DNA from: Thermodesulfobacteriota bacterium
GTDB lineage: Bacteria > Desulfobacterota_D > UBA1144 > Nemesobacterales > Nemesobacteraceae
Length of the DNA: 64,000 nucleotides
Reading direction: 5' to 3'
Assembly (NCBI GenBank): GCA_965263275.1
Contig: OZ253668.1
Span: 1,855,329 to 1,919,328 of the forward strand
In this document: piece after piece, positions 1 to 64,000 of the stretch
Numbering within the stretch: position 1 is the first letter of the stretch
Layout of the letters: each line of letters begins with the position of its first letter
Position numbers and translations under genes: made by a program
Notes under the pieces: generated by a model
The model's database searches: none
Seen by the model: only the letters and a program-made list of their open reading frames with translations
What the model was told of the DNA's origin: nothing

Positions 1-147
1 GAGTTCTTCCACCACGGATCCAAGCTCCCGGGCCTCTCTTGAGTCGGTTGCTTTTACCGGCACTCCTTTGGAGAGGAGAAATTTTGAAGTCTCCACTCCC
101 GTTACCCCGAGACCGACGACTAAGAATCTGTTTTCCCCAAGTTCCAT
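1..147 (-). CDS. murD: MurD (UDP-N-acetylmuramoylalanine--D-glutamate ligase), N-terminal ~49 codons only; runs off the window
   Basis: ATG at 147 lies a few nt after the mraY stop. Hand translation MELGENRFLVVGLGVTGVETSKFLLSKGVPVKATD shows the Rossmann GxGxxG start. Position after mraY fits dcw gene order. Confidence 0.6.
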   Translation of the reverse strand, partial: MELGENRFLVVGLGVTGVETSKFLLSKGVPVKATDSREARELGSVVEEL

Positions 148-151
148 CTGA

Positions 152-1264
152 TCACCTTATCTTCAGGCTTGAAAGAGCGAGAATAGAAAGAACCACGCAT
201 ATTATCCAGAAACGTACCACTACCTTCGATTCAGCCCATCCGGCAAGCTCGAAATGGTGATGAAGAGGCGTCATCCTGAAGACTCTCTTGCCGGTAGAGC
301 GAAACGAGACCACCTGGATTATCACCGAGAGGGTTTCCACGAAGAATATCCCCCCGGCAATTATCAGAAGTATTTCCTGTTTTATCACGAGAGCGCTGAA
401 TCCTATGGCCGCTCCAAGCGAGAGAGAACCTACGTCTCCCATGAAGACCTGGGCGGGATAGGAGTTGTACCAAAGAAACCCGAGGCAAGCCCCTCCGACC
501 GCCGCGAGAAAAATGGCCAGTTCCCCGGCTCCCTGTACGTGCGGGATCTGCAGGTAGCTTGCAAACTGCAGGTTTCCGGCGAGATAGGCGAAAACTATGT
601 AGGTAGTGGTTACGATGGCGATCGAACCTATGGCCAGACCGTCAAGACCGTCGGTCAGATTCACCGCGTTTGAAGAACCGACGGTGACCAGGAGGGCAAA
701 GAATATGTAGAGATATCCGAAATCTACCACGGCCTGCTTTATGAAGGGAAACACTACGGAGGTCGAGGAATACACCGCGCTTTCCCCGGCCCTCATGGAC
801 ATTGAGAAACCTCCGCTTTCATTCATGCAGAGAATAATCACAAACGTCGCCGCGATGAGCGTCTGGCAGAGAAACTTAACCCTTGCCCTTATCCCCTTTC
901 CTTTCTTTATCTTTATAAAATCGTCGAAAAACCCCAGGATGGCGAAACTTATCATGAACAGAAGTACGAGCATAACCTTGTCTACAAGGAAGTTCGTCCA
1001 GAGAAGGGATGATACGGTTATAGCCATTACGATGAATATTCCTCCCATCGTGGGAGTGCCGGCTTTCGCGGCGTGGCTGCTGGGCCCGTCTTTGCGTATG
1101 GTCTCCTGGAACTGGGCCGCTTTGAGCAAGTCAATCAGCTTTTTCCCGAGGAAAATGCAGAGAAGAAAAGAAGTCAATCCGGCTCCAAAGGAGCGGAAAG
1201 TTATGTACTTAAAAACATTTAGGAAAATAAATTCGTCTTTTAGAAGGTGCAGAAAGTAGAGCAT
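152..1264 (-). CDS. mraY: Phospho-N-acetylmuramoyl-pentapeptide transferase
   Basis: 370-aa polytopic membrane ORF with MraY-typical motifs (NAVNLTDGLDGLA, HHHFE). Sits in dcw context. Confidence 0.95.
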   Translation of the reverse strand: MLYFLHLLKDEFIFLNVFKYITFRSFGAGLTSFLLCIFLGKKLIDLLKAAQFQETIRKDGPSSHAAKAGTPTMGGIFIVMAITVSSLLWTNFLVDKVMLVLLFMISFAILGFFDDFIKIKKGKGIRARVKFLCQTLIAATFVIILCMNESGGFSMSMRAGESAVYSSTSVVFPFIKQAVVDFGYLYIFFALLVTVGSSNAVNLTDGLDGLAIGSIAIVTTTYIVFAYLAGNLQFASYLQIPHVQGAGELAIFLAAVGGACLGFLWYNSYPAQVFMGDVGSLSLGAAIGFSALVIKQEILLIIAGGIFFVETLSVIIQVVSFRSTGKRVFRMTPLHHHFELAGWAESKVVVRFWIICVVLSILALSSLKIR

Positions 1265-1267
1265 GTC

Positions 1268-2653
1268 CTATTTTTTGTAAAGCGTCTGTATTACCGCTTC
1301 CATCTTCATTCCTCGCGATCCTTTTACAAGAACTATGTCGTCCTCCCCGCATGCATCAAGAAGCAGGGCGGCCGCATCCTGCGGGCTCTGCGCTACATGA
1401 CAAGCCGTTTGTCCCCGCACCGCCGATATGAGCGACCGGGAGAATTCTCCCATGGCCACAACCATGTCCAGACCGAGTTTGGAAACATGTTCCCCGATCA
1501 GTTCATGCTCCTTTTCGCTGCTTTCTCCGAGTTCGAGCATATCTCCGAGAACCGCTACCGCTTTCGCCTTACCGTGGCGGTGGCTGGCAAGTTCGTCAAG
1601 TGCCGCGCGCATCGAGTCGGGATTTGCGTTGTATGAGTCGTTTATGATCCTGAAGCCAAACGGGGTACGGATAACTTCAAGGCGCATCGCGGAGGGAATG
1701 TATTTCTCAAGACCGGCCAGTATCTCGTTCATTTCGCATCCAAGCGAATACGCAAGGGCGGAGGCCGAGAGGGCGTTTGAGACGTTGTGTGTGCCTATTC
1801 CCTTTATTCTTGTTTTAGCGGATCGCTTGCCGATCTGTATAGTGAATTCGATGGACTCCATTCCCGCATGACTGATGTCGCTTGCCTTTATGAAAGCCTC
1901 GGGGGAGGTGACTCCGTACGTGATTTTCTGGCAGCTTGCACGGTCGGCTATTTTCTTCACCCACGGATCATCAACGTTTACGCAGAAGGTGTTTTCCTCG
2001 CCGAAGTTCTCAACCAGCTCGCCCTTTGCCCTCGCGACTCCTTCAAGGTCCTTCATCTCCTCCAGGTGGGCTTTTCCTATCGTGGTGATCGTTCCCACAT
2101 CGGGCGAGGCCACCTCGGCAAGGGTTCTTATTTCCCCGAAAGAGTTCATTCCCATCTCAAGCACGCAGAAATCGTGCTCCTCCTCCAGTTTCAGCAGGTT
2201 AAGCGGAAGACCTATATGGTTGTTCAGGTTGCCGTAGGTGCTGAGCACGTTGCCTGATACAGACAGTATGCTGTGAGTCATGTTTTTGGTTGTAGTCTTT
2301 CCGTTAGAACCCGTAATGGCGGCGACGCGGAGATCGGGAAACGAATTTCTCCAGTGTTTTGACATCTCAAGCAGGGCTTTTTGCGTGGATTCGACCTTTA
2401 TTATTGCGCCGCAGTTATGCTTTGTGCCCTGTATTTGCGGGTCTTTTTCCACTAGCGCGCCCACCGAACCTTTTTCAAAGGCTTCGGCGACGTAATTGTG
2501 ACCGTCGAAATTGGGTCCCTCTATGGCGACGAAAAGCTGGCTTTTTTTTATCTTTCTGGAATCGATGCAGACCCCGGAAGCTCCAACCGGCATCTTGCCG
2601 CCGACAAGGCTGCCCCCGGTGGAATCTAGCAGAAAATCAAGGCTGAATCTCAA
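1268..2653 (-). CDS. murF: UDP-MurNAc-tripeptide--D-alanyl-D-alanine ligase
   Basis: Mur ligase P-loop ITGSNGKTTTK. Lies between murE and mraY. Confidence 0.9.
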   Translation of the reverse strand: MRFSLDFLLDSTGGSLVGGKMPVGASGVCIDSRKIKKSQLFVAIEGPNFDGHNYVAEAFEKGSVGALVEKDPQIQGTKHNCGAIIKVESTQKALLEMSKHWRNSFPDLRVAAITGSNGKTTTKNMTHSILSVSGNVLSTYGNLNNHIGLPLNLLKLEEEHDFCVLEMGMNSFGEIRTLAEVASPDVGTITTIGKAHLEEMKDLEGVARAKGELVENFGEENTFCVNVDDPWVKKIADRASCQKITYGVTSPEAFIKASDISHAGMESIEFTIQIGKRSAKTRIKGIGTHNVSNALSASALAYSLGCEMNEILAGLEKYIPSAMRLEVIRTPFGFRIINDSYNANPDSMRAALDELASHRHGKAKAVAVLGDMLELGESSEKEHELIGEHVSKLGLDMVVAMGEFSRSLISAVRGQTACHVAQSPQDAAALLLDACGEDDIVLVKGSRGMKMEAVIQTLYKK

Positions 2654-4152
2654 AGTCCTCTCCTGCTCCTGGCTTCAAGGTATTTCTCTGCGATTTTCCT
2701 GTCGTCAAAATGGATCTTCCCGGTACCGATTATCTGGTAGTCTTCGTGCCCTTTTCCCGCTATCAGGATTATGTCTCCGCGTCTGGCTGCAGCCACGGCG
2801 TGTTTTATGGCTTCTTCCCTGTCGGTTATGATCAGGGTCCCCAGGTCCTGGGGCTCTATCCCTTCGGTCATATCCGCGATTATCCCGTCCGGGTCTTCCG
2901 TTCTTGGGTTATCCGAAGTCACTATCAGCATGTCCGAGTATCTGCGCCCGATCGCGGCCATGAGGGGCCGTTTCCCCCTGTCCCTGTCTCCGCCGCAACC
3001 CACCAGGGTGATGAGCTTCTCCGCACAGAAGGGTTTTAGGCACTCAAGCACGTTCTCAAGTGCGTCGGGAGTGTGAGCATAATCTACGAAAACATCTATT
3101 CCCAGGGCATTTTCAATTTTCTCGAGTCTTCCTGGTACGCGCCTGAGTTCACTCAGCGCTCTCCCGGTTGTCCCAGGGGACGAACCGAGAGAGAGGAGTG
3201 TTCCGGTTGCCGCCATCATGTTATAGAGGTTGTGTTTCCCCATGAGTTTTGAGTCAAGTTCCACCTTGCCCCACGGGGTGGCCAGTATGGCCTTTATGCC
3301 TCCTGAATCAAGCGTTAAATGCTCCGCGAATACAACTGAGTCTTTTTTTTTCGTGGAAAACGTTATTTTTTGCCCTTTTTTCGGGACGGATATCCTGTCT
3401 GCGAAAGGATCGTCCGCGTTTATTATCGAGAACACCTCTTTTTTCGCGCTTCTCTCGAGAACTTCCGAGAAAAGCCTTTCCTTGGCCCTGAAGTAAGCTT
3501 CAAGCGTCTGGTGGTAGTCCAGATGATCCTGGGTGAGGTTCGTGAATATCGCCGCGTCAAAATGACATCCATCGACCCTTTTTAGGTCAAGGGCGTGCGA
3601 GGATACCTCGAGCGTGACATTCGTCACTCCGGCGTCTTTCATCTCTCGCAGCATGCTCATAAAAGCGATGGGATCGGGTGTAGTAAGGGAAGCGGCTTCG
3701 GTTTTCCCCATGTATCTGTTCTCTATGGTTCCCAGAAGTCCCGTGTTTACCCCTTCGGCCTTCCAGCCGGCTTCGATCATGTGGGACACGGTGGTTTTTC
3801 CGTTGGTTCCTGTCACCCCCACGACCTTCATTGCCAGGGAAGGGTGGTCGTGGAAATTGGAGGCGACGATGGAGGCTGCGGCCCTTGAGTCGTCTGCTTT
3901 CGCGACGGGAACCCCGAGGCTTGGAATTTCTTCTGAAACATCCTCAAGCAGAAGCGCCGCCGCCCCTTTTTTTACCGCCGAGGCGGCGTACATGTGCCCG
4001 TCAGTGACTTTGCCCCTGATAGCTATAAAAAGGGAACCCGGTTCCACGTTCTGCGAGTTGAGAGTTATTCCTGTAATTTCCGTATCTCCCGGATTCTGCG
4101 ATCCAGTTAACGTTTCAATTCCCGCGTTCTTCAGAACATCTGCTAATCTCAT
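2650..4152 (-). CDS. murE: UDP-MurNAc-L-Ala-D-Glu--2,6-diaminopimelate ligase
   Basis: GVTGTNGKTT P-loop and the DNPR motif (TSDNPRTEDP) typical of meso-DAP-adding MurE. 4-nt overlaps with both neighbours. Confidence 0.92.
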   Translation of the reverse strand: MRLADVLKNAGIETLTGSQNPGDTEITGITLNSQNVEPGSLFIAIRGKVTDGHMYAASAVKKGAAALLLEDVSEEIPSLGVPVAKADDSRAAASIVASNFHDHPSLAMKVVGVTGTNGKTTVSHMIEAGWKAEGVNTGLLGTIENRYMGKTEAASLTTPDPIAFMSMLREMKDAGVTNVTLEVSSHALDLKRVDGCHFDAAIFTNLTQDHLDYHQTLEAYFRAKERLFSEVLERSAKKEVFSIINADDPFADRISVPKKGQKITFSTKKKDSVVFAEHLTLDSGGIKAILATPWGKVELDSKLMGKHNLYNMMAATGTLLSLGSSPGTTGRALSELRRVPGRLEKIENALGIDVFVDYAHTPDALENVLECLKPFCAEKLITLVGCGGDRDRGKRPLMAAIGRRYSDMLIVTSDNPRTEDPDGIIADMTEGIEPQDLGTLIITDREEAIKHAVAAARRGDIILIAGKGHEDYQIIGTGKIHFDDRKIAEKYLEARSRRGL

Positions 4153-6032
4153 ATGTTCTGTTTAAGGGTAAAAGTGCAGTCTGTTCCCCTTCTTATTCTT
4201 TTTCCTGAGGGTGGGTGTTGGCTGACCACGTAGCCGCTTCCTATGAACCTGACTGAGATTTCCTCCTGCTCCGCCCACTTCATTACGGCTCTTGCGCTTT
4301 TGTTCGCCATGTCCGGCATGACCGTTTCCTCGATTCTTTCCTCGCGTGGCGGTATGTGCATGTAAAACAGGACTTTTTCAGTTATGGACTTGAAAATGGG
4401 AGCCGCGACTACTCCTCCGTAAGTGTGCTTTCTTGGGTTCTCGGCAATTACCACGAGGGCAAGGCGCGGATCATCAGCGGGAGCGAACCCGATGAACGAC
4501 GAAAGATATCTGCTTTTGTAATAAGTGCCGGTTTCCGGATTGGCCATCTGCGCCGTGCCTGTTTTTCCGGCGACTCTGTAGCCGGAGATCCTGGCGTTTT
4601 TGCCCGTGCCGTTTTCCACCACTTGTTCAAGAATTGTGGTAATCTTCGAAGCCGTATCGTAGGAAACGACTCTTTTTAGCACCTCAGGGTTCTTTTCCAG
4701 GAGAACTTTTCCTTCCGGCGACACGATTTTCTTCACGATGTACGGTTTCATCAGGTATCCACCGTTTGCGATGCTTGAAAGCGCTGTTGCCAGTTGAATA
4801 GCCGTTACCGATATTCCCTGTCCGAACGATATCGTCGCCAGTTCTATATCTCCCCAGTTTCTCAGGTTCTGTATTTTTCCGCTGGCTTCTCCCGGAAGAT
4901 CCACTCCGACCGTCTTTCCAAAACCGAAATTTCTAAGCGAATCGTGAAGTTTTTTCTTCCCAAGGGTTTTCCCCATCTTCCAGGCGCATATGTTGCTTGA
5001 ATACGTTATGGTCTCGGAAACGGTCAGGATTCCATGGCCGCCGTGCACATCCTTTATTACGTTTGAGCCTATTCTTTGCTTTCCGTTCTCGCAGTCATAC
5101 TCGGTGTTCTCATCACCCATTTTTTCTTCAAGCAGCGTTGCGGCCAAAAACACCTTAAGAGTGGACCCGGGCTCAAAGGACATCCATACGGGCAGATTCT
5201 TTCTCGTTTCCTGGGAGAACTCATCGAAGCGGTTCGGATCGAAAAACGGATAGGAAGCCATGGCAAGTATCTCGCCGGTCTGGGGGTTCATCAAAAGGGC
5301 GGCTCCCCTGTCCGCCTTCATTTCTCTTAAGCCCTTCTCAAGCGCGGTTTCCGTTATGTGCTGTATATTGGAATCCACGGTAAGCAGCACGTCGTTTCCC
5401 TTTGTCGACTGCTCTTTTGCATTGAGAAGGATGTTGGATATGCGGTTTCCCCTGCCGTCGGTTCTGACTCTGACCGTGGCGGGTTTGCCGGCAAGCGTCT
5501 TCTCGAAGCCGTATTCAAGACCCTCTACTCCCTTAAGATCGATGTTAGTGAATCCGAGCGCCTGTCCAAGCAGGGAACCGTTGGGATAGATTCTTTTCGG
5601 TTCTTCGGCGAAGCCGACCCCTGAGATGCTCATGGCCTCTATTTTCTTTGCGGTCTCGGAATCCTCTCCTCTTTTGATCCATACGAAAGGCTTCTCGGAG
5701 CGCGTGGCTTTGAGCAGCTTCTTGCGGGAGAGACCAAGCGGTTTCGATATTGCCCGTGCGAGCTTGTCCGGGTCTTTTACTTTCTTGGGATTTACATAGA
5801 TCGAAGTTGCCCAGACGCTTGTGGCCAGGGGCTTTTTATTCCGGTCATACAAGGTCCCCCGTACAGGAGGCATTTTGTAAACCCTGCTATGCTGTTTTTT
5901 CGCGCCCGCGGAGAACTTGTCGCTTTGGAGTACCTGGATTTCAAAGGACCTGTATCCAAGAGCCACAAAGAGGCCGGTAATAAAAATCGTGGCGAGATAA
6001 AATTTCCATTTTCCTTTTCTAGAAGTCTTCAT
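4149..6032 (-). CDS. ftsI: Peptidoglycan D,D-transpeptidase (class B PBP, FtsI-like)
   Basis: N-terminal TM segment plus SxxK (GSTLKVF), SxN (YSSNI) and KTGTA motifs. dcw position. Confidence 0.9.
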   Translation of the reverse strand: MKTSRKGKWKFYLATIFITGLFVALGYRSFEIQVLQSDKFSAGAKKQHSRVYKMPPVRGTLYDRNKKPLATSVWATSIYVNPKKVKDPDKLARAISKPLGLSRKKLLKATRSEKPFVWIKRGEDSETAKKIEAMSISGVGFAEEPKRIYPNGSLLGQALGFTNIDLKGVEGLEYGFEKTLAGKPATVRVRTDGRGNRISNILLNAKEQSTKGNDVLLTVDSNIQHITETALEKGLREMKADRGAALLMNPQTGEILAMASYPFFDPNRFDEFSQETRKNLPVWMSFEPGSTLKVFLAATLLEEKMGDENTEYDCENGKQRIGSNVIKDVHGGHGILTVSETITYSSNICAWKMGKTLGKKKLHDSLRNFGFGKTVGVDLPGEASGKIQNLRNWGDIELATISFGQGISVTAIQLATALSSIANGGYLMKPYIVKKIVSPEGKVLLEKNPEVLKRVVSYDTASKITTILEQVVENGTGKNARISGYRVAGKTGTAQMANPETGTYYKSRYLSSFIGFAPADDPRLALVVIAENPRKHTYGGVVAAPIFKSITEKVLFYMHIPPREERIEETVMPDMANKSARAVMKWAEQEEISVRFIGSGYVVSQHPPSGKRIRRGTDCTFTLKQNI

Positions 6033-6352
6033 TCTGCTTTTCCAGCAAGTACTACCTCTTCAACGAAAACGACATCCTTATAAGTGGCAAACCTGAACCC
6101 CATTTTTTTTGCCACGGGTTCCAGAAATTCCGGGGACTTGAGTTTTGAGAGTTCATAGTTGAGAATCTGGCCTTCCTTTATGAACTCCCTTTCCGTTTCT
6201 TTATTTTGGGAGATCTGGTAACCGGTTCTCGTGTATTCAATCTTGACGCGCAAAAAGCAAAGGGCCGTTACAAACAAGACCCCGAGGATGATCGCGGTGC
6301 GCAGGGAAAATCCACTCTCTTTTTTCTTGCTTACGGAAAGCTTTCTTCTCAT
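6029..6352 (-). CDS. ftsL: Cell division protein FtsL-like (small bitopic protein)
   Basis: Internal Met (MRRKLSVSKKK...) starts just after the rsmH stop. One TM helix followed by a coiled region. The longer ORF to 6505 would overlap rsmH by ~150 nt. Confidence 0.55.
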   Translation of the reverse strand: MRRKLSVSKKKESGFSLRTAIILGVLFVTALCFLRVKIEYTRTGYQISQNKETEREFIKEGQILNYELSKLKSPEFLEPVAKKMGFRFATYKDVVFVEEVVLAGKAE

Positions 6353-6357
6353 TGTGG

Positions 6358-7347
6358 TTATACCCCTTCTGCTACTCTCATTTTTGAACTTCTCGCTCTG
6401 GGATTTTCCTCCACCTCGCTTTTCCCGGGTCTTACGACCGAACGGGTCACTATCCTTATCTGCTGAACTTTTTCGCACGCGCATACGGGAAGGTCTGGAG
6501 GACAAACACAGGGAGAGTCAAGTTTCCTGAACATGTTTTTAACTATTCTGTCTTCAAGCGAGTGGAAAGAGATTATCGCCAGTCTCGCTCCGGTCTTTAG
6601 AATCTTCACGGCTTCTTCGATAAAGATCTCCAGGTTGTCTAGTTCGTTGTTAATCGAGATTCGAAGCGCCTGAAAAGTCTTGGTCGCTGGATGCGTCTTT
6701 TTCGGGTGAAACTTTTTCGGTATTGAGTTTGAGATTATTGAGGCCAGCTCGAAAGAGGTCTGTATGGGTTTTTTGGCCCTGCTTTTCACTATCGAGCTTG
6801 CGATTCTCCGTGCGAATTTCTCTTCACCGTATGTTTTCAGTATGTATTCGAGTTCTTCGCTTTTCATTTCGTTTACAAGATCGTAAGCGGAGAACTGAAG
6901 CCCCCCGTCCATTCTCATGTCCAGAAACTCGTTTTTCTTAAAGCTGAATCCCTTGCCGCTTCGCTCAAGCTGAAAAGATGAGATTCCCAGGTCGGCGACG
7001 ATACCGTCCACGTACTCTATTCCCAAGGAGTTGACCGTGCTTTTTATGTGTATGAAATTCCTGTTTACCATCTCTACTTTTTCTTCGCTGGCCGAAAGCC
7101 TGCCTTTCGCAAGAGAGATCGCGGCCTGATCAACATCCATCCCTATTAGCTTTGATATTGAAGGATATTTATTGAGAAGGCACTCGGAGTGTCCGCCGAG
7201 ACCCACGGTTGCGTCGACCACTACGGCGTCCTCCGGCAGATCAAGGTACTCGACTACCTCTTTTACCATGACGGGGAAGTGGAACTGTTCCTGGGGCTCA
7301 GAGCCTAAGGCCGCGGCTTTTATTCTCTTAGAGTCCATATCCGGCAA
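6358..7347 (-). CDS. rsmH: 16S rRNA (cytosine1402-N4)-methyltransferase
   Basis: MraW-family sequence (HxPVM..., DATxGxGGHS, SFHSLEDRIVK). Confidence 0.93.
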   Translation of the reverse strand: MPDMDSKRIKAAALGSEPQEQFHFPVMVKEVVEYLDLPEDAVVVDATVGLGGHSECLLNKYPSISKLIGMDVDQAAISLAKGRLSASEEKVEMVNRNFIHIKSTVNSLGIEYVDGIVADLGISSFQLERSGKGFSFKKNEFLDMRMDGGLQFSAYDLVNEMKSEELEYILKTYGEEKFARRIASSIVKSRAKKPIQTSFELASIISNSIPKKFHPKKTHPATKTFQALRISINNELDNLEIFIEEAVKILKTGARLAIISFHSLEDRIVKNMFRKLDSPCVCPPDLPVCACEKVQQIRIVTRSVVRPGKSEVEENPRARSSKMRVAEGV

Positions 7348-7774
7348 GCACCTCTCTGCTCTCTATGAAGTTATCAAATGCCTCGGAACCATTTTCCTTT
7401 TCCCATATCTCTTTTGACCATATCTCTATTTTTTTCAGCATGCCGACCAGAATGACTTCTGTTTCAATGGCTGCGTATGAACGCAGCGACTGGGGAATCA
7501 GCACTCTTCCCTGGTTGTCTATGGGGCAGTCAACCGCGTTTCCCATGAGATAGCGTATTGAAGAGGTCACCTGGCTGTCGGTTATGGAGATCTTGGAGAG
7601 CTTCTTTTCAAGCTCGTTCCATTCCCTCATGGGGTAGGCGATCAGGTAGCGGTCAAAGTTCGTAACTACGAAGGTCTCGTCGGAATATTTTTTCCTGCAG
7701 ACCTCCCTGAACTTTGAAGGAATGCTGACCCTTCCGGTCTTGCTCATAGTGTGTTCGTATCTTCCTCTGAACAT
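7328..7774 (-). CDS. mraZ: Transcriptional regulator MraZ
   Basis: 148 aa with duplicated SpoVT/AbrB-like halves (GRVSIPSKFR / GRVLIPQSLR). First gene of the dcw cluster. Confidence 0.9.
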   Translation of the reverse strand: MFRGRYEHTMSKTGRVSIPSKFREVCRKKYSDETFVVTNFDRYLIAYPMREWNELEKKLSKISITDSQVTSSIRYLMGNAVDCPIDNQGRVLIPQSLRSYAAIETEVILVGMLKKIEIWSKEIWEKENGSEAFDNFIESREVLAGYGL

Positions 7775-7788
7775 TTTATGCTACTTCC

Positions 7789-7824
7789 TGCCATTCTATG
7801 CCAAAATATATTCCTCTCATGCCA
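7789..7824 (-). promoter_or_regulatory. Three phased TGGCA boxes upstream of mraZ (candidate MraZ operator)
   Basis: Plus-strand tgcca at 7789-7793, 7799-7803 and 7820-7824, spaced 10 and 21 bp, 15-50 nt upstream of the mraZ ATG. Confidence 0.3.
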
Positions 7825-8004
7825 ATTCATAAATTATAAAAAAACAGAGGAAAAGTCAAGTAACATTTTGAAATAGTTAATCTTTTCAATGAGCGAGCGG
7901 TGAAAACATAAAACTAGATGTTGCTTTAATAATGGATGCTGCCGGTGTGAGATTTAAGAAAAAATACTATCTGTTGGGTACGGGATTCTACTTGTTGGCT
8001 TATT

Positions 8005-8313
8005 TTGTATATACTCTCATCCAAAGACCTTAATTTTACGGGTGAGGTTCAGTTTGAATTCGATTGGGGGAAAATGTCTGTTTTTTTTATAAAACTTGCG
8101 GATAAGAGCTCCAATGTTCTTTTGCAGTCGATACTTGGCACTTACGGGCACCTGATGTGGGTGAGGACCGAGGTGCCGCAGGAGATGATAGTCAAGGTAA
8201 TCAGTACCCCTGAACTTGCTTCGGAAACGCGCAGGGTGCTTGAAGCGCTAAGAGGGGAAATAGAGTTTGAGTTTGTCGACCCTCCGCAGGGCGGTGATTT
8301 GCCGGGGGGCTAG
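8005..8313 (+). CDS. Hypothetical small protein (coding status uncertain)
   Basis: 102-aa ORF in the mraZ/murJ divergent intergenic region. No recognisable motif. Confidence 0.25.
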   Translation: MYILSSKDLNFTGEVQFEFDWGKMSVFFIKLADKSSNVLLQSILGTYGHLMWVRTEVPQEMIVKVISTPELASETRRVLEALRGEIEFEFVDPPQGGDLPGG

Positions 8314-8320
8314 GATTTTT

Positions 8321-9874
8321 ATGGAAATCAAGGAAGATCATAAGCGCAAGTGGGGTCTTGTAGGTTTCCTCACCCTTCTAAGCAGGATCGTCGGATACCT
8401 GCGGGACGTTGTGGTGGCGGCGCTTTTCGGAGCGGGTTTTCAAACCGACGCTTTCTATGTCGCGTTCCGCATCCCCAACCTGCTGCGCCGCCTTTTCGCC
8501 GAGGGATCCCTGGCGGCGATTTTCGTACCTGTATTCTCGGAGTATCTTGGATCGGGTGACAGGCGGGAGGCGAAAAACGCCCTGCGTTCCGCGTTCACCG
8601 TACTTTTCATCATTCTTGTTTTCGTGGTAGTGCTGGGAGTAATTTTTTCCCCCTGGCTTGTGAAGCTTTTCGCCTACGGATTCGATCAGAAGACTTTCGA
8701 TCTGGCTGTCTATCTCAACAGGCTTATTTTTCCCTACGTACTTTTGATCTCTCTTACGGCCTTGGCTATGGGGGTTCTTAACTCCCTAAGGCATTTTTTC
8801 GCTCCGGCTTTTTCTCCGGTTCTTTTTAACCTGGGCATAATAGCAAGCGCCCTGTTTCTTTACACAGAACTCGATGTGCCTGTGGTTTCTCTTTGCTTCG
8901 GAGTTCTTGGAGGAGGGGTGCTGCAGCTGCTGCTCCACCTGTTTTATCTTCGCGAAAAAAAGTTCATGTTCGGGTTCACGAGAACCCTCAATCACCCGGC
9001 GGTCAGGAAACTCGCGATACTCATGTTCCCCCAGCTTTTCGGGATAGCGGTCTACAACCTAAATATACTAGTGAACACCCAGTACGCGTCTTTTATGTCT
9101 GAGGGAACGGTTTCCTATCTTTATTTCGCGGAGAGGATAATAGAGTTCCCCCTCGGGGTGGTCGCCGTTTCCCTTGCGACCGTCATGCTTCCCGCGCTTT
9201 CAGGCTACGCCGCAAGGGAGGATTACGGGGGCTTCGGCACAGAATATTTGCGCTCACTCAGGCGCATGCTGTTTATAATGGTGCCCGCTATGGTAGGGAT
9301 AGTTGCCTTGCGGGTTCCCCTCTGCAACTTCCTTTACCAGCATGGCGAATTTGATTACGTGGCGGTTATGAACACTTCTCAGGCAATTCTGGGCTACGGC
9401 CTCGGGCTTTTCGCCGTGGGAGGAATTCGCATCACAGTACCCGCCTTTTTCGCTCTTCAAGATACAAAGACGCCGGTCAAAGTGGCGTTTTTCTGTTTCC
9501 TGCTGAACGCGGTCTGTGGGTTCGTTCTGGGATTTGTCTTTTCGCTTGACCATTTCGGTCTGGCCCTTGCGAGTTCGATTTCTTCTGTGATGAACTTTAT
9601 TCTGCTTGTGGTTCTTCTAAACGGCCGTCTGGGAGATTTTCTCTCCCGAGAGATTCTCTTCTTTTCCCTTAAAATTCTCGCGATCGCGGTTGTCATGGGT
9701 TTTGCGGTAAGTGCTGTTGCCGGTTTCTTTACGTGGAACGAGACTGGTTTTTCCATCGATAAGACGCTTGTTATGGTTGCCTCGGTTGCTGTCGGCATTA
9801 TCCTTTACTTTTTGCTCGCAAGACTTCTCGGAATAAAGGAAGTGCGGATGTTTTCTTCTATGAAAAAAGGATGA
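8321..9874 (+). CDS. murJ: Lipid II flippase MurJ (MviN family)
   Basis: Polytopic ORF. N-terminus ...LSRIVGYLRDVVVAALFGAGFQTDAFYVAFRIPNLLRRLFAEGSL is the canonical MurJ start. ATG at 8321 preferred over 8267. Confidence 0.9.
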   Translation: MEIKEDHKRKWGLVGFLTLLSRIVGYLRDVVVAALFGAGFQTDAFYVAFRIPNLLRRLFAEGSLAAIFVPVFSEYLGSGDRREAKNALRSAFTVLFIILVFVVVLGVIFSPWLVKLFAYGFDQKTFDLAVYLNRLIFPYVLLISLTALAMGVLNSLRHFFAPAFSPVLFNLGIIASALFLYTELDVPVVSLCFGVLGGGVLQLLLHLFYLREKKFMFGFTRTLNHPAVRKLAILMFPQLFGIAVYNLNILVNTQYASFMSEGTVSYLYFAERIIEFPLGVVAVSLATVMLPALSGYAAREDYGGFGTEYLRSLRRMLFIMVPAMVGIVALRVPLCNFLYQHGEFDYVAVMNTSQAILGYGLGLFAVGGIRITVPAFFALQDTKTPVKVAFFCFLLNAVCGFVLGFVFSLDHFGLALASSISSVMNFILLVVLLNGRLGDFLSREILFFSLKILAIAVVMGFAVSAVAGFFTWNETGFSIDKTLVMVASVAVGIILYFLLARLLGIKEVRMFSSMKKG

Positions 9875-10246
9875 TTCGGATCGGGCACGATAGCCTATCA
9901 TTAAACACACATTGTAAAGTCTCCATCGAATTTTCCATCGTTTTGATTAAAAGGACCGGGGCTGAAGGGCTCGTGTTCCTAGCCAGCTGTGGTGACAGTA
10001 CCAGAGAAGGAAAGGTACCCGTTCTTATCTCTTGAGAGGAAAGGGATGGGATGAAGGCACTTATATGGTTCTGTCCGCGGGCAGTTGGCGGAGAAGATGT
10101 ATTCGGGCCGTGGCTGTGTTCCTGCACATAGTTAATCATGAAATCCCCCAGAGTGCCTTGACTCTGAGCCGGTTTTGAGTTTAAAATAGAAACGAACGGT
10201 TGGTTGTTACTTGCTGGTCATTACAAAACTGGAAGGTTCCGATCAA

Positions 10247-10256
10247 GGGGGGGGGG
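10247..10256 (+). repeat. G10 homopolymer in the 5' leader of the SRCR gene
   Basis: Ten consecutive G by hand count, ending 22 nt upstream of the ATG at 10279 and just upstream of the AAGGAGG RBS. Confidence 0.85.
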
Positions 10257-10278
10257 TATAACTGTTAAGGAGGTCGAA

Positions 10279-11169
10279 ATGAAAGGAATAAGAGGCGTTG
10301 GAAAAACGGTTTTGATTATGGTGACCTTTTTTCTTTTTAGTTCTTGGAATGCCTTGGCACAAGACATAGATAATACGGTAGAGACTGTGTGGTCGGCAAC
10401 TATGACGGTAGGCAGCTTTACCGCCCGTGACGGCACGGTTTACCTCGGATATGAATCCGGCATATTCCTAGGCGATCTCACCGACAACAATTTCTCTTAT
10501 GAAGGTGTTAATTACCGAGTTAAGGGAATCGTGAAGCTCGGGGATAAGATGAGGTTAGATTTCCTTAATAATGAAGTGGGTTTCAAAACAGCATGGAACA
10601 GCTACAACAAAACTTTTTATCTGAATATCGGGGATTCCGTGCAGCTTGATTTCAGGGACCGGACCATTCCTAGTGCTGACGAAGATGAAGACTATGGATT
10701 GCACGAGGATGAGGTGCGGCGTGAATGGATAGGCCAATCCTCTTATGACTGGGCTGATGGTCAGGAAATCATTGTAAGCATAACTACCAAATATCTTGAC
10801 GGTGCTCTTAAGTTGCCTTTGGATTTGTCTCTTCAGAGCGGTACTGTGACAGCCGGGACAATCGGACGATTAAAGATATTTGATGACACCGATGGTGACG
10901 GCACTGGGCGGTGGAAAAGAATATGCGATGACAATTGGGGAGATGCGGACGCGGTGGTTGCGTGCAGCCAGTTAGGCCTCTCTGGGGGCAGTGCGAGAAC
11001 CGGGAATCAGAGTTCACACCTGAGCATCAGTACCGCGGAAACCTTCTTGCTGGACCAAGTGGAATGCGTTGGTACGGAAGACAGGGTAATTGACTGTCCT
11101 CATGATGGCCGTGACGTGCACGATTGCGCTGCATGGGAAATTGCCGGGGTTGAATGTACTTCCCCTTAA
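10279..11169 (+). CDS. Secreted protein with a C-terminal SRCR (scavenger receptor cysteine-rich) domain
   Basis: RBS AAGGAGG precedes the ATG. Signal peptide MKGIRGVGKTVLIMVTFFLFSSWNALA. The C-terminal ~100 aa (GRLKIFDD...GRWKRICDDNWGDADAVVACSQLG...LLDQVECVGTEDRVIDCPHDG...HDC...IAGVEC) follows the SRCR consensus. Confidence 0.8.
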   Translation: MKGIRGVGKTVLIMVTFFLFSSWNALAQDIDNTVETVWSATMTVGSFTARDGTVYLGYESGIFLGDLTDNNFSYEGVNYRVKGIVKLGDKMRLDFLNNEVGFKTAWNSYNKTFYLNIGDSVQLDFRDRTIPSADEDEDYGLHEDEVRREWIGQSSYDWADGQEIIVSITTKYLDGALKLPLDLSLQSGTVTAGTIGRLKIFDDTDGDGTGRWKRICDDNWGDADAVVACSQLGLSGGSARTGNQSSHLSISTAETFLLDQVECVGTEDRVIDCPHDGRDVHDCAAWEIAGVECTSP

Positions 11170-11197
11170 ACCGTTTCAATAAAACTTGGGAGTTAAG

Positions 11198-11540
11198 ATG
11201 GATATGAACAGATCATTAAGACTGGCGGTATTTCTGTGTGTTCTTGCGGTTGCATTCTGATGGGTGCGTCGCTGTGGCCAGTGACACTCCCGGGCGTATA
11301 ACGGCCGGGGAAGTTGCGATGATGAAAGTCTGAGAGAATTCGTTGAATATGCGGTGGGGTGTCTTCAGGTACTCTGCCAGTTTTACCGAGGTGTTAGACC
11401 TGCTGTACGGTCTCAGGGAAGAGGGAGGAGACTGGAATGACGGAGCGTACGGTTTGGGCGACCGAGCGACGAAAACTTCGTGATCCATAGTACTGAGACA
11501 CTTCTCTTTTTCTTTAGAGTTATTTCAAAGCCCTGAACCT
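11198..11540 (+). pseudogene. Decayed remnant of a Cache-like 'GDWNDG' family gene; paralog of the gene at 40100
   Basis: Hand translation across three frames gives MDMNRSLRLAVFLCVLAVAF*, ..SDTPGRITAGEVAMMKV*, SLREFVEYAVG.., TEVLDLLYGLREEGGDWNDGAY.. and ENFVIHST. These are colinear with MKNLKFLVLLFC...RDPGLTATVRDASASLEDFVKHAAS...VLQLLKEFRNENGDWNDGSTY...VYIHP of the 40100 gene. Confidence 0.55.
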
Positions 11541-12016
11541 CGATTCATATTAATTATCCACTTTCGCTTTCTTCGCGTCAGCCTCTTCTGGCTACTCTCT
11601 GCGAGGCTGATGAGAAGCTGCGGTTCTAGGGTCTTCGGTCTGCTTTTTCTCCTTTCATTCTTCAATTGCTCCTCACTGTCATAGCTTCCCACTCTGCGTT
11701 GCCGCCTCTGTCTGCGTCGGCTTCTTTTGCTTTCATCTGTCGTAAACTCGCTTGAACCGGTTCATCCTGACTGTCTGCAGAAACCTTGTCTGATCCATGA
11801 ACATCTTTATTTTCGTTATGGAAGAGATAAATCTAGACAAACGCTCCGCTGGAAAAACGGATAAGTCATGCGCTATCAATCCAGATAGATGATGTACCAT
11901 TAATATGGGCTTGTCTGTCTCCTGGCATTGCGGTATTCTTGGTGGTAAAGCGGGTCGAGGGTGCCGATTCGCTTCCTGTGTAGGCGCGCTGTACTCAGCG
12001 CGGATTTAGAAAAGGT

Positions 12017-12664
12017 GTGACGGTCACACCGCTGGTAAAAGTAAAAAGGCTTATGGATGAACTTAAAAACCTGAGTCAGCAGGATCTCCAAGCCTTAAAA
12101 GAAAAATACGAATATACCTCAAGAGTCTTTCCAGACTCCGAATCGCTACTCGCTTTAGCTGAGGTCTATCTCGCACTTAGACAGGTAACAAAGGCCAGAA
12201 AGACTGTTTCCGATTTCACCCTTAACAAAGGTGATAGCAGCCGTGCGAGGTTTGTTCTCGCAAAAGCTCATCTTATGTGCTGGAATGCCACCGAGGCCGA
12301 GGAGGAACTTAGAAAAGCTCTTGAGCTTGACCCCCGCGACTCCCGAGCTTCCAAACTCCTTACCTACATATACAGAAGCAATGGAAAGATAGGTGAAGCT
12401 TTCAGGATTTCCTTGTTCTCTAGTCCCGGTTCGCTGAGCCAGGGAGAAAAACTACGAAAGCCCAGAGAACCTTCCCCCGCAGTGGAAAAAAAGAGCAAAT
12501 CACGAGCCGGGATTTTCGAAACTGAGACCATGCTTAATCTTTACGTCTCCCAAGGACTTTACGAAGACGCTCTCAAGATAGCTGAAACTCTCTGCGAAAT
12601 TGAGCCTGATAATCCCGCTTACCACCGCCGTCGTGATGAGATAAAGATCCTTATTGGCCAATAG
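12017..12664 (+). CDS. TPR-repeat protein
   Basis: Helical-repeat sequence ([70 protein letters not shown]). Start is GTG 12017 or ATG 12053. Confidence 0.7.
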   Translation: MTVTPLVKVKRLMDELKNLSQQDLQALKEKYEYTSRVFPDSESLLALAEVYLALRQVTKARKTVSDFTLNKGDSSRARFVLAKAHLMCWNATEAEEELRKALELDPRDSRASKLLTYIYRSNGKIGEAFRISLFSSPGSLSQGEKLRKPREPSPAVEKKSKSRAGIFETETMLNLYVSQGLYEDALKIAETLCEIEPDNPAYHRRRDEIKILIGQ

Positions 12665-12780
12665 CGAGGAATTTGGTTTTTCCGGGCGTAAAATCAACCT
12701 GGTTCCCATAGGCTTTTTGCGGCAAAGAACACTTGGTTGAAGCTAACCCAAGTTTACCAAGAAAACTCGTGAGTGGGACA

Positions 12781-15415
12781 TCAGGTCCATTTCTCTTCTA
12801 GCCGGGTTCTCCGCGAAATCGCAATCAGGGAAAGCATAATTAAAAGCAGGTTAAGCAGGGTGTTTTCCGGCATATTCCCCGCTCCCATATCCACAGCAAT
12901 CGCGCATCCCCCCCCCGTCTGTGGTTGTCGGTTGTTGCGTCTCTAATGGTGGATGCGACTGTTCTGTCGGTTGTTGCGGTTCTGATGGTGGATGCGACTG
13001 TTCTGTCGGTTGTTGCGTCTCTGTCGGTGGCGGCGGTGGCGGTGGTGGTGGTGGCGGTGGTGGCGGCGGCGGTGGTGGCGGCGGTGGTGGTGGCGGCGGC
13101 GGCGGAGAAGAAACATCGCCGAAGACCCAGGGACGGGCCTGCTTGATCGCCAGGATATTCTCGCTGGTGATCTTGAACTCTATTTCCATGGCGAACGGTT
13201 CATCGGCCGCGGGGTTGTACAGCCCCGCGAAGTGGTCATGGATCACTGTGAGGTGATCGCGCAACTGTATCAGTTGCGCGTCACTCATCAGGAGTTGCCC
13301 TGGCTCCACCAGGTTGGAGGTGGTAAGTACCCTGTATGTTCCATCCTTGTTCAACAGGATTTCCTCTGGCACCGAGAGCGCGTCGGGATTGGTGACCAGA
13401 TCCTCGCCGAGCTGCGTGTTGACGTAGTACCAGTCGTCACTGCCGGAGGTCAGGTCGGTCGGGTCAAAGCTGACGGCCACCCCGTTGGCCAACTCGTCTT
13501 TGTAGTTGGGATGGACCAGCACCCCCATCGCCGCGGCCAGATGATCGATGCGATAAAACTCGCGCTCGGTGAAGGCCCGGAAGGTCCACAGGCTCGCAAA
13601 CACCCCCTTGAGGGACTTGTCGATGCCGTCCTCCACCGTCTCATCGGGATTCTGGGTCTTGGAGTCGTACAGGCCCGCCCCGTTAAAGCCCGGCAGGTCT
13701 TCGTTGTTCGTGCTTGATCGGTAGCGTAGTGATTGCCCCTCCGGATACGTGGCGTGCATGGTGGTCAGGGCGTCGATTATCCCCTGGGGCGAGTCCGCGT
13801 CCTCGATATCGTCGCGCAGATCGTCGAGCATGTCGTCCTGGACGTCGAAGTCCGTCTGGAAGTCTGGGTCAGCCAGCATGGTTTCAATGCGGGCATAGAA
13901 ATCGTGGGCCTTCATGAACTCGTCGTAGAAATAAAACGGGATCGCAAACCCGTCGGGAACCGTCCCCTCGGGAAAACCAAGTGTCCCCAGCACGGCCACA
14001 TTCGCTGCCTTGACGCCGAATGCGGTCCAGTCCTCAAAGCCGATCTCACTGAGGGGCGTGATCTCGGTGACGGAGAGATCCCGTTCCGGCGTTTGTTCTG
14101 TGGCGGGTCGGGAAGACTCGTAGTGCGCGTCGACTTCTGCAACCGTGGCGGCCCCTATTTCCCATCCGTTCTCTGTCACTTCATAGCGGACGTAACTGCC
14201 GATGAGGGGCGCGATGGCAGGGTCGTCGCGGATGTCCCGGATGTAGGCGTTGGGGATGCCGTTCTGCACGGCGCGCAGGTTGACGTGCGAGAGCGGGGTT
14301 TGGGGCACGGTCGAGATGATGCCGGCCACGCGGGGCAGTTCGTTGGGTAGGGCCTCGTAGAGCACGATGTCGCGCGGGTGGGGCCGGTCGTCCGGGTCCA
14401 GGACTTGCAGCCGCCCGACCCCTTCCCCCGGGTTCAACGCCAGGAAGTGGATGTTGGAGTAGACGTCCCCGTCGAACACGAGGTTGATGCGGGATTCCCG
14501 GTACAACGGCAAATCGGACTGGATATACGGAAGCTCATGGTTCCGCACATACAAGGCCAAGTTGTCTTCGAGCAGCGGCATGCTGGCGGCGAGCAGCGTA
14601 TGGGTACGCTCCATAAGGCTGAAGGAGAAAGAGTAGCGGGAGGGGAGTGTATTTAACGAGTAAAGGTAGACGCCTTGGCTGCCATCGGGGGCAACGCGGT
14701 TCTGCCTATAGGCGATCGTGCCGAGAATTACCCGCTGCCGGTTGATATGCCTGTCATCCAAGAAGGTTTGATGTGTAGGGTGCGTATTGGCGTTGATGAA
14801 ATAGACACGCGGTCGGTCGGTGTCCATGCCGAGCAGAGCGAACTTGAAGTATCCTCCTATGGCAAGCGCATCGTATGTGTGCGTATCGGGAACAGCCACA
14901 GCCCCGTCGTTCAGTGGAACGTCGGTGGCAGGGTTGACTGGGTTCATGGCCCCCAGATCATTGAGCTCGGTGATGTCGTCGACACAGTCGCCGTCAACGT
15001 CAGCGGGGTCGGCGATGAGGTACTTCTCCACCCGGTAGCGCTCCTTGGGCAGCGCATCCACGTTTTCGGCCAGCGTGGTCGTGCCGGCTTCACCGCGCTT
15101 GACCAGTACCGGAATATCCACGGTCGTGTCTGCGTCCACCTCATGACTCACGTAAAGCACGAAGTAGTCGGCGGTCGTGGAGTTGACCACGATGGGAACG
15201 GCATTAACCTCTACCGCCGTCGGCGTTGTGTTATAGCTGTTTCCTGAACACATCTCTGACTGCGGGTTGCCCTGCGCCTGTATCGGCATCGGGGTGGCCA
15301 GTAGCGTGGCGAGTGCCAGCAGCGCTCCCGGTGCCGCGCGGAAAATCAGGAAGCGGGCGAGGCTTGCAAGACGGGCGAAACGCCCCCGATAGGGCTGGTG
15401 GTACTTCCGACGCAT
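12781..15415 (-). CDS. Secreted PEP/pyruvate-binding (PPDK_N, ATP-grasp) domain protein, copy A, with polyproline stalk. The C-terminal sorting tail is out of frame because of a G9 tract
   Basis: Signal peptide ...LLATPMPIQA. PPDK_N motifs FGVKAANVAVLG..VPDGFAIP, LRYRSSTNNEDLPGFNGAGLYDS, MGVLVHPNY, NGVAVSFDP, EIEFKI...ILAIKQARPW. The ORF as given stops at 12851. With 8 G instead of 9 it reads ...DGGGCAIAVDMGAGNMPENTLLNLLLIMLSLIAISRRTRLEEKWT* and ends at 12781. Confidence 0.8.
12908..12916 (-). repeat. G9 (plus-strand C9) homopolymer inside the PPDK_N copy A coding region
   Basis: Nine C by hand count. It sits exactly between the PT-rich repeats and the anchor-coding tail. Confidence 0.85.
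12917..13105 (-). repeat. Coding repeats: ~2.7 copies of a 39-bp unit (13-aa QQPTEQSHPP[SL]E[TP]) plus an 81-nt (CCR)27 polyproline tract
   Basis: 39-bp units at 12946-12984 and 12985-13023, with a partial copy at 12917-12945. Uninterrupted CCA/CCG codons 13025-13105 (27 Pro by hand count). Confidence 0.85.
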
Positions 15416-15774
15416 GGCGTCATACCGCCCAGCATCCCTCGGCGCCGCCCATATCTTGGGCGGTGCTATATGAGGCTGTAGGAGAAACGATTAAAAAGAG
15501 TAAAAGGTTGGAAAAACTTTCATCCATCATGGCACTCTCTGGGTTGTCAACATGGACTAGTTTAAAAAATTGCACTATATCAATAACTTACCGTTCCTTC
15601 CTTCTCCGTCAAGCAAAATTTGATAGGACCGACCGTAACTTCTTTTGATTGACCTGCTTATAGTGTGACTGGTGTGATGGAGCCGTTACCCTCGGCTGGC
15701 TTTGGACAGGTAGCCACGTTGTCAAACAGGGAACTTAAGTCAATGCCTGCGAAAAATTAGAGTTGAATCTGAAG

Positions 15775-15990
15775 CCTTACCCTCTCTGAAATTGAATCTT
15801 TTCTCTCCTCGAACACCGAGACCCTAGGCGATGATGTCCGGCTTTCTTTTTTTCAGTCAAATTCCGAAGGGGAAATAGTTACCGCAATACAGGATGCCTA
15901 CGGAAAGTTTGACGGAATAATCATAAACCCCGGCGCCTATACTCATACCAGCGTCGCCATAAGGGACGCCATACTCTCAACCGGAATGCC
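15775..15990 (+). pseudogene. aroQ 5' fragment created by the tandem duplication; lacks a start codon
   Basis: Matches aroQ 20937-21157 with substitutions and indels. About 100 bp including the ATG is deleted relative to 20832-20937. Confidence 0.8.
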
Positions 15991-16114
15991 TTACGTCTCC
16001 CAAGGACTTTACGAAGACGCTCTCAAGATAGCTGAAACTCTCTGCGAAATTGAGCCTGATAATCCCGCTTACCACCGCCGTCGTGATGAGATAAAGATCC
16101 TTATTGGCCAATAG
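15991..16114 (+). pseudogene. Duplicated 3' end of the TPR gene, fused in frame to the aroQ fragment
   Basis: Identical to 12541-12664. The junction reads ...ggaatgcc|ttacgtctcc, giving a chimeric [11 protein letters not shown]. Confidence 0.8.
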
Positions 16115-16230
16115 CGAGGAATTTGGTTTTTCCGGGCGTAAAATCAACCTGGTTCCCATAGGCTTTTTGCGGCAAAGAACACTTGGTTGAAGCTAACCCA
16201 AGTTTACCAAGAAAACTCGTGAGTGGGACA

Positions 16231-16365
16231 TCAGGTCCATTTCTCTTCTAGCCGGGTTCTCCGCGAAATCGCAATCAGGGAAAGCATAATTAAAAGCAGG
16301 TTAAGCAGGGTGTTTTCCGGCATATTCCCCGCTCCCATATCCACAGCAATCGCGCATCCCCCCCC
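16231..16365 (-). pseudogene. Orphan anchor-coding tail of PPDK_N copy B, severed by IS110
   Basis: Identical to 12781-12915. It ends in a C8 run that abuts the IS110 left end. In the G8 frame it encodes GCAIAVDMGAGNMPENTLLNLLLIMLSLIAISRRTR... Confidence 0.75.
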
Positions 16366-16590
16366 GATACCCTTTATCCAAGCTTAATTTAGCTAAAATT
16401 TAAGAATCAAGTTTAATAGAATTCACGGGCCACTCGATCGAGAGCTACCTGCCCCCCCTGCGCCTCTGAGCGCCTACTGGGGACTTGTGCCTCGGTCGAG
16501 TGCCGTGATGAATGATGTCCAGTAGGAAGTTCGTGCCTCTGAGCACCTCCGTATCGGAGCAGACACACACATCACGGCAAACCCGATTTA
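16366..16590 (+). ncRNA. Candidate IS110 bridge/seek RNA region (left non-coding end)
   Basis: ~225 nt upstream of the transposase with long-range complementary arms (cacgggccactcgatcgag / ctcggtcgagtgccgtg; cctactgg / ccagtagg) and duplicated gcctctgagc(g/a)cc motifs. One loop region carries a C7 run. Confidence 0.35.
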
Positions 16591-26145: not shown

Positions 26146-27599
26146 ACGTTAGGTTCTGTTTTCAGATCACGGGAAAGTTCGTGATGTATCTGGGGCTTCT
26201 GATGCTCCTGCCGGCCGTCTGCACCCTGTTTTACGGCGGGGACGACCTTTCTACCTTCCTGCTCTCGGCGCTTGTAACTTCGCTTGCGGGCCTTGCGTTT
26301 CTAGTTGTTTTCCGCATCCCTGAAACTCCGACTGAAATACGAAGAAGAGAAGGTTTCCTGATCGCGGCGCTTTGCTGGATGCTTGCGAGCGTTTTCGGTG
26401 CCATTCCTTATTATATTTACGGGGTGTTCGCCAGTCCGGTTGACGCGCTTTTTGAATCGACCGCGGGTTTTACCACTACCGGAGCGACTGCGCTTGTGTC
26501 CATAGAGGGGCTTCCCAAAGGGATTCTTTTCTGGAGGAATTTCACTCAGTGGCTCGGCGGTATGGGAATAATAGTTCTGGGAATCGCGATTCTTCCCAGG
26601 CTTTTTGTCGGTGGCGCGCAGATCATGGGGCATGAGACCCCGGGACCCACGACAGAGAAATTCGCTCCGAAAATCGCCGAGACTGCCAAGAAACTCTGGT
26701 TCGTGTACATTGCCCTTACGGCTGCGCTTGCGGTACTCCTTGTTTTCGGCGGAATGAGTTTCTTCGACGCCCTGACGCATTCTTTCAGCACTCTCTCAAC
26801 AGGTGGTTTTTCCTGCAGAGACTTAAGCATAGGGGCTTATGACAGCGTCTACATACAGGGGCTGATTACGTTTTTCATGTTCCTCGGCGGAACGAGTTTC
26901 GTGCTTCATTTCTACTTTTTCACCGGGAAGCCTGGGAGGCTTTTGAGAAACTCCGAGTTTCGGTTCTACCTTTTCTTCACCGTTGCAGCGATGATGTTTA
27001 TTACAATAGAACTCGTGCAGACCGGCGTTTACGAAACCTTTTCCGAGTCTCTGCGCTACGCGTCTTTTCAGGTGGTTTCAATTATTACCACAACCGGCTT
27101 TACCACCACGGATTTTGATGCGTGGCCGTCTTTTGTGAAATGGGTGCTTTTCCTGCTGATGTTTTTCGGCGCGTGCGCGGGGTCGACTTCCGGGTCAGTA
27201 AAAGCCATAAGAATCATGGTGCTTTTTAAAAAGGCACACAGGGAAATACAAAGACTCGTTTATCCGAGCGTGGTTTCTCCCATAACAATAGAGGGAAAGG
27301 CAATAAGCGAAAAAGCTGTTTCAAGCATAACGAGTTTCTTTATCCTCTATATCTTTCTTTGCGGCTTCATTGCTCTTGTGGTTCTTATGCTTGAGGACAT
27401 ATCCTTGGAATCCGCCGTCTCGGCTGCGGTCGCTTCCATAACCAACGTCGGACCCGCTTTTGACGAGGTCGGTCCGACCAGCCACTATTCTCACCTGGGG
27501 TCGCCTACGAAAATCATACTTTCATTGGCCATGATCATAGGGAGGCTTGAACTCTACACGATTCTGGTACTTTTGATGCCGTCTTTCTGGAGAAGGTAG
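26142..27599 (+). CDS. trkH: Trk-type potassium transporter membrane subunit TrkH
   Basis: 485-aa polytopic ORF with repeated selectivity-filter-like TTTG/STGG segments. 4-nt overlap with trkA. Confidence 0.88.
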   Translation: MNVRFCFQITGKFVMYLGLLMLLPAVCTLFYGGDDLSTFLLSALVTSLAGLAFLVVFRIPETPTEIRRREGFLIAALCWMLASVFGAIPYYIYGVFASPVDALFESTAGFTTTGATALVSIEGLPKGILFWRNFTQWLGGMGIIVLGIAILPRLFVGGAQIMGHETPGPTTEKFAPKIAETAKKLWFVYIALTAALAVLLVFGGMSFFDALTHSFSTLSTGGFSCRDLSIGAYDSVYIQGLITFFMFLGGTSFVLHFYFFTGKPGRLLRNSEFRFYLFFTVAAMMFITIELVQTGVYETFSESLRYASFQVVSIITTTGFTTTDFDAWPSFVKWVLFLLMFFGACAGSTSGSVKAIRIMVLFKKAHREIQRLVYPSVVSPITIEGKAISEKAVSSITSFFILYIFLCGFIALVVLMLEDISLESAVSAAVASITNVGPAFDEVGPTSHYSHLGSPTKIILSLAMIIGRLELYTILVLLMPSFWRR

Positions 27600-27851
27600 G
27601 AAGGGTTCCCGACTGGCTGGCTTGGTAAGATGGTTTCTGAGCTAGGAATGATATGAACGATAATATCTTTATTAACTAATAAAAGTTTTCTTTCGCATTC
27701 AGTTTTTAGCAGGGTTAAGCGTACATAAATTCCTTTTGAAAATTGGCAAAACTGAATGTAATCTAATGAGAATATTCTATGGTAGCATTTCATTCTTTCC
27801 TCTCCCGCTTCCAGCGGGTGCTTATTTTTACGGTGTCGGTTTTCAGAAAAC

Positions 27852-28793
27852 ATGGAAATTATAGTTGACCCAAAACAGCCTCTGGATTTTCAGACCTCTG
27901 CGGGCATTGGAAATTTTGACGGCATCCATCTAGGACACAAAAAGATAATAGATGTCGTGAAACGTTGCTCGCGGGAAAATTCCACGCGTTCCTGCGTAAT
28001 TACTTTCGATCCTCATCCGCAGAAAGTTCTCGGCAAAAAGGAAATCTCCCTCATATTCCCGCTAGAACGCAGGTTCGATATGCTTGAAGCCCTGGGGATT
28101 GACGTGGTTATCTGTCTTAACTTCACCCATGAGCTCTCAAGGGTAAGCGCGGAGAATTTCGTAAAAGACATCCTTCTTGACCGCCTGAGGATAAAGAACA
28201 TGGTCGTGGGTCCGGGATTCTCTTTCGGACACAAAAGAGAAGGAAACGTCGATCTTCTGCGGTCCATGGGAAAAGCCCATGGCTTCAACACGGTGGTTGC
28301 CGAAGCGGCGCGGGTGGGTGAGCGGGTGGTAAGCAGCAGCGTTATAAGGGATCTGGTAGCAGGCGGAGAAATCCGCGAGTCAAACCGGTTTTTCGGTTAC
28401 GATTACTACATAGGGGGTGTCGTAGTGGAAGGGGAAAAAAGAGGCAGAAAACTGGGTTTTCCCACGGTTAACCTTGATACCGAATGGGAGATTCTTCCCA
28501 GGCCGGGAGTCTACGCTACCTATGTCAAGCTTCCCGACGGTCTTCACGGAAGCATTACCAACATAGGAATCCGTCCGACATTTGAGGAGAGCAAGCTTAC
28601 GGTCGAGACCCATATCTTTGATTTCAGTGACGATCTTTACGGAGAGGAAGTCAGAGTTAATTTTGTCGAAAGGCTGAGGGACGAGAAGCGTTTTGCGAAC
28701 GTGGACGAGCTTGTAGCGCAGATCAGACACGATATTGCGGCGGTACGGGAAATTCTTCGCGGCCACCCGAAGGACGAGCGGATTTGGGAATAA
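27852..28793 (+). CDS. ribF: Bifunctional riboflavin kinase / FMN adenylyltransferase
   Basis: GNFDGIHLGHKKII, a C-terminal riboflavin kinase region (GFPTVNL, ETHIFDF). Confidence 0.9.
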   Translation: MEIIVDPKQPLDFQTSAGIGNFDGIHLGHKKIIDVVKRCSRENSTRSCVITFDPHPQKVLGKKEISLIFPLERRFDMLEALGIDVVICLNFTHELSRVSAENFVKDILLDRLRIKNMVVGPGFSFGHKREGNVDLLRSMGKAHGFNTVVAEAARVGERVVSSSVIRDLVAGGEIRESNRFFGYDYYIGGVVVEGEKRGRKLGFPTVNLDTEWEILPRPGVYATYVKLPDGLHGSITNIGIRPTFEESKLTVETHIFDFSDDLYGEEVRVNFVERLRDEKRFANVDELVAQIRHDIAAVREILRGHPKDERIWE

Positions 28794-29641
28794 AAGCCAC
28801 AACGCAGATATACGGTATCTTCGGCCATCCCGTATCCCAGAGTTTATCCCCGGCCATGCACAACGCGGCGTTTACGCATCTGGAACTTGACTGCGTTTAT
28901 CTGGCCTTTGACGTGGATCCCCGAAACGTAGCTCAGGCCGTAAGCTCAATAAGAGTCCTTGGTCTCTGCGGAATTAACGTCACTATCCCGCATAAACAAT
29001 CCGTTATGGCAGGCCTCGATGAGATTGCCCCCGAGGCGTCCATGGTTGGAGCTGTAAACACCATAGTTAACGAGGACGGAAGACTTAAGGGTTACAATAC
29101 GGACGTCTCCGGGGTGCTTAGAGCCCTTGACTATGAGCTCAAATTCGTCCCGCGGGATAAGAATGTCTTTATCGTGGGAGCCGGTGGAGCTTCAAGGGCC
29201 ATCATAGTGGCGATGTGCACCGGCGGTGCCCGAAACGTAGCGGTCGTTAACAGAACCTACTTGAAAGCGCAGAAGCTTTCGGAGGAATTTTCCCCGCAGT
29301 TTGGCAGTGTTGAATTTTCTTCCGCACCGCTTGGCGATGCGGACCGGGTGGCGGAACTGATAGCGCAGGCGGACATTGTGATTAACTGCTCGTCTGCCGG
29401 AATGGGCGATATAGAACCGCTTTGTCTTCCGCTTGATCTGCTTGGCAAGGACTGCGTGGTTTACGATCTTGTTTATAAGCCTCCTGTTACTCCGCTTGTT
29501 AGGGACTCCAGGGCACTTGGGCTGAAAGCGGAATCCGGGCTCGGCATGCTCCTTTACCAGGGGGTTGACGCTTTTGAGATCTGGACTGGCGAAGATGCCC
29601 CGGTAGAAGTAATGAGAGAGGCCCTTTCGGTTCCCAGGTAA
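28784..29641 (+). CDS. aroE: Shikimate dehydrogenase
   Basis: GIFGHPVSQSLSPAMHNAAF, NVTIPHK, GYNTD and GAGGASRA motifs. Confidence 0.9.
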   Translation: MGIKATTQIYGIFGHPVSQSLSPAMHNAAFTHLELDCVYLAFDVDPRNVAQAVSSIRVLGLCGINVTIPHKQSVMAGLDEIAPEASMVGAVNTIVNEDGRLKGYNTDVSGVLRALDYELKFVPRDKNVFIVGAGGASRAIIVAMCTGGARNVAVVNRTYLKAQKLSEEFSPQFGSVEFSSAPLGDADRVAELIAQADIVINCSSAGMGDIEPLCLPLDLLGKDCVVYDLVYKPPVTPLVRDSRALGLKAESGLGMLLYQGVDAFEIWTGEDAPVEVMREALSVPR

Positions 29642-29702
29642 CGGTTCCGGTTTTTTGGTATAATGAACCAAGAGGTTTTTAATCGGTCACGGGAGAATTT
29701 TC

Positions 29703-29927
29703 ATGAAAGTAACCAGCCCAGCAGGGGATTTTGAGATAACGGTGACGGAATCGTCTGTGGAGGGCGACTTTATAGTAATAAGCGGGCAGATGGGGGTGTG
29801 GGATTCACAAATCTACATGAAACCCTCCGACCTTTTGAGTTTTGCGGGAGTTCTATTTAACTTTCAGGTTGTTTTATTCCTCGTCAAGCAACCGTTCAGA
29901 TGGGTTTTCGGCAAAAAGCGAGATTAG
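29703..29927 (+). CDS. Hypothetical small protein with a C-terminal hydrophobic segment
   Basis: 74-aa ORF in its own intergenic slot. No recognisable motif. Confidence 0.3.
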   Translation: MKVTSPAGDFEITVTESSVEGDFIVISGQMGVWDSQIYMKPSDLLSFAGVLFNFQVVLFLVKQPFRWVFGKKRD

Positions 29928-30046
29928 CAGCGAGGTCTCTTCGGGGGAAGGAGTTTCTTGGCGATAGTGCTCACAAGGAAATCCGTGGATTCTTCAGGTG
30001 CATTGCTGATCGCACTCTTCTTGCCTCTTGTTCTCTTTGTTCGCGA

Positions 30047-31067
30047 TCAAGGAACAGAGATACTTCCCACTTTGACCGGAATGCCGTCTGCATCATATCT
30101 GCTGATATCGTAAATTCCTTCCGTAGGATCGCCCGCGTCATCAAGTTCGATAGTGCCGGATACTCCATCATAGTCTATATCTTTACCCTCAACCACTAGA
30201 TTGAGGCACTCAGAGAAGCTTTGACACTTCTCGCCGCCCCTTGTCACTTCGCTTATTTCATCTACGTATTCTGATGGTTCCACAGTCCGCGTGCTCAAAG
30301 AGGCAAGAACCATTATAACAGTGGCATCATAGGCATGTCGCGGGCAGGAAGGACATCCTATCTCTGGGGCAAATTCCATTATACGGCGGGCAAAATCCGG
30401 GTTCTCCGGAAAAGAAGTAGTAATACCCTTTATTCCCTCTACCTGAACTTCGTTACCTGATATTCCCAGAAAATTTCTTACGCTTGCGTTAAGGTTCGGT
30501 GGTGTGGCTCCGGCAAGATATACTTTTGTCTGGGATGGCCCCTCCGTCTTCGGCTATAACCTTGGCGATAACTACGGCCCTGAATGCATCGGAAGGCTTG
30601 GATCTGAAGAAAAACCCATTACCTGAGGTCGGTTCCGTAGTTAGAACTGGAGAAGAACTCACCGGAGAGATCATTACCATTTCATATTTGTTTATCTCAT
30701 CGAAAAGTCCCAAGGAAATGGTTGAACACCCGGCTCCGATAATGCCATGTACGCCCTCATCTATAAGCTGATTAAAAGATCTTTCTGCTGTGTCCAGACT
30801 GCATGCGCTGTCTCTCTCCGCAAGAATTACATTCACGCCGGCTTCCTGTATTTCCTTAACCGCCAGCCTGACTCCTGGCTCGTAGTTATGCCCTATCTCC
30901 GGTTCTCCTGTCTTAGAAAGGAGCATTCCCATTTTAAAAACGGGGAAGTTGTCGAGGTCAAGGTATTCATCATCCGGACCGCAACCTGTCGAAGCAGCAG
31001 CAAACACGCTTACAGCAAGCAGTGTTATGAGTAGCCCTAATGTTCCCTGCAGTTTATCTTTTCTCAT
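30047..31067 (-). pseudogene. LivK-type (Leu/Ile/Val-binding family) ABC substrate-binding lipoprotein, frameshifted and probably internally deleted
   Basis: Lipobox ...AASTGC and a Peripla_BP_6-like N-half (30489-31067). The C-half continues in another frame (30047-~30530: ..VYLAGATPPNLNASVRNFLG...IDYDGVSGTIELDDAGDP). The combined length is short for the family. Confidence 0.65.
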
Positions 31068-31126
31068 CTTACACGTCCTCCTGCCTCATATAGGCTAAAG
31101 GATTATGAGATAACGCGTGGAGCTGC

Positions 31127-32437
31127 TTAACCGTCCGAAAATGGGTCGGGGATATCGGGGTGCCAACGTGCGAAATGGTTTTTGTGTGCCTCCGTGTAAG
31201 CTCCGGGCGGGTAGTACTTATCGTAGAAATCCAGATCCAGATGATGGGCCTGCACCATGAATCGAAGGAACATGGGATCGGAAAAAGCCGGGAACCTCCC
31301 GTAAGTATCGTAAACGTAGTTGCAGATGTCCTTTACGACCTGAATTTCATCCTTGCTGGGTCTTTCGACCTCCGCAAGTACTCCGGCTGGATCCTTGTAG
31401 GGAAGCTTGTGCGATTCCCAGTTTGTCCATTTCATGTCGTTAAACGCCTCAACGGCTTCTCCCATGTCCTTGTAGTACGGCGGGCAGAACGACTGGAACA
31501 GGTCGTCTCTACCGACTGCCACGGGGTTTGGGTTTCCCGTGTCGCCCTGTATCTTGGGAGTGGCGAACCGAAAACCCAGTCCCCTGTGAAAAGGGGTTCC
31601 GCCGAGCATGAACATGCTAGCGAATCCGCTGAAAAGCCATCCCCCGAGACCCAGGGTCTGAAGCGCCAGGACCATGTTCTGTCCCATAAAGGCCTGCTCT
31701 GCGATGTAACCGTTGGCGAAGCGAAGCTCTGCCTCGACAAGAGGCATTCTCTTCGACTTGTCAAGAAACCCTTTTTCAAGCCACTGCGCGGTTCCGGGAG
31801 GCCTGAGCCTGTGAAGCTCATCGACGAAGTTAAACCTGTGATCCGGTCTCATGTAGAAGAAATAAAGATTGATTATGCATGCCGAAAGATCGGTTACCGG
31901 CATGAACACAGTAGTTCCGGGCTTGTTCACGTTCCAAAGATTATGGGCGGCGATTCCCGGAGGCTTTGACGGCAGATCGGCCCTTCCGTCAGAAAGCTTG
32001 ATCTTGCATTCGCGGAACAGTTCAAGTATCCGGTCCACTCTCTGGTGGCGGGTCATTTTCTCAAGACCTTCAAAATCCTCGGCGCGGCGGTCATGCATCT
32101 TTATCATGTAGAGCCCCTCGTCGTTCGTGTAGAAAAGCTCCGTCCTGTGCACGTCCCCGAGGGCCGGAATCGTCTTGCTCGTAAACTGCATTTCAAGGTC
32201 AAGACCCACGTGCGGGGGGAAATCCGAGAGATTTATGTTCTTTATGCCGAGGCCGGTCCACACCAGCATGGCTTCCTCAAGTTCAGATAGCGGGACGGGG
32301 TCGTGCTTGGACTTATATTGGAGGGGTCCCCTTTCGATTTCCATTCCAAGACCGAAGCGCCGGGACCTTCTCTGAAAAACAGCGTCGTAAAAACCGTGGT
32401 TTATGGCGTGATCAAGACCTTCTGGGTATTTGCTCAT
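31127..32437 (-). CDS. Nitroreductase-superfamily protein with a SagB/ThcOx-type dehydrogenase-like domain
   Basis: RRSRRF motif, KTIPALGDVHRTELFY...EGLYMI and AEQAFMGQNMVLALQTLGLGGW are nitroreductase/SagB-like. AGGAG RBS sits 8 nt before the ATG at 32437. Confidence 0.55.
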   Translation of the reverse strand: MSKYPEGLDHAINHGFYDAVFQRRSRRFGLGMEIERGPLQYKSKHDPVPLSELEEAMLVWTGLGIKNINLSDFPPHVGLDLEMQFTSKTIPALGDVHRTELFYTNDEGLYMIKMHDRRAEDFEGLEKMTRHQRVDRILELFRECKIKLSDGRADLPSKPPGIAAHNLWNVNKPGTTVFMPVTDLSACIINLYFFYMRPDHRFNFVDELHRLRPPGTAQWLEKGFLDKSKRMPLVEAELRFANGYIAEQAFMGQNMVLALQTLGLGGWLFSGFASMFMLGGTPFHRGLGFRFATPKIQGDTGNPNPVAVGRDDLFQSFCPPYYKDMGEAVEAFNDMKWTNWESHKLPYKDPAGVLAEVERPSKDEIQVVKDICNYVYDTYGRFPAFSDPMFLRFMVQAHHLDLDFYDKYYPPGAYTEAHKNHFARWHPDIPDPFSDG

Positions 32438-32481
32438 GAAAATTTCTCCTTGATTTGGTTTCTCCGCTTGCGCGGACAAGT

Positions 32482-33030
32482 TCATTCCTCCTCCTCGGAA
32501 TCAGATGGGGTCATAAGTCTCATGTATTCATTTTCCGTGACTATTTCCAGCGAACTCTCGACCCTGTCAAGAAATACCACTCCGTTTATGTGATCGTATT
32601 CGTGCTGGAACACTCTGGCTGTAAAATCCGCGAAACTGCTTTCCACGAGATTGTTGTCCCTGTCCCTGTAGGTCGCGCGGACGGACTTATGTCTCGGTAC
32701 GAGCGCCCGGATTCCCGGGATGCTAAGGCATCCTTCCCAGTCTTTTTCCACATCGTCTGATACAGAGACTATTTCGGGATTGATTATCACTTTGGTCTCC
32801 GTTTCCGGGGCGTCGGGGTAGCGTGGACTCACGGTTCCCGCGATTATGAAAATGCGAAGAGACTCGGATACCTGAGGAGCGGCGATTCCGGCGCCGTTTG
32901 CTTCTGCGGCTGTGAGAATCATATCGTCAATCAGTTCCTGGATTTCCGTGTCGCTTATGCTCTCGACGCTTTCGGCTTCTTGCCTGAGCACGGGGTTTCC
33001 CAGTTCGGTGATTTCACGTTGCTGCGCCAT
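32482..33030 (-). CDS. def: Peptide deformylase
   Basis: GIAAPQV, EGCLS and QHEYDHINGV motifs. Confidence 0.93.
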   Translation of the reverse strand: MAQQREITELGNPVLRQEAESVESISDTEIQELIDDMILTAAEANGAGIAAPQVSESLRIFIIAGTVSPRYPDAPETETKVIINPEIVSVSDDVEKDWEGCLSIPGIRALVPRHKSVRATYRDRDNNLVESSFADFTARVFQHEYDHINGVVFLDRVESSLEIVTENEYMRLMTPSDSEEEE

Positions 33031-33146
33031 GATTTTAGATGATTGAAAACGGTCTGCCGTTTACAGCCTGCTCACAATGGATTGCGGACAGGTGTTTAAG
33101 ATTCTATTATTATAAAACAAAAAACCGGGAGGTTAAAGGGAGCTTC

Positions 33147-34634
33147 GTGCAGGGGATCGAACTTATACAAAGAGCGGATGGTTTCGGGCAAAGGACCGCT
33201 GTTGAGGACTGGACTGGAAGTTTTACCTACGCCGACCTGATGCGCGTCTCGCGCTTTGCGGCCCTCAACCTTCTCGGCGGCGAAGAAGACCTTCGGGAGA
33301 GAAGAGTTGCCTTTATAGTTCCCCCGGGATTTGAATATGTAGCCATTAAGCTCGGCGTATGGATGGCGGGAGGAGTGTCCGTTCCACTCGGCATCGCTCA
33401 TTCCCCAAGAGAAATAGAATATGTCATAAGGGATTGCGGCGCCGAGACGGTGATTTTTCACCCGGATCTTGCGTACAGACTCGAGGGGGTTTCCTGCGGT
33501 GCCGAAATGCGGTTCCAGAGACTCCCGGATGTTCTGCGGCCCGCCCGGGGAGAACTTCCCCGGATCTCCGGGGAAAGAAGGGCTATGATCATATACACAA
33601 GCGGCACTACCTCAAAACCCAAGGGGGTTGTCTCAACGCACCTTAACATAAAAGCCCAGATAAGCAGCATGACGGAGGCGTGGGAATGGAGCCCCGAGGA
33701 TTCCATACTCAATGTTCTGCCCCTTCATCACCTCCACGGCATATTGAATATTGTTCTGTGTTCCCTCTGGTCCGGCGCCAGGTGCGTGATGATGAACGGG
33801 TTTGACCCGCAAGGTGTGTGGAAGAAATTTGAAAAGAAAGACCTGACCCTCTTTATGGGTGTTCCCACGATCTATTCCAAGCTTATAGATTGCTGGGAGG
33901 ATTCTTCCGCTCGGGATAGAAAACGGATGAGCGACTGCCTTCGCGGATTTCGCCTGATGGTCTGCGGTTCAGCGGCTCTTCCTGTTTCCGTTCTTCGAAA
34001 ATGGAAGGAAATAAGCGGTCAGATACTTCTTGAGAGATACGGAATGACTGAGATAGGAATGGCTCTTTCGAATCCCTACAGGGGCGAAAGGCTTCCGGGA
34101 CGCGTCGGGTTCGTGATGCCGGGGGTCGAGGTGGGTATTTTCGATGAGCGGGACAGACAACTTGGGGAAGGGAGTCAGGGACAAATCAGGGTTAAGGGGA
34201 AAAGCGTTTTTCTTGAGTACTGGGGAGAGCCGCAGGAGACGGAGAGCGTTTTTTGCGACGGATGGTTCAAAACGGGAGACATAGCCTTTTTGGAGCGTGG
34301 CGGTTCCTACAGGATACTCGGGCGGGAGTCGGTGGATATAATAAAGTCAGGTGGATACAAGATCTCCGCTCTTGAAATCGAGGATGTGCTGAGGGACCAT
34401 CCGCTTGTCGAAGAATGTGCGGTGGTCGGGATTGCCGATCCTAGTTGGGGAGAGAGGGTAGGGGCCGCGCTTGTGTTAAGGGAGGGTTTCTCGATGGATC
34501 TTGAGGAGCTTCGTGATTGGGCTTCCGGCAAGCTTGCCCGGTATAAACTCCCGACCCGGCTTCTGCTTCTTCCCTCGCTTCCGAGAAACTGCATGGGCAA
34601 GGTTACCAAAAATGACATTAAGCAGTCTTTTTAA
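33147..34634 (+). CDS. Acyl-CoA synthetase (AMP-forming ligase; substrate unknown)
   Basis: AMP-binding motif IIYTSGTTSKPKGV, then YGMTE and GWFKTGD. GTG 33147 with a GGGAG RBS is preferred over the extended ORF start at 33039. Confidence 0.85.
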   Translation: MQGIELIQRADGFGQRTAVEDWTGSFTYADLMRVSRFAALNLLGGEEDLRERRVAFIVPPGFEYVAIKLGVWMAGGVSVPLGIAHSPREIEYVIRDCGAETVIFHPDLAYRLEGVSCGAEMRFQRLPDVLRPARGELPRISGERRAMIIYTSGTTSKPKGVVSTHLNIKAQISSMTEAWEWSPEDSILNVLPLHHLHGILNIVLCSLWSGARCVMMNGFDPQGVWKKFEKKDLTLFMGVPTIYSKLIDCWEDSSARDRKRMSDCLRGFRLMVCGSAALPVSVLRKWKEISGQILLERYGMTEIGMALSNPYRGERLPGRVGFVMPGVEVGIFDERDRQLGEGSQGQIRVKGKSVFLEYWGEPQETESVFCDGWFKTGDIAFLERGGSYRILGRESVDIIKSGGYKISALEIEDVLRDHPLVEECAVVGIADPSWGERVGAALVLREGFSMDLEELRDWASGKLARYKLPTRLLLLPSLPRNCMGKVTKNDIKQSF

Positions 34635-34705
34635 AATAGTTTATAATTTTTCTGTAACCCCGTGTCAGTCTTTTTCGGGTTTTGAGGATAAACTTGGAGA
34701 GAACC

Positions 34706-35902
34706 ATGAACCAGTCTGAGAAAGCCCCCGTGCGCTCAAACGGTCGTATCCGTTACGGTCCCGACATGAAAACTCTGATCGTCGGCGGTGGCGTCGCCGG
34801 ACTCACGCTTTGCGGGCTTCTCCAGCGGCGGGGTTTTCATCCGACTCTGGTTGAGAGGGCTCCCAAGTTCGGAGATGTAGGGTACGTGATCGTGGTCTGG
34901 CCTTCCGGGAGCAGAATACTCAAGGGGCTTGGTCTTTATGAGCGGCTAAAAGAGCAGGGCTGCGACTTTACCAATTACAACATCTCCAACTACAGGGGCA
35001 AGGTTATAAACAGCTACACGATTGATTCCGTGGTTGAGAAATACGGCCCCATAATAAGCATTTACCGCCCTGATCTAATAGACATACTGAAGGGGGCGGT
35101 AAGCGAAAATTCGATCAGGATGAACACCACGGTCATCTCCCTTGCGGATACGGGAGAGGGAGTCGAGACAGTGTTCAGCGACGGAAGTACGGGGATCTAC
35201 GATCTCGTTATAGGATGTGACGGGATAAGGTCTAAAGTCCGCAGTGACGTCTTCGGCGACATACCGCTTCGCTACAGCGGCATGTCCGGGTGGGGCTTCT
35301 GGGTCAACCCGGATCTTTGCACAAGCGAAGGGATCATCGAGTACTGGGGAAAGGGAAAGTTTCTCGGAATGTGGCCGACGCGCGGTCGACTTGCCGTTTT
35401 CACCAGCGTGAGGAGAAAATCCGGCGTCGGGGACAGCGTTGATACGAGAATAGAGAGCATCCGGCGGAACTTCGCCGAGTTTGGAGGCGTGGTGCCGGAC
35501 ATCCTGGGCGGCCTTGATGATCCGCGCGAGATTTACTATGATGAGTACAATGACCTCAGAATGAATAGCTGGTCTCGTGGAAGGGTGGTGCTTGTCGGAG
35601 ACGCGGTTCATGCCATACTGCCAAACGCCGGCGCCGGTGTGTCAATGGCAATGGAATCGGCTGCCGTTTTGGCCGAAGAGCTATGCAGAACCGATTCAGC
35701 AAACCTCACCCACGCCTTCGGGCAGTATGAGTCAAGAAGAAAGGGCAGGGTGAACAAGGTCCAGAGCCAGTCAAGGATCATGGGGAAATTCATATATACC
35801 GAAAGTGGCACTCTCTCATCAATCCGCGATTATCTAGTGCGGGTGTATTCAAGCAGACAGCTTTTCAGATACTGGGACAGCATGCTGAAAGATCCCCTCT
35901 GA
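34706..35902 (+). CDS. FAD-dependent monooxygenase (UbiH/salicylate hydroxylase-like)
   Basis: IVGGGVAGLTLCGLL dinucleotide-binding fold, GCDGIRS and VVLVGDAVHAILPNAGAGVSMAMESA. Confidence 0.8.
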   Translation: MNQSEKAPVRSNGRIRYGPDMKTLIVGGGVAGLTLCGLLQRRGFHPTLVERAPKFGDVGYVIVVWPSGSRILKGLGLYERLKEQGCDFTNYNISNYRGKVINSYTIDSVVEKYGPIISIYRPDLIDILKGAVSENSIRMNTTVISLADTGEGVETVFSDGSTGIYDLVIGCDGIRSKVRSDVFGDIPLRYSGMSGWGFWVNPDLCTSEGIIEYWGKGKFLGMWPTRGRLAVFTSVRRKSGVGDSVDTRIESIRRNFAEFGGVVPDILGGLDDPREIYYDEYNDLRMNSWSRGRVVLVGDAVHAILPNAGAGVSMAMESAAVLAEELCRTDSANLTHAFGQYESRRKGRVNKVQSQSRIMGKFIYTESGTLSSIRDYLVRVYSSRQLFRYWDSMLKDPL

Positions 35903-35952
35903 GGGCACTGTCCTGCGGTTTTTAAAATTCTTAATTCCGGAGCATAAACTTA

Positions 35953-37350
35953 ATGAAATCACGTAAATCTCTGCTTTTCTTCTTTATAGTGGCGGCGGCT
36001 TTCTCGTTTCCTTTCCCAGAAGCCCTCTCCCATGGCTCTTCTGAGTCCATTTCTCCCACGGTAAAGCGTCTTACTCCTTCGGTCGTTAATATAAGCACTA
36101 CAAACGTGATAAAAGCGTCACCGTTTGCCTCACCTTACCAGGATGAACACTTCAAGAAGTTTTTCGAAAAGTTTTTCTCCGACCAGATGCCGGAGAGGGA
36201 ATTCAGAAACAAGGGACTCGGTTCCGGTTTCATAATGAGTTCCGACGGCTACATAATTACTAACAACCATGTCGTAAGAAAAGCTGAAGAGATCGAGGTG
36301 ATACTCGAGGGCGGTAAAAAATACACCGCGAAGATAGTCGGTACCGACCCCGTAACCGATCTTGCGCTGCTGAAAATTGATCCCGAAGGGCCTCTTCCCG
36401 CGGTGGAAATAGGCGATTCCTCCACTCTTGCGATAGGGGACTGGGTGTTTGCTATCGGAAACCCTTTCGGCCTGGGCCATACGGTTACCGCCGGAATAGT
36501 CAGCGCGAAGGGAAGGGCCCTTGGAATCGGGCGCTACGATAATTTCATTCAGACCGATGCGGCCATTAATCCCGGAAACAGCGGGGGGCCGCTTTTTGAC
36601 TATGAAGGCAGGGTGGTGGGTGTGAACACCGCGGTTATGGCCCGTGGCCAGGGTCTGGGTTTCGCTATACCCATAAACATGGCGAAATTCGTCATTGAGC
36701 ATCTTAAGGTTCATGGAAGGGTTATAAGGGGATGGCTCGGAATAATGATTCAGGATATAACCCCGGAAATTTCAGAAGCCCTCGGGATTAACCGCGACAA
36801 GGGAGGGCTTGTATCGGAGGTCAAGGAAGGAAGTCCGGCGGGCAATGCGGGTCTTCGAAGGGGAGACGTGATTGTTTCCGTTGAGGGTGAAAAGATTCCA
36901 GACGCCGCGACGCTTACAAGAAAGCTGGCACTTACTAAGCCCGGGGTTGATACGAAATTCATAGTGTTTCGCGACGGGAAGAAAAAAACCTTTACCATAA
37001 AGCTTATCGAACATCCCGAGAACGAAAAAATCAAGGAGTCAGCCGACAAGATGAAAGCCGAGGAAAAGCTTGGCATTGAAGTGAGTGAGATAACGCAGCA
37101 GCTCAGGAACCGGTTCAAGCTTAAAGCTTCGGGCGGAGTGATTGTCATAAATGTTGCGCCTGGGAGTCTCGCCTCGGAATCGGGGTTTCGTGCGGGCGAC
37201 GTGATACTGGAAGTAAACGGAGATTCCGTTAATGGACTTGACGAATACCAGGAAACTCTTGAGGAACATGGGTCGGGGAGAACCCTGCTTTTTCTAATTG
37301 AGCGCGGGGGCAGGACCATCTATCTTGGCATAAAGACGGATCGCGGCTGA
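35953..37350 (+). CDS. htrA: Periplasmic serine endoprotease HtrA/DegP family (two PDZ domains)
   Basis: Signal peptide; His/Asp/Ser triad context (TNNHV, DLALLK, GNSGGPL); two PDZ-like regions. Confidence 0.9.
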   Translation: MKSRKSLLFFFIVAAAFSFPFPEALSHGSSESISPTVKRLTPSVVNISTTNVIKASPFASPYQDEHFKKFFEKFFSDQMPEREFRNKGLGSGFIMSSDGYIITNNHVVRKAEEIEVILEGGKKYTAKIVGTDPVTDLALLKIDPEGPLPAVEIGDSSTLAIGDWVFAIGNPFGLGHTVTAGIVSAKGRALGIGRYDNFIQTDAAINPGNSGGPLFDYEGRVVGVNTAVMARGQGLGFAIPINMAKFVIEHLKVHGRVIRGWLGIMIQDITPEISEALGINRDKGGLVSEVKEGSPAGNAGLRRGDVIVSVEGEKIPDAATLTRKLALTKPGVDTKFIVFRDGKKKTFTIKLIEHPENEKIKESADKMKAEEKLGIEVSEITQQLRNRFKLKASGGVIVINVAPGSLASESGFRAGDVILEVNGDSVNGLDEYQETLEEHGSGRTLLFLIERGGRTIYLGIKTDRG

Positions 37351-37838
37351 TGATACAGGAAAAACTCAGAGAACTTGGAGTGGAACTCGCAGAAGAAGTT
37401 CCCGCCTTGGGAAGCTACGTTCCAGCGACCGTGTCGGGCAATCTGATTTTCGTATCAGGTCAGCTTCCGGTTGAAAACGGAAAGCTTCTCTTCACGGGCA
37501 AAGTGGGGTCTGATCTTACGGTTGCGCAGGGTTACGAGGCCGCGAGACTGGCGGCGATAAACGGCCTTTCCGTAATCAGCCATACACTCGAAGATCTACG
37601 ACAGCTCAGCAGAATAGTGAAAGTTACGGGTTACGTGGCGAGCGCTCCCGGTTTTACGGAACAGCACAAGGTGGTTAACGGCGCCTCCGAGTTTTTCTCT
37701 GACATACTCTCAGAGAACGGACGCCACGCCAGGGTTGCAGTGGGGGTTTCCGGACTTCCGATGGACTCCCCGGTGGAAATTGAGATCATAGCCGAGTTCT
37801 CCCCCGCTGCCCCGAGAAGCTCGGATATTTCCTCCTGA
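37350..37838 (+). CDS. RidA/YjgF/L-PSP family protein
   Basis: 162 aa with an LFVSGQLP... pattern and a C-terminal VEIEIIAE. Start overlaps the htrA stop. Confidence 0.75.
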   Translation: MIQEKLRELGVELAEEVPALGSYVPATVSGNLIFVSGQLPVENGKLLFTGKVGSDLTVAQGYEAARLAAINGLSVISHTLEDLRQLSRIVKVTGYVASAPGFTEQHKVVNGASEFFSDILSENGRHARVAVGVSGLPMDSPVEIEIIAEFSPAAPRSSDISS

Positions 37839-38587
37839 TGTTCCCCGTATATCTTTATTCAGACAGTCCTTCGCAGTCGCTCGTTATAGAAGACGTAACG
37901 GATTTTCTCTCGAACCTGGGTCTTTCGGTGGAATTTCGCGGAGATTTCCTGAGTTATCTCTCGCTCGGCGCCGAGGAGAGAGCCGAGCTTGAATCACTCT
38001 TGGTTAAGGCTAGGGTTTTTGACATTGAGAGGCCCGTTGATTTTTTCCAACCGCACCTGTCGTCCGAGGCGTTTGAAAAGGAGCTCTATGACGGTTTCTG
38101 GGTTCAGAGAATATTCTCGAGGTTTTTTCTGAGAAAGCATCCCGGAGAACTAGCGAAAAACGGCTTTCACGCGGTTATTACGGGCAGGCTGCTTGGCACT
38201 TACGGCTCCCGAAGGTACCACGCTAGGACTGTCATCTCGGGGTTTCCGTCTTTCGTTTCAACGTCGGGACTTGTGGAAGGCCCGGCAAGACCTAGGGAAT
38301 ATTATTTTCTAAAGGCGGAATTTATCCGGTCGGGAAGGGACCCCTCAGAGCTTGACGATATGTTCCGGGGGAAATTCATTGATTACCAAGACGAGAGGAC
38401 AACTAAAGTAGTGAGCGCCTATGTACTTCAGCCTCTTCTGCATAATTTTTCGGGAAAGGAATTCTGCGCAAATGCCAAGTGCGCGCTTTTTAATTCACAT
38501 TGGCAAAGACAAGTTCTAGACATCCAGTACGTCGGTTTTGTGTGTGCCGAGTGCGGAGATGAAATCAGGAAAATGGTGGAGGGATAA
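37838..38587 (+). CDS. Hypothetical protein with an archaemetzincin-like Cys4 module but no HExxH
   Basis: C-terminus LQPLLHNFSGKEFCANAKCALFNSHWQRQVLDIQYVGFVCAECG resembles the M54 pattern HExxHxxGx3Cx4CxMx17CxxC, with Q-P in place of the H-E positions. Start overlaps the ridA stop. Confidence 0.45.
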   Translation: MFPVYLYSDSPSQSLVIEDVTDFLSNLGLSVEFRGDFLSYLSLGAEERAELESLLVKARVFDIERPVDFFQPHLSSEAFEKELYDGFWVQRIFSRFFLRKHPGELAKNGFHAVITGRLLGTYGSRRYHARTVISGFPSFVSTSGLVEGPARPREYYFLKAEFIRSGRDPSELDDMFRGKFIDYQDERTTKVVSAYVLQPLLHNFSGKEFCANAKCALFNSHWQRQVLDIQYVGFVCAECGDEIRKMVEG

Positions 38588-38877
38588 ATGTGCCGATTCT
38601 CCCTATTGTCTGAATGCGTACTAGGCTTCCGGCAAGAAATGTAGAAGCACCTGTAGCTTCCACTTTTTTTAATCAATAGGAATTTGGACTTTCTGTTAAC
38701 ATATTTGTCACGGTTCCAATGAATGCTTACGCCAAGCTTTTGTTCGCCCTGAATCCTGCTAAGCCATCCCCAGATTCTTACTTGACAATAACCCGTGTGA
38801 GCTATTATGATCTATAGGTAGGAATGGTACGTCAAGAACTGAATGTTCGTAGTTGTTTTTATAGAGGAGGCTTGTAG

Positions 38878-39915
38878 ATGGGAAAAACAATTTCAGGTAA
38901 CGAGAATTGCTTTGATAATATCGGTGTTCGAGCATGCGGAAAGAGGAAGAACCGAGCAATCTCTCTGCAGTGGTTAGATGCTTCCATCTTCAGTTGCGCG
39001 GGAATGTTGGCTGTCTTTTTCCTTGCGTTCTCACTCCTTAGCGTCGGCAATGTATGGGCGGGGGAAAGGGAATTTTTTCGAAAAAAGTTCCTTGTGAGCG
39101 AAACCACCAATGCAGAAGATTCGAACAACATACATACTGTGTATCAAGGAGGCCCTTTCACGAACGCTATATTTACCTATAATGGTGCCACCTACAGAGT
39201 TGAGCTTGTCGAGTCGGGGGATAGAGGAGTTAAGCTCAGGACGAACCCGAGCTTTCCGTCAACGCTGCAAGGGGCAAACAGAAGGGACTTTGATTTGCAT
39301 CTCGGTACTGAGGATGCTTCTGGCGATTATACCGAGAATGCCAGTTTTAATTTCAACAGGTGGAGCCAGTTATCTACAGTTCCGTCTTCTGCCAGCTACG
39401 ACACTCTATGGTCTGGGTCAGCCGGTTGGACACAGAGCGGAGAGAATGGCGTAATTCGTATAACCGGTCCGATTCTTAACAACGACCTTCAGTTCTCGCC
39501 TTACCTCCCGTTACCTACTAAGAATTCAGACGGGGTTGCAATTTCGGGTCGGCTTGAAATATTTGATGCTACGCAGGATACCGACGGCCAATGGAAGTGG
39601 ATATGCGACGATGGTTTTGGGGATGATGAGGCAAAGGTCGCATGCGGACAGCTGGGTCTTCCTGCAAGCGGAGCTACAACCATGGATCTGCCGGACGATT
39701 GGTTAGCAATTCCCGATAATCTTACTGGCTTCAAAGCTTTGCTTACTGCCGCAGCCATAACTTACTATTCAAGTGTTCCGGCTCTGCTCGATGACGTAGA
39801 TTGCGATGGTACGGAATCCCGGCTGATTAACTGTAACCATGCGGGGCGTGGAGCAACCGATTGCGATATATCGGAATCAGTTGCTGTCATCTGTCAGGAA
39901 GAAGCTTCCGAGTGA
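38878..39915 (+). CDS. Secreted/anchored protein with a C-terminal SRCR domain; paralog of 10279-11169
   Basis: GGAGG RBS; hydrophobic N-terminal segment. SRCR-like GRLEIFDATQDTDGQWKWICDDGFGDDEAKVACGQLG...LLDDVDCDGTESRLINCNHAG...DC...VAVIC. Shares the F[ST]Y.G..YRV motif with the first SRCR protein. Confidence 0.8.
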   Translation: MGKTISGNENCFDNIGVRACGKRKNRAISLQWLDASIFSCAGMLAVFFLAFSLLSVGNVWAGEREFFRKKFLVSETTNAEDSNNIHTVYQGGPFTNAIFTYNGATYRVELVESGDRGVKLRTNPSFPSTLQGANRRDFDLHLGTEDASGDYTENASFNFNRWSQLSTVPSSASYDTLWSGSAGWTQSGENGVIRITGPILNNDLQFSPYLPLPTKNSDGVAISGRLEIFDATQDTDGQWKWICDDGFGDDEAKVACGQLGLPASGATTMDLPDDWLAIPDNLTGFKALLTAAAITYYSSVPALLDDVDCDGTESRLINCNHAGRGATDCDISESVAVICQEEASE

Positions 39916-40099
39916 TAATTAATACCCGTGAGACGGCATTTGTCTGCAAGGCAGAGTTCCCAACGGACTATGCTGGGCGTCCACCACACGTTGTGGCAAC
40001 CTTGAGAGGCAGTTAAGAATATGGGCCCATTCCGATGCTTCAGGCCGCTGTGTCCAAGGAAGAGATAGCCGAGTTTCATAATTGATTTGCGGGGATTTG

Positions 40100-40815
40100 A
40101 TGAAAAACTTAAAGTTTTTGGTTCTTTTATTTTGCACAGCGGGGCTCTTTGGCGTTAATACAGCTTTCGCCCATACCCACAGGGATCCCGGTTTAACGGC
40201 AACGGTTAGAGATGCCAGTGCGAGTCTTGAAGATTTCGTAAAGCATGCGGCTTCGCATCTGTCAGAAGCCACAAGCTTTGAGGGAGTCTTGCAGTTGCTA
40301 AAGGAGTTCAGAAATGAGAACGGGGACTGGAACGATGGTTCCACCTACCTTATTTTGCTCACAAGGGGAGGCGGGGTGTACATTCATCCTAAGAGCAGGG
40401 AAGTAGAAGATCAGGATTGGTCTGAACTTCTTTCGGGATGTTCTCAAGGGAGCTGGCATGATCTTGTAACGGCCGGCGGAGGCTGTGTGGAAGGTCAGGG
40501 AGAAGGGAGTCGGGGTTATGCAGTTTCTTTTTCCGCTCCATATATTCCTTTTGCGAATTCAAGAAGCAAGGAAAAAGATTTTGTTCTGGTAGGAGGTCTT
40601 GATTATATGCCCAGGGCTGATACTCCTGCTTCCTTTAAAAAGATGGTGGATGATCTGGTTGACAGCTATGTCAGAAGGCTGATAGGCAGTGATGTGGATC
40701 TTGATGACCCGGCGATTTCACAGAGTCGCATGGAGTTCAGAGATAATTTCTTTGCTTTGGTGGTTCCCGAAATAGATTCCAGAGATGTCAGCGGAGAAGA
40801 GGATCTGAATGTAGC
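40100..40815 (+). pseudogene. Cache-like 'GDWNDG' surface protein, 5' part, interrupted by IS21
   Basis: Signal peptide MKNLKFLVLLFCTAGLFGVNTAFA, then a sCache-like module (...NGDWNDGSTYLILLTRGGGVYIHP...). The ORF then runs into the IS21 terminal repeat. Confidence 0.75.
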
Positions 40816-40978
40816 GCGACAAACAAGATGAGACTCTCGGCGTCGCGACGACAGAACGATACCGAGGTATTTTGGGGATTGCAAAAATATTTTTCCAATG
40901 ATGTTTCCGCCAAGGTGCGCGGGAAGGGCCGGCCCCGGATATCCGGGGCCGGACAACAGCCTGTTCGGGGGGTGGGGG

Positions 40979-41806
40979 TCAGCCGGATGTGTCGCTTTCG
41001 GTGGCGAACTTCGCGGGTCTTCCCTGTTTTTTCTTCTGTTCCATGGCTTGACGGCGTCTGTAGCTCTCCACGTTCATCTCAAGTATCACGCAGTGATGCA
41101 CAAGGCGATCCACCGCTGCCACCGCGGTGTTTTCGTCAGGAAACACCTTTGTCCATTCGGTAAACGGCTGATTGGCGGTAATGAGCACGGAACGTTGCTC
41201 ATAACGGACCGATATCAGTTCGAACAGCACGCTTGTTTCGGCGTGATCTTTGCGCACGTAGGCCAGATCGTCAAGAATCAGCAGGTCGTAGCGGTCAAGC
41301 CTGTTGAGCATGTTCTCAAGGGACAGTTCCCTTTGAGCCGTCTGGAGCTTCTGAACAAGATCCGTCGTACGGGTGAACAGCACCCGTTTCTCCTTCTCCA
41401 CCAGAGACAAGCCGATTGCCGAAGCCAGATGACTCTTGCCCGCCCCCGGAGGGCCGAAGATTATCACATTGTGTCCGCCTCTTAGCCACGAATCGTTTGA
41501 AGCCAGGGCCATGACCGTGGGTTTGGATATAGTGGGAACCGCGTCAAAGTCGAAGTTCTCAAGGGTTTTTCCTGGAAGAAGACGGGCTTCGCCCAAGTGG
41601 CGGCGTATCCTGCGCCGCTGCCGCTCGGCAAGTTCAAGATCCGCGAGAGTTGCGAGCAGCCGGGCCGCGGGCCACCCCTCGGTATCCGCCCGTTCGGCGA
41701 ACCGCTCCCACATCTGCCTGATCGCGGGCAGCCGAAGTTCGCGGAACATGAGGTCAAGGTCGGCTTTTCCGATCTCCACCACCTTTTCATTGGGTTTCGT
41801 ATTCAT
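40979..41806 (-). CDS. istB: IS21 helper ATPase IstB
   Basis: Walker A GPPGAGKSHLA, Walker B LLILDDL. Confidence 0.92.
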   Translation of the reverse strand: MNTKPNEKVVEIGKADLDLMFRELRLPAIRQMWERFAERADTEGWPAARLLATLADLELAERQRRRIRRHLGEARLLPGKTLENFDFDAVPTISKPTVMALASNDSWLRGGHNVIIFGPPGAGKSHLASAIGLSLVEKEKRVLFTRTTDLVQKLQTAQRELSLENMLNRLDRYDLLILDDLAYVRKDHAETSVLFELISVRYEQRSVLITANQPFTEWTKVFPDENTAVAAVDRLVHHCVILEMNVESYRRRQAMEQKKKQGRPAKFATESDTSG

Positions 41807-43305
41807 CTCTGTCCTCCCGTTTCAAATAAAGAGCCGTAATTGTCGAGGCGGCCTCTATGGACGTCGACTCCGGGCATAGGCCCCGTTTTCACCGTGAACC
41901 GTTCTTTGAGCTCATCGATGTCGGGAAGTTCTCCCACAGAAACGCATTTCCCTATCGCCGAAGCCAGCTGGGCTTCGCAACTGTAATCATGGGCCAGAGC
42001 CAGAAGCTTTACCGCGACTCCGCATGCCTCCCGCCCCGAGAGAAGTTCAACAGCAAGCTCAAAACAACGCTTGTACTCCTCCCGGGGAAACAGCTCATCA
42101 CGGTAAACCAGATTCATAAACGCCCCCGGCTTGCGCCGAAGCGAATGAATCACGTGATGATAATTGACCGCGTAAGCCGTTTTCTCCGAAGATCCTCTTC
42201 TCCTGCGCTCAAGGGTAAGCAGATGACGGTCTCCCAGGTACAACTCTACTCTCTCATCGTAAAGACGCGCCGCGAGACGATGCCCTATGAGACGAGAGGG
42301 GACCGTGTAGAACACTCCCTTGAGCATGAAACCGCCGGAAGAAGTAACCCTTACGCTTTCACGCCGATAAAACTCCCCGTCCTGGGGCGGAAGAGACCCA
42401 AGCACCTTGCGCTCGGTCTCTATGCGCTCCACGCGCCGGGCGTTTAGACCGCTTAGCAGTTCCGCTATGAAGTCGCGGTAAGAATCAAGATCTGCAAAGT
42501 CCCGGGAACCCCGAAGCGCCAAAGCGTCCCCTATCTCCCTTTTCAGGTGACCGTGAGAACTCTCTATCGCCCCGTTTTCGTGGGCGACCCCGCGGTTGTT
42601 GCGCGTCGGCGCCATCCCGTAATGGGCGCAAAACTCCCTGTAGCTTGCGGTCATGTCCTCGACCTCGTCCTTGCTGAGATTGCGGAGAGCCGCCGAGAGA
42701 CTGTCGGTGCGGCACTCCCGAGGAACGCCGCCCAGCATCCCCAAAGCTTCGCTGAGACCCCGGGAGAAAGCGGCGAAGCTCTCCCCTCCAAGCACTGCCG
42801 TGGCGTGAACGAACCCCGACCAGGGGAGCCGGAAGTGATAGAGCTTGTGATCAAATCTCTTTCGGGCAATCGTGATCTCAAGGGAGTTCATGGTGGTGAA
42901 GTCGGAGATCCCCACGCGCCCCGGTTCCTTTTTCTGACGGAATATCACATCCTTGTCAGCGCCATGTTCAGCCCTCCATGCCTTTATACGCCTCTCAAGA
43001 GTCCTGCGAACTCCCGGGTCAAGCTGGGGATTTTCTCTCATTATTTCGCGGAACACCGCGACGGAACGTATATCCGGACAGTTCTTGAGAATGGGAACTA
43101 CCCGGGAATCGAAAATGCCATCCAGAGGATCGGGACGTCGGCTCCCCCGGGGCTTGTTTTTAGTTCCTGATTGCGGGTCCTTGGAGATTCGGAAACCGGT
43201 AGAGCGGCTGAAACCCGCTTTGGCAGCCGCGGTTTCCGTAGAACAAGTTTGTTTGAGCTTCATGAATTTCCTCCTTTGCTCGTCAGTTATATGTTGACCT
43301 GCCAT
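41803..43305 (-). CDS. istA: IS21 transposase IstA
   Basis: HTH N-terminus (MAGQHITDEQRRKFMKLK...) and a DDE integrase core. 4-nt overlap with istB. ATG at 43305 preferred over 43443. Confidence 0.9.
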   Translation of the reverse strand: MAGQHITDEQRRKFMKLKQTCSTETAAAKAGFSRSTGFRISKDPQSGTKNKPRGSRRPDPLDGIFDSRVVPILKNCPDIRSVAVFREIMRENPQLDPGVRRTLERRIKAWRAEHGADKDVIFRQKKEPGRVGISDFTTMNSLEITIARKRFDHKLYHFRLPWSGFVHATAVLGGESFAAFSRGLSEALGMLGGVPRECRTDSLSAALRNLSKDEVEDMTASYREFCAHYGMAPTRNNRGVAHENGAIESSHGHLKREIGDALALRGSRDFADLDSYRDFIAELLSGLNARRVERIETERKVLGSLPPQDGEFYRRESVRVTSSGGFMLKGVFYTVPSRLIGHRLAARLYDERVELYLGDRHLLTLERRRRGSSEKTAYAVNYHHVIHSLRRKPGAFMNLVYRDELFPREEYKRCFELAVELLSGREACGVAVKLLALAHDYSCEAQLASAIGKCVSVGELPDIDELKERFTVKTGPMPGVDVHRGRLDNYGSLFETGGQR

Positions 43306-43487
43306 CGTGAACCTCCCGCTCAATAGATTGAGCGGGGTTCTTACCCGGCCGGTCGTGAACACCGAAAGAAATTCAAAAAAATCTGGAGAGATGCTGTCTG
43401 AAACGGAAGGAGGGCGTAGCCCGACTGGAGTTTCAGACAGCATCTCCCCAGAGTCTCATCTTGTTTGTCGCAAAAGTCCTAAGTTGA

Positions 43488-44105
43488 TTGTCGCTGTACA
43501 TGAAGCAGTTTTTAGAGAAAGCCTATTCGCTTATGACGGCATCCTTTTCTGTTGACCTGTTTGATCCTGTGATACTGCGCAGGGTTTTCAGGTTTGAAGG
43601 AGGACCCTGGAGGAATGACTCTACCTATATCTATATAATGGATGACAAGGGGAACACTATATTTAACGGTGCGAATAGAGACATTGAGCAGACGAATTTA
43701 CTGCATGATCATGGTCCTGAGATTGCGCGGATAGCTGTGGATATCAGAGCCGCGGCTATGACGAGGACGGAGGATGGAAATAGTTTCGTCGGAGGTTTTG
43801 TGAATTACAATTGGGATGATCCTGCTGTGATAGGAGACGAGGGTGATGGTCGTCCGGGAGGTTCTTCTCCAAAGCTTGCTTTTGTAAAAGCCTTTACAGT
43901 TGCGGTTGATAAGGACAAACCAGTGGATAATCCACGCATCTATATTTTTGGTTCAGGACTTTACTTGGGCGGTTTGCAGGGTGACGATGGAGACGGAGGG
44001 TGTGTGATTGCGGGGACGGAAAACAGTCTTGGAAGCACTGTAGTTAACCTGCTTCTGGTTGTATCCGGTATCTTTTTCGTTGCCTTTATTCGGCACAAGA
44101 GTTGA
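43488..44105 (+). pseudogene. Cache-like surface protein, 3' part (second Cache-like module plus the GGC sorting tail)
   Basis: ...GGPWRNDSTYIYIMDDKGNTIFNG... and C-terminus GDGGCVIAGTENSLGSTVVNLLLVVSGIFFVAFIRHKS*. No upstream start or signal peptide of its own. Confidence 0.7.
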
Positions 44106-44197
44106 GTGAATTATGGACGATCTGATCAGAGGGGGTTCATGCGGTTTTTTACTCTCTTACCCACGGCCTTCCCGAACATAGTGCCTGACCACGATCT

Positions 44198-45007
44198 CTA
44201 TTCCATTTCATCAAGTATGTTTATCGCCACCTGAGCCACCTTTTTTCCCGAAAGCAGCATTCCTCCGAAGGTGGGCCCCATCCTTGGAAGCCCAAAAGTG
44301 GTGTTAACCGACATTCCGCACGCGAGCAGTCCGGGGTGTATTTCTCCAGTGTATTCTACGAGGGCTTCTTCCGACTTCTCAACCCACATCGATCCATGAC
44401 CCGGAAGTTTTCTGTAAAGACCCTGCTGGGATAGTCTCGAAATGCAGTAGGCGTCATGGCCTGTGGCGTCTATTACCAGTTTTGATTCTATAGCAATGGG
44501 GTCAAGGCAGGTTATCTCCTTGGGCATGTTCGCAACGGGCGTCCAGTTGATTACTATTCCCGCAACCCTTCCGTTTTCCCTGTAAACCAGATCGTCAAAC
44601 AGCGTCATGTTCCTTACTTTCGCTCCGGCTTCGCATGCCGTCGCTATCAGCTTTGAGCAGGCGTAAGGGCCGTCGGCGACGAAAAGCCCTTCGGAAACCT
44701 CTTCATAAGGCACTTCAATCTCGTCCAGAACAGTCTGTCCAGGGGCGCGTACTGTGACCTTATTCATCAGGTATCCGCCGATCCAGAACCCTCCTCCGAG
44801 GTAGTTCATTCTTTCAACGAGCAGCACCTTGTACTTTTTCTTCGCTATGTCCTTTGCAGCAACGAGCCCGCTTGGCCCCGCGCCGACGATTATAACGTCA
44901 CTTGTAATGTATTCGGTAAATTCCTTCGAAAATCCCTCGACTATGGCTCGGGTTACCTCTTTTTCTCCTACCGGAGCGAACTTTGGGGTTTTTAAACTGT
45001 CTGACAT
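44198..45007 (-). CDS. thi4: Thi4-family thiazole synthase (non-Cys, sulfide-dependent type)
   Basis: [13 protein letters not shown] fold, [31 protein letters not shown]. Confidence 0.85.
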
Positions 45008-45052
45008 GTGGTGGTTTCCTCCGAAAAAATGTCAATAAGGCTCTACTTCTTC

Positions 45053-45502
45053 CTACTGCTCTTCCTTTACGACGTTTACGGTTATCTGCGGGGTTACGTC
45101 CGTGTGAAGCTTCAGCGCAACCAAGTAAGTTCCAAGCGCTTTTATAGTGCCGTCAAGGTCTATATCCCTTCTTGAGATTTCAAATCCTTTTTCCCCGAGG
45201 GCGTCGGAGATGTTCTGCGAAGTAATCGATCCGAACAGCCGGTCTCCCTCCCCGGACTTGGCGGGTATGGAGATTTCAATACCCTCGAGTTTTTCCGCAA
45301 GCACCTGGGCGTTCTCAAGAATTTCGGTCTTGCGCAGTTTTATGGCACCTATCTTCGTTTTCCAGGCCTGCAGGTTCGATTCTGTTGCCTTCACCGCAAG
45401 CTTGCGGGGGAAAAGATAATTCCTCGCCATCCCGTTTTTTACGTCTTTTACGTCTCCGACGCTTCCTAAGTTTTCCACGTCGGAAATCAGAATTACTTTC
45501 AT
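45053..45502 (-). CDS. rplI: 50S ribosomal protein L9
   Basis: MKVILISDVENLGSVGDVKDVKNGMARNYLFPRKLA is the canonical L9 N-terminus. Confidence 0.95.
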   Translation of the reverse strand: MKVILISDVENLGSVGDVKDVKNGMARNYLFPRKLAVKATESNLQAWKTKIGAIKLRKTEILENAQVLAEKLEGIEISIPAKSGEGDRLFGSITSQNISDALGEKGFEISRRDIDLDGTIKALGTYLVALKLHTDVTPQITVNVVKEEQ

Positions 45503-45540
45503 TGTTTACCTCCGCGTATCAGTTAAGCGGTATCCGGGAA

Positions 45541-45795
45541 TCACTTGTGAGTTACCGTATACGGCAAAAGTGCCATGAAACGGGCTCTTTTTATTGCGAT
45601 TGCCACTTTTCTCTGCTCCTGCCTGGAAAGTCCGGTGTTTCTCTTGGGCAGTATCTTCTTTCTCTCGGTTATGAACTGAGAGAGAAGTTCCGTATCTTTG
45701 TAATCTATCCGTTTGCCTTCTTTGGCGAGGTCTCTGGGTTTCTTTTTGCGTGAGTAAAATTTTCTTCCGCCGCCGCCCATTGGTCTTCTGCTCAT
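45541..45795 (-). CDS. rpsR: 30S ribosomal protein S18
   Basis: [50 protein letters not shown]. Confidence 0.95.
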
Positions 45796-46277
45796 GATTT
45801 GCTTCCTCCCTGAGTTTGCTCTTCGCCTACCTGCGGCTGCTCTTCACTTGCCTGCGGCTGCTCTTCACTTGCCTGCGGCTGCTCTTCTGGTATCGAAGGA
45901 GTCTGAAAAGCACTCTGTTCCTCTTGCTGAGGAGCTTGCGGAGGAGTACTCCCCGCGGCGCCCGCAGGTTTCTGTTCCTCTATGTATTGTACGGTCATGA
46001 ACCGCAGAACATTATTTTTCGAAAGATTAAAATATCTTTCTATGTCCGTTACGGCCTTGGGTTCAGCCGAGTAAACGGCTATGTAGTAGGTGCCTCTGGT
46101 ATAGTTATCTATTCTGTACGCGAGATCCCTCTCGGCCCATTTTTCGGATTTTACCATCTCCCCGCCGTTTCCGGCTACGCTCTGTTCGACCCTGTTCTGG
46201 ATCGTAAGAAAATCTTCGGGGGATATGTCCGGCCTTACGAGATAAAGCGTTTCGTACTTCTTCGGCTCAATAGCCAT
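45792..46277 (-). CDS. rpsF: 30S ribosomal protein S6 with a repetitive acidic C-terminal extension
   Basis: [10 protein letters not shown]... S6 core. The tail is ...[26 protein letters not shown], encoded by 21-bp tandem repeats at ~45830-45890. Confidence 0.92.
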
Positions 46278-46304
46278 GCTTACTGCCTCCTGTCTTGGTC
46301 TTTG

Positions 46305-46336
46305 GCCCCTGACGTCATTGCCTGGAAGTCAGGGGC
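46305..46336 (-). promoter_or_regulatory. Stable hairpin in the rpsF 5' leader (candidate S6:S18 autoregulatory structure)
   Basis: 9-bp GC-rich stem gcccctgac/gtcaggggc, ~28 nt upstream of the rpsF ATG and downstream of the predicted promoter. Confidence 0.35.
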
Positions 46337-46349
46337 AACAGAAAAAAAC

Positions 46350-46378
46350 ATTATACTGATTTTCAGAAACTGTGTAAA
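46350..46378 (-). promoter_or_regulatory. Sigma70-type promoter of the rpsF operon
   Basis: Minus strand reads TTTACA-17 nt-TATAAT (complements of 46373-46378 and 46350-46355). Confidence 0.5.
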
Positions 46379-46420
46379 TGCGGGCGGAGCCACGGCCCCG
46401 CCCGCAGGTCAAACGTCCTT

Positions 46421-48487
46421 TTATAGGATAAGGAGAGGAGCTACGACAAGCGATACTATGGACATAAGCTTGATCAGAATATTCATCGCCGGTCCCGAGG
46501 TATCCTTAAACGGATCTCCTATCGTGTCTCCTACGACGGCGGCCTTGTGAGCCTCCGATCCTTTTCCTCCCAGGTTCCCTTCCTCTATGAATTTTTTCGC
46601 GTTATCCCACGCCCCGCCAGAGTTGGCCATCATAAGCGCGAGCATGACTCCCGCCACAACGGCGCCGGCGAGAAAACCTCCAAGGGCTTCCTCTCCAAGG
46701 GCAAAACCTATGACGAGCGGTGCCACTATGGCGGTGACGCCCGGAAGTATCATCTCTTTTAGGGAAGCGTCGGTGCTTATCTTTACGCACCTTGCGTAGT
46801 CCGGGGTGCCGGTTCCTTCAAGAAGTCCGGTTATTTCCCTGAACTGTCTTCTTACTTCCTCCACCATTTGCTGCGCCGATCTCCCTACAGAACCCATGGT
46901 CATGGCGCCTATGAGAAACGGGATCGTTCCGCCTATCAGCATTCCCGCCACCACCTTGGGCTGGGTAATGTCGATCGAAGAAAGCCCGACGGCGTTTGTG
47001 TAAGCGGCAAAAAGCGCGAGAGCGGAAAGGGCCGCGGAACCGATGGCGAATCCTTTTCCTATGGCTGCGGTCGTGTTGCCGAGAGAATCAAGCTTGTCCG
47101 TAATTTTTCTTACGTCCGGGCCGAGTTCCGACATCTCCGCGATACCGCCCGCGTTATCCGCGACCGGACCGTAGGCGTCAACCGACATCGTTATTCCTAT
47201 CGTTGCGAGCATGCTGACCGCGGCTATTCCTATTCCGTAAAGCCCTGTGAGCCAGTGAGACAGCACTATCGCTGCGGCGATTATGACCACCGGGTAAACC
47301 GTGCTGTACATTCCCACCGCGAGTCCTTCGATTATGTTCGTGGCAACTCCCGTCTCGGAAGCCTTGGCTATTTTCTTGATCGGAGGTCCCGAAGTGAAGT
47401 GCTCGGTAACCTTGCCGATCAGTATTCCCGAGAGCAGTCCCACTATGGAAGTGATCCATATGCTTAGGTATCCCTGTTTTCCCATTGTGGACAGGCTCTC
47501 CACCTGTGCAAGTCCGTAGAGCGCCGCTAGGGAAATCGCGCAGTATACCACCGCCGCGAATATGGTGGACCTTTCAAGCACCGCGCTTGGTTCTCCATCC
47601 CTTAACCATCCTACTGCCTTGGATCCAACAAGAGAGGAAAGGCTTCCAACTATGATAAGTATCAGCGGGATCGACATCAAGGCGAGCTGGTTTCCCTGGA
47701 TGCTGATCGCGATTACTACGGTTGCGATTACGGCCCCCACGTAGGATTCGAAAAGGTCGGCGCCCATTCCCGCCACGTCTCCGACGTTATCTCCTACGTT
47801 GTCGGCTATGGTGGCCGGATTCCTAGGATCGTCCTCGGGGATTCCCGCCTCTACCTTTCCGACCAGGTCAGCTCCGACGTCAGCCGCCTTGGTGAAAATC
47901 CCTCCGCCTATCCTGGCGAAAAGAGCCACCGTGCTTGCTCCCATCGCGAATCCACCTATCATTCCTCCGAATTCCTTTAGAAACGCGGTGAGAAGGGGGC
48001 CGTCTTCGGGTTTTGCCTGAAGATCAACTCCCAGAAGAAAAACGATTGAAAGTCCCAGAAGACCGAGACCCGCGACCGCGAGACCCATTACGTTTCCGCC
48101 CCGAAATGCCACCTCAAGAGCTTTTCCCTGTCCTTCGGTAGCCGCTGCCTGAGCGGTCCTCACGTTGGCCTTTGTAGCCGCTTGCATGCCACAGAATCCG
48201 GCTATGAGCGAACAGACCGCCCCGCCGAGATAAGCGGCTCCGGTTTCAATTCCCAGAAACACCGAAAGCAAAACGAAGACAATCGCGGCGAAAAGACCGA
48301 TTATCCTGTATTCCCTTTTCAAAAACACCATCGCTCCCTCGTGAATCGCAGAGGCGATCTGCTTCATTTTGTCATTGCCTTCAGGAAGCTTGCTTATCCC
48401 CCTGTAGACAAAATACGCGTATACGAGCACGATAAGACCTACCGCGACTCCCACAAGGCCCATGTTGCCCGCTATAACTTCACCCAT
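46421..48487 (-). CDS. hppA: Membrane-bound proton/sodium-translocating pyrophosphatase
   Basis: 688-aa polytopic ORF with [26 protein letters not shown] and GGAWDNAKK motifs. Confidence 0.95.
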
Positions 48488-48519
48488 TGGTAAATTCCTC
48501 CTAGTAGAGAATTGTTTTT

Positions 48520-49092
48520 TTAGTTCAGTCGACTGTTAAATCTGTTCATCGCCGAATCCACTCCGGCGCTTATTATCTCAAGTGTTGCCTCGACCGCGGT
48601 TTCGACCATCTCAGCCGCCGTTTCCTTTTCATCCGCGGCGAATCCGGACAGGACGTAATCCCGGGCCTCTTTTTTCCCGGAAGGCTTTCCTATGCCGATT
48701 CTTACCCTGCAGAATTCCCCGGAACCCAGAGAGGCTATTATTGATCTTATTCCGTTGTGCCCGGCTGAGCCTCCTCCCCTGGTTATCCTTATGTTTCCCA
48801 GGTCTAGGTCAAGTTCGTCGTAAATAACTATTATCTGCTCAACCGCTATTCTGTAGAATTCCTTTGCTTCCCGAAGCGCTTCTCCGCTTGCGTTCATAAA
48901 GGTCTGGGGTTTTATTATCAGCAGTTTCTCATCTGAATAGACCGCTTCTGTGCAGAGGCTCCTGAATTTTTTCTTCCCGATCTTCGCGCCGAGGCGTTCC
49001 ACCGCGCGCTCCGCCGCGCGAAACCCTATATTATGTCTCGTATTGTCATAAGCGGAACCGGGATTCCCCAGGCCGGCAATCAGATATCGCAT
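48520..49092 (-). CDS. pth: Peptidyl-tRNA hydrolase
   Basis: [21 protein letters not shown]. Confidence 0.93.
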
Positions 49093-49104
49093 GGATTCGG
49101 TGAC

Positions 49105-49731
49105 TTATTCCTGGGCCTCGGGTTCCTGTTCCACTTCTTCGGCTTCTTCAACTTCTTCTTCTGTTGAGCGCTCCACGATCACGTGGACGACTTTTTCGCT
49201 CCCGTCTCTAAGGGTTTTTACTCCCTCGCCGAACGTAAGGCTCGCTATGTCCACGAAATCTCCCATGTTGAGACTGCTCACGTCTATCTCTATTGAATCG
49301 GGAATATTGCCCGGCAGGCATTCAAGATCAATGGTTCTCATCAGTTTTTCGAGCTTGCCACCTTTTCTTTCTCCTTCGGACCTTCCCTGAGTGTTTACCG
49401 GAACCTTGACCTTGACGTTCTTTTCCATGTCGATGGCAAGGAAGTCAATATGGATTACCCTGTTTTTAAGGGGATCTTTCTGGACTTCTCCCAGCATCGA
49501 GAATTTCTTTGCTGGGGGTTCGGAACCGTCTATCTCGAGTTCCAAAACGGTGTTCATTCCGGCGTTGTTCGAAAGCGCCTGCTTAAGTTCGTCGGGCTGT
49601 ACCACAAGCGGCATCGGGTCCTCTCCCTGCCCGTAAAATATGGCCGGTATGTTTCCTTCCTTCCTTACTTCCCTCGCCCCGCTTTTGCCTATTCTTTTTC
49701 TGGGTTTTACCCGCAGTGAGCTCTGTACCAT
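49105..49731 (-). CDS. rplY: 50S ribosomal protein L25 / general stress protein Ctc
   Basis: RKEGNIPAIFYG..., two-domain Ctc form with an acidic tail. Confidence 0.88.
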   Translation of the reverse strand: MVQSSLRVKPRKRIGKSGAREVRKEGNIPAIFYGQGEDPMPLVVQPDELKQALSNNAGMNTVLELEIDGSEPPAKKFSMLGEVQKDPLKNRVIHIDFLAIDMEKNVKVKVPVNTQGRSEGERKGGKLEKLMRTIDLECLPGNIPDSIEIDVSSLNMGDFVDIASLTFGEGVKTLRDGSEKVVHVIVERSTEEEVEEAEEVEQEPEAQE

Positions 49732-49750
49732 GTTTTTCTCCTGGAGTTGT

Positions 49751-50710
49751 TTAAGTGAAAAGTGCGCTTATTGATTCCCCGAGCGCCGTTCTCCTTATGG
49801 CTTCGCCGATTAGGTCGGCGATACTCAGCACGGTGATTTTCGCGCTTTGTTCCTGGTTTGCCTTCTGGGGAATGGTATTCGTGATTATTACTTCGTCAAT
49901 GTCCGAGTTGTTTATCCTGTCAAGAGCGGGTCCTGACAGCACGCCGTGGGTGCAGCAGAGCGAAACGCTTTTCGCTCCCCTCTCAAGAAGCACCTTAGCG
50001 GCCTCCGTGGCGGTTCCCGCCGTGTCAACGAGATCGTCTACTATTATCGCGTGCTTGTCTTCCACGTCGCCGATTATGTTGCTTATCCGCGCGACGTTGG
50101 GCGCGGGCCTTCTCTTATAGCAGATGGCGATTTCTGAGTGTGTTCTGTTCGCGAACTCCGTTGCCCTCTCAACCCCTCCAGCGTCGGGAGAAACCACTAC
50201 GGTTTCGCCGTCACGGTATTTTCCCCGAAGGTAGTTGGTTATCGCGGGCGCGGCGTAGAGGTGGGTCACCGGAACGTCGAAAAATCCCTGTATCTGGCCG
50301 GCGTGAAGGTCCATGGTCACTATCTTGTTCGCTCCCGCCACGACTATTAGGTCCGCGGCCAGCTTGGCGCTTATCGGGGCGCGGGGCTGAACCTTGCGGT
50401 CCTGCCTTGCGTATCCGTAATACGGGATGACGGCGGTTATTACCTTCGCCGAGGCCCGCTTGAGCGCGTCTATTATCACGAGAAGCTCCATAAGGTTCTC
50501 GTTTACGGGAGGACAAGTGGACTGTATGAGAAACACGTTTGATCCTCTTACGCTTTCCCTTATGTCAACGAATATCTCCCCGTCGCTGAAACGGTTTATC
50601 TCCATCTCCCCGGGAGAAACCTCGAGATAATCGCACACGTCCTTAAACAGGGGGTGATTTGACGTGCCGCTGAATATTTTTGCGTCCTGCATTTCCATGG
50701 CGAACCTCAA
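49751..50710 (-). CDS. prs: Ribose-phosphate pyrophosphokinase
   Basis: YARQDRK, DLHA.QIQGFF and VDDLVDTAGT motifs. The true start may be an internal Met a few codons in. Confidence 0.93.
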   Translation of the reverse strand: MRFAMEMQDAKIFSGTSNHPLFKDVCDYLEVSPGEMEINRFSDGEIFVDIRESVRGSNVFLIQSTCPPVNENLMELLVIIDALKRASAKVITAVIPYYGYARQDRKVQPRAPISAKLAADLIVVAGANKIVTMDLHAGQIQGFFDVPVTHLYAAPAITNYLRGKYRDGETVVVSPDAGGVERATEFANRTHSEIAICYKRRPAPNVARISNIIGDVEDKHAIIVDDLVDTAGTATEAAKVLLERGAKSVSLCCTHGVLSGPALDRINNSDIDEVIITNTIPQKANQEQSAKITVLSIADLIGEAIRRTALGESISALFT

Positions 50711-50787
50711 AATATGAAACCCTGTATTATAGAGTAAAGTTTTGATAATTCAAGCGCCGGGAATGGTTGCGGAGTCGACGGCACGAA

Positions 50788-51579
50788 CTACTTTCTGTAG
50801 GGCGAGAAATCAGGCGGCCTTTTCTCTGTAAACGCCTCGGTTCCCTCCGCGGCTTCCGCGGTAGTCTTGAAAAGATCGAGCGATGCCTTTCCCATGCTCG
50901 ATATGCCGAAAAGACCGTCGGTTTCTGAGTTAAAGGAGTACTTGGCAAGCTTAAGAGCCGTCGGGCTTTTTAAGAGCAGTTCCTCGCACCAGGCGTTTAC
51001 TTCCGAGTCAAGTTCCTCCGCGGGGACGACCCTGTTTACAAGTCCCATCTCAAGGGCTTCAGCGGCCGAGTACTGTCTGCAGAGATACCACATCTCCCTT
51101 GCCTTTCTCTCCCCGATCAGCCTTGAGAGATAAGCCGTTCCGAAGCCCGGGTCAACGCTTCCGACCTTGGGACCCACCTGCCCGAAAACCGAATCCTCAG
51201 AGGCGATGGTGAGATCGCACATGAACTGCAGTATGTTTCCCCCGCCTATTGCGTAGCCCCTTACCGCCGCTACGACCGGCTTCGGTATGTTTCTTATGAG
51301 ATAGTGAAGATGGGAAACGTAATCCCCAACTCCAAGAAGGCCGTCTTTTCCCCCTGAGCCCGCTTTTTTCTTCTTAAGATCTCCTCCGCTGCAAAAGGCC
51401 TTCCCGCCCGCGCCCCGGAGAACCACAACCCCGATCTGCCCATCTCCCCACGCGTCGGTAAAGGCCGTGATCATCTCATGGAGCGTCACGTCCCGAAAGG
51501 CGTTTCGGGTTTTGGGGCGGTTAATCGTCACGAAGGCCACTCCGCCCGTTTTTTCATAGATTATGTCTTCGAAATTCAT
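50788..51579 (-). CDS. menB: 1,4-dihydroxy-2-naphthoyl-CoA synthase (crotonase fold)
   Basis: FEDIIYEK..GVAFVTINRP..RNAF, AFCSGGD, GQVGPKVGSVDPGFG and FTEKRPPDF follow the MenB pattern closely. Confidence 0.8.
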   Translation of the reverse strand: MNFEDIIYEKTGGVAFVTINRPKTRNAFRDVTLHEMITAFTDAWGDGQIGVVVLRGAGGKAFCSGGDLKKKKAGSGGKDGLLGVGDYVSHLHYLIRNIPKPVVAAVRGYAIGGGNILQFMCDLTIASEDSVFGQVGPKVGSVDPGFGTAYLSRLIGERKAREMWYLCRQYSAAEALEMGLVNRVVPAEELDSEVNAWCEELLLKSPTALKLAKYSFNSETDGLFGISSMGKASLDLFKTTAEAAEGTEAFTEKRPPDFSPYRK

Positions 51580-51582
51580 CGG

Positions 51583-53058
51583 CTACCCTTTATACCACTT
51601 CCCGGTACTCTCCCCGGTGAATATGTTAACGCACTTGGTCTCAAGGTAGTTGTCTATTCCTTCAGCTCCTAGTTCCTTCCCGATTCCGCTCTGCTTAAAG
51701 CCCCCGTAGGGAGTCTCGGGGGTTATCCCCCCGTAGGTGTTTACCCAGAGGTAGCCTGCCTTTACGGCCTTCGCCATCCGGAGCGCGCGGTTTATGTCTC
51801 TGGTCCAGATTCCTCCCGCGAGTCCGTATTCAACGTCGTTTGCCATCGTGACGGCCTCTTCCTCGGACTTAAAGGGCATGACGCAGACCACCGGCCCGAA
51901 AACCTCCTCGCACGCGAGGGTAGAACCCGGCGGGACGTCCTCAAGAACTGTCGGCGCTATGTAGTAACCCTTCTCGAATCCCTCGGGGCGGTCTCCGCCC
52001 GCGATCACCCGCGCCCCTTCTGAGACGCCTTTTTCGATGTAATTCATCACGCTCTCGTAGTGTTCTTTTGAGATTACGGTCCCGAACTCAGTTTCGGGAT
52101 CTTCGGGGTCCCCGATTCTTATCCTCGAGATCCTGTCAAGGTAGGCGGAGAGAAACTCGTCGTATATCTCCTCGTGGAGCATGAGCCTGGTTACGGCGGT
52201 GCAGTTCTCTCCCTGGTTGAAAAACCCTCCGCGAAGACACGCCTCGACGGCTCCCTCGACGTCAGCGTCGGGAAAAACCATGCAGGGGGCCTTGCCTCCA
52301 AGTTCCAGGGATACCTTTTTTATTCCCCCAGCCGCCGTCCTCATCACGTTTTTTCCGACTTCTGTGGAACCCGTAAACGCTATCTTGCCTACCCCGGGGT
52401 GCTCGGTAAGCGCCTGGCCGGCTACGGATCCCTTTCCGGGCACCACGTTCAGCACCCCGTCCGGAAGTCCGGCCTCGGAGCAGAGCTTTGCCACCTCGAC
52501 GATTCCGCACGAAGTGAGTTCCGCGGGTTTTATTACCATGGTGCATCCGGCCACGAGCGCGGGGGCTATTTTCCAGAAGGAAAGAAGAAGGGGGAAATTC
52601 CACGGGATTATGTGCGCCGCTACGCCCACGGGTTCTTTTATGGTTAGGGATATCTGGTTTTCGTTTACCTGCAGGGTTTCTCCGTTAAGACGGGTGTGAG
52701 CTCCCGAGTAATACTCAAGCGTTCTTATCGAACCGCCTATTTCAACCGCGGCGCTCTCGCGGATTGGCTTTCCGGTCTCGCGAGTGTTTACAAGGGCGAT
52801 CTTGTCCCTGTTATCCGAGAGTACCTGGGCGATCCGAAGAAGGTACTTGGCGCGCTCGGATGCCGGGAGACGAGACCACTTGGGAAAAGCGCGCTCGGCG
52901 GCCCGAACCGCTGCGTCGATGTCTTCCGGTCCTCCCTGAGCGACTTGAGCGAAGGGTTTTTCCGTCGCGGGGTTTTCTCTTGTGGAGTAGGTGCCGCTTT
53001 GCGGTTCCCTTTCCCCGCCGTCGATGAAAAGGGCGCACTTTATCTCCGTACCGGGCAT
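51583..53058 (-). CDS. NAD(P)-dependent aldehyde dehydrogenase
   Basis: FTGSTEVGK, ELGGKAP and the GENCTA catalytic Cys context. ATG at 53058 (MPGTEIKCALFIDGG) is preferred. Confidence 0.88.
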   Translation of the reverse strand: MPGTEIKCALFIDGGEREPQSGTYSTRENPATEKPFAQVAQGGPEDIDAAVRAAERAFPKWSRLPASERAKYLLRIAQVLSDNRDKIALVNTRETGKPIRESAAVEIGGSIRTLEYYSGAHTRLNGETLQVNENQISLTIKEPVGVAAHIIPWNFPLLLSFWKIAPALVAGCTMVIKPAELTSCGIVEVAKLCSEAGLPDGVLNVVPGKGSVAGQALTEHPGVGKIAFTGSTEVGKNVMRTAAGGIKKVSLELGGKAPCMVFPDADVEGAVEACLRGGFFNQGENCTAVTRLMLHEEIYDEFLSAYLDRISRIRIGDPEDPETEFGTVISKEHYESVMNYIEKGVSEGARVIAGGDRPEGFEKGYYIAPTVLEDVPPGSTLACEEVFGPVVCVMPFKSEEEAVTMANDVEYGLAGGIWTRDINRALRMAKAVKAGYLWVNTYGGITPETPYGGFKQSGIGKELGAEGIDNYLETKCVNIFTGESTGKWYKG

Positions 53059-53279
53059 AGTTTGAGAGTTTATACCGGACAAATCTCCCGTAATCAAACC
53101 CAGACTCAGCCTGCAGGCACGACCTTGAGAATGTAATTAGGTGCTGAAAAGTCCAAGTTATTTGATCAGGAAGGCCAAATTGTCCGGAGATTGGTCAGAA
53201 ACGCGGTAGGGCAAGTGGGATGATGTCTAGGAGCCGAACTTAACTGGAAAAATATAGTGAATAGATTATTTAAATGCTC

Positions 53280-53308
53280 TTGACAGCATATGCGGTTTAA
53301 GTCATATT
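53280..53308 (+). promoter_or_regulatory. Sigma70-type promoter of the toxin-antitoxin module
   Basis: TTGACA (53280-53285), 17 nt, CATATT (53303-53308), 7 nt before the GTG at 53315. Confidence 0.45.
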
Positions 53309-53314
53309 TATTCC

Positions 53315-53665
53315 GTGAGTTGGAAAGTCGATTTCGACCCGGCTTTTGACGCCGAATTTGAGAGCCTGTCCATTGCGGTGCAGGATGAGTTGCTTGCGCA
53401 TGCGAAACTTCTTGAGCAGTTTGGGCCCGAGCTGGGCCATCCTTGGGTAGACACTCTTAACGGATCGCGCCACGCCAACATGAAGGAGATTCGCTTCAAG
53501 TCCGAAAACGGCGTGTGGCGGGTCGCTTTCGCTTTTGATCCCCGACGCCGGGCCGTTCTGCTTGTTGCTGGCGACAAATAGGGCGGTAGCGAAAAGCGTT
53601 TTTACAGAGAGCTTATCAGGAAAGCGGATAAAAGGTTTGATGCGCATTTTGATCAGCTGAAGTAG
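53315..53665 (+). pseudogene. RelE/HigB-superfamily toxin interrupted by an in-frame TAG
   Basis: 88 codons (...RVAFAFDPRRRAVLLVAGDK), then TAG at 53579-53581. The same frame then continues GGSEKRFYRELIRKADKRFDAHFDQLK* to 53665. Confidence 0.6.
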
Positions 53666-53669
53666 TATC

Positions 53670-54020
53670 ATGGAGCAAGACAAGGAGATTATCATGACGA
53701 CCCTAACGGAGAGATTTGACCGGCTCCCCACGTCGCGCCGTAAGAAAGTAGAGCAGCGGGCTAGAGGGCTGATTGCCGAGGAGATGTCTCTTCGGGACCT
53801 GCGCAAGGCGCGGGAACGAACTCAGGCGCATGTGGCAAAGGAACTTGGTATCAATCAGGAGAATGTATCTCGTATCGAAAAACGAAGCGACCTGCTGATA
53901 TCTACTCTAAGCGGCTATATCGAAGCTATGGGCGGAAAGCTGAGTCTTGTGGTGGAGTTTCCTGACTGCCCGCCTGTGACACTTGCCGGTATTGCGGCTC
54001 TGGACAAAGAAGACAGTTAG
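53670..54020 (+). CDS. XRE-family HTH antitoxin (HigA-like)
   Basis: 116 aa with the HTH LRKARERTQAHVAKELGINQENVSRIEKR. Starts 4 nt after the toxin reading frame ends. Confidence 0.75.
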   Translation: MEQDKEIIMTTLTERFDRLPTSRRKKVEQRARGLIAEEMSLRDLRKARERTQAHVAKELGINQENVSRIEKRSDLLISTLSGYIEAMGGKLSLVVEFPDCPPVTLAGIAALDKEDS

Positions 54021-54129
54021 GGGAAGTTTTCTGAGGGAGTCTGGCTATTTGGTTCAGGCGCGCTCAGTTCTTCGAGACAGACGCCGGTTCGAATAATAAC
54101 GATGTTCTCGCAACTGAGGGCAATGATTT

Positions 54130-54323
54130 GCGGGGAGAGGATTACGTGGAATCGGAGATTTTTAAGAACTGCCGCTTTCACGTTGATGTCTTCTGGCTTT
54201 CCCCGGGTCACTTGAACCAAGCTTTTCCGTCGCGGGGTTTTCCCTTACGGAGTAGGCGCCGCTTTGGGGTTCCCTTTCCCCGCCGTCAATGAAGAGATCG
54301 CACATTATTTCCGTACTGGCCAT
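54130..54323 (-). pseudogene. Remnant of an aldehyde dehydrogenase 5' end (duplicate of 52880-53058)
   Basis: Hand translation MASTEIMCDLFIDGGEREPQSGAYSVRENPATEK.. matches MPGTEIKCALFIDGGEREPQSGTYSTRENPATEK. After a frameshift, ..GKPEDINVKAAV matches GGPEDIDAAVRAA. Confidence 0.7.
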
Positions 54324-54430
54324 AGCTTGAGGATTATAACAGACAGTTCCTTATACGTATCCGCCCGGGAACAATTCGATACTTTCGTTGTCTTGCTTCG
54401 GAGTCAGTAATAAGGTGCGTTCAAATGCCG

Positions 54431-54464
54431 AAAAAAACAAGGGCAGTCTCAAGACTGCCCTTGT
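54431..54464 (-). terminator. Rho-independent terminator of the Cache-like gene A
   Basis: 12-bp perfect stem acaagggcagtc/gactgcccttgt, followed on the minus strand by T7. Confidence 0.7.
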
Positions 54465-54519
54465 TAGATCAACTGTTACCGCCAGTTTCAGGAAAACTGC
54501 CAGTACTGTAAGAAAGTTC

Positions 54520-56088
54520 CTATACGCGCCTTCTCAAGAAGACAACCGAGAACAAAACGGATGTTATCAGGAACAGGTTAAGCAAAGTGCCTTGAGACGA
54601 CGTATTGCTGGTTCCGGCGATGGTGCATCCTCCGCCGCTAACAGCGTCTACTACCTCTTCCACTATGTCGTCCATGTCATCCATGTCGTCCATGTCATCC
54701 ATGTCGTCCATGTCATCCATGTCGTCCATGTCATCCATGTCGTCCATGTCATCCATGTCATCCATGTCATCCATCATGCCATCATCTTCCGGCGGATAAA
54801 CTCCGGAACCGAAGATGAAGGGCTGCGGAGGAAAATTAGCAGCAACAGCCATAAGAGTAACAAGAGGATTATCAGCTAGTCGAACAACTGTTTCTGCGAC
54901 CATTCCGTATAGGTCCGCCACCTCGATGTAGCTTGTCTTGGGTGACATGCCGGGAACCACTCTTTGTTCAAACCAGTCAGGAGGGTCTGGCGAGTCACCA
55001 GGCTTTAACCAGTGATATTTGACTGTAGCGGAATCTCCGATTTCTGGGCTTCCTCCTAATTCGTCGTTAAACAGTTTCGCTATGTTCTTTTCACCTTGCA
55101 GCTGATTATCATTCAAGTCAAGGTTAGCGCCGTTTAGATCAAAGTTGGTTCCGTTCACAAGCACTGTGGAATCTGCTGGATCCGCACTCATTACGAAAGC
55201 ATATATGCTTCCATACTTGAAATCCTCGCTTCCAAAACAAAAAAGCCGCTCTTGAATTTTTGTGGTTGTGATGCTATCAAGCATTTGATACTCAGCACCA
55301 GTTGGGTCGGCTAGACTAAGCAGATTGATTATGGTTGGCTTTGGGCCGAACATCTCGATCAATGCGTCCTCTGTTATATTTGCTACGTCTTTTTGAACCG
55401 CTTCTATAACACTTTTTACGTAAGCTTCAAGCTTCGTCTGGTCGCCCTCAACCTCCGCAGCGGTAGTGGTAAGATCAAGACCGGCACAGACAGGAGGATC
55501 AAAAGCGGAGTCGTTTGCATCGTGAACAAGACCTGCTATGTTCGTTACATCTACAGTATAGTCGCTCTCTACTTTAGTCGCGCAGGCTACACTGCCCTGG
55601 CCGTCGTAATCTTCTTCGCACTCCGTAGTCCCAATACCTGAACTTCTTGCTTTGTCGAGTAAAGCTTTTAAAGTAACCGCACCCTCCGAATTCGCGGCAT
55701 TCGGATTAAACTTGTGACCTATCAATCCGGGATGTCCCGCGTGATTCGTTACAAGGTTATTGTCGTTTATGCCTATTGCGTAGAAATTACCGTGCTTATA
55801 GTCTCCGCCATCTGTACTGTCTTGCCTGATATTCCTGGCGAATATTGTCAGCTCTCTGACTAGCTCGGCGCGATCCGCAACGGGATCGAATCGGTCCCTA
55901 ATCCCATTGTAGTACTCCACTATATGATTAACAAAGTCCTCCACGTCCTCTTTGACTTCAGGGTCGACCTCGTCCGCGGTTATGGTCTGACTGCCTCCGT
56001 GACTTGCGGACGCGTCAATGCTGAATGAAAAAACAAGCCCTAACGCAAAAAACAGGCTCAAAAGTATTCCGTGCATTTTAAATTTCAT
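54520..56088 (-). CDS. Double Cache-like surface protein with a (Met-Asp-Asp)12 linker and the GGC sorting tail (gene A; the only intact family member in the window)
   Basis: AGGAGG RBS; signal peptide MKFKMHGILLSLFFALGLVFSFSIDASA; two Cache-like modules. C-terminus ...GGGCTIAGTSNTSSQGTLLNLFLITSVLFSVVFLRRRV*. Confidence 0.8.
   Translation of the reverse strand: MKFKMHGILLSLFFALGLVFSFSIDASASHGGSQTITADEVDPEVKEDVEDFVNHIVEYYNGIRDRFDPVADRAELVRELTIFARNIRQDSTDGGDYKHGNFYAIGINDNNLVTNHAGHPGLIGHKFNPNAANSEGAVTLKALLDKARSSGIGTTECEEDYDGQGSVACATKVESDYTVDVTNIAGLVHDANDSAFDPPVCAGLDLTTTAAEVEGDQTKLEAYVKSVIEAVQKDVANITEDALIEMFGPKPTIINLLSLADPTGAEYQMLDSITTTKIQERLFCFGSEDFKYGSIYAFVMSADPADSTVLVNGTNFDLNGANLDLNDNQLQGEKNIAKLFNDELGGSPEIGDSATVKYHWLKPGDSPDPPDWFEQRVVPGMSPKTSYIEVADLYGMVAETVVRLADNPLVTLMAVAANFPPQPFIFGSGVYPPEDDGMMDDMDDMDDMDDMDDMDDMDDMDDMDDMDDMDDMDDIVEEVVDAVSGGGCTIAGTSNTSSQGTLLNLFLITSVLFSVVFLRRRV
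54667..54774 (-). repeat. 12 tandem copies of a 9-bp coding unit (ATG GAY GAC = Met-Asp-Asp)
   Basis: Alternating gtcgtccat / gtcatccat units on the plus strand, by hand count. Confidence 0.9.
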
Positions 56089-56245
56089 CCTGAAAATTCC
56101 TCCTGCAACTTTTTTTACTGCCATGATATCCATCATGGAGCAGAACTAACAATTCTAATTCACATTCTATTACAGGGAAATTCGGATTACAAGAAGAAAA
56201 ACAGGTTCCGGCGCGATATCCGCTTCGATGGCCATGCCGCGGAAA

Positions 56246-56345
56246 ATGAAAAAATCTATGTGGCAAATCCCTCGGGGGTTCCCGGAGGGGGCCGGGATTT
56301 TCACTACGGGCGGCTACTGCCTCCAGGTGTCTGGTTCCCGAGGTC
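56246..56345 (+). pseudogene. Fragment of the nucleoside 2-deoxyribosyltransferase 5' end (duplicate of 57685-57785)
   Basis: atgaaaaaatct... here against atgaaaaaaatct... in the intact gene. Out of frame it reads EKIYVANPSGVPGGGRDFHYGRLLP, matching KKIYLASPLGFSEACRDFYYERLLP. The upstream 70 nt is also homologous to 57620-57684. Confidence 0.7.
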
Positions 56346-56449
56346 AACAAGAGGGTCGCGCTTTGTTGTTTCCCAAATCAGGCAAACAGCGCTTTTGTTG
56401 ATTCTTTTACTTTCTTGCTCTGATGAGGATGAGGTGCGTTCAAATATCG

Positions 56450-56493
56450 AAAAAAGCAAGGATGGTCTTAACCGAGTTAAGACCATCCTTGCT
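56450..56493 (-). terminator. Rho-independent terminator of the Cache-like gene B
   Basis: 18-bp perfect stem agcaaggatggtcttaac/gttaagaccatccttgct, followed on the minus strand by T6. Confidence 0.7.
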
Positions 56494-56547
56494 TAATCAG
56501 CCGTTACTGGCAGTTTCGCGAAAACTGCCAGTACTGTAAAAAACTTT

Positions 56548-57603
56548 CTATGCGCGTCTTCTCAAAAAGACAACTGAGAACAGAACAGACGCTATCAGGA
56601 ACAAGTTGAGCAGAGTGCTCTGAGACGTATGTCCCGTCCCTGCGATGGCGCACGCTCCGTCGTCACCGTCTCCTGCCATCATGTCATCCATGTCGTCCAT
56701 GTCATCCATGTCATCCATCATGTCTGGAGGATAAATTCCGGAACCGAATATATAGAAAGCTGGATCGCCAAGTCCAGACGTATTTGTATTCTTTACCTCA
56801 ACATAGCTTGTCTTGGGCGACATGCCGGGGACCACGCTTCGTTCAAACCAGTCAGAAGGCTCCGGTTGGTCACCAGGTATCAACCAGTGATAGTCGACAA
56901 AACCTCCCTGCCCGTCCGTCAGTTGTCCGTTAACAGTTACCGCGTCGCGAATCAGCTTCGCTATATCTTGTTTATCAGCTGGATTCATCGGATCTGTTAG
57001 TCGGAAATTCAGGCCGTTCAGGTCGGAGCTTTGCCCGTTTAGAAACACGGTGGCATCTTCATCTGCGGACATGATAAAAGCGTATATGGAACCATCCTTG
57101 AAAGGTGCCATACTAAAACAAGCGGCTTCTTCTAGGGACCTTTGACCTACGAACCTACCAAATTCGGCCCGCATAGTGGGGTCAAGAGGATTTATCCCTT
57201 TCATAAAGGCTTCTGTCCCTATCCTCGTTAGTAGATCTACGGATGTCTCAATAATATCCTTTACATACTGTTTAAGATTGTCTTTGTCTTGGCTTGCATT
57301 GACGTCCACGGCTGTAACGGTCAAGGGCACTAAATTGGAACAGTCGGGAGGTAGTGCATCGCTTGGCGCGTGATTATAACCTACTATTGAGGTCACCGTT
57401 CCGCCGGCGGTGTCCCCTTTAATTGCGCATGCCCACTTGCTGCCGTTATATTGTTCGCAGTATGGAGCGGTGGTGGCGTTATCGAATAAGTTTTTTATAG
57501 TTCCGGGCGAAGAAAGATCAAATCTGTGACCATACAAATTAGTATGTAGCCCGTGATTTTTTACTGGACTGACATAGTAGTGTAAAATCAGCCCTTCATA
57601 CAT
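56548..57603 (-). pseudogene. Cache-like surface protein gene B, 5'-truncated: no signal peptide, no RBS and most of module 1 missing
   Basis: Colinear with gene A from inside module 1 (YEGLILHYYVSPVKNHGLHTNLYGHRFD ~ GNFYAIGINDNNLVTNHAGHPGLIGHKFN). C-terminus (MDD)4...DDGACAIAGTGHTSQSTLLNLFLIASVLFSVVFLRRRA*. Confidence 0.65.
56683..56718 (-). repeat. 4 tandem copies of the same 9-bp Met-Asp-Asp unit
   Basis: gtcatccat / gtcgtccat units by hand count. Confidence 0.9.
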
Positions 57604-57684
57604 TAAATCATAAAGAGAATTTGGATTGCAACAGGAAAAACGGGTTTCGGTGCGATATCCGCTCCGGCGTCGCTAAAGCGTGAA

Positions 57685-58146
57685 ATGAAAAAAATCTACC
57701 TCGCAAGTCCCTTGGGTTTTTCAGAAGCGTGCCGGGATTTTTACTACGAGCGGCTCCTGCCTCTCGTGGAAGAATCCGGCTTCGGGGTTCTTGATCCATG
57801 GGATACGGGAATTGAGATTCCGGGTCCCGAAGCTGAAAAACAGGTATGGGATCGCTTTAACATGCTCATCGGAGAGCGTAACAGAAAGGCAATCGAATCC
57901 TCAGACGGCATGTTCGCCGTTCTGGACGGCACTGATGTTGACAGCGGCACAGCTTCAGAAATAGGCTACGCTTTCGCTCTCGGAAAAAAGATTCTCGGCT
58001 ACAGGGGGGATTTTCGTCTCACGGGAGATAACCCGGGGAGCACGGTTAACCTTCAGGTTGAATACTTCATACGAAAAAGCGGCGGCAGGATAGTGCGCTC
58101 CGTAGGGGAGCTTGCTGATGCTCTTGCGGATGTTTTCACCAACTGA
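57685..58146 (+). CDS. Nucleoside 2-deoxyribosyltransferase family protein
   Basis: MKKIYLASPLGFSE... and ...DGTDVDSGTASEIGYAFALGKKILGY are the NDT signature. Confidence 0.8.
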   Translation: MKKIYLASPLGFSEACRDFYYERLLPLVEESGFGVLDPWDTGIEIPGPEAEKQVWDRFNMLIGERNRKAIESSDGMFAVLDGTDVDSGTASEIGYAFALGKKILGYRGDFRLTGDNPGSTVNLQVEYFIRKSGGRIVRSVGELADALADVFTN

Positions 58147-58233
58147 GCGGCTCCCGGACCGCAATCGGCTTCGTTTGACAACCCCGCCCGTTTCTGTAAC
58201 CTAGATTTTCCTAGACTTAAGACTCCGAGGCAA

Positions 58234-59228
58234 ATGAAATAGACATTCTTGACGTAGTTTCCGAAAAGCTTCTAGAAAAAGAAGAAGATATAACCTTTGA
58301 AGACGCCATCGCTCTTACGGAACTTTCCGGGGAGCGGCTTTCTGACCTTATATCGCTTGCGAGAAAGGTTACCCTCAAGTACAAGGGCGACGGGGTGTTT
58401 CTTCGCTCCATCATAAGCGCCCAGACCGGGAACTGTCCCGAGGACTGCTCCTTCTGCTCCCAGTCGGCCCATTTCGATACCGAGGTAGAGGCTCACCCGC
58501 TCATGGCCGCGGAGAGAATACTCGGAGCCGCAAGGCAGGCGGAGAAGATGGGCGCCATGGATTTCTGCATAGTCATAAGCGCCAAGGGCCCGACGCCGAG
58601 GATATTCAAAAAGGTTCTGGAAGCCGTTGATCTTCTCTGCGCGGAAACAAACCTCAAGGTCGGCTGTTCTCTCGGAGACCTCACCGAGGAGCAGGCCTAC
58701 GAGCTCAGGGACCACGGGGTGTGGAGATACAATCACAACATCGAGACCTGCAGGAGCCACTTTCCCAGCATATGCACCACTCACAGTTACGATGACAGGC
58801 TGAAGACCGCTCTTTTGGTAAAGGAAACCGGCATGAATCTCTGCTCGGGCGGCATACTGGGCATGGGAGAGACGATTGCCCAGAGAATTGAGTTTGCCTT
58901 TGAGATAAGGGATCTTAACCCCACATGGGTTCCGATAAACTTCCTTGACCCGAGACCCGGAACCCCGTTTGAGAGCCTTGAGACCATACAGCCGCTTGAA
59001 GCCGTGAGAACCATCTCGATTTACAGGCTCGTGCTTCCCGACAAGATTATAATGACAGCCGGGGGAAGGGAAGTTACGCTTCGCGACCTCCAGGCCATGG
59101 GTCTTGTGGCGGGGGCAAACGCCATGATTCTCGGCAACTACCTTACTACTCCCGGACGCTCGCCTCAAGAAGACCTCCGGATGCTTGATGACCTGCAGAT
59201 GCCGGTCAGAAAAGAAATCCTGAACTAG
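58234..59228 (+). CDS. bioB: Biotin synthase; apparent 1-nt frameshift directly after the start codon
   Basis: Radical-SAM CPEDCSFCSQS and a BioB-like C-terminus. The frame is open from 58221 but has no canonical in-frame start before 58395. The ATG at 58234 has a GAGG RBS but is out of frame by one nt across atgaaatag. Confidence 0.85.
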
Positions 59229-59294
59229 CCTCGCCCCTGCGATTTCGTTATATTCTTCCCATTCGGGGCCTCTTGCGCTCCTATACGGACCGAG

Positions 59295-60653
59295 ATGAGT
59301 GACAGATCAAAACAGATAGGATCCTACGACAGGGAATTCGTATGGCATCCGTTTACCCAGATGAAGGATTACGCGCGCACAGACCCCATAGTCATTGAGC
59401 GCGCGGAGGGTTCATACCTTATAGATTCCGAGGGAAAAAGATACATAGACGGCGTCTCATCCCTCTGGGTAAACATTCACGGCCACGGGGTTCCCGAGAT
59501 TGACGGGGCCATAAAAAAACAGCTTGAGCTCGTAAGCCACAGCACGCTTCTGGGCATAACCAATCCCCCCGCGGCGGAACTTGCCAAGGCACTTGTGGAA
59601 ATCTGTCCCCCGGGACTAAAGAAGGTTTTTTACTCGGGTGACGGGGCAAGCGCCGTTGAGGTCGCGCTCAAGATGGCGTTTCAGTACTGGTCCCACAAGG
59701 GCAGGGCGGAGAAAAAGGCGTTTCTGTGTCTTGATAACGGTTATCACGGCGACACGCTGGGAGCCGTTTCGGTCGGGGGAATCGACATTTTCCACAAGGC
59801 TTTTGCGCCGCTTCTGTTCAAGACCTTTAGGGCTCCTTCCTATTACTGCTACAGGTGTCCGCTCGGCAAAACCTGGCCTGGATGCGGGATCGCGTGCGCG
59901 GACGAGCTCGGAGAGATCCTGAGGAAAAAACACGAGGAGATAGCCGCCGTCATACTTGAACCGTGCGTTCAGGCCGCCGGAGGCATGGTGGTCGCTCCCG
60001 ACGGGTATCTAGCGAAAGTGAGGGAGTACTGCACCCGCTACGACGTGCTTATGATAGTTGACGAGGTGGCAACCGGCTTTGGCAGAACGGGGAAGATGTT
60101 CGCGTGCGAACATGACGGGGTAACGCCCGACATGCTGGTTCTCGGGAAGGGAATGACCGGGGGATACCTCCCGCTTTCAGCTACTGTCACTACCGATGAG
60201 ATCTACGAGGAGTTCCTGGGGGACTACGAGGAATTCAAGACCTTCTTTCACGGGCACAGCTACTCGGGCAACCCTCTTTCTTGCGCGGCCGCGATGGGGA
60301 ATCTCGAAGCTTTTCGAAATAACGACACGCTTTCAGTTCTTTCCGAGAAAACGGAGTTTCTGGAGAACGAGCTTCGCGAATTCGAGGGCCTCTCCCACGT
60401 CGGAGATGTGAGAAACAAGGGTCTTATGGTAGGAATCGAGCTTGTAGGGGACAAAAAGACGAAAAAGCCCTACGAGGCGGCGGAGAGAATGGGGTGGCAG
60501 GTCGCTGAGGAGGCTCTGTCGCACGAGGTTCTGATAAGACCGCTTGGGGATGTGGTCGTGCTCATGCCTCCCGTGGGAATCCCGATGGACGATCTCGCAA
60601 AGCTCCTGCGGGCGATCTATCTATCCATAAAAAAAGTAACGGAAGAGGGTTAG
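59295..60653 (+). CDS. bioA: Adenosylmethionine-8-amino-7-oxononanoate aminotransferase
   Basis: Class III aminotransferase; VWHPFTQM start, DEVATGFGRTGKMFA. Confidence 0.9.
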   Translation: MSDRSKQIGSYDREFVWHPFTQMKDYARTDPIVIERAEGSYLIDSEGKRYIDGVSSLWVNIHGHGVPEIDGAIKKQLELVSHSTLLGITNPPAAELAKALVEICPPGLKKVFYSGDGASAVEVALKMAFQYWSHKGRAEKKAFLCLDNGYHGDTLGAVSVGGIDIFHKAFAPLLFKTFRAPSYYCYRCPLGKTWPGCGIACADELGEILRKKHEEIAAVILEPCVQAAGGMVVAPDGYLAKVREYCTRYDVLMIVDEVATGFGRTGKMFACEHDGVTPDMLVLGKGMTGGYLPLSATVTTDEIYEEFLGDYEEFKTFFHGHSYSGNPLSCAAAMGNLEAFRNNDTLSVLSEKTEFLENELREFEGLSHVGDVRNKGLMVGIELVGDKKTKKPYEAAERMGWQVAEEALSHEVLIRPLGDVVVLMPPVGIPMDDLAKLLRAIYLSIKKVTEEG

Positions 60654-60658
60654 TTCAC

Positions 60659-61843
60659 ATGGAAGCTCCCGATTCTCTTGAATGGATAGAAGATGAGTTA
60701 AGGGTGATCCGGGGGAAGAATCTTTTCAGGACGCTTACGGAAATCTCCTCGGGCCAGTCCCCCGAAATACTGATCGGCGGGAAAAAACACATACTTCTTG
60801 CCTCGAACAACTATCTGGGTCTTTCTACACACCCGAAGGTAATGGAGGCGGCCGCGGCGGCCCTCTCGAAATACGGAACGGGCTCCGGAGGGTCAAGGCT
60901 CGTAAGCGGAAGCTCCGACCTTCACGCAAAGCTTGAAAGGAAGATAGCGGAATTCAAATCAACCGAGGCCGCGATTCTTTTCTCAAGCGGTTATCTCGCG
61001 AACGTGGGAACGATCGCCACGCTTGTCGGGGAAGGAGACACGGTGTTCAGCGACGAGCTTAACCACGCTTCCATAATAGACGGCTGCAGGCTGTCGCGGG
61101 CCACGGTAGAGGTCTATCCCCATCTTGACACAGACAGTCTTCGGCGCATGGTTTCCAGAAGCCGCGGGCGTGGAAAGAAACTCATAGTCACAGACACGGT
61201 GTTCAGCATGGACGGGGACCTGACGGACCTTGGGGAGATCTGCTCGATCTCTGAGCGCCACGGCTGCATGCTCATGGTGGACGAGGCCCACGCGATGGGA
61301 GTTCTGGGGGAAAAGGGAAGCGGGGCCACCGAACATTTCGGAGTTGAGCAGAGGGTTCCCGTGGTTATGGGCACTCTTTCAAAAGCCGTCGGTTCCGTGG
61401 GCGGATACGTGGCCGGCAGCCGCAGTCTCATTGACTTCATCCGAAACAGGGTGAGAAGCTACATTTTCGATACTTCCCTCCCGGCCGCTTCCCTGGCCGC
61501 GTCAATCGAGGCAATCGGCATCATAGAGGGCGAACCGCAGAGAAGAAAGCATCTGATGGATCTTGTAGATACGTTCAAGGCGGGCCTCTGTGAAATGGGA
61601 TTTAACGTGCTTCCGTCCCAAAGCGCGATAGTGCCCGTATTGACCGGGGAACCGGAAGCTACCCTTAAGTTGGCCGCGGAGCTTCGTGAGCGGGGAATCT
61701 ACACTCCGGCCGTAAGACCCCCTTCTGTTCCCGCCGGAAAATGCAGGATAAGGGCATCGCTTATGGCGACCCACACGGAAGATCACATATCACTGGCGCT
61801 TTCGGGGTTCAGGGCAGCGAATTTGCTTATGAAAAGTTCATGA
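60659..61843 (+). CDS. bioF: 8-amino-7-oxononanoate synthase
   Basis: Alpha-oxoamine synthase; SNNYLGL, DEAHAMGVLG, TLSKAVG. Confidence 0.9.
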   Translation: MEAPDSLEWIEDELRVIRGKNLFRTLTEISSGQSPEILIGGKKHILLASNNYLGLSTHPKVMEAAAAALSKYGTGSGGSRLVSGSSDLHAKLERKIAEFKSTEAAILFSSGYLANVGTIATLVGEGDTVFSDELNHASIIDGCRLSRATVEVYPHLDTDSLRRMVSRSRGRGKKLIVTDTVFSMDGDLTDLGEICSISERHGCMLMVDEAHAMGVLGEKGSGATEHFGVEQRVPVVMGTLSKAVGSVGGYVAGSRSLIDFIRNRVRSYIFDTSLPAASLAASIEAIGIIEGEPQRRKHLMDLVDTFKAGLCEMGFNVLPSQSAIVPVLTGEPEATLKLAAELRERGIYTPAVRPPSVPAGKCRIRASLMATHTEDHISLALSGFRAANLLMKSS

Positions 61844-61904
61844 TCCGATCCAGTTGGCGCCACGCGTTCTGCGAAGCAGTCGGCGAGGCGGTTCTATGGC
61901 AGGG

Positions 61905-63002
61905 TTAGTAAGTCTGCGGAGTTCCGCAGCTTTTTTCGAGAACTGTCGGAACTTCAATTTCGCCATTTATTATGCGGGTCTTGTAGTCTTCCAGCCAGTC
62001 TTTTATGTCGTCTACAAAGCCCCCCGACGTGGAGTAGCCCACTCCGCCGTTTGATAGGTTGTCGTCCACGGGGCCGCCTGAAAATTCACCATTTTTCTGC
62101 GCTTCGATAATATTGTAGACGGCTATGTCCACCCTTTTCAGCATGGAAGTCAGTATATGCTCCCGCACGGATTCACCGGCGGTGTGGTACTGGTCGGAGT
62201 CAACACCTATCGCCCAGACCTTGGTTCCCTCGGCCTTGCTGAAATCCTTTGCCGCCGCGAAAAGCCCCGCTCCTGAACCCCCGGCCGCGTGAAAGACGAC
62301 ATCCGCGTCCTCTCCGAACATGCGAAGCGCAACCCGCTTGCCTCCGGCAACGTCGCCAAAACCCGCCAGATTATCCCAGTCGGACAGGTATTCCGTTTCG
62401 ACCGTGATATCCGGGTTTACCGTTTTTACGCCTGCGATGAACCCCGCCTCAAATTTTTCGATGAGTTCGTCAGGAGTAGCGCATACTCCCCCTATGAAGC
62501 CGACTTTGTCTGTTTTGGTCGTAAGCGCGGCCGCGGCGCCGACAAGAAAGGAACCTTCTGCCTCGTTAAAGAGCAGGCTTGCGAAATTCGCGGGAGGGTC
62601 ATTTCCCTGCTGAATGTCTACGCCGGCGAAATTGGTGTCAGGATTGGCGGCTGCGACCTTTTTTATGGAGTTATCGAATGAAAATCCAACGGCTATCACC
62701 AGATCGTTTTCCGTGGCAAGAGACCGGAGCAGCTCCTCGCGGTTCGGTTCAGTTCCGTCGGTCGTTTCCTCGATTACCACGGCTCCAAGTTCCTCCTGGG
62801 CTTTTCTGATTCCCTCGTAGGCGGAATCGTTAAACGATTTGTCGCCTTTGCCTTCCGCGTCATAGACTATTCCCACCATGAGGCCGCTCTCGTCATCATT
62901 GTCACACGACAGAATCGCAAAAGACAAAAGCAGCACCATAAGAGGCAGAATCAGCAGCAACGAGTTTGTGCTCAGGGCTCTTTTTAAGGTTTTTTCAGTC
63001 AT
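61905..63002 (-). CDS. BMP-family (PnrA/Med-like) ABC substrate-binding lipoprotein
   Basis: Lipobox FAILSC; DKSFNDSAYEG and FIGG... patterns of the basic membrane protein family. Confidence 0.8.
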   Translation of the reverse strand: MTEKTLKRALSTNSLLLILPLMVLLLSFAILSCDNDDESGLMVGIVYDAEGKGDKSFNDSAYEGIRKAQEELGAVVIEETTDGTEPNREELLRSLATENDLVIAVGFSFDNSIKKVAAANPDTNFAGVDIQQGNDPPANFASLLFNEAEGSFLVGAAAALTTKTDKVGFIGGVCATPDELIEKFEAGFIAGVKTVNPDITVETEYLSDWDNLAGFGDVAGGKRVALRMFGEDADVVFHAAGGSGAGLFAAAKDFSKAEGTKVWAIGVDSDQYHTAGESVREHILTSMLKRVDIAVYNIIEAQKNGEFSGGPVDDNLSNGGVGYSTSGGFVDDIKDWLEDYKTRIINGEIEVPTVLEKSCGTPQTY

Positions 63003-63161
63003 TTCTTCCTCCGGCTAATTCGTGAAAAAAAGAATTATTTGGCAAAGGCCGCTGATAACGTCCTAAATCTTTCGCAAATTAAAAAAGGAAGGCGGCATTT
63101 CCTAGTAAATCTGGTTAGATAAATAGTGTTCTAAATCTATTTAACAGGAGGAAACACCGCC

Positions 63162-64000: not shown

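What the first reader, a model, noticed from the sequence alone, without database searches (positions are those of the whole stretch)
10279..11169. Eukaryote-like SRCR domain in a bacterial secreted protein (two paralogs in the window)
The C-terminal ~100 aa of 10279-11169 and ~120 aa of 38878-39915 follow the scavenger receptor cysteine-rich consensus: GRLE[IV]F....G.W..[IV]CDD.[WF]....A.V[AV]C.QLG ... LD.V.C.G.E..[LV]..C.H.G....C...E.[AV][GA]V.C. SRCR is overwhelmingly a metazoan innate-immunity and adhesion module, and it is uncommon in bacteria. Where it does occur it is usually read as a eukaryote-like protein of host-associated or marine particle-associated lineages. The N-terminal halves are a shared but unknown beta-rich domain with the motif F[ST]Y.G..YRV.
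Basis: partly seen in the sequence, partly recalled or inferred. Interest (0 to 1): 0.7.

Follow-up and report, generated by a model that had tools for sequence, protein, structure and literature searches.

The report
Secreted SRCR-domain proteins in a Dadabacteria genome
Two genes of an uncultured Candidatus Dadabacteria bacterium encode exported proteins that end in a true animal-type scavenger-receptor (SRCR) domain with its metal-dependent binding site intact, fused to an unnamed bacterial surface-protein module; this is an uncommon and unstudied protein type, though databases already record the domain in bacteria.

Summary
Both ORFs (10279-11169 and 38878-39915) match Pfam SRCR at 59.7 and 56.7 bits, against a cut-off of 26.1. 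Both carry the six cysteines of group-A SRCR domains. Both keep every acidic residue of the cation-binding ligand site defined in DMBT1 and MARCO.

The shared N-terminal half is also real. It is a ~140-residue beta-sandwich module with no Pfam, NCBIfam or PDB counterpart. It recurs in about 180 representative proteins (one per 50%-identity cluster), mostly giant proteins; the six larger ones scanned also carry fn3, cadherin or Ig-like domains.

The host is a Candidatus Dadabacteria bacterium (MurE 88% identical to a named MAG; contig 1.92 Mb). The genes sit among housekeeping genes, so this is not animal contamination.

Dadabacteria SRCR domains cluster together (neighbour-joining, bootstrap about 50%). 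They are at most 40-46% identical to animal SRCRs, so there is no sign of recent transfer from a host.

In relatives the SRCR gene is often followed by a gene for an anchored Cache-domain protein. In this window one such partner is a frameshifted relic and the other is split by an IS21 element.

The most likely function is a secreted Ca2+-dependent binding or adhesion protein. Host mimicry is plausible but untested. I rate it a new variant of a known kind, of moderate interest.

The parts
10279..11169 (+). SRCR1 gene, 296 aa. Signal peptide aa 1-27 (10279-10359, predicted cleavage ALA|QD). Unnamed beta-sandwich N-domain aa 29-172 (10363-10794). SRCR domain aa ~174-294 (10798-11160).
   Evidence: (PF00530, 59.7 bits). 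The identical protein is found in four other assemblies.
38878..39915 (+). SRCR2 gene, 345 aa. Long N-terminal leader with a hydrophobic segment, aa 1-61 (predicted cleavage VWA|GE). N-domain aa ~62-199 (39061-39474). SRCR domain aa ~200-341 (39475-39900) with a ~25-aa loop insertion.
   Evidence: PF00530, 56.7 bits; N-domain HMM, 126 bits.
11204..11447 (+). Relic of the Cache-domain partner gene downstream of SRCR1. Only the first ~80 codons remain, with in-frame stops and a frameshift.
   Evidence: tblastn with the L001 Cache protein: 49% identity over 75 aa, E 3e-14, two frames, stop codons inside the alignment.
40082..40831 (+). N-terminal half of the Cache-domain partner gene downstream of SRCR2. 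It is cut off by the IS21-type insertion.
   Evidence: 48% identical to residues 1-191 of the L008 Cache protein. The ORF ends inside the left IS end.
40816..43471 (-). IS21-family insertion sequence: 25-nt terminal inverted repeats, istA 41803-43443, istB 40979-41806.
   Evidence: Inverted repeat I2, 96% complementary. IstB_IS21 PF01695 at 211 bits. Mu-transpos_C_2 hit in istA.
43488..44105 (+). C-terminal half of the same Cache gene, with a C-terminal tail GGCVIAGT...hydrophobic...RHKS (membrane anchor or sorting signal).
   Evidence: dCache_2 hit. 51% identical to residues 220-407 of the L008 Cache protein. Tail motif shared with two other window proteins.

Best explanation
The two genes are paralogs. 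Each encodes an exported two-domain binding protein of a Candidatus Dadabacteria bacterium.

Shown:
- Each protein starts with a Sec-type signal peptide.
- Next comes a ~140-residue beta-sandwich module of an unnamed family. Elsewhere this module occurs, often in several copies, in giant proteins; the larger ones scanned also carry fn3, cadherin or Ig-like domains.
- Each protein ends in a six-cysteine (group-A type) SRCR domain.
- The SRCR domain keeps all residues of the acidic cation-binding cluster.

Inferred:
- After export, three disulfides form: C216-C283, C229-C293 and C263-C273, by homology.
- The acidic cluster (D217, D218, E287; D259, Q260, D282) holds Ca2+ or Mg2+.
- As in DMBT1, MARCO and CD163, the metal bridges to anionic groups on a target such as sulfated or carboxylated glycans, phosphates or acidic protein patches.
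- The N-domain supplies a second binding surface or a spacer.
- The protein therefore works as a secreted or surface-associated Ca2+-dependent adhesin or cross-linker.
- If the bacterium lives in a sponge, as many Dadabacteria do, the likely targets are host matrix or the ligands of the host's own large SRCR receptor repertoire.

In related genomes the gene is often paired with a downstream gene for a membrane-anchored extracytoplasmic double-Cache protein with no output domain. In this genome both partners are inactivated, so the SRCR proteins presumably act without them.
For: SRCR identity:
- Pfam hits at 59.7 and 56.7 bits.
- Profile hits to solved SRCRs.
- Six invariant Cys, with C1 and C4 of group B absent.

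Binding site:
- DMBT1 site 2 (D1019, D1020, E1086) and site 3 (D1020, D1058, D1059, N1081) are defined in PMC7043408, which shows them by mutagenesis to be required for Ca2+-dependent ligand binding.
- The equivalent positions are D, D, E, D in all 47 Dadabacteria SRCR domains examined. The remaining two positions are D/E/Q/N and D/N.

Export:
- Protein 1 has K/R-rich n-regions, an 11-14-residue hydrophobic core and an AxA-type cleavage site; protein 2 has a hydrophobic core and VWA.
- Neither has a C-terminal anchor.

N-domain:
- A profile search found 180 proteins at E<=1e-3, up to 7601 aa, with several copies per protein.
- All six scanned hits of 896-2260 aa carry fn3, some also cadherin, Big_5 or SWM_repeat. 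Of ten hits of 155-636 aa, two carry Cadherin/Big_9 or an Ig-like surface domain and seven have no Pfam match.
- The AlphaFold model has pLDDT 86.2 and pTM 0.81 and is mainly beta, with one short helix.

Bacterial origin:
- Housekeeping neighbours.
- The identical protein occurs on contigs of 36 kb to 1.66 Mb in four assemblies.
- MurE is 88% identical to a Candidatus Dadabacteria MAG protein.

Partner gene:
- A Cache gene lies directly downstream of an SRCR gene in 7 of 16 related loci.
- Both window copies are degraded.
Against: - No experiment supports the function, and no ligand is known.
- The full-length structure model failed (pLDDT 36.6), so the SRCR fold rests on sequence alone.
- The N-domain has no characterised relative, so 'adhesin-type' is guilt by association.
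- Both Cache partners are dead here. This could mean the whole cassette is being lost in this lineage.
- Sponge association of this genome was not verified. It rests on assembly naming and on literature about the phylum.
- Whether the protein is released, periplasmic or surface-bound is unknown.
Confidence: 0.55

Rival explanations
1. Host mimicry or decoy. The secreted SRCR protein copies the host animal's SRCR pattern-recognition receptors. It competes for their ligands or masks the symbiont's own surface, lowering recognition and phagocytosis by sponge cells. This is a more specific version of the best explanation.
For: - Sponges have very large SRCR repertoires (296 genes in Amphimedon, PMC10855680), and these respond to microbes (papers listed).
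- The ligand-binding cluster is fully conserved.
- The paralogs diverge fast: 32% identity within the genome, and 51-58% to P0002-P0004, including two copies on a contig from the same sample.
- Dadabacteria MAGs are recovered from sponges.
Against: - Host association of this genome is unverified.
- Identity to a sponge SRCR (Halichondria) is only 35-40%, no higher than to bird or mollusc SRCRs, so there is no sign of tracking a host receptor.
- No paper in the library mentions bacterial SRCR proteins.
Confidence: 0.25
2. Recent horizontal acquisition from the animal host, or outright host contamination or chimeric assembly.
For: SRCR is overwhelmingly a metazoan domain. The best database hits by score are animal multi-SRCR proteins. 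Eukaryotic SRCR-rich contigs do occur in similar metaMDBG assemblies.
Against: - The genes have Shine-Dalgarno sites, bacterial signal peptides and no introns.
- They lie between murJ/mraZ and other housekeeping genes on Mb-scale contigs, reproduced in four assemblies.
- The nearest SRCR relatives are other Dadabacteria (46-74%), then other bacteria (42-46%), then animals (at most 40% for protein 1, at most 46% for protein 2).
- All 26 non-redundant Dadabacteria domains form one neighbour-joining clade.
- Bacterial contexts were confirmed for other SRCR hits.
Confidence: 0.03
3. Decaying cassette. The SRCR genes are remnants of an SRCR-plus-Cache surface system that this reduced, IS-rich genome is losing, and they no longer have a function.
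For: - Both downstream Cache partners are inactivated: a relic at 11204-11447 and an IS21 split at 40816-43471.
- There are three IS elements in 64 kb and another truncated gene.
Against: - Both SRCR ORFs are intact, with good ribosome-binding sites.
- All six cysteines and all site residues are kept.
- The identical protein is present in four assemblies, and a 99% variant exists.
- 9 of 16 related loci have an SRCR gene without a Cache neighbour, so the pairing is not obligatory.
Confidence: 0.12
4. Envelope or periplasmic role unrelated to any host. Examples are binding the cell's own polyanionic envelope polymers, cell-cell aggregation or biofilm formation among bacteria, or capture of an anionic substrate.
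For: - SRCR domains also occur in Myxococcota MAGs and in another bacterial contig with glycoside hydrolase neighbours. Host association is not apparent for any of these.
- The N-domain is common in giant bacterial proteins of unknown habitat.
Against: Nothing excludes it. It differs from the best explanation only in the target. The proteins have no lipoprotein box and no anchor that would hold them at the envelope.
Confidence: 0.25

Closest known systems
Metazoan group-A SRCR domains (MARCO, SR-AI, SCARA5, Mac-2BP, LOXL2, neurotrypsin; Pfam PF00530)
   Same: - About 100-residue domain.
- The same six cysteines.
- The same GRxE(I/V)f...W..(I/V)CDD...A.V.C.QLG...LD.V.C.G.E..L..C.H....C...E.A.V.C framework.
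- The same acidic cation-binding cluster.
   Different: - Encoded in a bacterium, as a single domain at the C-terminus of a small secreted protein.
- Fused to a bacterial module instead of collagenous, coiled-coil, protease or lysyl-oxidase parts.
- An extra acidic loop, FDDxDxDGxG, lies between the first strand and the conserved Trp. It resembles the DxDxDG calcium-binding motif (that resemblance is from my own knowledge and is untested).
- Identity is only 35-46%.
Group-B SRCR proteins (DMBT1/SALSA, CD163, CD5L, CD6)
   Same: - Best-scoring solved relatives.
- The ligand-binding mechanism defined there (sites 2 and 3, PMC7043408) maps residue for residue onto the bacterial domains.
   Different: The C1-C4 disulfide that defines group B is absent from every bacterial copy. 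These proteins are not tandem multi-SRCR arrays.
Two-SRCR proteins of other Dadabacteria / Thermodesulfobacteriota MAGs (P0005, L002-L016; ~400-450 aa)
   Same: - Same phylum.
- Their SRCR domains are the closest relatives (46-53%).
- Same acidic loop in their first SRCR domain.
- Same long leader.
- Often the same downstream Cache gene.
   Different: - Architecture is SRCR, then a middle SFSYQWIR-type domain with no Pfam match, then SRCR. The N-domain is absent.
- Located at the ispE-pcrA locus, not at murJ.
[quoted passage not shown]
   Same: Bacterial, six-cysteine SRCR with the acidic cluster conserved.
   Different: - Different architectures: an SRCR-only 147-aa protein, and a 795-aa partial reading frame that runs to the start of its contig and has Cys-rich repeats (my reading of the sequence; no domain scan was run on it).
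- 35-44% identity.
- None has the N-domain.
Eukaryote-like proteins of sponge symbionts (ankyrin, TPR, LRR, fibronectin III, cadherin classes)
   Same: The concept is the same: an animal-type interaction module in a bacterium from a phylum with sponge-associated members.
   Different: - SRCR is not among the classes found in the papers retrieved here, and no paper combined SRCR with Dadabacteria.
- Function and host association are untested for this protein.

Membership tests
SRCR superfamily (Pfam PF00530) | Profile match above the curated gathering score | tested here: met
   59.7 and 56.7 bits against a cut-off of 26.1. Profile hits to 25 solved SRCR chains.
SRCR superfamily (Pfam PF00530) | Six conserved cysteines at group-A positions (C2, C3, C5, C6, C7, C8 in the eight-Cys numbering) | tested here: met
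   Pattern .CC.CCCC in all 8 N-domain-type and all 39 two-SRCR-type Dadabacteria domains.
SRCR superfamily (Pfam PF00530) | Acidic cation-binding cluster used for ligand binding (DMBT1 D1019, D1020, E1086; D1058, D1059, N1081) | tested here: met
   D217, D218, E287, D259, Q260, D282 in protein 1. D, D, E, D are invariant in all 47 domains.
SRCR superfamily (Pfam PF00530) | [quoted passage not shown] | tested here: inconclusive
   The full-length AlphaFold model from a 6-sequence alignment was unusable (pLDDT 36.6).
SRCR superfamily (Pfam PF00530) | Three disulfides formed; Ca2+-dependent ligand binding | not testable with these tools
   Needs protein chemistry.
Group-B SRCR | Additional C1-C4 cysteine pair (eight cysteines) | tested here: not met
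   C1 and C4 columns are never Cys in the bacterial domains. They are present in bird DMBT1 and CD163.
Recently host-derived eukaryote-like protein (HGT from an animal) | Nearest relatives are animal sequences, or the gene nests inside an animal clade | tested here: not met
   The nearest relatives are Dadabacteria, then other bacteria; animals reach at most 40-46%. The Dadabacteria domains form one NJ clade with bootstrap about 0.50. An ancient transfer is not excluded.
Unnamed N-domain family (WSATLTVG...LTDxxFxYxGxxYxV...LTLxVG...W...WSxGxxVxVxLT) | Significant profile match over the whole ~130-140-residue module | tested here: met
   The search profile (A4) was built from five sequences that include both window copies, so their own high scores are partly circular. 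Independent support: the profile finds 180 proteins at E<=1e-3 and 21 at E<=1e-10, the two window copies are 32% identical, and a 51-sequence alignment (which also includes both window copies) shares 8 nearly invariant positions.
Cache-domain extracytoplasmic proteins (partner gene) | Pfam sCache_2 / dCache_2 match | tested here: met
   L001 and L008 orthologues score 52-63 bits. The window's C-terminal half scores 27.2 bits against a cut-off of 26.5. The N-terminal half has no Pfam hit on its own.
IS21 family | istA plus istB gene pair flanked by terminal inverted repeats | tested here: met
   IstB_IS21 at 211 bits. 25-nt inverted repeats at 40816-40840 and 43447-43471. No clear target-site duplication was seen.

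The most novel reading that the evidence does not exclude
Dadabacteria carry a lineage-specific, rapidly diversifying family of secreted SRCR proteins. It has two architectures, often paired with an anchored Cache protein. The proteins act as molecular mimics or decoys of the host sponge's own SRCR receptors and use the same Ca2+-dependent acidic site. This would be a bacterial counter-measure aimed at an animal innate-immune receptor family, built from the same domain.

A secondary point: the N-domain would be a new beta-sandwich fold family shared with giant bacterial multidomain proteins and with uncharacterised phage proteins.
Probability: 0.2. Interest if true: 0.8.

Novelty: new variant of a known kind. 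Interest (0 to 1): 0.5.

Why it matters
SRCR domains are a core part of animal innate immunity and cell adhesion. Sponges in particular have hundreds of them. A symbiont lineage that secretes its own SRCR proteins, with the ligand-binding site intact, offers a concrete and testable candidate for how bacteria persist inside a filter-feeding host that eats bacteria.

The finding also shows that the Ca2+-dependent SRCR binding mechanism is conserved outside animals, which bears on the origin of the fold.

As a by-product, it defines an unnamed domain family of about 180 representative proteins, with a confident model and no solved relative. It also reveals a recurrent SRCR-Cache gene pair.

If none of the host-related ideas hold, it remains an ordinary rare domain combination in a secreted bacterial protein.

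Tried and rejected
- **Full-length structure prediction.** A six-sequence alignment gave pLDDT 36.6, which is useless. No SRCR model or fold search was therefore possible.
- **Fold search of the N-domain model against the PDB.** No real match: best E 0.15, TM 0.22. The viral library gave only uncharacterised phage proteins.
- **Family libraries for the N-domain.** Pfam, NCBIfam and PHROGs scans found nothing significant.
- **Is the middle domain of the two-SRCR proteins a diverged N-domain?** HMM search says no.
- **Retrieving the DMBT1 SRCR8 sequence from the PDB tool.** The alignments shown were CD163 only. I used my remembered consensus instead. It scored 234 bits over 101 residues against chain 6sa5_A, and its residue spacing reproduces every residue number given in PMC7043408.
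- **Source habitat.** Literature searches for accessions and MAG names found nothing. No paper links SRCR to Dadabacteria.
- **Confirming a sponge origin through a eukaryotic SRCR contig.** The contig found came from a different sample.
- **tRNA and Rfam scans of the window.** Nothing found.
- **Promoter scan.** One 10/12 match lies upstream of SRCR1, but the count does not exceed shuffled controls.
- **Host contamination and recent HGT.** Both considered and rejected (see rivals).
Full report
**1. The observation**

The window holds an ORF at 10279-11169 (+, 296 aa) and another at 38878-39915 (+, 345 aa). Both ATG codons have strong Shine-Dalgarno sequences upstream: AAGGAGG 5 nt before the first and GAGGAGG 7 nt before the second.

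Pfam places an SRCR domain (PF00530) at residues 209-294 of protein 1 (E 3.7e-16, 59.7 bits) and at residues 222-340 of protein 2 (E 3.1e-15, 56.7 bits). The curated cut-off is 26.1 bits. Weaker hits to SRCR_2 and Hepsin-SRCR fall on the same stretch.

The two proteins are 32% identical over 276 residues (E 1e-23), across both halves. A profile of the family matches solved SRCR structures: CD163, PIT54, CD5L, LOXL2, CD6, DMBT1, Mac-2BP, neurotrypsin, MARCO, SCARA5 and SR-AI. Single-domain E-values reach 1e-15. Nothing in the PDB matches the N-terminal 170 residues.

**2. Anatomy of the SRCR domain**

Six cysteines are invariant in the family: C216, C229, C263, C273, C283 and C293 in protein 1. 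I aligned the bacterial domains with CD163 domain 3 and a DMBT1 SRCR consensus. The six cysteines correspond to C2, C3, C5, C6, C7 and C8. C1 (...C.GR.E) and C4 (QLGC) are Cys in the two group-B references but never in any bacterial copy.

This is the group-A pattern: six cysteines and three disulfides (classification as summarised in PMC10855680). By homology the pairs would be C216-C283, C229-C293 and C263-C273. That pairing is an inference from established knowledge of the fold.

Reichhardt et al. (PMC7043408) defined the SRCR ligand-binding mechanism in DMBT1 SRCR8:
- A surface cation site 2 (D1019, D1020, E1086).
- A surface cation site 3 (D1020, D1058, D1059, N1081).
- The D1019A and D1020A mutations abolish Ca2+-dependent binding to all ligands tested.
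- The same surface is used in MARCO, CD6 and CD163.
- The site is not conserved in the non-binding SRCRs of hepsin and factor I.

In the alignment these positions are D217, D218, E287, D259, Q260 and D282 in protein 1, and D, D, E, D, D, D in protein 2. Across 47 Dadabacteria SRCR domains the first four are invariant. The other two are D/E/Q/N and D/N, which are exactly the substitutions the paper counts as conservative.

The DMBT1 sequence I used came from memory. It scored 234 bits over 101 residues against chain 6sa5_A, and its spacing reproduces every residue number given in the paper.

Relative to animal SRCRs, the bacterial domains carry a six-residue acidic insertion (FDDTDGDGTG, consensus FDDPDxDGxG) before the conserved Trp. 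It resembles the DxDxDG calcium-binding loop. That resemblance is from my own knowledge and is untested.

**3. The N-terminal half**

Residues 29-172 of protein 1 and about 62-199 of protein 2 form a shared module. It has no Pfam or NCBIfam model.

I built a profile of five copies and searched it against 1.84 billion representative proteins. It found 180 proteins at E<=1e-3 and 21 at E<=1e-10. Most are very large, up to 7601 aa, with two to eight matched stretches each.

Six larger hits (896-2260 aa) all also carry fn3 domains, some with cadherin, Big_5 or SWM_repeat, and the module itself is covered by no Pfam family. Of ten hits of 155-636 aa, two carry Cadherin/Big_9 or an Ig-like surface domain, one has only a weak TadE match, and seven have no Pfam match at all.

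The consensus is WSATLTVG...(G)...LTDxxFxYxGxxYxV...LTLxVG...W...LxWSxGxxVxVxLT.

AlphaFold on a 51-sequence alignment gave a confident model: pLDDT 86.2 and pTM 0.81, with ten strands and one short helix.

Foldseek found no real match among solved structures (best E 0.15, TM 0.22). It did match predicted structures of uncharacterised proteins of uncultured tailed phages (TM 0.58-0.65, E 1.5e-5 to 6e-4). PHROGs gave nothing significant.

The N-domain is therefore a real, widespread, unnamed beta-sandwich module. It keeps company typical of adhesins and other surface proteins, but its function is unknown.

**4. Export signals**

Protein 1 begins MKGIRGVGK-TVLIMVTFFLF-SSWNALA|QD. This is a basic n-region, a hydrophobic core and an AxA cleavage site, with no lipobox cysteine.

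Protein 2 has a ~40-residue leader before MLAVFFLAFSLLSVGNVWA|GE. The two-SRCR relatives have a similar long leader.

Neither protein has a C-terminal anchor. Each ends 3-6 residues after the last cysteine. I read both as Sec-exported soluble proteins. This comes from the sequence; no predictor was available.

**5. Organism and context**

The neighbours are ordinary bacterial housekeeping genes:
- mraY, murF, murE, ftsI, rsmH, mraZ and murJ upstream of SRCR1.
- A TPR gene downstream of SRCR1.
- htrA, ridA and a DUF6775 gene upstream of SRCR2.
- Elsewhere in the window: ribosomal proteins, H+-pyrophosphatase, prs and aroQ/aroE.

The window's MurE is 88% and 79% identical to NCBI proteins named Candidatus Dadabacteria. 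More distant hits are Thermodesulfobacteriota. The window's own contig is 1.92 Mb.

The exact SRCR1 protein is encoded, with the same neighbours, on contigs of 36 kb to 1.66 Mb in four ENA assemblies. Contamination or chimerism is excluded.

The contig names have the metaMDBG style used for the microbial fraction of sponge genome projects, and those projects recover Dadabacteria. Dadabacteria are a recurrent sponge-associated phylum. I could not verify the habitat of these particular samples.

**6. Relatives and evolution**

Full-length relatives are very few: a 99% variant, three proteins at 51-58%, and a 397-aa protein sharing only the SRCR part. One contig (L001) carries two N-domain/SRCR paralogs with a Cache gene between them.

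A scan of 185,579 species genomes with family-specific patterns found 17 loci. Fifteen are in Thermodesulfobacteriota or Candidatus Dadabacteria MAGs of 1.5-2.3 Mb. The count includes one labelled Spirochaetia that has the same synteny and is probably mis-binned. The others are one Archangiaceae contig and one unclassified bacterium.

The Dadabacteria loci encode a second architecture: leader, SRCR, a middle SFSYQWIR-type domain, then SRCR (~400-450 aa). These lie between ispE and pcrA, sometimes in two copies. The N-domain is absent from them.

An SRCR-domain profile search returned 491 proteins. [quoted passage not shown] A 147-aa SRCR-only protein sits between LexA, GH35 and CrcB genes on a 1.13-Mb bacterial contig.

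Pairwise identity of the SRCR1 domain:

| Compared with | Identity |
|---|---|
| N-domain-type relatives | 74% |
| Second SRCR of the two-SRCR proteins | 51-53% |
| First SRCR of the two-SRCR proteins | 46% |
| Other bacteria | 42-46% |
| Animals | at most 40% |
| The sponge Halichondria | 35-39% |

SRCR2 reaches 46% to a mollusc SRCR.

In a neighbour-joining tree of 127 non-redundant domains, all 26 Dadabacteria domains form one clade. Its nearest neighbours are an unnamed metagenomic sequence and then a mixed group containing Archangiaceae. Bootstrap support for the clade is only about 0.50.

My reading is one old acquisition, or ancient presence, followed by duplication and domain shuffling within the lineage. 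Nothing points to a recent transfer from a host. With 94 alignment columns the deep branching cannot be resolved.

**7. The partner gene and its decay**

A gene for a ~390-410-aa protein lies directly downstream of an SRCR gene in 7 of 16 related loci (L001, L004, L007-L011). It has a signal peptide and two Cache-like halves (sCache_2/dCache_2, 52-63 bits). Some copies (the window's, L001, L007, L008) also end in a C-terminal hydrophobic tail. It has no cytoplasmic output domain, so it is an anchored binding protein rather than a sensor.

In the window both partners are broken:
- Downstream of SRCR2 the gene is split into 40082-40831 and 43488-44105 by a 2.66-kb IS21-type element. The element has 25-nt terminal inverted repeats at 40816-40840 and 43447-43471, plus istA and istB.
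- Downstream of SRCR1 only a ~80-codon relic remains at 11204-11447, with stop codons and a frameshift.

The SRCR genes themselves are intact. Either they work without the Cache partner, as in the nine related loci that lack it, or the cassette is eroding.

**8. Most likely mechanism**

Shown: an exported protein, an SRCR domain of group-A type, a conserved cation-binding cluster, and an N-terminal beta-sandwich of a surface-protein family.

Inferred: oxidative folding takes place in the periplasm. Ca2+ and Mg2+, abundant in seawater, occupy the acidic cluster. The metal bridges to anionic ligands as in DMBT1, MARCO and CD163. The two domains together give an adhesin or cross-linker, or a soluble competitor of host SRCR receptors.

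Confidence:
- About 0.95 that these are bona fide secreted bacterial SRCR proteins.
- About 0.55 that they act as Ca2+-dependent binders of polyanionic ligands.
- About 0.2-0.25 that they specifically mimic host receptors.

**9. Novelty and score**

SRCR in bacteria is rare but already in databases and auto-annotated. Animal-type interaction domains in symbionts of sponges are a known theme.

New here:
- The N-domain/SRCR architecture, with very few members known.
- The definition of the unnamed N-domain family, with a confident model and no solved relative.
- Full conservation of the metazoan ligand-binding site in a bacterial clade.
- The recurrent SRCR-Cache pairing.
- The decay of both Cache partners in this genome.

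No paper in the searchable library describes bacterial SRCR proteins. I class this as a new variant of a known kind, with interest about 0.5.

Noticed in passing
window 43488-44105 (+), 56548-57603 (-), 54520-56136 (-); also L001 6101-7321 and L007/L008 11239-12477: Three Cache-like proteins in the window share a C-terminal tail: G-[GA]-C-x-I-A-G-T, about 7 residues, LLNLFL[IV]xSxxFxVxF[IL]R[RH][RK]. Two of them have (MDD)n acidic repeats just before it. It looks like an unnamed, Cys-containing C-terminal sorting signal or membrane anchor, reminiscent of the GlyGly-CTERM and MYXO-CTERM classes. NCBIfam did not match the two tail-bearing proteins scanned (L001 Cache and 43488-44105).
   Followed up: partly
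window 12851-15415 (-) and 17938-20496 (-): Two tandem paralogs, 81% identical, encode ~850-aa proteins with a signal peptide, a PPDK_N (PEP-utilising, ATP-binding) domain, a run of 27-36 consecutive prolines and TEQSHPP-type repeats. Their C-termini diverge after TTDGG. An exported PPDK_N-domain protein is unusual.
   Followed up: partly
window 16591-17874 (+), 40816-43471, 63162-63902 (+): There are three insertion-sequence transposase loci in 64 kb. An IS110-type gene sits between the two PPDK_N paralogs and is 56% identical to one in MAG locus L015. An IS21-type element splits the Cache gene. A Mutator/IS256-type gene matches only profile positions 9-225 of 379 and is probably truncated. 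This is a high IS load for a ~1.7-1.9-Mb genome.
   Followed up: partly
window 30489-31067 (-): A 192-aa ORF matches only positions 3-126 of the 343-position Peripla_BP_6 profile. It is probably a truncated periplasmic binding-protein gene. About 850 bp of apparently non-coding DNA lies on its low-coordinate side (29642-30488).
   Followed up: no
N-domain model of window 10363-10794: The confident AlphaFold model (pLDDT 86) has no solved structural relative. It does match BFVD models of uncharacterised proteins from uncultured tailed phages (TM 0.58-0.65). The fold may therefore be shared between giant bacterial multidomain proteins and phage proteins.
   Followed up: partly
L013 (CAYSDX010000074.1, labelled uncultured Spirochaetia): This contig carries the same two-SRCR gene, at the same position in the fetched locus, as the Dadabacteria/Thermodesulfobacteriota MAGs. 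The taxonomic label is probably a binning error.
   Followed up: no
window 31127-32485 (-), 53297-53806 (-), 58272-59168 (-): ORFs of 452, 169 and 298 aa have no Pfam match. They were not examined further.
   Followed up: no
L026 (ENA ERZ25878362, 1.04-Mb contig): Tandem SRCR exons separated by sparse short ORFs, which looks like an animal (host) contig inside a metaMDBG metagenome assembly. SRCR hits from such assemblies cannot be assumed to be bacterial without checking their context.
   Followed up: partly

Follow-up and report, generated by a model that had tools for sequence, protein, structure and literature searches.

The window, by which we mean the whole 64,000-nt stretch of DNA analysed here, encodes two copies of a PPDK_N protein, A and B, on its minus strand. 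Copy A comprises a putative N-terminal export signal, a PPDK_N passenger, a linker and, beyond a G homopolymer, the reading frame of a C-terminal sorting tail:

15275..15415, minus strand: N-terminal export signal, aa 1-47, with a basic n-region, a hydrophobic core (ALLALATLLATPMPI) and IQA before Q48
13130..14017, minus strand: PPDK_N (ATP-grasp-like nucleotide-binding) domain of copy A, Pfam PF01326
12917..13120, minus strand: linker, with GDVSS, 29 Pro, then TETQQPTEQSHPP-type repeats, and TTTD at its end
12908..12916, minus strand: G9 homopolymer (C9 on the plus strand) at the linker/tail boundary of copy A, +1 out of frame relative to the tail
12851..15415, minus strand: PPDK_N copy A as assembled, 854 aa, with an 18-aa off-frame end (MRDCCGYGSGEYAGKHPA)
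12781..12906, minus strand: sorting tail frame of copy A (CAIAVDMGAGNMPENTLLNLLLIMLSLIAISRRTRLEEKWT, then a stop), open, and at G9 unjoined to the passenger
12814..12861, minus strand: hydrophobic helix of the copy A tail (TLLNLLLIMLSLIAIS), then RRTR, assigned by hydropathy

The domain match in copy A (aa 467-762; E=2.8e-20; 73.3 bits versus a gathering score of 27) is accompanied by remote similarity to PEP synthase structures, and the export signal, assigned by reading the sequence, has a hydropathy of 1.87. The Pro run of the linker differs in length from copy to copy. Passenger dN/dS was 0.19-0.34 in every pair, uncoupled copies included, indicating purifying selection.

Translation of the minus strand around the tract (ACCACAGAC-G9-ATGCGCGATTGC) confirmed the geometry proposed in the initial annotation, namely a G9 run at 12908-12916, an ORF that stops at 12851, and an end at 12781 once a single G is removed. 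As assembled, the ORF closes with ...TTTDGGGMRDCCGYGSGEYAGKHPA and a stop; at G8 it becomes an 877-aa protein that closes with ...DGGGCAIAVDMGAGNMPENTLLNLLLIMLSLIAISRRTRLEEKWT and a stop at 12781-12783, and with one G added it runs into a third, short end (...GGGDARLLWIWERGICRKTPCLTCF, then a stop). Tract lengths of G8, G11 and so on lead into the tail, G9 into the 18-aa end, and G7 or G10 into a 22-aa end, while the 833 aa of passenger and linker are the same in all three frames, in keeping with the earlier proposal that slippage would spare the passenger. The tract does sit exactly at the linker/anchor boundary where it had been placed, between a Pro/Thr/Gln linker and the tail, and the tail restored by removal of one G is that of the family, matching the tail-family profile at E=2.9e-23. 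A transmembrane tail arises only in the G8, G11, ... frame; its only strongly hydrophobic 15-mer, TLLNLLLIMLSLIAI, has a mean Kyte-Doolittle hydropathy of 2.59, as against -0.55 and 0.13 for the two off-frame ends. The position of the tract is non-random, the same codon being concerned in the IS-split paralogue and in the two orthologues that a related genome carries. G runs of at least 8 are not enriched in the window by shuffle comparison, and matches to GGGGGGGG do not go beyond chance (6, versus 3.9 +/- 2.2 in shuffles, of which 23 of 100 reach 6).

The tail represents a real family that no curated library describes. An exhaustive profile search located it in 51 representative proteins, at the C-terminus or close to it, a few of them showing a read-through extension or fusion with the gene that follows; this search was used because a word-index protein search with the tail profile returned two short ORFs only and missed known carriers. 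Alignment of the tails of these 51 representatives gives a common architecture in which a Gly run with an invariant Cys is followed, after a spacer, by a hydrophobic helix and then a basic cluster, with the signature GGGC...[LF]NL[LF]LI...R/K. Their passengers (63-1206 aa) include LRR, fn3, cadherin, Calx-beta, Cache-like and PPDK_N types and are otherwise unrelated. The tail is in frame in P0013, P0125 and P0053, and likewise in these genes of the window:

43488..44105, plus strand: tail gene (GDGGCVIAGT...VVNLLLVV...), in frame, Gly codons GGA GGG TGT
54520..56136, minus strand: tail gene (SGGGCTIAGT...LLNLFLI...RRRV), in frame, Gly run GGC GGA GGA TGC
56548..57603, minus strand: tail gene (DDGACAIAGT...LLNLFLI...RRRA), in frame

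Eight other tail genes use mixed codons for the Gly run, in frame, with a longest G run of 5-7. Judged from these codons, the homopolymer is a derived, unusual form of Gly-run coding. The tail, in frame in other carriers with varied passengers, is functional elsewhere. Curated models gave no match to the window tail at E<=1, and for other members of the tail family sub-threshold matches only; the named models tested included TIGR03901 MYXO-CTERM (9.6 versus a cut-off of 20 bits) and NF033191 JDVT-CTERM (7-10 versus 27), and Heimdall-CTERM reached 14.8 versus 24. Since no curated cut-off was reached, we place the tail outside every named family, in the general Cys-type class only. No CPBP (PF02517) intramembrane protease or sortase-like protease was found among the 40 ORFs scanned in the window, which has 74 ORFs of at least 150 aa. 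Exact 22-nt scans with the start of the tail gave no match in the JGI metagenome collection and, among species-representative genomes, matched only OZ252213.1. A look-up of the 854-aa product of copy A found no recorded protein. The bacterium is apparently an uncultured symbiont with a small genome and an abundance of eukaryote-like surface proteins (SRCR, LRR, fn3).

Tract length differs between relatives. The syntenic relative L007 has two orthologous tracts, both out of frame: G7 in the orthologue of copy B and, at L007:16084-16095, G12 with one extra upstream G in the orthologue of copy A, although the copy A passengers differ by a dS of just 0.024. The tract flanks are identical or nearly so across the G9, G7 and G12 alleles. 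With G7 or G12 at the same spot in close relatives, the G9 run probably reflects instability of the tract and not an isolated error. Between the window and L007, 13 of the 15 homopolymers of at least 6 nt with conserved flanks are equal in length; all 13 are 6-7 nt long, and the two that differ are long G tracts. A second long G tract lies before an exported host-interaction-type gene (SRCR) and is G10 in one sequence versus G9 in the other.

Comparison of orthologues, which the initial annotation had proposed as a check, gave a divided answer: close orthologues all carry the tract, whereas the distant L002 and L005 encode the Gly run in mixed codons, in frame and without a homopolymer. The accompanying suggestion of a phase-variation-like switch or a homopolymer error is upheld in that the length does vary, but an in-frame allele was found in none of the three uninterrupted tracts of the close lineage, two further loci there being interrupted by an IS. 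Three out-of-frame tracts would arise from random frames with a probability of (2/3)^3 = 0.30, which is not significant. One locus, L008 (which encodes P0122), was left out of the evidence (2x coverage, fragmented ORFs), and a frameshift in L006 (P0003) was rejected as a related case, its site having no homopolymer.

Copy B carries an insertion in the same tract, a cut that was absent from the initial annotation:

17938..20496, minus strand: PPDK_N copy B, 852 aa, ending ...TTTDGG-LPTFHQVLNLYI and a stop, reading into the IS
17978..17982, minus strand: upstream half (G5) of the copy B tract
16366..17977, plus strand: IS110-family element in the copy B tract, boundaries uncertain by the core length
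16591-17874: IS110 recombinase gene, leaving a left end of 225 nt and a right end of 103 nt
16358..16365, minus strand: downstream half (G8) of the copy B tract
16231..16356, minus strand: orphan sorting tail of copy B, inside a 375-nt stretch identical in both copies

An IS110-family element lies inside the tract, after the fifth G, both in copy B and in a copy-A-type gene from another sample (L004), and a third IS site, in L002, is also G-rich (GG-IS-GGGAGGGG). The recombinase matched NF033542 (165 bits versus a cut-off of 140), with PF01548 and PF02371 both present; the element thus pairs DEDD_Tnp_IS110 with Transposase_20, inserts sequence-specifically, lacks terminal inverted repeats and has a long non-coding left end. 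Guide-like matches in this left end are limited to a C7 run and a 9-nt repeat of right-end sequence, and no Rfam match was found around the tract or in the IS. Assuming a 2-nt core, copy B would have had an in-frame G11 before the insertion.

The tail shows 0-1 change in 126 nt among four copies, and its frame is open in all four. Over 375 nt, copy A matches copy B at 100% identity, versus ~87% in their bodies. We rejected this identity as a sign of selection on the tail because the 3' ends of A and B are homogenised within each genome, and the low divergence of the copy A orthologue (dS only 0.024) speaks against that inference as well. Recency and gene conversion can explain the conservation of the tail, which is therefore no proof of selection on it.

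The reading that we favour, and consider probable although far from secure, is of a real, mutation-prone G tract that grew from the Gly-Gly-Gly-Cys signature of the tail and whose length sets whether the tail is joined, with copy A now tail-less. In this Cys-type C-terminal sorting tail, the Gly codons of the signature would have turned into a pure G run, and the length of that run would decide whether translation of the exported PPDK_N protein passes into the tail or into a short off-frame peptide. At G9, copy A would be exported via its N-terminal signal but lack both anchoring and sorting; a slip of -1 or +2 would join it to its tail again. In copy B the tail is cut off at this same point by the IS110-family element, which targets the G-rich site. 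We infer that the tract changes length by replication slippage, and these changes would be reversible on ecological time scales; the tail would anchor or sort the protein, and released and anchored forms would differ in function. Most cells in the sample probably encode the protein without its tail. Toggling between anchored and released forms by the tract is possible: the tract is at least 7 nt long, its length varies at conserved flanks and its changes alter the product in a defined way, as is expected of homopolymer contingency loci. In the most far-reaching version the site would be a localisation contingency locus, at which slippage toggles the exported PPDK_N protein of a host-associated Thermodesulfobacteriota bacterium between a sorted or anchored and a released form while the tract also serves as a programmed bridge-RNA IS110 target, giving a second, scarlessly reversible OFF state; we put this version forward tentatively and judge it unlikely as a whole.

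Loss of the anchor by degeneration is possible, if somewhat unlikely, and would make the frameshift real without a switch: the tail would no longer have been needed in this lineage, a first slip would have uncoupled it after its Gly codons had turned into a pure G run, and length drift and IS insertion would have followed. All five close-lineage loci are indeed uncoupled (G9, G7, G12 and two IS insertions), the identity of the tails is accounted for by gene conversion and low divergence, and the passenger remains under purifying selection without a tail, so that the tail-less protein evidently works. Because all three uninterrupted tracts are out of frame, simple anchor loss fits as well as toggling does. 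It sits less easily with tracts that are uninterrupted, long (up to G12) and free of erosion by substitution, with a tail frame that is open in all four copies at a cost of no more than one substitution, and with the variable G tract of the SRCR gene, a pattern typical of contingency loci; divergence is too low for decay to be visible either way.

An error in the consensus, by which copy A would truly be G8 and intact and the extra G an assembly or polishing artefact, strikes us as improbable. Long G/C homopolymers are a classic weak spot of long-read consensus, and the names of related contigs are of a type that suggests a long-read metagenome assembler. Any out-of-frame length is one base from an in-frame one, as G9 is, so a one-base consensus error is possible for any single tract. 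Yet miscalls would be needed in three independent tracts, and the copy A orthologue, with G12 versus G9 and another indel, departs further than one miscalled base would allow. In 13 of 13 comparisons between the window and L007, homopolymers of 6-7 nt have matching lengths, and homopolymer damage is not general in the window, where an A9 run lies in frame within an intact 500-aa ORF and the genes of the dcw cluster are undamaged. At the IS junction, the G5 half-tract of the window recurs unchanged in a SPAdes-style contig that comes from another sample. Recoding, in which the G9 allele would reach the tail by programmed ribosomal frameshifting or RNA polymerase slippage and yield both forms from one allele, is highly improbable. 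Identical Gly codons would let the tRNA re-pair perfectly in any frame, and RNA polymerase is known to slip on long homopolymers, for the most part A/T runs. The required shift, however, is +1 for G9 and -1 both for G7 and for G12 with its extra G, so no single programmed event is conserved; with no stable RNA fold near the tract or downstream of it (z=+0.88), no Rfam match, and distant orthologues that need no shift, we rejected programmed frameshifting.

Were the mutation-prone tract to act as a switch, the location of a protein, cell-bound or released, would be set by a simple repeat that leaves its active part intact, unlike classical on/off loci. Whatever the answer on the switch, the tail singles out a group of proteins in these bacteria that probably lie at the surface, and in annotation copy A should be neither silently repaired nor labelled a pseudogene.

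The tail resembles Cys-type tripartite sorting signals of the MYXO-CTERM class in its Gly-rich signature ending in an invariant Cys, its helix and basic C-terminus, and its occurrence on proteins with unrelated passengers, and the phylum is related to Myxococcota; it differs in a spacer of ~12-16 residues (A-I/L-A-S-D/N...) between Cys and helix and in the conserved [LF]NL[LF]LI motif within the helix. Premature-stop alleles of Listeria monocytogenes InlA give secreted InlA without its LPXTG anchor and offer a parallel, in that a mutation upstream of a C-terminal sorting signal makes an anchored protein a released one; unlike the case here, most InlA truncations also cut into the passenger and serve as stable markers of lineages.

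The closest parallels to the tract itself are tcfA (G9) and bapC (G11) of Bordetella pertussis, which likewise have an uninterrupted poly-G of 7-12 nt inside the coding sequence of an exported protein, length differences from strain to strain, and a frameshift that truncates the C-terminal part (PMC1891110). Their coding tracts, of G8-G11, change length within single cultures, and that of tcfA starts at codon 130, where a shift is presumed to inactivate the protein (PMC1891110). The present tract instead follows the whole passenger, within the tail signature, and a shift removes the anchor or sorting signal only; within-culture variation is a feature of Bordetella, whereas here length variation is known from assembled sequences of relatives.

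The inserted element shares with the IS110 bridge-RNA recombinases (IS621; PMC11208160) the DEDD and Transposase_20 domains, the lack of terminal inverted repeats and a left end that exceeds the right end in length; that family combines sequence-specific insertion with scarless excision (PMC11208160). As with those recombinases, independent loci here have the element inserted at the same target sequence. The tract is also a naturally occurring case of an IS110 recombinase with a G-rich target. Reversible insertion of the IS492 type acts as a phase switch and, as in IS110/IS492-type systems, scarless excision would restore the tract here.

On the minus strand, the PPDK_N gene designated copy A (12851..15415) reads ...ACC ACA GAC GGG GGG GGG ATG CGC... 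where its Pro/Thr/Gln linker meets a C-terminal sorting tail, the nine G's occupying positions 12908-12916. As assembled, the ORF encodes 854 aa and ends in TTTDGGGMRDCCGYGSGEYAGKHPA, whereas a version with eight G's (G8) encodes 877 aa and ends in DGGGCAIAVDMGAGNMPENTLLNLLLIMLSLIAISRRTRLEEKWT, with its stop at 12781-12783; the G10 version ends in GGGDARLLWIWERGICRKTPCLTCF. The G8 frame alone encodes RRTR preceded by a hydrophobic helix, TLLNLLLIMLSLIAI (mean hydropathy 2.59); the G9 and G10 ends are hydrophilic by the same measure. Re-reading the minus strand and translating the G8 version reproduced exactly the coordinates and hand translation of the initial annotation, and confirmed that G9 puts copy A out of frame with its tail. 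The remainder of the protein (the passenger) and its linker comprise:

Residues 1-47, minus strand: putative export signal, recognised by inspection of the sequence, with hydropathy in support
Residues 467-762, minus strand: PPDK_N domain (PF01326, 73 bits)
C-terminal to PPDK_N: linker of 29 prolines, then TEQ-type repeats, ending in TTTD

The PPDK_N part of copy A has remote similarity to PEP synthase. A protein search returned over 2,400 homologues. In many of them fn3, cadherin or Big domains follow the PPDK_N part, an arrangement that fits an extracytoplasmic location. These matches form a very large exported-protein family, in which an uncharacterised N-terminal region of ~450 aa is joined to the PPDK_N nucleotide-binding domain; an ATP-grasp-like domain is unusual in proteins that leave the cytoplasm. 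Passenger dN/dS was 0.19-0.34, indicating purifying selection in every comparison, tail-uncoupled copies included; the genes are functional rather than pseudogenes. The linker proline run (13000-13120 and 18060-18210) holds 29 and 35 prolines in copy A and its paralogue, copy B, about 13 and 8 in the syntenic close relative (contig L007) and 5 in a contig from another sample (L004), and is in frame everywhere.

The tail is in frame in more distant orthologues from Thermodesulfobacteriota MAGs: P0013 (contig L002, OZ252213.1), P0125 and P0053 (contig L005). Its consensus opens with [DE]-G-G-G-G-C-[AST]-[ILV]-A-x-[DN] and, after a spacer of about 10 residues, continues with [LF]-N-L-[LF]-L-I, more hydrophobic residues, S-[RW]-[RK] and further basic residues. 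Searched exhaustively with a profile, a set of 1.84 billion representatives yielded 51 proteins with the tail at E<=0.001, at or near the C-terminus, a few having a read-through extension or next-gene fusion. Their passengers are diverse (LRR arrays, fn3, cadherin, Calx-beta and Cache-like domains), and the tail is a real sorting-type module common to unrelated proteins. A profile made from the tails, run on the window, matched:

12781-12906, minus strand: tail frame of copy A
16231-16356, minus strand: orphan tail of copy B
43488-44105, plus strand: gene with in-frame tail
54520-56136, minus strand: gene with in-frame tail and weak Cache-like domain
56548-57603, minus strand: gene with in-frame tail and weak Cache-like domain

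The last two genes carry long (Asp-Asp-Met)n linkers ahead of the tail, and stretches of the two are duplicated between them (81-87% identity). In architecture the tail matches the Cys-type tripartite sorting signals that Haft described (10.1101/2023.06.07.544157). NCBIfam gave only sub-threshold matches (MYXO-CTERM, JDVT-CTERM and Heimdall-CTERM), placing the tail in none of the named families. Defining what is probably a Cys-type C-terminal sorting tail absent from curated libraries is the most useful by-product of this analysis. No CPBP-type protease was found among the 40 window ORFs scanned (74 are of at least 150 aa). The window (12864-12906) and L005 (8388-8430) share the opening 43 nt of the tail coding sequence without a single difference despite a passenger dS of ~0.59, with one change between L002 and this lineage; tail dS is ~0.19, pointing to constraint at nucleotide level.

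The close relative's 1.66-Mb contig (L001/L007; 94-98% identity, syntenic with the window) carries both PPDK_N copies. Its copy B orthologue (P0005, 825 aa) has G7 and ends DGGDARLL..., and its copy A orthologue (845 aa) has ACAGGAC followed by G12, likewise ending in the DARLL frame. The two copy A passengers differ by a dS of only 0.024, despite G9 versus G12. Among homopolymers of at least 6 nt with conserved flanks, 13 of 15 were equal in length between window and relative; the exceptions were the copy A tract and the following:

10247-10256, plus strand: G10 tract in the leader of an exported SRCR-domain gene, G9 in the relative

This tract, a second length-variable poly-G run adjoining a host-interaction-type gene, lies between a promoter-like site (10158-10187) and the ribosome-binding site of the SRCR-domain gene (10279-11169), with ~20 nt separating it from the ribosome-binding site; a second SRCR-domain protein is encoded at 38878-39915 (plus strand). 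Elsewhere in the window, genes with long homopolymers are intact: an A9 run falls within an uninterrupted 500-aa ORF, and the mraZ-rsmH-ftsL-ftsI cluster is whole. Eight other tail genes (two distant PPDK_N orthologues, three window genes and three unrelated carriers) all encode the Gly run in mixed GGN codons, the longest G run being 5-7, and all eight are in frame; the pure G tract is therefore derived in this lineage's PPDK_N paralogues. A long homopolymer at this boundary is thus shared by close orthologues but not by distant ones.

The window contains a tandem duplication of ~3.45 kb (12541-16365 and 15771-21157), whose second gene is interrupted:

17938..20496, minus strand: copy B, reading ...TTTDGG and then into an IS110-family element
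17978-17982 and 16358-16365: copy B tract in two parts flanking the IS, five G's and eight G's, the latter followed by the orphan tail
16366-17977, plus strand: IS110-family element, inserted after the fifth G of the tract
16591-17874: recombinase gene of the IS (NF033542, 165 bits)

Starting at the tract, a 375-nt stretch is 100% identical between the copies, compared with ~87% across the gene bodies. Identical 3' ends recur within the related genome, so these ends undergo concerted evolution. The duplication also holds a chimeric ORF (15773-16114, plus strand) joining an aroQ (DHquinase_II) fragment to the last 42 codons of a TPR gene. In L004, a SPAdes-style contig, the interrupted gene corresponds to copy A (96.6% identity) rather than copy B, and a slightly different IS copy (L004:3130-3179) splits it at the identical point, following the fifth G. 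A third copy (94.8% identical; L002:10684-12305) sits within another transposase gene at a G-rich site, GG|IS|GGGAGGGG. The element targets the site of the tract. Two features of its left end would fit as candidate bridge-RNA guides, a C7 stretch (16452-16458) and 9 nt that repeat the IS's own right end; Rfam gave no match. Members of the IS110 family are sequence-specific in their insertion, which centres on a short core, and they leave no scar on excision (PMC11208160). Were the shared GG the core, the copy B tract would have been G11, and in frame, before insertion. Separately, the related genome has an IS21-type element (rve + IstB; L007:10773-13116) between its PPDK_N copies, where the window has none; window transposases elsewhere are Mu-like and Mutator-family (41803-43443, 63162-63902).

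The simplest reading is that the copy A tract is hypermutable and, at its present length, deprives copy A of the tail. A consensus error in this one tract is conceivable but unlikely; it would require miscalls in all three tracts and gives no account of G12 versus G9. Programmed recoding could instead join tail to passenger; this is unlikely, because the direction of the shift required is opposite between alleles and no RNA structure was found at the tract. Tail conservation can be attributed to recency and gene conversion. The proposal in the initial annotation of a phase-variation-like switch between anchored and released forms is partly supported: tract lengths do differ among close relatives (G9, G7, G12), but none of the three tracts seen in the close lineage is in frame, an outcome with a chance of 0.30 under random frames and so unremarkable.

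In Bordetella pertussis, coding G runs of 8-11 nt vary in length inside one and the same culture (PMC1891110), so slippage is expected at the copy A G9. In its working the tract would resemble a homopolymer contingency locus, with the difference that it acts on a sorting tail and not on expression.

Follow-up and report, generated by a model that had tools for sequence, protein, structure and literature searches.

A candidate exported, histidine-dependent dikinase-type phosphotransferase in a Thermodesulfobacteriota bacterium

Bacteria are assumed to keep their ATP-dependent enzymes inside the cell, and the locus described here raises the question of what an ATP-grasp nucleotide-binding domain does on a protein that carries the marks of export. 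The gene lies in a stretch of 64,000 nucleotides (the window; contig OZ253668.1, positions 1,855,329 to 1,919,328, assembly GCA_965263275.1), where it is tandemly duplicated and of foreign composition. The second copy had been overlooked in the initial annotation. An SRCR-domain gene is a neighbour in the window (Pfam), and an Rfam scan of the window returned no RNA families. On balance, we lean towards copy 1 encoding an exported, His-dependent dikinase-type phosphotransferase ("ecto-dikinase") that would use extracellular ATP. The features on which this reading is built are collected in Table 1.

Table 1. Coordinates of the two gene copies, their parts and the intervening insertion element (window numbering).
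Feature	Position	Strand	Basis
Copy 1 of the gene, 854 aa, ATG to TAA	12851..15415	-	ORF list; Pfam PPDK_N E=2.7e-20
Signal-peptide-like N-terminus, aa 1-47: basic n-region, hydrophobic APGALLALATLLATP, PIQA/QG	15275..15415	-	Read from sequence; layout common to 118/146 relatives
Beta-sandwich, aa 52-135, with Cys56	15011..15262	-	AlphaFold2 model, strands E22-89 (model numbering)
Asp-rich loop DPADVDGDCVDDITE, aa 136-150, DxDxDG-type calcium-loop-like, with Cys144	14966..15010	-	Conservation
Alpha/beta domain, aa 151-339, proposed acceptor binding and second phosphotransfer site	14399..14965	-	AlphaFold2 model
Putative phospho-histidine carrier domain, aa 340-430, motif VAGIISTVPQTPLSHVNLRAVQNGIPNAY	14126..14398	-	His conservation; PF22973; hhalign; model
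His377 codon, proposed phospho-carrier residue	14285..14287	-	Sequence, conservation, hhalign
ATP-grasp nucleotide-binding domain (PPDK_N), aa 455-765: K469, R566, S585, E744/E746, Q759/R761	13121..14053	-	Pfam; Foldseek; HMMER alignment
Linker, 27 proline codons	13025..13105	-	Read from sequence
Thr/Glu/Gln/Pro-rich repeats (TETQQPTEQSHPPSEPQQPTEQSHPPLETQQPTTTD), repeat family D1	12917..13024	-	Sequence reading and repeat analysis
G9 homopolymer, point where the reading frame departs from the tail	12908..12916	-	Three-frame translation
C-terminal tail, out of frame: CAIAVDMGAGNMPEN, 17-residue hydrophobic helix, RRTR	12781..12907	-	Three-frame translation
Displaced copy 2 tail, G8 run and tail	16231..16365	-	Sequence reading
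IS110-family element, transposase ORF 16591..17874	16366..17977	+	Pfam DEDD_Tnp_IS110 and Transposase_20
Copy 2, 852 aa, 80% identical to copy 1, core intact	17938..20496	-	ORF list; Pfam; 3' end runs into IS element

The span 12781..15415, previously taken as a single reading frame, is interrupted by a stop codon at 12851-12853. The PPDK_N motifs quoted before (GVKAAN, RYRSSTNNEDLPGFNGAGLYDS, EIEFKI, KQARPW) are all present in the copy 1 protein, together with the Asp-rich motif DPADVDGDCVDDITE and the run of 27 prolines. The Pfam family PPDK_N (PF01326) matches residues 467-762 at 73.4 bits (cut-off 27; E=2.7e-20; profile positions 5-308 of 328), and copy 2 scores 67.5 bits. The NCBIfam models of PEP synthase and rifampin phosphotransferase match only via their N-terminal ATP-grasp part (59 bits against cut-offs of 598 and 740; model positions ~6-241 only). 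The reported absence of a PEP/pyruvate TIM barrel agrees with the Pfam searches, in which no PEP-utilizers TIM-barrel domain was found, and PEP-utilizers_C gives no Pfam match in the window protein.

The AlphaFold2 model of the protein (pLDDT 89.7, pTM 0.84) was obtained from an alignment of 60 sequences that includes members 46-60% identical; the 41 close homologues alone gave a pLDDT of 50.5 and an unusable model. The best PDB matches to the ATP-grasp domain, with E values from 7e-14 to 2e-5 in Foldseek, include rifampin phosphotransferase 5hv1 (E=7e-14), PEP synthase 2ols (8e-14), HpeI 9goj and PPDK 1kbl (4e-7), and the whole model searched against the PDB and BFVD yields ATP-grasp matches only. 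Lys22, Arg117 and Thr136 of the rifampin phosphotransferase RPH-Lm position ATP (PMC4844700). In the HMMER alignment, Lys22 of the RPH-Lm GGK motif corresponds to K469, and the alignment to 5fbs places Arg117 on R566 and Thr136 on S585 (Thr to Ser). Across overall identities as low as 46%, 312-354 of 355 relatives retain the ATP-site motifs. The protein does contain an ATP-grasp module, and its ATP-contacting residues (K469, R566, S585) are intact.

The region preceding the ATP-grasp domain, residues 340-430, is probably a phospho-histidine domain, with sequence signals that are all below threshold. His377, in the context TPLSHVNLRA and 92 residues upstream of K469, is found in all 355 relatives with complete cores; one aligned sequence has Met at this position. 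In the confident AlphaFold2 model the region follows the order strand, loop with His, helix, strand, as in swivel domains. Of 31 members, seven match PF22973 (GWD1_pHisD, the phospho-histidine family of glucan, water dikinase, GWD), with a best E of 0.0023, and no other Pfam family is matched by more than two; none of the 31 reaches the Pfam gathering score, and the window protein gives no match at E<=10. An hhalign comparison with plant GWD phospho-histidine fragments places His on His with P=0.003, a score reached by none of 30 column shuffles. On this point the initial annotation, in which the nucleotide-binding domain stood alone and a swivel phospho-histidine domain was taken to be absent, is probably wrong, being contradicted by the conserved His377, the modelled swivel-like order and the weak but specific GWD1_pHisD matches. 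Since a phospho-histidine domain is probably present between the N-terminal and the ATP-grasp parts, the protein would be a three-part dikinase in the GWD order.

The canonical PEP-utilizers swivel domain was also considered for this region and rejected, with no Pfam match at E<=10 and hhalign values of P=0.24 and 0.16 against four PDB swivel domains (the better of these non-significant alignments is also in register, His on His). The canonical swivel motif, searched as a regular expression in the window and 80 loci, was not found. The family profile retrieved no phospho-histidine domain from the PDB at E<=10, and no second stretch was found.

The N-terminal region (~290 residues) is conserved in the family and comprises the beta-sandwich, the Asp-rich loop and the alpha/beta domain. 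There are only two Cys residues in the mature core, which, like the DxDxDG-type loop, speaks for export. In the loop, P137, D139, D141 and D147 are invariant in 60 sequences, and the motif D.DGD(C/G)..D is found in 299 of 355 relatives; by its motif, the loop may bind calcium. The alpha/beta domain is the most variable part of the core, with K191, Y205, H215, S308 and R309 as its conserved polar residues. Between the two copies it shows a dN/dS of 0.55 and an identity of 33-65%, compared with a dN/dS of 0.14-0.23 elsewhere; selection is purifying on the phospho-histidine (0.21) and ATP-grasp (0.14) domains. The N-terminal domain thus appears, from these values, to be under relaxed or diversifying evolution. 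It has no Pfam match in 16 diverse members and none in the PDB by profile, and neither CBM45 nor CBM20 was detected by Pfam in the N-terminal 437 residues or in 16 diverse N-terminal domains. Its position in the chain is consistent with a role in acceptor binding.

These upstream parts bear on another answer, in which external nucleotides would be bound, sensed or hydrolysed by the ATP-grasp domain acting on its own outside the cell, e.g. to scavenge or quench extracellular ATP from the host, with no phosphotransfer to an acceptor. Such a role would suit the intact ATP site and the sub-threshold character of the phospho-histidine matches, and dikinases can discharge His~P to water, which makes a net conversion of ATP to AMP and 2 Pi chemically possible. 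However, the ~400 residues upstream of the ATP-grasp domain are conserved together with it as one unit in every relative, and they contain the conserved His in a swivel-like element and invariant N-terminal polar residues. Nucleotide binding alone is hard to square with these conserved parts, and simple phosphatases or nucleotidases achieve the same job with far less machinery. We consider this explanation unlikely. Binding or turnover of external ATP is plausible as such; given a probable phospho-histidine domain and a conserved third domain, phosphotransfer to an acceptor, as expected of an ecto-dikinase, is likelier than mere binding.

With respect to export, the N-terminus of copy 1 has 8 Arg/Lys residues followed by a 15-residue hydrophobic stretch and PIQA/QG, and a crude hydrophobicity/charge test supports the cleavable signal peptide described earlier. 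Similar N-termini by this test occur in 118 of 146 relatives (those with a core starting within 140 residues). The Sec route may be used, by the same crude test, with Tat as the alternative. The poly-Pro run is longer in copy 2 and ranges in relatives from 5 Pro upwards. Beyond the linker, the tail GGGCAIAVDMGAGNMPENTLLNLLLIMLSLIAISRRTRLEEKWT of copy 1 is reachable only by deleting one G from the G9 run (12908-12916), and relatives continue past this run in all three frames, the third being that of P0005 and the tail frame that of P0022 and P0100. Because P0022, P0100 and P0121 carry the tail in frame, the sorting tail is real for the lineage though out of frame in copy 1; the membrane anchor ascribed to this copy is likewise out of frame.

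Curated C-terminal sorting models (NCBIfam, Pfam) do not match the tail, the only hit being JDVT-CTERM at E=2.6. A scan of ~30 window ORFs turned up no exosortase, and Por_Secre_tail is absent from the window protein (Pfam). By eye, the tail resembles PEP-CTERM in having PE(N/S) with a hydrophobic helix and a cluster of basic residues, which is a lead only.

The core module of ~710 residues recurs in 1246 or more protein clusters (50% identity), so that the family appears to be very large and unstudied; in a literature search, neither a paper describing it nor a T9SS paper mentioning such cargo was found. Export or anchor devices are consistently present across its members. Relatives in Bacteroidota (about 1800; nearly all of the 120 matches listed) carry the T9SS domain Por_Secre_tail, as in P0251, P0260, P0265 and P0266. 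The proteins of this branch have about 835 residues and combine a Sec signal peptide with Por_Secre_tail, and cultured Aureispira anguillae, whose orthologue is P0482 (AP026867.1), is among the carriers. In Gram-positive-type lineages the relatives bear CWB2 and SLH domains, in other lineages arrays of fn3, cadherin, PKD and Calx-beta. The extracytoplasmic location is therefore backed by devices appropriate to each lineage, a much stronger support than that of the window sequence alone.

The members of one clade share 60-92% identity, although their MAGs carry the labels of at least five bacterial lineages and of the archaeon Cenarchaeum. Many family members come from genomes labelled as sponge symbionts, in unrelated phyla. 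A sponge-specific family was ruled out by the large Bacteroidota branch, which includes cultured and groundwater organisms. Gene neighbourhoods at 81 loci from the sponge-type clade and in three genomes of Bacteroidota showed no conserved neighbour, and with it no hint of a substrate, and there is no synteny with the window outside the gene.

The distribution and the domain partners also bear on the place of action. The module could be an effector inside another cell, displayed or released, then taken up by the host (e.g. by sponge phagocytes) or entering prey, where it would use cytosolic ATP on an intracellular target. This would solve the problem of the ATP source, and it would be in keeping with the concentration of one clade in genomes labelled as sponge symbionts, with the eukaryote-like domains beside the module (the SRCR neighbour; fn3 and cadherin fusions) and with the habit of Aureispira, a predatory glider. 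On the other hand, neither a translocation domain nor a signal for an injection system was seen, the partners SLH, CWB2 and T9SS CTD are adhesin or anchor domains typical of surface enzymes, and the module occurs at the N-terminus, in the middle or at the C-terminus of giant surface proteins. An intracellular target is, in our judgement, rather improbable.

To our knowledge, ATP-dependent enzymes are not expected outside the cytoplasm, which counts against an ecto-dikinase. The same expectation of no ATP outside would favour a catalytically dead pseudoenzyme, co-opted by surface proteins for adhesion or ligand binding, and so would the fusions to adhesion-type domains and the one aligned relative with Met in place of His. 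Pseudoenzymes, however, usually lose such residues, whereas here the ATP-binding residue classes and the carrier His are kept down to 46% identity under purifying selection. There is thus little to recommend a dead enzyme, and an active ecto-dikinase remains our preferred reading.

The two copies in the window differ in the fate of their 3' ends. In copy 2 the IS110 element has split the G run that lies between linker and tail, leaving 5 G on one side and 8 G on the other. The 300 nucleotides past the displaced tail (15991-16290) match the 3' flank of copy 1 at every position (repeat D2, 12541-12840 equal to 15991-16290, within an identical run of 366 nt). An in-frame anchor is missing from both copies. 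The differing lengths of the G9 run (12908-12916) and the G8 run (16358-16365) may be a true polymorphism, as in phase variation, or an assembly error. It is nevertheless very improbable that the locus makes no functional extracytoplasmic protein, with both copies decaying as pseudogenes or the N-terminus being no signal peptide and the protein cytoplasmic: the frameshift at the G9 run, the IS110 element sitting at the corresponding place in copy 2 and the foreign composition would point that way, but the damage is limited to the last ~45 codons, both 770-residue cores are uninterrupted with dN/dS of 0.14-0.3, the length of G9 could be an assembly error, and the family-wide secretion signals oppose a cytoplasmic role.

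As an ecto-dikinase, the protein would be exported by Sec and matured by cleavage of the signal peptide, and it would be held at or near the cell surface by the poly-proline spacer and, in intact alleles, by the C-terminal hydrophobic tail. Its core would have three parts in the order of plant glucan, water dikinase: an N-terminal part (beta-sandwich, calcium loop and alpha/beta domain) binding the acceptor, a small carrier domain with His377, and the C-terminal ATP-grasp domain. By analogy with PPDK, PEP synthase, RPH and GWD, we propose a cycle in which Mg-ATP is bound by the ATP-grasp domain and the beta-phosphate is attacked by His377, yielding His377~P with release of AMP and Pi. The carrier domain would then swing to the N-terminal domain and pass the phosphate to a hydroxyl group of an extracellular acceptor, most likely a polymer or surface glycan of host matrix, prey or particles. 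The specificity for this acceptor would be set by the fast-evolving alpha/beta subdomain.

More tentatively, the family could represent an unrecognised class of extracellular ATP-driven phosphotransferases acting on external polymers or glycans, in the way GWD loosens starch surfaces, which would be T9SS-secreted in Bacteroidota and, in sponge holobionts, passed between unrelated bacterial phyla and ammonia-oxidising archaea because they modify host matrix or recognition. If this wider reading were true, extracellular ATP would be a usable energy and phosphate currency in such habitats. What stands out here is a complete-looking dikinase apparatus that is systematically exported, one branch being standard T9SS cargo in Bacteroidota and another expanded and laterally spread among genomes with sponge-symbiont labels, of which one is labelled archaeal. 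An active module would mean a new extracellular chemistry, the phosphorylation of external polymers or small molecules with extracellular ATP, and would offer a molecular handle on the interaction of symbiont and host matrix in sponges. Genes counted as "fibronectin/cadherin adhesins" in sponges may then partly be such enzymes, and prokaryotic relatives of plant glucan, water dikinase could be illuminated. Since Aureispira anguillae is a carrier in culture, the question is open to direct experiment.

Among known systems, T9SS cargo is defined by a Sec signal peptide and a Por_Secre_tail domain, and the Bacteroidota branch has this layout, with Por_Secre_tail as its C-terminal domain. The window protein has no T9SS domain and carries instead the poly-Pro linker and the hydrophobic tail. 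PEP synthase and PPDK share with it the PPDK_N domain and, as proposed here, the general His~P swivel mechanism; in contrast to them, the protein described here has no PEP/pyruvate TIM barrel, follows another domain order and is exported. In split aromatic dikinases (HpeI of Rhodococcus, phenylphosphate synthase type), an ATP-grasp of the PPDK_N type phosphorylates a hydroxyl other than that of pyruvate, and the HpeI structure 9goj is among the top Foldseek matches. These enzymes are, however, cytoplasmic and multi-subunit, whereas a single exported chain is found here.

The ATP-grasp domain has its best structural match in rifampin phosphotransferase (RPH; 5hv1, 5fbs), with equivalents of Lys22, Arg117 and Thr136, and the three-domain logic proposed here, in which a swivelling carrier with His serves an acceptor domain peculiar to the family, is that of RPH too. 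RPH differs in being cytoplasmic and in its own order (ATP-grasp, RIF-binding, C-terminal His domain). The His domain of RPH belongs to the canonical PEP-utilizers type, to which the carrier region here has no significant match.

The comparison with GWD/PWD of plant and algal plastids concerns the architecture as a whole. GWD has no solved structure, and His992 of the potato enzyme is essential (PMC12892837). GWD is intracellular (plastid) and bears CBM45 or CBM20, both of which are lacking in the window protein, whereas members of the present family are exported and carry fused anchors or adhesin domains. In addition, the phospho-histidine match here lies below the Pfam threshold and the N-terminal domain is without known relative. 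Nevertheless, the order of putative acceptor region, putative phospho-His domain and C-terminal PPDK_N ATP-grasp is that of GWD, the His motif reads LSHVNLRA here and LSHVSVRA in GWD fragments (P0275 and others), and GWD works on the surface of an insoluble polymer, an acceptor of the sort proposed for the exported protein.

The ATP-grasp (PPDK_N) assignment made for the window protein (copy 1) in the initial annotation is upheld by profile and model alike. Pfam PPDK_N matches with 73.4 bits (cut-off 27, E=2.7e-20), and an AlphaFold2 model built from 60 homologues is confident (pLDDT 89.7, pTM 0.84), with rifampin phosphotransferase (RPH, 5hv1, E=7e-14), PEP synthase (2ols), HpeI (9goj) and PPDK (1kbl) as the best PDB neighbours. 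PDB sequence searches match PEP synthases and RPH in their nucleotide-binding parts and nothing else, and the NCBIfam PEP-synthase and rifampin-phosphotransferase models match over the first ~240 positions only, far under their full-length cut-offs. In RPH-Lm, ATP is positioned by Lys22, Arg117 and Thr136, as established by mutagenesis (PMC4844700). These align with K469, R566 and S585 of the window protein, and the ATP-binding residues, whose integrity had been suggested as a check, are intact. The ATP-site residues and the EIEFK and KQARPW motifs are retained in 312–354 of 355 relatives.

The same annotation saw no phospho-histidine (pHis) carrier domain, which is probably wrong. The segment VAGIISTVPQTPLSHVNLRAVQNGIPNAY follows the N-terminal region and precedes the ATP-grasp domain, and every one of the 355 relatives with a complete core (the ~710-aa module of N-terminal region, probable pHis domain and ATP-grasp) has His377. 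The modelled order of elements (three strands, a loop placing the His at the start of a helix, that helix, a further strand and a hairpin) agrees with known swivel phospho-His domains and counts toward a carrier domain. The Pfam scan of the window protein gave no match in the carrier region. Scanned separately, 7 of 31 diverse members match GWD1_pHisD (PF22973; GWD is the plant glucan, water dikinase) below threshold (best E=0.0023), and every other Pfam family has at most two matches among them. Plant GWD pHis fragments (real sequences, retrieved with a probe sequence) align with the family in hhalign His on His (P=0.0028, or 0.0034 when the family alignment is broadened to 96 sequences), a score attained by 0 of 30 column-shuffled controls. 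The canonical PEP-utilizers domain, represented by four PDB-verified sequences, is not significant against the family (P=0.24 and 0.16); the better of its two alignments is nevertheless in register, His on His. From this sub-threshold evidence, the window protein quite likely contains a GWD-type carrier domain. In one sequence of the 60-sequence alignment the carrier His is replaced by Met (TPLSMPNLRAL), with other substitutions close by, and this member may be a natural pseudoenzyme.

The N-terminal ~290 aa are recognised by neither Pfam nor PDB profile search. The conserved polar residues of the N-terminal region (K191, Y205, H215, S308, R309) would be compatible with a second active site. 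Between copy 1 and copy 2, the second family gene in the window, the alpha/beta subdomain is 33–65% identical with dN/dS of 0.55; the parts flanking it are 80–100% identical with dN/dS of 0.14–0.23. The copy 1 version is common to the relatives P0001, P0003, P0010 and P0042, and in the last three it is unchanged though the proteins otherwise differ. The mosaic suggests recombinational exchange of a cassette, as expected of a specificity-determining part.

Features of the window protein, its second copy and their surroundings
Feature	Position in window (strand)	Residues of copy 1	Remark
Copy 1	12851..15415 (-)		854 aa, window ORF list
Beta-sandwich		52-135	model
Asp-rich loop		between 135 and 151	P137, D139, D141, D147 invariant
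Alpha/beta domain		151-339	model
Mosaic alpha/beta segment	14400-14880 (copy 1) vs 19480-19960 (copy 2)	~180-335
PPDK_N		467-762	Pfam
G9 homopolymer	12908-12916		copy 1
Stop codon	12851-12853		TAA, copy 1
End of out-of-frame tail	12781		copy 1
Antisense ORFs	12921..15648 (+)		over copy 1
Copy 2	17938..20496 (-)		852 aa
IS110-family element	16366..17977		1.6 kb
Displaced tail of copy 2	16231..16365		beyond IS110 element
Poly-G of displaced tail	16358-16365
3' flank repeat	12541-12840 and 15991-16290
TPR-protein gene	12017..12664 (+)
SRCR protein	10204..11169 (+)		321 aa
ORF	31127..32485 (-)		452 aa
ORF	41803..43443 (-)		546 aa

A HMMER scan of 1.84 billion representatives (threshold E<=1e-30) places at least 1246 clusters in the family. 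The core is matched as a single unit every time, in N-terminal, middle or C-terminal position of proteins up to 3769 aa, and it occurs fused to fn3, cadherin, Calx-beta, PKD, DUF285, SLH, CWB2, dockerin-like ends and TM tails. A uniform Bacteroidota branch (about 835 aa, 46–50% identical to the window protein, labelled 'PEP/pyruvate-binding domain-containing protein' or 'hypothetical' at NCBI) consists of signal peptide, core and T9SS Por_Secre_tail; its carriers include cultured Aureispira anguillae, Cryomorphaceae bacterium 1068, Saprospiraceae MAGs and a groundwater Bacteroidetes MAG. The core is thus equipped in independent lineages with an export or anchoring device particular to each, and this argues strongly for a function of the module outside the cytoplasm. 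The homolog survey suggested in the initial annotation supports the proposed extracytoplasmic location, with Por_Secre_tail in Bacteroidota and SLH, CWB2 or TM tails in others. A sponge-specific family was rejected, since the Bacteroidota branch includes A. anguillae and the groundwater MAG. In A. anguillae (locus L082, AP026867.1, 7266-14116), the family gene has T9SS-sorting-domain genes on both sides and a 2OG-Fe(II) oxygenase gene among its neighbours. The group may represent a small secreted-protein cluster, and in two other Bacteroidota genomes this arrangement is not kept.

A genome-collection scan gave at least 587 loci, the best 80 of which carry the MAG labels Terriglobia/Acidobacteriota, Dehalococcoidia/Chloroflexota, Latescibacterota, Acidimicrobiia (Candidatus Poriferisodalis, Ca. 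Poriferisocius), Binatia and the archaeon Cenarchaeum. This set is typical of sponge microbiomes, and we infer sponge-symbiont status from organism names, not sample metadata. For sponge microbiomes, enrichment and lateral transfer of fn3 and cadherin genes have been reported (PMC8163846). The clade is 58–90% identical to the window protein in amino acids, and nucleotide identity is 71–82% over 2.1 kb, even against Dehalococcoidia- and Cenarchaeum-labelled chromosomes. Synteny of the flanks was not found across related loci, where tandem copies are common and IS elements often adjacent. The two window genes have 60% GC and 78% GC3, and their housekeeping neighbours (dcw cluster, murJ, aroQ, recJ, others) 51% and about 59%. 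Together, these features indicate lateral spread of the clade.

Read base by base, the 3' end of copy 1 comprises a 27-Pro run, Thr/Glu/Gln/Pro repeats and the G9 homopolymer, after which the frame continues for 18 codons to the stop. The sorting tail claimed for this protein (CAIAVDMGAGNMPEN, then LLNLLLIMLSLIAI, then SRRTR) is in another frame, and only the removal of one G joins it to the ORF. The same tail is in frame in the relatives P0022, P0100 and P0121; it is therefore genuine for the lineage and disconnected in copy 1, through either a real slippage mutation or a homopolymer error. P0005 terminates in the third frame at this junction. The effective poly-G length varies (G9 in copy 1, 5+8 G around the IS in copy 2) and relatives terminate in three different frames, reflecting either phase variation (anchored vs released forms) or homopolymer assembly error. 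Several antisense ORFs (90–240 aa), some Gly/Trp/Arg-rich opposite the poly-Pro run, are matched by similar ORFs antisense to each family member across the related loci (clusters 2-4 of the locus comparison); as genes they were rejected, being shadows of a high-GC3 gene.

Copy 2 is 80% identical to copy 1 and belongs to a tandem segmental duplication. The 300 nt past its displaced tail are 100% identical to the copy 1 3' flank (repeat of at least 366 nt), and therefore the duplication appears recent there; despite the identical flanks, the coding regions differ by 20% in amino acids. The repeat takes in a duplicated 3'-end fragment of the TPR-protein gene. The IS110-family element (transposase Pfam matches) interrupts the copy 2 linker inside the same G run. 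P0001 ends with nearly the same read-through peptide as copy 2 (LPTFYPALNLYI vs LPTFHQVLNLYI), so another genome carries a related element at this very position. At the locus labelled Cenarchaeum, and also near P0022 (L037:13377-14510, L081:14790-16049), family genes are closely followed by IS110 transposase genes, and elements of this type may target the family gene region sequence-specifically. Elsewhere in the window, the SRCR protein begins with a signal-peptide-like stretch and carries an SRCR domain at its C-terminus (Pfam E=4.3e-16). Its gene, at a distance of 1.7 kb from copy 1, has a GC content of 48%, lower than that of its surroundings. SRCR (scavenger-receptor cysteine-rich) is an animal-type domain, unusual in bacteria. 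A further mobile element is marked by the 546-aa ORF, which matches a Mu-transposase C-terminal domain (E=1.2e-7); the 452-aa ORF has no Pfam match.

We propose as the most likely reading that the family protein is an exported dikinase whose three domains follow the GWD order, in which the beta-phosphate of extracellular ATP would be loaded onto His377 and passed to an external acceptor held by the variable N-terminal domain. The analysis shows the ATP-grasp domain with its intact ATP site, the conserved His, the export signals and purifying selection. Catalysis, ATP source and acceptor are conjectural steps of this scheme, and neighbouring genes gave no acceptor clue in sponge-type-clade loci or three Bacteroidota genomes. 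Among the less likely rivals, ATP binding or hydrolysis only would also use the intact ATP site, and it leaves the conserved His aside. An effector active inside host or prey cells would share the export signals, which here accompany anchoring devices. A pseudoenzyme adhesin would suit the Met-for-His member and the fn3 and cadherin partners, set against an ATP site and His retained in the relatives. Decaying pseudogenes, suggested by the disconnected tail and interrupted linker, are at odds with purifying selection. In general, the fold and chemistry class of the proposed dikinase are already known; new, as far as the literature was searched, are the consistent export of the module, a GWD-like domain order in prokaryotic proteins, the unrecognised domain with a putative acceptor role, and an ecological pattern in which T9SS cargo occurs alongside a symbiont clade that spreads laterally.

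Follow-up and report, generated by a model that had tools for sequence, protein, structure and literature searches.

Tandem SRCR and Cache-like genes in Candidatus Dadabacteria: a conserved two-gene module whose second gene is disrupted at two loci of one genome

Two SRCR loci and the remains of their partner genes

The window, i.e., the entire stretch of 64,000 nucleotides analyzed here (Thermodesulfobacteriota bacterium GCA_965263275.1, OZ253668.1:1855329-1919328), contains two genes for SRCR-domain proteins, and downstream of each, in the same orientation, lies a member of a single Cache-like subfamily (Table 1). This confirms the twofold occurrence of such a gene pair proposed in a preliminary description of this DNA. 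Both SRCR genes are intact and score 59.7 bits (SRCR1) and 56.7 bits (SRCR2) on Pfam PF00530, above its cut-off of 26.1 bits. The two are paralogues with 32% identity across 276 aligned columns. In both proteins, one SRCR domain lies at the C-terminus, preceded by a signal peptide and an N-terminal domain; in SRCR2, the signal peptide is accompanied by a long N-region, the N-terminal domain is rich in beta structure, and the SRCR domain carries a helical insert. The SRCR1 protein occurs in identical copies in four contigs from four samples and is 57% identical to its homologue in locus L045, and SRCR2 is 98% identical to protein P0001 of a sister strain (L001). The count of promoter-like sites in the SRCR1 scan was not above shuffle expectation, and a consensus scan found no terminator-like site between SRCR2 and its partner. 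The pattern coding for the GDWNDG motif of the partner family is present at only two places in the window, which are the two partner loci.

Table 1. Features of the two SRCR-Cache loci (positions counted from the first nucleotide of the window)
Feature	Position	Strand	Remarks
Promoter match 5' of SRCR1	10158..10187	+	sigma-70-like TTGACT-18-TAAAAT, 10/12; consensus match only
SRCR1 gene	10279..11169	+	intact; secreted protein, 296 aa; Pfam PF00530 E 3.7e-16
Cache partner pseudogene remnant	11198..11447	+	family HMM E 3.5e-5; 85% nt identity to L045
Far side of locus-1 deletion	11471..11533	+	89% to L045 7490-7533, 79% to L045 9905-9967
Promoter match 5' of SRCR2	38782..38811	+	sigma-70-like TTGACA-18-TATGAT, 11/12; consensus match only
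SRCR2 gene	38878..39915	+	intact; secreted protein, 345 aa; Pfam PF00530 E 3.1e-15
Cache partner, 5' part	40100..40809	+	family HMM E 2.3e-72; intact orthologue in L001
Target-site duplication TGAA, left copy	40806..40809	.	empty site in L001 reads GGATCTGAAGCAG
IS21-family element	40810..43500	-	2691 bp, TG...CA ends; empty site in L001
istB	40979..41806	-	275 aa; PF01695 IstB_IS21 E 2.4e-62, 211 bits
istA transposase	41803..43443	-	546 aa; PF22483 E 1.2e-7, 31.8 bits; weak rve_3 match
Target-site duplication TGAA, right copy	43501..43504	.	flanking-alignment evidence
Cache partner, 3' part	43505..44105	+	Pfam dCache_2 E 2.7e-6; family HMM E 1.9e-79
C-terminal tail coding region (putative)	43995..44102	+	GGCVIAGTENSLGSTVVN-LLLVVSGIFFVAFI-RHKS: Cys motif, hydrophobic helix, basic end

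The multiply frameshifted remnant previously noted 28 nt after SRCR1 is a true remnant of a Cache partner gene, in which four small indels (-2, -1, -3, and +1 nt relative to the L045 gene) are followed by the absence of about 1.15 kb. It keeps the start codon, the signal peptide, and about 80 codons as far as the GDWNDG motif. Its homology emerges on proper alignment, and the decisive result is the DNA similarity to the intact partner gene of L045, which lies downstream of an SRCR1-type gene: window positions 11170-11440 match the start of that gene (6067-6342) with 85% identity over 277 nt (E 1.5e-84), and similarity returns at 11471-11515 with sequence located 3' of the L045 partner gene. 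A tblastn search with the locus-2 protein recovered just 25 aa (56% identity, E 0.005), and the family HMM matched 11367-11447 at E 3.5e-5, with two collinear segments in other frames scoring less well. The remnant was recovered in four contigs, which derive from four samples, and the deletion is common to all sampled strains of the species.

At locus 2, the 5' part of the partner gene encodes the signal peptide and a first sCache_2-like module bearing GDWNDG (start at ATG 40100, alternatively at TTG 40082), and the 3' part another module of this type together with the C-terminal tail. The reported split by an IS21 element is real, with the ends of the element placed differently. Ends at 40816-43471, as assumed previously, are rejected because the rejoined gene would read GC/A AAA GTC CTA AGT TGA and run into a stop; they mark an inner copy of the terminal repeat, which is found at 43447-43471. 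Excision between the ends given in Table 1 together with one copy of the target-site duplication restores a single ORF of 442 codons, with the frame continuous from 40809, and these ends are confirmed by the 99% identical sister strain L001, which carries the empty site and an intact 442-aa Cache gene. The two flanking alignments to L001 overlap by 4 nt at the insertion site, matching the TGAA duplication. The IS-bearing allele was seen in a single contig and, apart from the insertion, shares 99.5% identity with the intact gene. With istA and istB, TG...CA ends, repeated terminal IstA-site copies, and a 4-bp duplication, the element agrees with the IS21 family and shows nothing unusual, representing a new copy in one strain. 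It has a G+C content of 54-60% versus 46-51% in its flanks; the module itself (43-51%) resembles its flanks and gives no base-composition sign of recent horizontal transfer, the IS alone deviating. A second IS21 copy suspected at 50788-53097 from ORF sizes turned out by Pfam to be an enoyl-CoA hydratase and an aldehyde dehydrogenase.

Properties of the encoded proteins and comparison with known systems

In the AF2 model of SRCR2, the SRCR domain reaches pLDDT values of 86-95 and resembles the SRCR domains of DMBT1, MARCO, SCARA5, and M2BP (Foldseek probability 1.0; target-normalised TM-score, TMt, 0.69-0.80). Six cysteines (C243, C256, C309, C319, C329, and C339) are invariant across 19 SRCR sequences in the group A pattern. 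By Pfam and fold, the domain is the same as in the metazoan group A proteins (MARCO, SCARA5, DMBT1/SALSA, M2BP), sharing the six conserved cysteines, the signature GRLEIF...W..ICDD...A.V.C.QLG, and the acidic CDD cluster. However, the Dadabacteria proteins comprise 300-450 aa with a signal peptide and one or two SRCR domains next to bacterial-type beta domains, contain no collagenous, transmembrane, or protease parts, and have a Cache protein encoded alongside. In other lineages, the product of the first gene contains two SRCR domains around a middle beta-rich segment.

The partner protein belongs to the Cache superfamily (sCache_2/dCache_2) by profiles and predicted fold. Its AF2 model (pLDDT 87) has a Cache/PAS-like fold with a long N-terminal helix, and each half resembles the sCache_2 ligand-binding domains of chemoreceptors (2QHK, 4K08, 5G4Y; probability 1.0, TMt 0.59-0.67). 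The 3' fragment of locus 2 reaches 27.2 bits against PF08269 (cut-off 26.5); on PF17200, the 5' fragment attains no more than 14.1 bits. Intact homologues carry both families in precomputed annotation. While each half thus shares the fold of the sCache_2/dCache domains of chemoreceptors and histidine kinases (2QHK/4EXO, 4K08, PscD 5G4Y, TlpA 6E09), the partner differs from these receptors in its tandem modules, its cleavable signal peptide, and frequently a C-terminal Cys-motif tail, and it has neither an N-terminal membrane helix nor a cytoplasmic transmitter. No cytoplasmic output domain was found by Pfam, and the protein stops 3-10 residues past the C-terminal helix or has no such helix; it cannot by itself transduce a signal. 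Accordingly, what stands of the earlier suggestion of a secreted protein with an anchored sensor or receptor is the secretion of the SRCR protein, which has a signal peptide only, and the probable anchoring of many partners, whereas a signalling role as sensor or receptor lacks support.

The tail, consisting of a Cys motif, a transmembrane helix, and a basic end, is present in 64 of 99 members of the Cache family and constitutes a putative sorting or anchoring signal; since about one third of the partner proteins do not carry it, tethering cannot be essential. Its tripartite organization, with a D-D-G-G-C motif, a hydrophobic helix, and a basic cluster at the extreme C-terminus, recalls the PEP-CTERM/exosortase, MYXO-CTERM, GlyGly-CTERM/rhombosortase, and PGF-CTERM/archaeosortase systems, and as in these known sorting signals it is common to unrelated protein families of one genome, occurring in the window also on PPDK_N-like (12851-15415, 17938-20496) and other Cache-like proteins (54520-56136, 56548-57603). 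It differs from them in a spacer of 10-13 residues between the cysteine and the helix, and no curated NCBIfam model matched either the full proteins or the isolated tails at E values up to 1.

SRCR and Cache genes as a conserved module of Candidatus Dadabacteria

Among species-representative genomes of Dadabacteria, 14 of 25 SRCR loci show an SRCR gene followed directly by a Cache gene on the same strand, so that the co-occurrence extends beyond the genome of the window, as a functional pairing had led the preliminary description to expect. The pair spans at least eight genomic contexts (MurJ/TPR, DUF6775/Thi4, MM-CoA mutase/QueC, IspE/UvrD, GGACT/VitK2, QueA, PALP, and OAD_gamma). It is present in L001, L002, L007, L008, and L009; most loci have intergenic distances between -4 nt (an overlap, in L009) and about 185 nt, and in L007 the gap is 672 nt. 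Conversely, all Cache-first loci (L037, L038, L040, L041-43, L044) have an SRCR gene upstream, and every member of the Cache subfamily with readable context directly follows one. Because a scan of metagenome contigs with the Cache alignment returned only three loci, this reverse survey comprises five independent Cache-first loci and the SRCR-first loci. SRCR followed by Cache is thus a conserved two-gene module of Candidatus Dadabacteria, and the two genes are probably co-transcribed. The stoichiometry varies: two SRCR genes accompany one Cache gene in L007, L010, L011, L013, L018, L037, L038, and L044, and three in L020. In the other 11 of these 25 loci, no Cache gene lies next to SRCR, which indicates that SRCR proteins may work without it; for some of these genomes no Cache gene was seen in the available sequence, and no partner remnants were detected 3' of SRCR-only loci at E values up to 1.

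For the window's pair, SRCR has diverged faster than Cache: SRCR shares 36-45% identity over 130-280 aa in 18 of 19 comparisons (the exception, L020, shows 50% over 103 aa), and Cache 43-63% over 330-430 aa. Averaged over all locus pairs, the identities are 53% for SRCR and 55.5% for Cache proteins, a small difference between local alignments.

Our best guess for the function, based on the gene products as predicted, is an extracytoplasmic binding pair. Both products would act jointly outside the cytoplasm: the SRCR protein, the more divergent of the two, would recognize or bind a ligand that is macromolecular or comes from the host, and the Cache protein, the more conserved one, would bind small ligands and may be mostly envelope-tethered and shareable among SRCR paralogues. 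Alternatively, the two genes may be neighbors merely as exported envelope proteins with common regulation or a common export or sorting route, forming a surface-protein islet with no joint function. The presence of the same tail on unrelated proteins of the window and the SRCR genes standing without a partner agree with such an arrangement, but simple islets would not hold order and strand so strictly, with short or overlapping gaps, throughout unrelated contexts, nor place all Cache-subfamily members with readable context after an SRCR gene. We regard this alternative as rather unlikely, and the conserved adjacency strongly supports a functional pair, as originally proposed.

A more specific version of joint function would see the modules as a host-interaction device of sponge-associated Dadabacteria, in which secreted, diversifying SRCR proteins mimic or engage the SRCR recognition of the sponge, and the Cache protein, tethered by its Cys tail, links them either to the surface of the bacterium or to a small molecule from the host. 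SRCR carriers from sponge metagenomes include the S. foetidus contig LXNI01, and the MAGs CAR2 and RHO1 and a sample labelled ROBB21 were read as belonging to a sponge study (PMC8163846); a documented association with a host exists for some carriers only. Like the eukaryotic-like proteins of sponge symbionts (ankyrin, TPR, LRR, fibronectin III, and cadherin repeats), the SRCR protein combines an animal-type extracellular domain with a bacterial gene, but it has a fixed partner gene, and its host role is putative. No mention of SRCR was found in the text of a sponge-symbiont genome paper, literature searches yielded no paper joining Dadabacteria with SRCR or describing the module, and in general searches SRCR came up solely as a gene family of sponge hosts. 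A host-interaction device is a doubtful proposition at present. Quite improbable is a Cache protein acting as a true sensor that controls SRCR expression or release by passing a small-molecule signal through a membrane partner, since the ligand-binding fold of both halves, which would suit this role, is not accompanied by an output domain, the C-terminal helix is missing from one third of the family, and the surroundings of the pair contain no conserved gene for a kinase, an MCP, or a regulator.

Repeated loss of the partner gene

The two partner losses in the window are real and, as had been stated, independent, one being a deletion with frameshifts and the other an IS21 insertion; the deletion at locus 1 is old and the insertion at locus 2 very recent. 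A third independent loss, again by deletion, has affected copy 2 in L045. Most relatives retain an intact partner, including those following the SRCR1-type homologues in L045 and L046, and in the species of the window itself the partner is intact in a third module.

Of the relaxed or negative selection considered previously, the former is upheld as relaxation through redundancy, as indicated by loci with several SRCR genes and one Cache gene, by the third intact module, and by the deletion in L045 copy 2; there was no indication of negative selection. Modules would duplicate as units, and with one Cache gene possibly sufficient for several SRCR genes, additional Cache copies would be dispensable and decay; in the window, decay would have struck twice by unrelated events, deletion with frameshifts and IS21 insertion. 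If the loss were instead adaptive, with selection acting against a tethered Cache protein (for example as host-recognition target or phage receptor) and the SRCR protein being kept, the three independent losses would find a common cause. It would also account for an IspE-SRCR-UvrD locus without Cache in a group of nine loci (L014 was read, the other eight being inferred from the same size and position of the SRCR gene) and for two further tail-bearing genes of the window disrupted just 5' of their tails. Against this, the sister strain has an intact allele free of the IS, the species has its third, complete module, at least 20 other loci keep the partner intact with 43-63% identity maintained, and active IS21 and IS110 elements in the genome also strike other genes. 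Adaptive loss is therefore considered quite improbable, and redundancy combined with IS activity fits the losses better than selection against the partner. The explanation as a whole, i.e., a conserved module, joint action outside the cytoplasm, and decay of redundant Cache copies, seems to us slightly more probable than otherwise.

SRCR domains are a hallmark of innate recognition in animals, with a great expansion in sponges, and few are known from bacteria. Even if the pair were just an ordinary envelope operon, the loci would still document, for a phylum without cultured members, gene decay at the level of strains and the activity of IS elements, and the Cys-tail signal shared by several families of surface proteins is uncatalogued. 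A lineage-wide family of bacterial SRCR proteins with a fixed Cache partner, found in genomes of which several are sponge-derived, provides a testable candidate for the molecular interplay between symbiont and host.

Recurrence of the SRCR-Cache gene pair

The bacterial origin of the window is evident from its genes for MurJ and ribosomal protein L9; Cache-partner homologues bearing names are assigned to 'Candidatus Dadabacteria bacterium'. Chromosomes related to that of the window are annotated as Thermodesulfobacteriota or Dadabacteria MAGs. Only 18 protein clusters are similar to SRCR2, and 104 to the Cache-like protein encoded 3' of it (the partner). Lookups starting from SRCR genes yielded one locus with two SRCR genes preceding Cache (L007), one with a gap of 129 nt between SRCR and Cache (L008), and one where both overlap by 4 nt (L009). 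In a survey of one genome per species, which covered 26 SRCR loci, a Cache gene follows immediately 3' on the same strand in 14 of the 25 Dadabacteria-like ones, and all loci retrieved from the Cache side (L037, L038, L040, L041-43, L044) carry an SRCR gene immediately 5'. The pairs occur in at least eight flanking contexts (MurJ/TPR, DUF6775/Thi4, MM-CoA mutase/QueC, IspE/UvrD, GGACT/VitK2, QueA, PALP, OAD_gamma), and because the flanking genes vary among loci, the pairing is not merely inherited synteny of a single locus. As a rough estimate, the chance of a given SRCR gene preceding a Cache-family gene is well under 1%, if the genome measures 1.5-2.4 Mb and encodes a handful of members of the family. 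The functional pair suggested in the preliminary description is thus supported by an adjacency conserved across loci and contexts beyond this genome. The two distant Cache-like genes of the window form a separate subfamily with no SRCR linkage. The sole match outside the Dadabacteria comes from a 'Candidatus Azophilus' MAG (L035 5833-12297), in which a giant ORF exceeding 2155 aa contains three SRCR domains and is without a Cache neighbour.

Coordinates and products of the window features considered here
Feature	Position (strand)	Product	Match
SRCR1	10279-11169 (+)	296 aa, C-terminal SRCR domain	Pfam PF00530, E 3.7e-16
SRCR1 partner remnant	11198-11447		
First PPDK_N-like gene	12851-15415 (-)	854 aa, long poly-proline run	
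Tail of first PPDK_N-like gene	12784-12942 (-)		
Second PPDK_N-like gene, body	17938-20496 (-)	large, secreted	
Second PPDK_N-like gene, tail	16234-16383 (-)	C-terminal GGGC tail	
IS110-family element	16366-18126	transposase, 16591-17874 (+)	
SRCR2	38878-39915 (+)	345 aa, C-terminal SRCR domain	Pfam PF00530, E 3.1e-15
SRCR2 partner, first ORF	40082-40831		
IS21 element	40810-43500	IstA and IstB	
SRCR2 partner, second ORF	43488-44105		
Distant Cache-like gene	54520-56136 (-)	(MDD)n acidic repeat right before Cys tail	
Distant Cache-like gene	56548-57603 (-)	Cys tail	

Domain anatomy of the two proteins

SRCR1 and SRCR2 are paralogues across their entire mature length (32% identity), both with a signal peptide and without an anchor. 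The AF2 model of SRCR2 (pLDDT 73.5 overall, 86-95 within the SRCR domain) resembles the SRCR domains of DMBT1, MARCO, SCARA5 and M2BP with a probability of 1.0 and target-normalised TM-scores (TMt) of 0.69-0.80, and six Cys residues are invariant across 19 SRCR homologues. The intact partner of the sister strain (P0019; AF2 model from 99 sequences, pLDDT 87) consists of two modules, each similar to chemoreceptor ligand-binding domains of the sCache_2 type (2QHK/4EXO, 4K08, 5G4Y; probability 1.0, TMt 0.59-0.67). It carries a signal peptide and is without a cytoplasmic output domain, which does not support the sensor role previously proposed for it. A C-terminal tail composed of a DDGGC consensus, a spacer of 10-13 residues, a hydrophobic helix and basic residues is present in 64 of the 99 partner-family members, and the identical type is found on the two PPDK_N-like proteins of the window and on its tandem pair of distant Cache-like proteins listed in the table; curated sorting-signal models gave no match to this putative anchoring signal.

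Inactivation of both partner genes

At locus 2, the ORFs on either side of the IS21 element are halves of a single Cache partner gene. The element ends given originally, 40816-43471, represent a perfect 25-nt inverted repeat, of which an outer degenerate copy lies at 43475-43501; they were rejected, as a gene joined there meets a stop codon. The element with TG...CA termini, whose G+C content is above that of its surroundings, is flanked by a TGAA duplication at either side, and taking it out together with one TGAA copy restores a 442-codon ORF. The sister strain L001 (99.1-99.8% nt identity) contains the identical uninterrupted ORF and the empty site GGATC-TGAA-GCAG, and the flank alignments between window and L001 overlap by 4 nt, the length of the duplication. 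Only 2 of 442 residues differ between the intact protein and the split allele, which was found in one contig; hence, the insertion is very recent.

At locus 1, the locus-2 partner protein as query matched just 25 aa, and a family HMM recognized 11367-11447 (E 3.5e-5), with two further collinear stretches of lower score in other frames. The decisive evidence came from L045 and L046, where SRCR1-type proteins (57 and 51% identity to SRCR1) precede intact partner genes (406 aa after 34 nt and 401 aa after 64 nt, respectively). Window 11170-11440 aligns to the L045 spacer and first 80 partner codons with 85% identity over 277 nt (E 1.5e-84), which establishes the suspected homology of the remnant, with indels of -2, -1, -3, and +1 nt. 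The similarity ends right past the GDWNDG codons and restarts at window 11471-11515 (L045 7490-7533), past the stop codon; therefore, about 1.15 kb of the partner have been deleted. The sister strain shows the identical remnant and indels, and the SRCR1-to-TPR spacing is equal in four contigs from four samples: the lesion is old and common to the sampled strains of the species. The preliminary description of a module present twice with its partner inactivated both times is therefore confirmed, with corrected IS21 coordinates.

Between the SRCR stop codon and the end of the partner signal peptide, a stretch of about 110 nt (window 11165-11275; L045 6062-6170 and 9546-9655) is about 97% conserved, as judged by eye from the alignment, and is retained even if the partner has become a pseudogene, the flanking SRCR genes being merely 72-74% identical between the window and L045 copies; gene conversion or regulatory constraint could explain this.

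The positions of IS21 and IS110 elements differ among strains, indicating elements active in this population, and a further tail-bearing gene of the window is also disrupted: the IS110-family element, present relative to L005, separates the body of the second PPDK_N-like gene from its tail. The first PPDK_N-like gene contains a frameshift precisely at the tail (GGG|C; in frame in L005), which may be a genuine lesion or stem from a homopolymer sequencing error of the long-read assembly (13x). In the sister strain, a different IS21-family element (L004 15611-17954; IstB 260 aa, IstA 511 aa) adjoins the PPDK_N-like genes and is not similar to the window element at the DNA level, so several IS21 lineages move in this population. 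Synteny between window (50766 onward) and L001 (19257 onward) stops past the PRPP synthase gene, continuing with enoyl-CoA hydratase and aldehyde dehydrogenase genes in the window and with a small ORF and a Cache-like gene in L001.

Partner loss and possible role of the module

In the sister-strain contig, a third module of the same species lies about 190 kb away from locus 1 and retains an intact 449-aa partner, and many loci combine one Cache gene with two or three SRCR genes. At L045 8717-9731, the second SRCR gene precedes a 54-aa ORF joining the partner signal peptide to the tail, an internal deletion of the entire Cache body and thus a third independent partner loss. At the IspE-SRCR-UvrD-SelO locus, Cache is present in L009 and L041-44 and absent in L014; eight more loci seem L014-like, as judged from equal SRCR gene size and position, and at least one of these genomes retains a pair elsewhere (L017 and L023). 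Within the window pair, divergence is greater for the SRCR protein than for its partner. Taken together, these observations agree with a module that was duplicated and whose redundant partner copies then decayed as the SRCR copies diversified. Of the two kinds of selection invoked before, relaxed selection on the partner is plausible via such redundancy, while no evidence was found for selection against it.

A literature search found no paper on bacterial SRCR-Cache modules, which apparently represent an undescribed, lineage-specific combination of known domains. Beyond the domain anatomy and conserved adjacency established here, we infer that the genes are co-transcribed and that their products interact and bind ligands; in the model we prefer, both proteins would form an extracytoplasmic unit, in which the secreted SRCR protein would act as variable binder and the conserved tandem-Cache protein, usually tethered to the envelope, would bind a small ligand and could be used by several SRCR paralogues. 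One carrier contig (LXNI01) originates from the sponge Sarcotragus foetidus, and 22 Dadabacteria MAGs from sponges were recovered in one study (PMC8163846), to which MAGs CAR2 and RHO1 and sample ROBB21 would belong from our reading of their names. By analogy to other eukaryotic-like proteins, host mimicry would be an attractive role for the module.

Follow-up and report, generated by a model that had tools for sequence, protein, structure and literature searches.

A cysteine-containing tripartite C-terminal tail, likely a lineage-specific sorting or anchoring domain, on proteins of Candidatus Dadabacteria

C-terminal sorting signals determine which proteins reach the bacterial surface, and the recognition of each further signal has opened the way to another sorting enzyme: sortase, exosortase, archaeosortase, rhombosortase and, latest, myxosortase. 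Several genes within the stretch of DNA analysed here (the window, 64,000 nucleotides) had been predicted to share one tripartite C-terminal tail, which raises the question of whether the tail is such a signal, and of which kind. All of the tails quoted in that prediction are present where it had placed them, and the window contains five copies, (a) to (e) (Table 1); a six-frame regular-expression search of the window revealed none beyond these five, and a degenerate DNA pattern of the tail has two matches in the window as compared with 0.00 expected from shuffled sequence. We consider it likely that this tripartite, Cys-containing tail serves Candidatus Dadabacteria, here sponge-associated, as a lineage-specific domain for the sorting or anchoring of proteins; it looks like an apparently undescribed relative of the surface-sorting signals classed as MYXO-CTERM.

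Table 1. Positions of tail-bearing genes, tails, linkers and insertion elements in the window
Feature	Position	Strand	Description	Evidence
Gene (a)	54520..56136	-	538 aa; signal peptide, double Cache/PAS-like passenger, (MDD)12 linker, tail	ORF and translation
Tail (a)	54520..54639	-	SGGGCTIAGTSNTSSQGTLLNLFLITSVLFSVVFLRRRV plus stop	tail profile 66.6 bits
(MDD)12 linker of gene (a)	54665..54774	-	9-bp tandem repeat, 12.2 copies	
Gene (b), Cache-like paralogue	56548..57603	-	351 aa, tail in frame	
Tail (b)	56548..56667	-	DDGACAIAGTGHTSQSTLLNLFLIASVLFSVVFLRRRA plus stop	tail profile 82.7 bits
(MDD)4 linker of gene (b)	56680-56718			
Gene (c) 5' half	40082..40831	+	signal peptide MKNLKFLVLLFCTAGLFGVNTAFA	aligns to residues 1-186 of homologue P0065
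IS21-family element splitting gene (c)	40979..43443	-	istB 40979..41806, istA-like 41803..43443	Pfam IstB_IS21 (E 2.4e-62), Mu-transpos_C_2
Gene (c) 3' half, Cache-like	43488..44105	+	205 aa, ends in tail GDGGCVIAGTENSLGSTVVNLLLVVSGIFFVAFIRHKS	aligns to residues 214-401 of P0065
Tail (c)	about 43989-44105			
PPDK_N gene 1	12851..15415	-	854 aa as read; signal peptide, PEP/pyruvate-binding domain, poly-Pro/TEQ linker, frameshift before tail	
Poly-Pro linker of PPDK_N gene 1	13025-13105			
Tail (d), adjacent frame	12781..12915	-	GGGCAIAVDMGAGNMPENTLLNLLLIMLSLIAISRRTRLEEKWT plus stop	tail profile 56.3 bits
G9 homopolymer, passenger/tail junction of PPDK_N gene 1	12908..12916	-	tail one base out of frame	
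Tail (e)	16231..16365	-	identical to (d); G8 run 16358-16365; severed from gene by IS	
IS110-family element in poly-G tract of PPDK_N gene 2	16366..17977	+	transposase 16591..17874	junction sequences; Pfam DEDD_Tnp_IS110, Transposase_20
PPDK_N gene 2	17938..20496	-	852 aa; end now reads into IS: ...TTTDGGLPTFHQVLNLYI and stop	

A column profile of 132 tails shows that the anatomy is a GGCAIAG motif, followed by a membrane helix in which Asn-Leu is fixed and then by Arg/Lys residues, with the consensus [DG][DG]-G-C-A-I-A-G, about 10 polar residues, [LF]-N-L-[FL]-L-x-x-S-[VA]-L-F-x(4), and finally [RK]2-3. The Cys is invariant (132/132) and, with rare exceptions, the only one in the tail; relative to it there is a Gly at -1 in 116 tails, an Ile at +2 in 118, an Ala at +3 in 109, an Asn at +15 in 118, a Leu at +16 in 129 and at +18 in 126, and a Ser at +21 in 108, ahead of the R/K residues. 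The Asn and Ser that are fixed in the helix are both polar, and proline is among the three commonest residues of the distal half of the helix at one position only (10/132). Of 137 proteins, 126 have the tail match no more than 20 residues from their C-terminus; the others are tandem fusions, or have tails with longer C-terminal extensions. Mean identity is 55% for the tails and 31% for the passengers, with the tail having the higher value in 1738 of 1758 pairs, and identity is still 40-45% where the passengers of two tails are unrelated. There are eight synonymous and three non-synonymous differences between the last 24 codons of tails (a) and (b), and this excess of synonymous change indicates selection on the tail peptide.

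Within the window the passengers are less varied than had been supposed: PPDK_N is indeed different from the rest, but (a), (b) and (c) all belong, as paralogues, to a single Cache-like family. These match Pfam dCache_2 with 15.8 (gene (a), a weak match), 23.0 and 27.2 bits against a gathering score of 26.5, and Pfam matches on the carriers are confined to the Cache or PPDK_N regions, with none on the tail. Gene (a) begins with the signal peptide MKFKMHGILLSLFFALGLVFSFSIDASA, followed by SH, and its AF2 model (pLDDT 80) has two alpha/beta modules, a low-confidence or disordered linker, and a helix at residues 516-537; the top Foldseek matches of the model are the ligand-binding domains of sCache/dCache chemoreceptors, at E 6.5e-3 and a target TM-score of only 0.57. 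The low-complexity linkers, (MDD)12, (MDD)4 and poly-Pro, are as first described.

The tail is by no means confined to the window, as the original prediction required if a sorting signal is involved. A search with the tail profile against 1.84e9 representative proteins identified 128 protein clusters at E <= 1e-3 and 54 at E <= 1e-10, and among 25 assemblies a chromosome of 1.5-2.4 Mb bears as many as 12 copies. A DNA pattern scan of genomes found true tails at 61 of 68 loci, all of them in Dadabacteria/Thermodesulfobacteriota metagenome-assembled genomes except for a single contig from a bin that is labelled Spirochaetia; the remaining seven loci, in other phyla, have no tail, and about seven chance matches are estimated from the information content of the pattern. 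Among 80 full-length carriers 72 pass a simple signal peptide test, and three more have truncated n-regions. The tail could in principle be a chance resemblance, or be functionless and stem from recent duplication or gene conversion of DNA, and tails (d) and (e) do owe their identity to a recent tandem duplication; however, the profile search, the shuffles, the genome loci and the codon comparison, together with retention of the tail across the 25 assemblies, refute this explanation, to which we give virtually no weight.

Over all carriers the passengers fall into five clusters and include the Cache-like family, LRR proteins, Calx-beta and PKD proteins, an Ig-like protein, PPDK_N, and a family and folds that are unknown. 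Because 81% of the carriers belong to the one Cache-like paralogous family, whose members always bear the tail, much of its recurrence reflects shared descent. The PPDK_N proteins provide a view of the same passenger in other settings. The best 120 of 3057 PPDK_N homologues (E <= 1e-10) are 65-97% identical and come from contigs that vary widely in size, one of which is named Candidatus Poriferisodalis; many bear fn3, cadherin or dockerin-like modules, and only four of these 120 have the tail, one of which is confirmed on a Dadabacteria chromosome. Judged by these sequences, the tail tracks lineage rather than passenger.

Comparison with the NCBIfam sorting-signal models shows that, as anticipated, the window tails match no existing model above threshold; JDVT-CTERM alone is reported, with 7.9 and 6.8 bits as compared with a cut-off of 27, and there is no match to MYXO-CTERM at E <= 10. 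Among 90 related tails the commonest weak matches are to JDVT-CTERM (20/90, best E 1e-3) and MYXO-CTERM (14/90, best E 6e-4, which may be near the cut-off). The JDVT-CTERM scores range over 7-14 bits (up to 14.3); for MYXO-CTERM, which has a cut-off of 20 bits, scores of 15.1 and 14.9 occur among ten individually inspected tails, and the MYXO-CTERM matches of related tails cover nearly the whole of the 34-position model. PEP-CTERM (TIGR02595) matches one of the 90 tails at E 0.06 and GlyGly-CTERM none at E <= 10. Of the two likenesses originally proposed, that to Synergist-CTERM (TIGR04564; 1/90, at E = 9) is negligible. A literature search found no paper describing the tail.

The resemblance to MYXO-CTERM (TIGR03901) extends beyond scores, and includes a location at the extreme C-terminus, about 35 residues from Cys to end, a Gly-Cys motif (the Cys being invariant), helix and Arg cluster, many clients per genome that are secreted surface or adhesion proteins, and a sorting enzyme that is not encoded beside them. 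However, MYXO-CTERM frequently has GCGC where this tail has a single Cys, it lacks the fixed A-I-A-G that follows the Cys here, and its helix, which is without charged or Pro residues, has no such fixed polar positions as the Asn-Leu and Ser of this tail (Haft 2023); it is also a signal of Myxococcota/Bradymonadales with the enzymes MrtX, MrtC and MrtP, rather than of Dadabacteria. JDVT-CTERM (NF033191, enzyme MrtJ) is the most frequent weak match, but it has a DP motif nine residues past the Cys, about one copy per genome and an adjacent CPBP gene, whereas this tail has N-L at +15/+16, lacks a DP motif, occurs at least 10 times per genome and has no CPBP gene beside it. Synerg-CTERM and CGP-CTERM are likewise Cys-containing tripartite C-terminal signals, each of one lineage, but they are shorter and have an invariant helix Pro (Synerg) or a CGP motif. 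GlyGly-CTERM/rhombosortase and PEP-CTERM/exosortase share the order of motif, helix and basic cluster and the service of many clients by one enzyme, but are Cys-independent, and this tail has neither a PEP motif nor a GlyGly-CTERM match.

Dadabacteria are placed by NCBI taxonomy within Thermodesulfobacteriota, which, like Myxococcota, were formerly included in the Deltaproteobacteria. This shared placement and the weak matches above raise the alternative that the tail is a diverged MYXO-CTERM or JDVT-CTERM lying below the model thresholds, with an enzyme orthologous to MrtX, MrtC, MrtP or MrtJ, so that only a gap in model sensitivity is involved. Lineage-specific forms of signals do diverge and custom models are needed for them (Haft). 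Nonetheless, the silence of the window tails towards MYXO-CTERM, the single Cys, fixed AIAG and fixed helix residues, and the departures from JDVT-CTERM in motif, copy number and gene neighborhood make this alternative quite unlikely.

No candidate sorting enzyme had been noticed in the window, and none is found there by Pfam searches of selected ORFs (mainly multi-TM) and a CPBP-motif regular expression applied to all ORFs; screening of 61 neighborhoods of 8 kb and of six annotated 20-kb neighborhoods likewise yielded none, with these screens covering exosortase and rhombosortase only indirectly. An enzyme absent from the neighborhoods is what would be seen of a housekeeping enzyme with many clients, which is not expected beside them (bioRxiv 10.1101/2023.06.07.544157). 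The enzymes of JDVT-CTERM and MYXO-CTERM are CPBP myxosortases (bioRxiv 10.1101/2023.06.07.544157; PMC11980579), and all four of the known invariant-Cys tripartite signals are paired with CPBP enzymes. By analogy the tail is probably processed by an intramembrane protease, and that this is of the CPBP type is a serious possibility, at somewhat short of an even chance. A different class, either rhomboid-type (rhombosortase-like), exosortase/archaeosortase-like or a wholly new intramembrane enzyme, is suggested by our own reading of the Gly-Gly and small residues near the Cys, which recall GlyGly-CTERM and rhomboid substrates; it is distinctly unlikely given the CPBP pairings and the paucity of GlyGly-CTERM and PEP-CTERM matches.

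A simpler possibility is that no dedicated enzyme exists, and that the tail, left uncleaved, simply anchors the C-terminus in the membrane with type I topology, GGCAIAG and NL being kept for reasons such as disulfide formation, membrane oligomerization or helix packing. A helix and basic cluster alone suffice for stop-transfer anchoring, no sorting enzyme was seen in any of the regions screened, and the predominance of one always-tailed paralogous family is compatible with this. However, a simple anchor needs no conserved extracytoplasmic motif, whereas the Cys here is invariant and tails are similar across unrelated passengers; the PPDK_N passenger occurs in other lineages without the tail, and the models that the tails most often resemble are those of cleaved sorting signals. 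We therefore regard the plain anchor as unlikely. The reading of the tail as a dedicated sorting or anchoring module stands up well, with its C-terminal position, tripartite anatomy with invariant Cys, signal peptides, unrelated passengers and restriction to one lineage all pointing the same way, and we hold it with considerable confidence; we infer proteolytic processing in addition.

If the tail is such a module, the carriers, which have N-terminal signal peptides, would be exported by the Sec route, and the tail helix would act as a stop-transfer sequence holding them in the inner membrane. By the positive-inside rule the Arg/Lys cluster would be cytoplasmic and GGCAIAG would be external, at a distance of about 12 residues from the membrane. 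If MYXO-CTERM and the myxosortase MrtX, a CPBP/Rce1-type glutamic protease, are taken as the analogy, a housekeeping intramembrane enzyme could then read the Cys motif and the helix, in which Asn-Leu and Ser are fixed; the Cys would be modified, probably lipidated, the helix cut off, and the passenger left on the cell surface. The clients, which are of ligand-binding or adhesion type (Cache-like, LRR, Calx-beta/PKD, PEP/pyruvate-binding), would fit a surface engaged in host interaction.

In a sponge-associated lineage that is uncultivated, the tail picks out what is probably the surface proteome. This set numbers 10-12 clients or more in a genome of 1.5-2.4 Mb, among them LRR and Calx-beta proteins, which are eukaryote-like, and a PEP/pyruvate-binding protein common to many sponge symbionts. 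A model of the tail would allow 'hypothetical proteins' to be named in annotation and make the partner enzyme findable through phylogenetic profiling; should the partner be a CPBP protease, it would be the fifth independent link between an invariant-Cys signal and CPBP enzymes.

Of the genes in the window that bear the tail, (a) alone is intact. The other four of the five copies are on genes damaged by truncation, by IS21 or IS110 insertion, or by loss of frame at a hypervariable poly-G tract; in this strain, at least, these copies are under relaxed selection, which weighs against the sorting reading. Gene (b) is probably a 5'-truncated remnant, as some 110 residues are missing from its N-terminus, signal peptide included, and its tblastn alignment begins at residue 113 of full-length homologues. 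Tail (d) had been said to be legible only after homopolymer correction, and this is so, as the tail is one base out of frame at the G9 run; either G8 or G11 would bring it into frame, and in-frame equivalents are present in other Dadabacteria (P0222, P0249, P0275 and P0286). Because it is read to the stop codon in the adjacent frame, tail (d) ends in RRTRLEEKWT and not RRTR. Tail (e), previously described as an orphan copy, is actually the tail of PPDK_N gene 2, cut off by the IS110-family element in the poly-G tract.

Also in favour of a sorting module are fused genes of consistent topology in several genomes, in which the helix and basic cluster of one tail are directly joined to the signal peptide of the next paralogue, and two independent mature proteins would require processing at both elements. 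A more elaborate scenario, which we put forward as rather unlikely when taken as a whole, is that Dadabacteria have a surface-display system of their own ('Dada-CTERM'), with an enzyme outside all orthologue groups of the sortase-like families so far described; that it would display host-facing ligand-binding and adhesion proteins of sponge symbionts; that the poly-G tract, hypermutable and set exactly where passenger and signal join, may switch the horizontally shared PEP/pyruvate-binding proteins between anchored and released forms in the window lineage; and that the fused paralogues may be polyproteins cut by the same machinery. The poly-G runs are 7, 8, 9 and 12 nucleotides long in four copies from two strains, and in a related contig (L003) the counterpart of PPDK_N gene 2 is uninterrupted by an insertion element.

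The C-terminal tail carried by these proteins, in which a Gly-Gly-Cys-Ala-Ile-Ala-Gly motif is followed by a membrane helix and a basic end, is real and recurrent, and we have found no published description of it. The four tails of the original prediction, as well as a fifth copy thought to be an orphan, all lie where they were reported, and a six-frame regular-expression search of the window gave no copy besides these five, (a) to (e); a degenerate DNA pattern for the tail has two matches in the window, with 0.00 expected from shuffles. The (MDD)n and poly-Pro linkers are likewise present. The passengers had been described as very different, and there are indeed two kinds, Cache-like in (a) to (c) and PPDK_N in (d) and (e); however, (a), (b) and (c) all belong to a single paralogous family, and the window passengers therefore come down to these two. 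Tails (d) and (e) are present but were quoted too short, the tail frame giving a slightly longer GGGCAIAVDMGAGNMPENTLLNLLLIMLSLIAISRRTRLEEKWT up to the stop.

Gene (a) is the sole obviously intact carrier in the window, with a signal peptide, passenger, linker and tail. Gene (b) has no signal peptide, and its alignment to full-length homologues starts at about residue 113; gene (c) is divided by an IS21 element into a 5′ half, with the signal peptide MKNLKFLVLLFCTAGLFGVNTAFA, and a 3′ half with the tail. Copy (e) is not an orphan but belongs to a second PPDK_N gene interrupted by an IS110 element, and this gene is uninterrupted in a sister contig, L003 (1.66 Mb, 95–99% identical). Because IS110 and IS21 break tail-bearing genes and gene (b) is truncated at its 5′ end, the evidence points to ongoing erosion of the surface-protein genes in this strain. 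We note also that a tandem duplication covers the end of the PPDK_N gene together with the tail and a 3′-terminal stretch of a TPR gene, and that a toxin-antitoxin pair lies directly downstream of gene (a). Two SRCR (scavenger-receptor cysteine-rich) domain proteins are without the tail; SRCR is a mostly eukaryotic domain, typical among the 'eukaryote-like proteins' of sponge symbionts.

Coordinates of tail copies, carrier genes and other features in the window and in related loci
Feature	Position	Strand	Remarks
Tail (a)	end of ORF 54520..56136	-	
(MDD)n linker	54665-54774		9-bp repeat, 12.2 copies
Tail (b)	end of ORF 56548..57603	-	
Second (MDD)n linker	56680-56718		9-bp repeat, 4.3 copies
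Tail (c)	end of ORF 43488..44105	+	3′ half of gene
5′ half of gene (c)	40082..40831		
IS21 element	40979-43443		between halves of (c); istB 40979..41806, istA-like 41803..43443
Tail (d)	directly past PPDK_N ORF 12851..15415	-	adjacent frame to ORF, behind G9 run 12908-12916
Poly-Pro linker	13025-13105		
Tail (e)	16231..16365		identical to (d), behind G8 run 16358-16365
Second PPDK_N gene	17938..20496		
IS110 element	16366-17977		transposase 16591..17874; inserted exactly in poly-G tract of second PPDK_N gene
Tandem duplication	12541-12996, 15781-16364		
TPR gene	12017..12664		duplicated fragment 15986..16114
IS256-type (Transposase_mut) element	63162-63902		
SRCR proteins	10204-11169, 38878-39915		
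Gp49/HigB-like toxin	53315-53581		
HTH (HigA-like) antitoxin	53670-54020		
Lgt	24049..24804		
DUF6775	37838..38587		'probable metallopeptidase'
Poly-G tracts, L003	~9965, ~16085		G7 and G12
Linker frameshifts	L001 9700-10160; L002 9700-10200		related chromosomes
Fused paralogue ORFs	L005 4587-7250; L008 3-1886, 2084-4753; L023 922-3618; L026 2955-5684; L028 4360-7077; L030 4557-7298; L071 42-2669		Dadabacteria chromosomes

We scanned one genome per species from 185,579 species with a hand-made, fixed-spacing degenerate DNA pattern and identified 68 loci, 61 of which have true tails by profile. With the exception of one contig in a Spirochaetia-labelled bin, these 61 are in MAGs named Candidatus Dadabacteria or Thermodesulfobacteriota bacterium, Dadabacteria being a class within Thermodesulfobacteriota in the NCBI taxonomy; the other seven loci are from other phyla and have no tail by profile, a number about equal to the ~7 chance matches estimated from the information content of the pattern. 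Chromosomes carry up to 12 tails (25 assemblies, counted inside 8-kb stretches only). In the JGI metagenome collection a pattern with the +16 spacing gave 28 matches, one of them a true tail. A 40-position profile built on 13 tails and searched against 1.84 billion representative proteins identified 128 clusters at E <= 1e-3, of which 54 reach E <= 1e-10, and tail genes thus exist beyond the window; a word-indexed search with the tail alignment returned short ORFs only, probably owing to a bias towards short proteins in its word-based selection of candidates.

The tail has the properties of a module. It lies no more than 20 residues from the C-terminus in 126 of 137 proteins, and an N-terminal signal peptide is present in 72 of 80 full-length carriers by a simple test, with three more having mis-called starts. 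Among 132 tails from proteins no more than 50% identical overall, the Cys (position 0) is invariant; the other conserved residues are Gly at -1 (116), Ala at +1 (102), Ile at +2 (118), Ala at +3 (109), Gly at +4 (100), Asn at +15 (118), Leu at +16 (129), +18 (126) and +23 (117), and Ser at +21 (108), with Arg or Lys after the helix. Five passenger clusters can be distinguished: the Cache-like family accounts for 93 of 115, LRR or Calx-beta/PKD proteins for 14 and an unknown family for six, the remainder being PPDK_N and one Ig-like protein. Within the Cache-like family mean identity is 55% in the tails and 31% in the passengers, the tail being the more similar in 1738 of 1758 pairs; tails with unrelated passengers are still 40–45% identical, and the last 24 codons of (a) and (b) differ by eight synonymous and three non-synonymous changes. 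These comparisons show the tail to be under selection of its own.

The AlphaFold model of (a) (mean pLDDT 80, pTM 0.74) has two alpha/beta modules with long helices before each, a disordered linker (residues 483–519) and a terminal helix (516–537). The best Foldseek matches are weak ones to sCache/dCache chemoreceptor ligand-binding domains (E 6.5e-3, target TM-score 0.57), and 'Cache-like' is a reasonable, although not proven, label for this predicted fold. A swap test, in which Cache-like homologues with another sorting signal were sought, gave none: the family is confined to the lineage and every member has this tail. We therefore moved the test to the PPDK_N family, which has 3057 homologues at E <= 1e-10. 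The best 120 of these, at 65–97% identity, come from contigs that differ widely in size, among them one named Candidatus Poriferisodalis; many have C-terminal modules, which vary among fn3, cadherin, PKD, Calx-beta and dockerin-like types, and only four have the tail, one of these confirmed on a Dadabacteria chromosome. The tail therefore tracks the lineage and not the passenger, which is how a sorting signal suited to an enzyme of that lineage would be expected to behave. The distribution of the PPDK_N protein suggests a secreted symbiosis factor that has spread horizontally; for an ATP-grasp-type domain, secretion is itself unusual.

Tails (d) and (e) had been recognised only after homopolymer correction, which is justified, as the tail is in frame on the same passenger in other Dadabacteria (P0222, P0249, P0275 and P0286); in one closed chromosome of a related species the Gly tract is in mixed codons, GGGGGCGGCGGCGGAGGTGGAGGATGC, and the tail is in frame. 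In the PPDK_N copies of the window and of L003, the Gly codons directly 5′ of the Cys codon are a pure G homopolymer, the length of which differs in all four copies, and the three uninterrupted copies all have the tail out of frame; G runs do not exceed five in the 89 other tails examined. The homopolymer looks like a slipped-strand phase-variation tract, by which the protein would alternate between an anchored and a released state; decay or a homopolymer assembly error may instead be the cause.

Comparison of the window tails with NCBIfam gave matches to JDVT-CTERM only (7.9 and 6.8 bits, cut-off 27), in keeping with the original view that the IAG and TLLNL elements match no established motif. 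Among the weak matches of 90 diverse tails, C-terminal sorting signals are the most frequent, JDVT-CTERM in 20 (best E 1e-3) and MYXO-CTERM in 14 (best E 6e-4); among ten tails examined individually, MYXO-CTERM scores 15.1 and 14.9 bits (cut-off 20), the alignment spanning model positions 1–33 of 34. Pfam has no match on the tail region, and we found no paper in which a CTERM or other sorting signal is linked to Dadabacteria. MYXO-, JDVT-, Synerg- and CGP-CTERM are four invariant-Cys tripartite signals tied to CPBP/Rce1-type intramembrane proteases (Haft, bioRxiv 10.1101/2023.06.07.544157), and MrtX cleaves MYXO-CTERM in a Cys-dependent manner (PMC11980579). The tail shares their architecture, length, invariant Cys and many-client pattern, but differs in having a single Cys, AIAG fixed behind it, Asn-Leu and Ser fixed inside the helix, and another host lineage. 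With the corrections (copy (e) reassigned, (d) and (e) extended, (b) and (c) damaged, (a) to (c) paralogous), the sorting-signal reading holds, and we consider it likely that the tail is a dedicated sorting or anchoring module.

Signal peptides, tail position and anatomy, modularity, lineage restriction and copy number are established. A carrier would be exported by Sec, the helix would stop transfer with its basic end in the cytoplasm, and a housekeeping intramembrane enzyme would recognise the helix and Cys motif; the Cys would be modified and the helix removed, so that the passenger stays at the cell surface. In signals of this class, conserved residues within the helix indicate an intramembrane enzyme, and the gene for a many-client enzyme is not expected beside its clients (Haft, bioRxiv 10.1101/2023.06.07.544157). 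We tentatively suggest that the enzyme may be of the CPBP type. All ORFs around the 61 tail loci were clustered and the multi-TM ORFs listed; a CPBP motif expression (EExxxR...FxxxH...HxxxN/D) was run on all ORFs and Pfam on selected, mainly multi-TM, ones. There is no CPBP-, exosortase- or rhombosortase-like ORF in the window, as predicted, in the 61 neighbourhoods or in six annotated 20-kb neighbourhoods, the latter two enzyme types being covered indirectly; Pfam identified the candidates only as MraY, MurJ, Lgt, TrkH, H+-PPase, SulP, ABC-3, MFS and AmiS. We rejected DUF6775 as a candidate, since it is no membrane protein and keeps its location in relatives with no tail gene nearby. Lgt might lipidate the Cys, but as the product of a universal housekeeping gene it offers no specific evidence.

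In two related chromosomes, L001 and L002, syntenic tail genes have frameshifts in (MPE)n/(MDD)n linkers that detach the tail, and in the L001 assembly an aldehyde dehydrogenase gene is also split; the cause may be true pseudogene formation or faulty assembly. Several Dadabacteria chromosomes have ORFs of ~870–910 aa that join two Cache-like paralogues, the helix and basic cluster of the first tail leading into the signal peptide of the second paralogue with no stop codon between them; this predicted topology is consistent with a polyprotein to be separated by processing.
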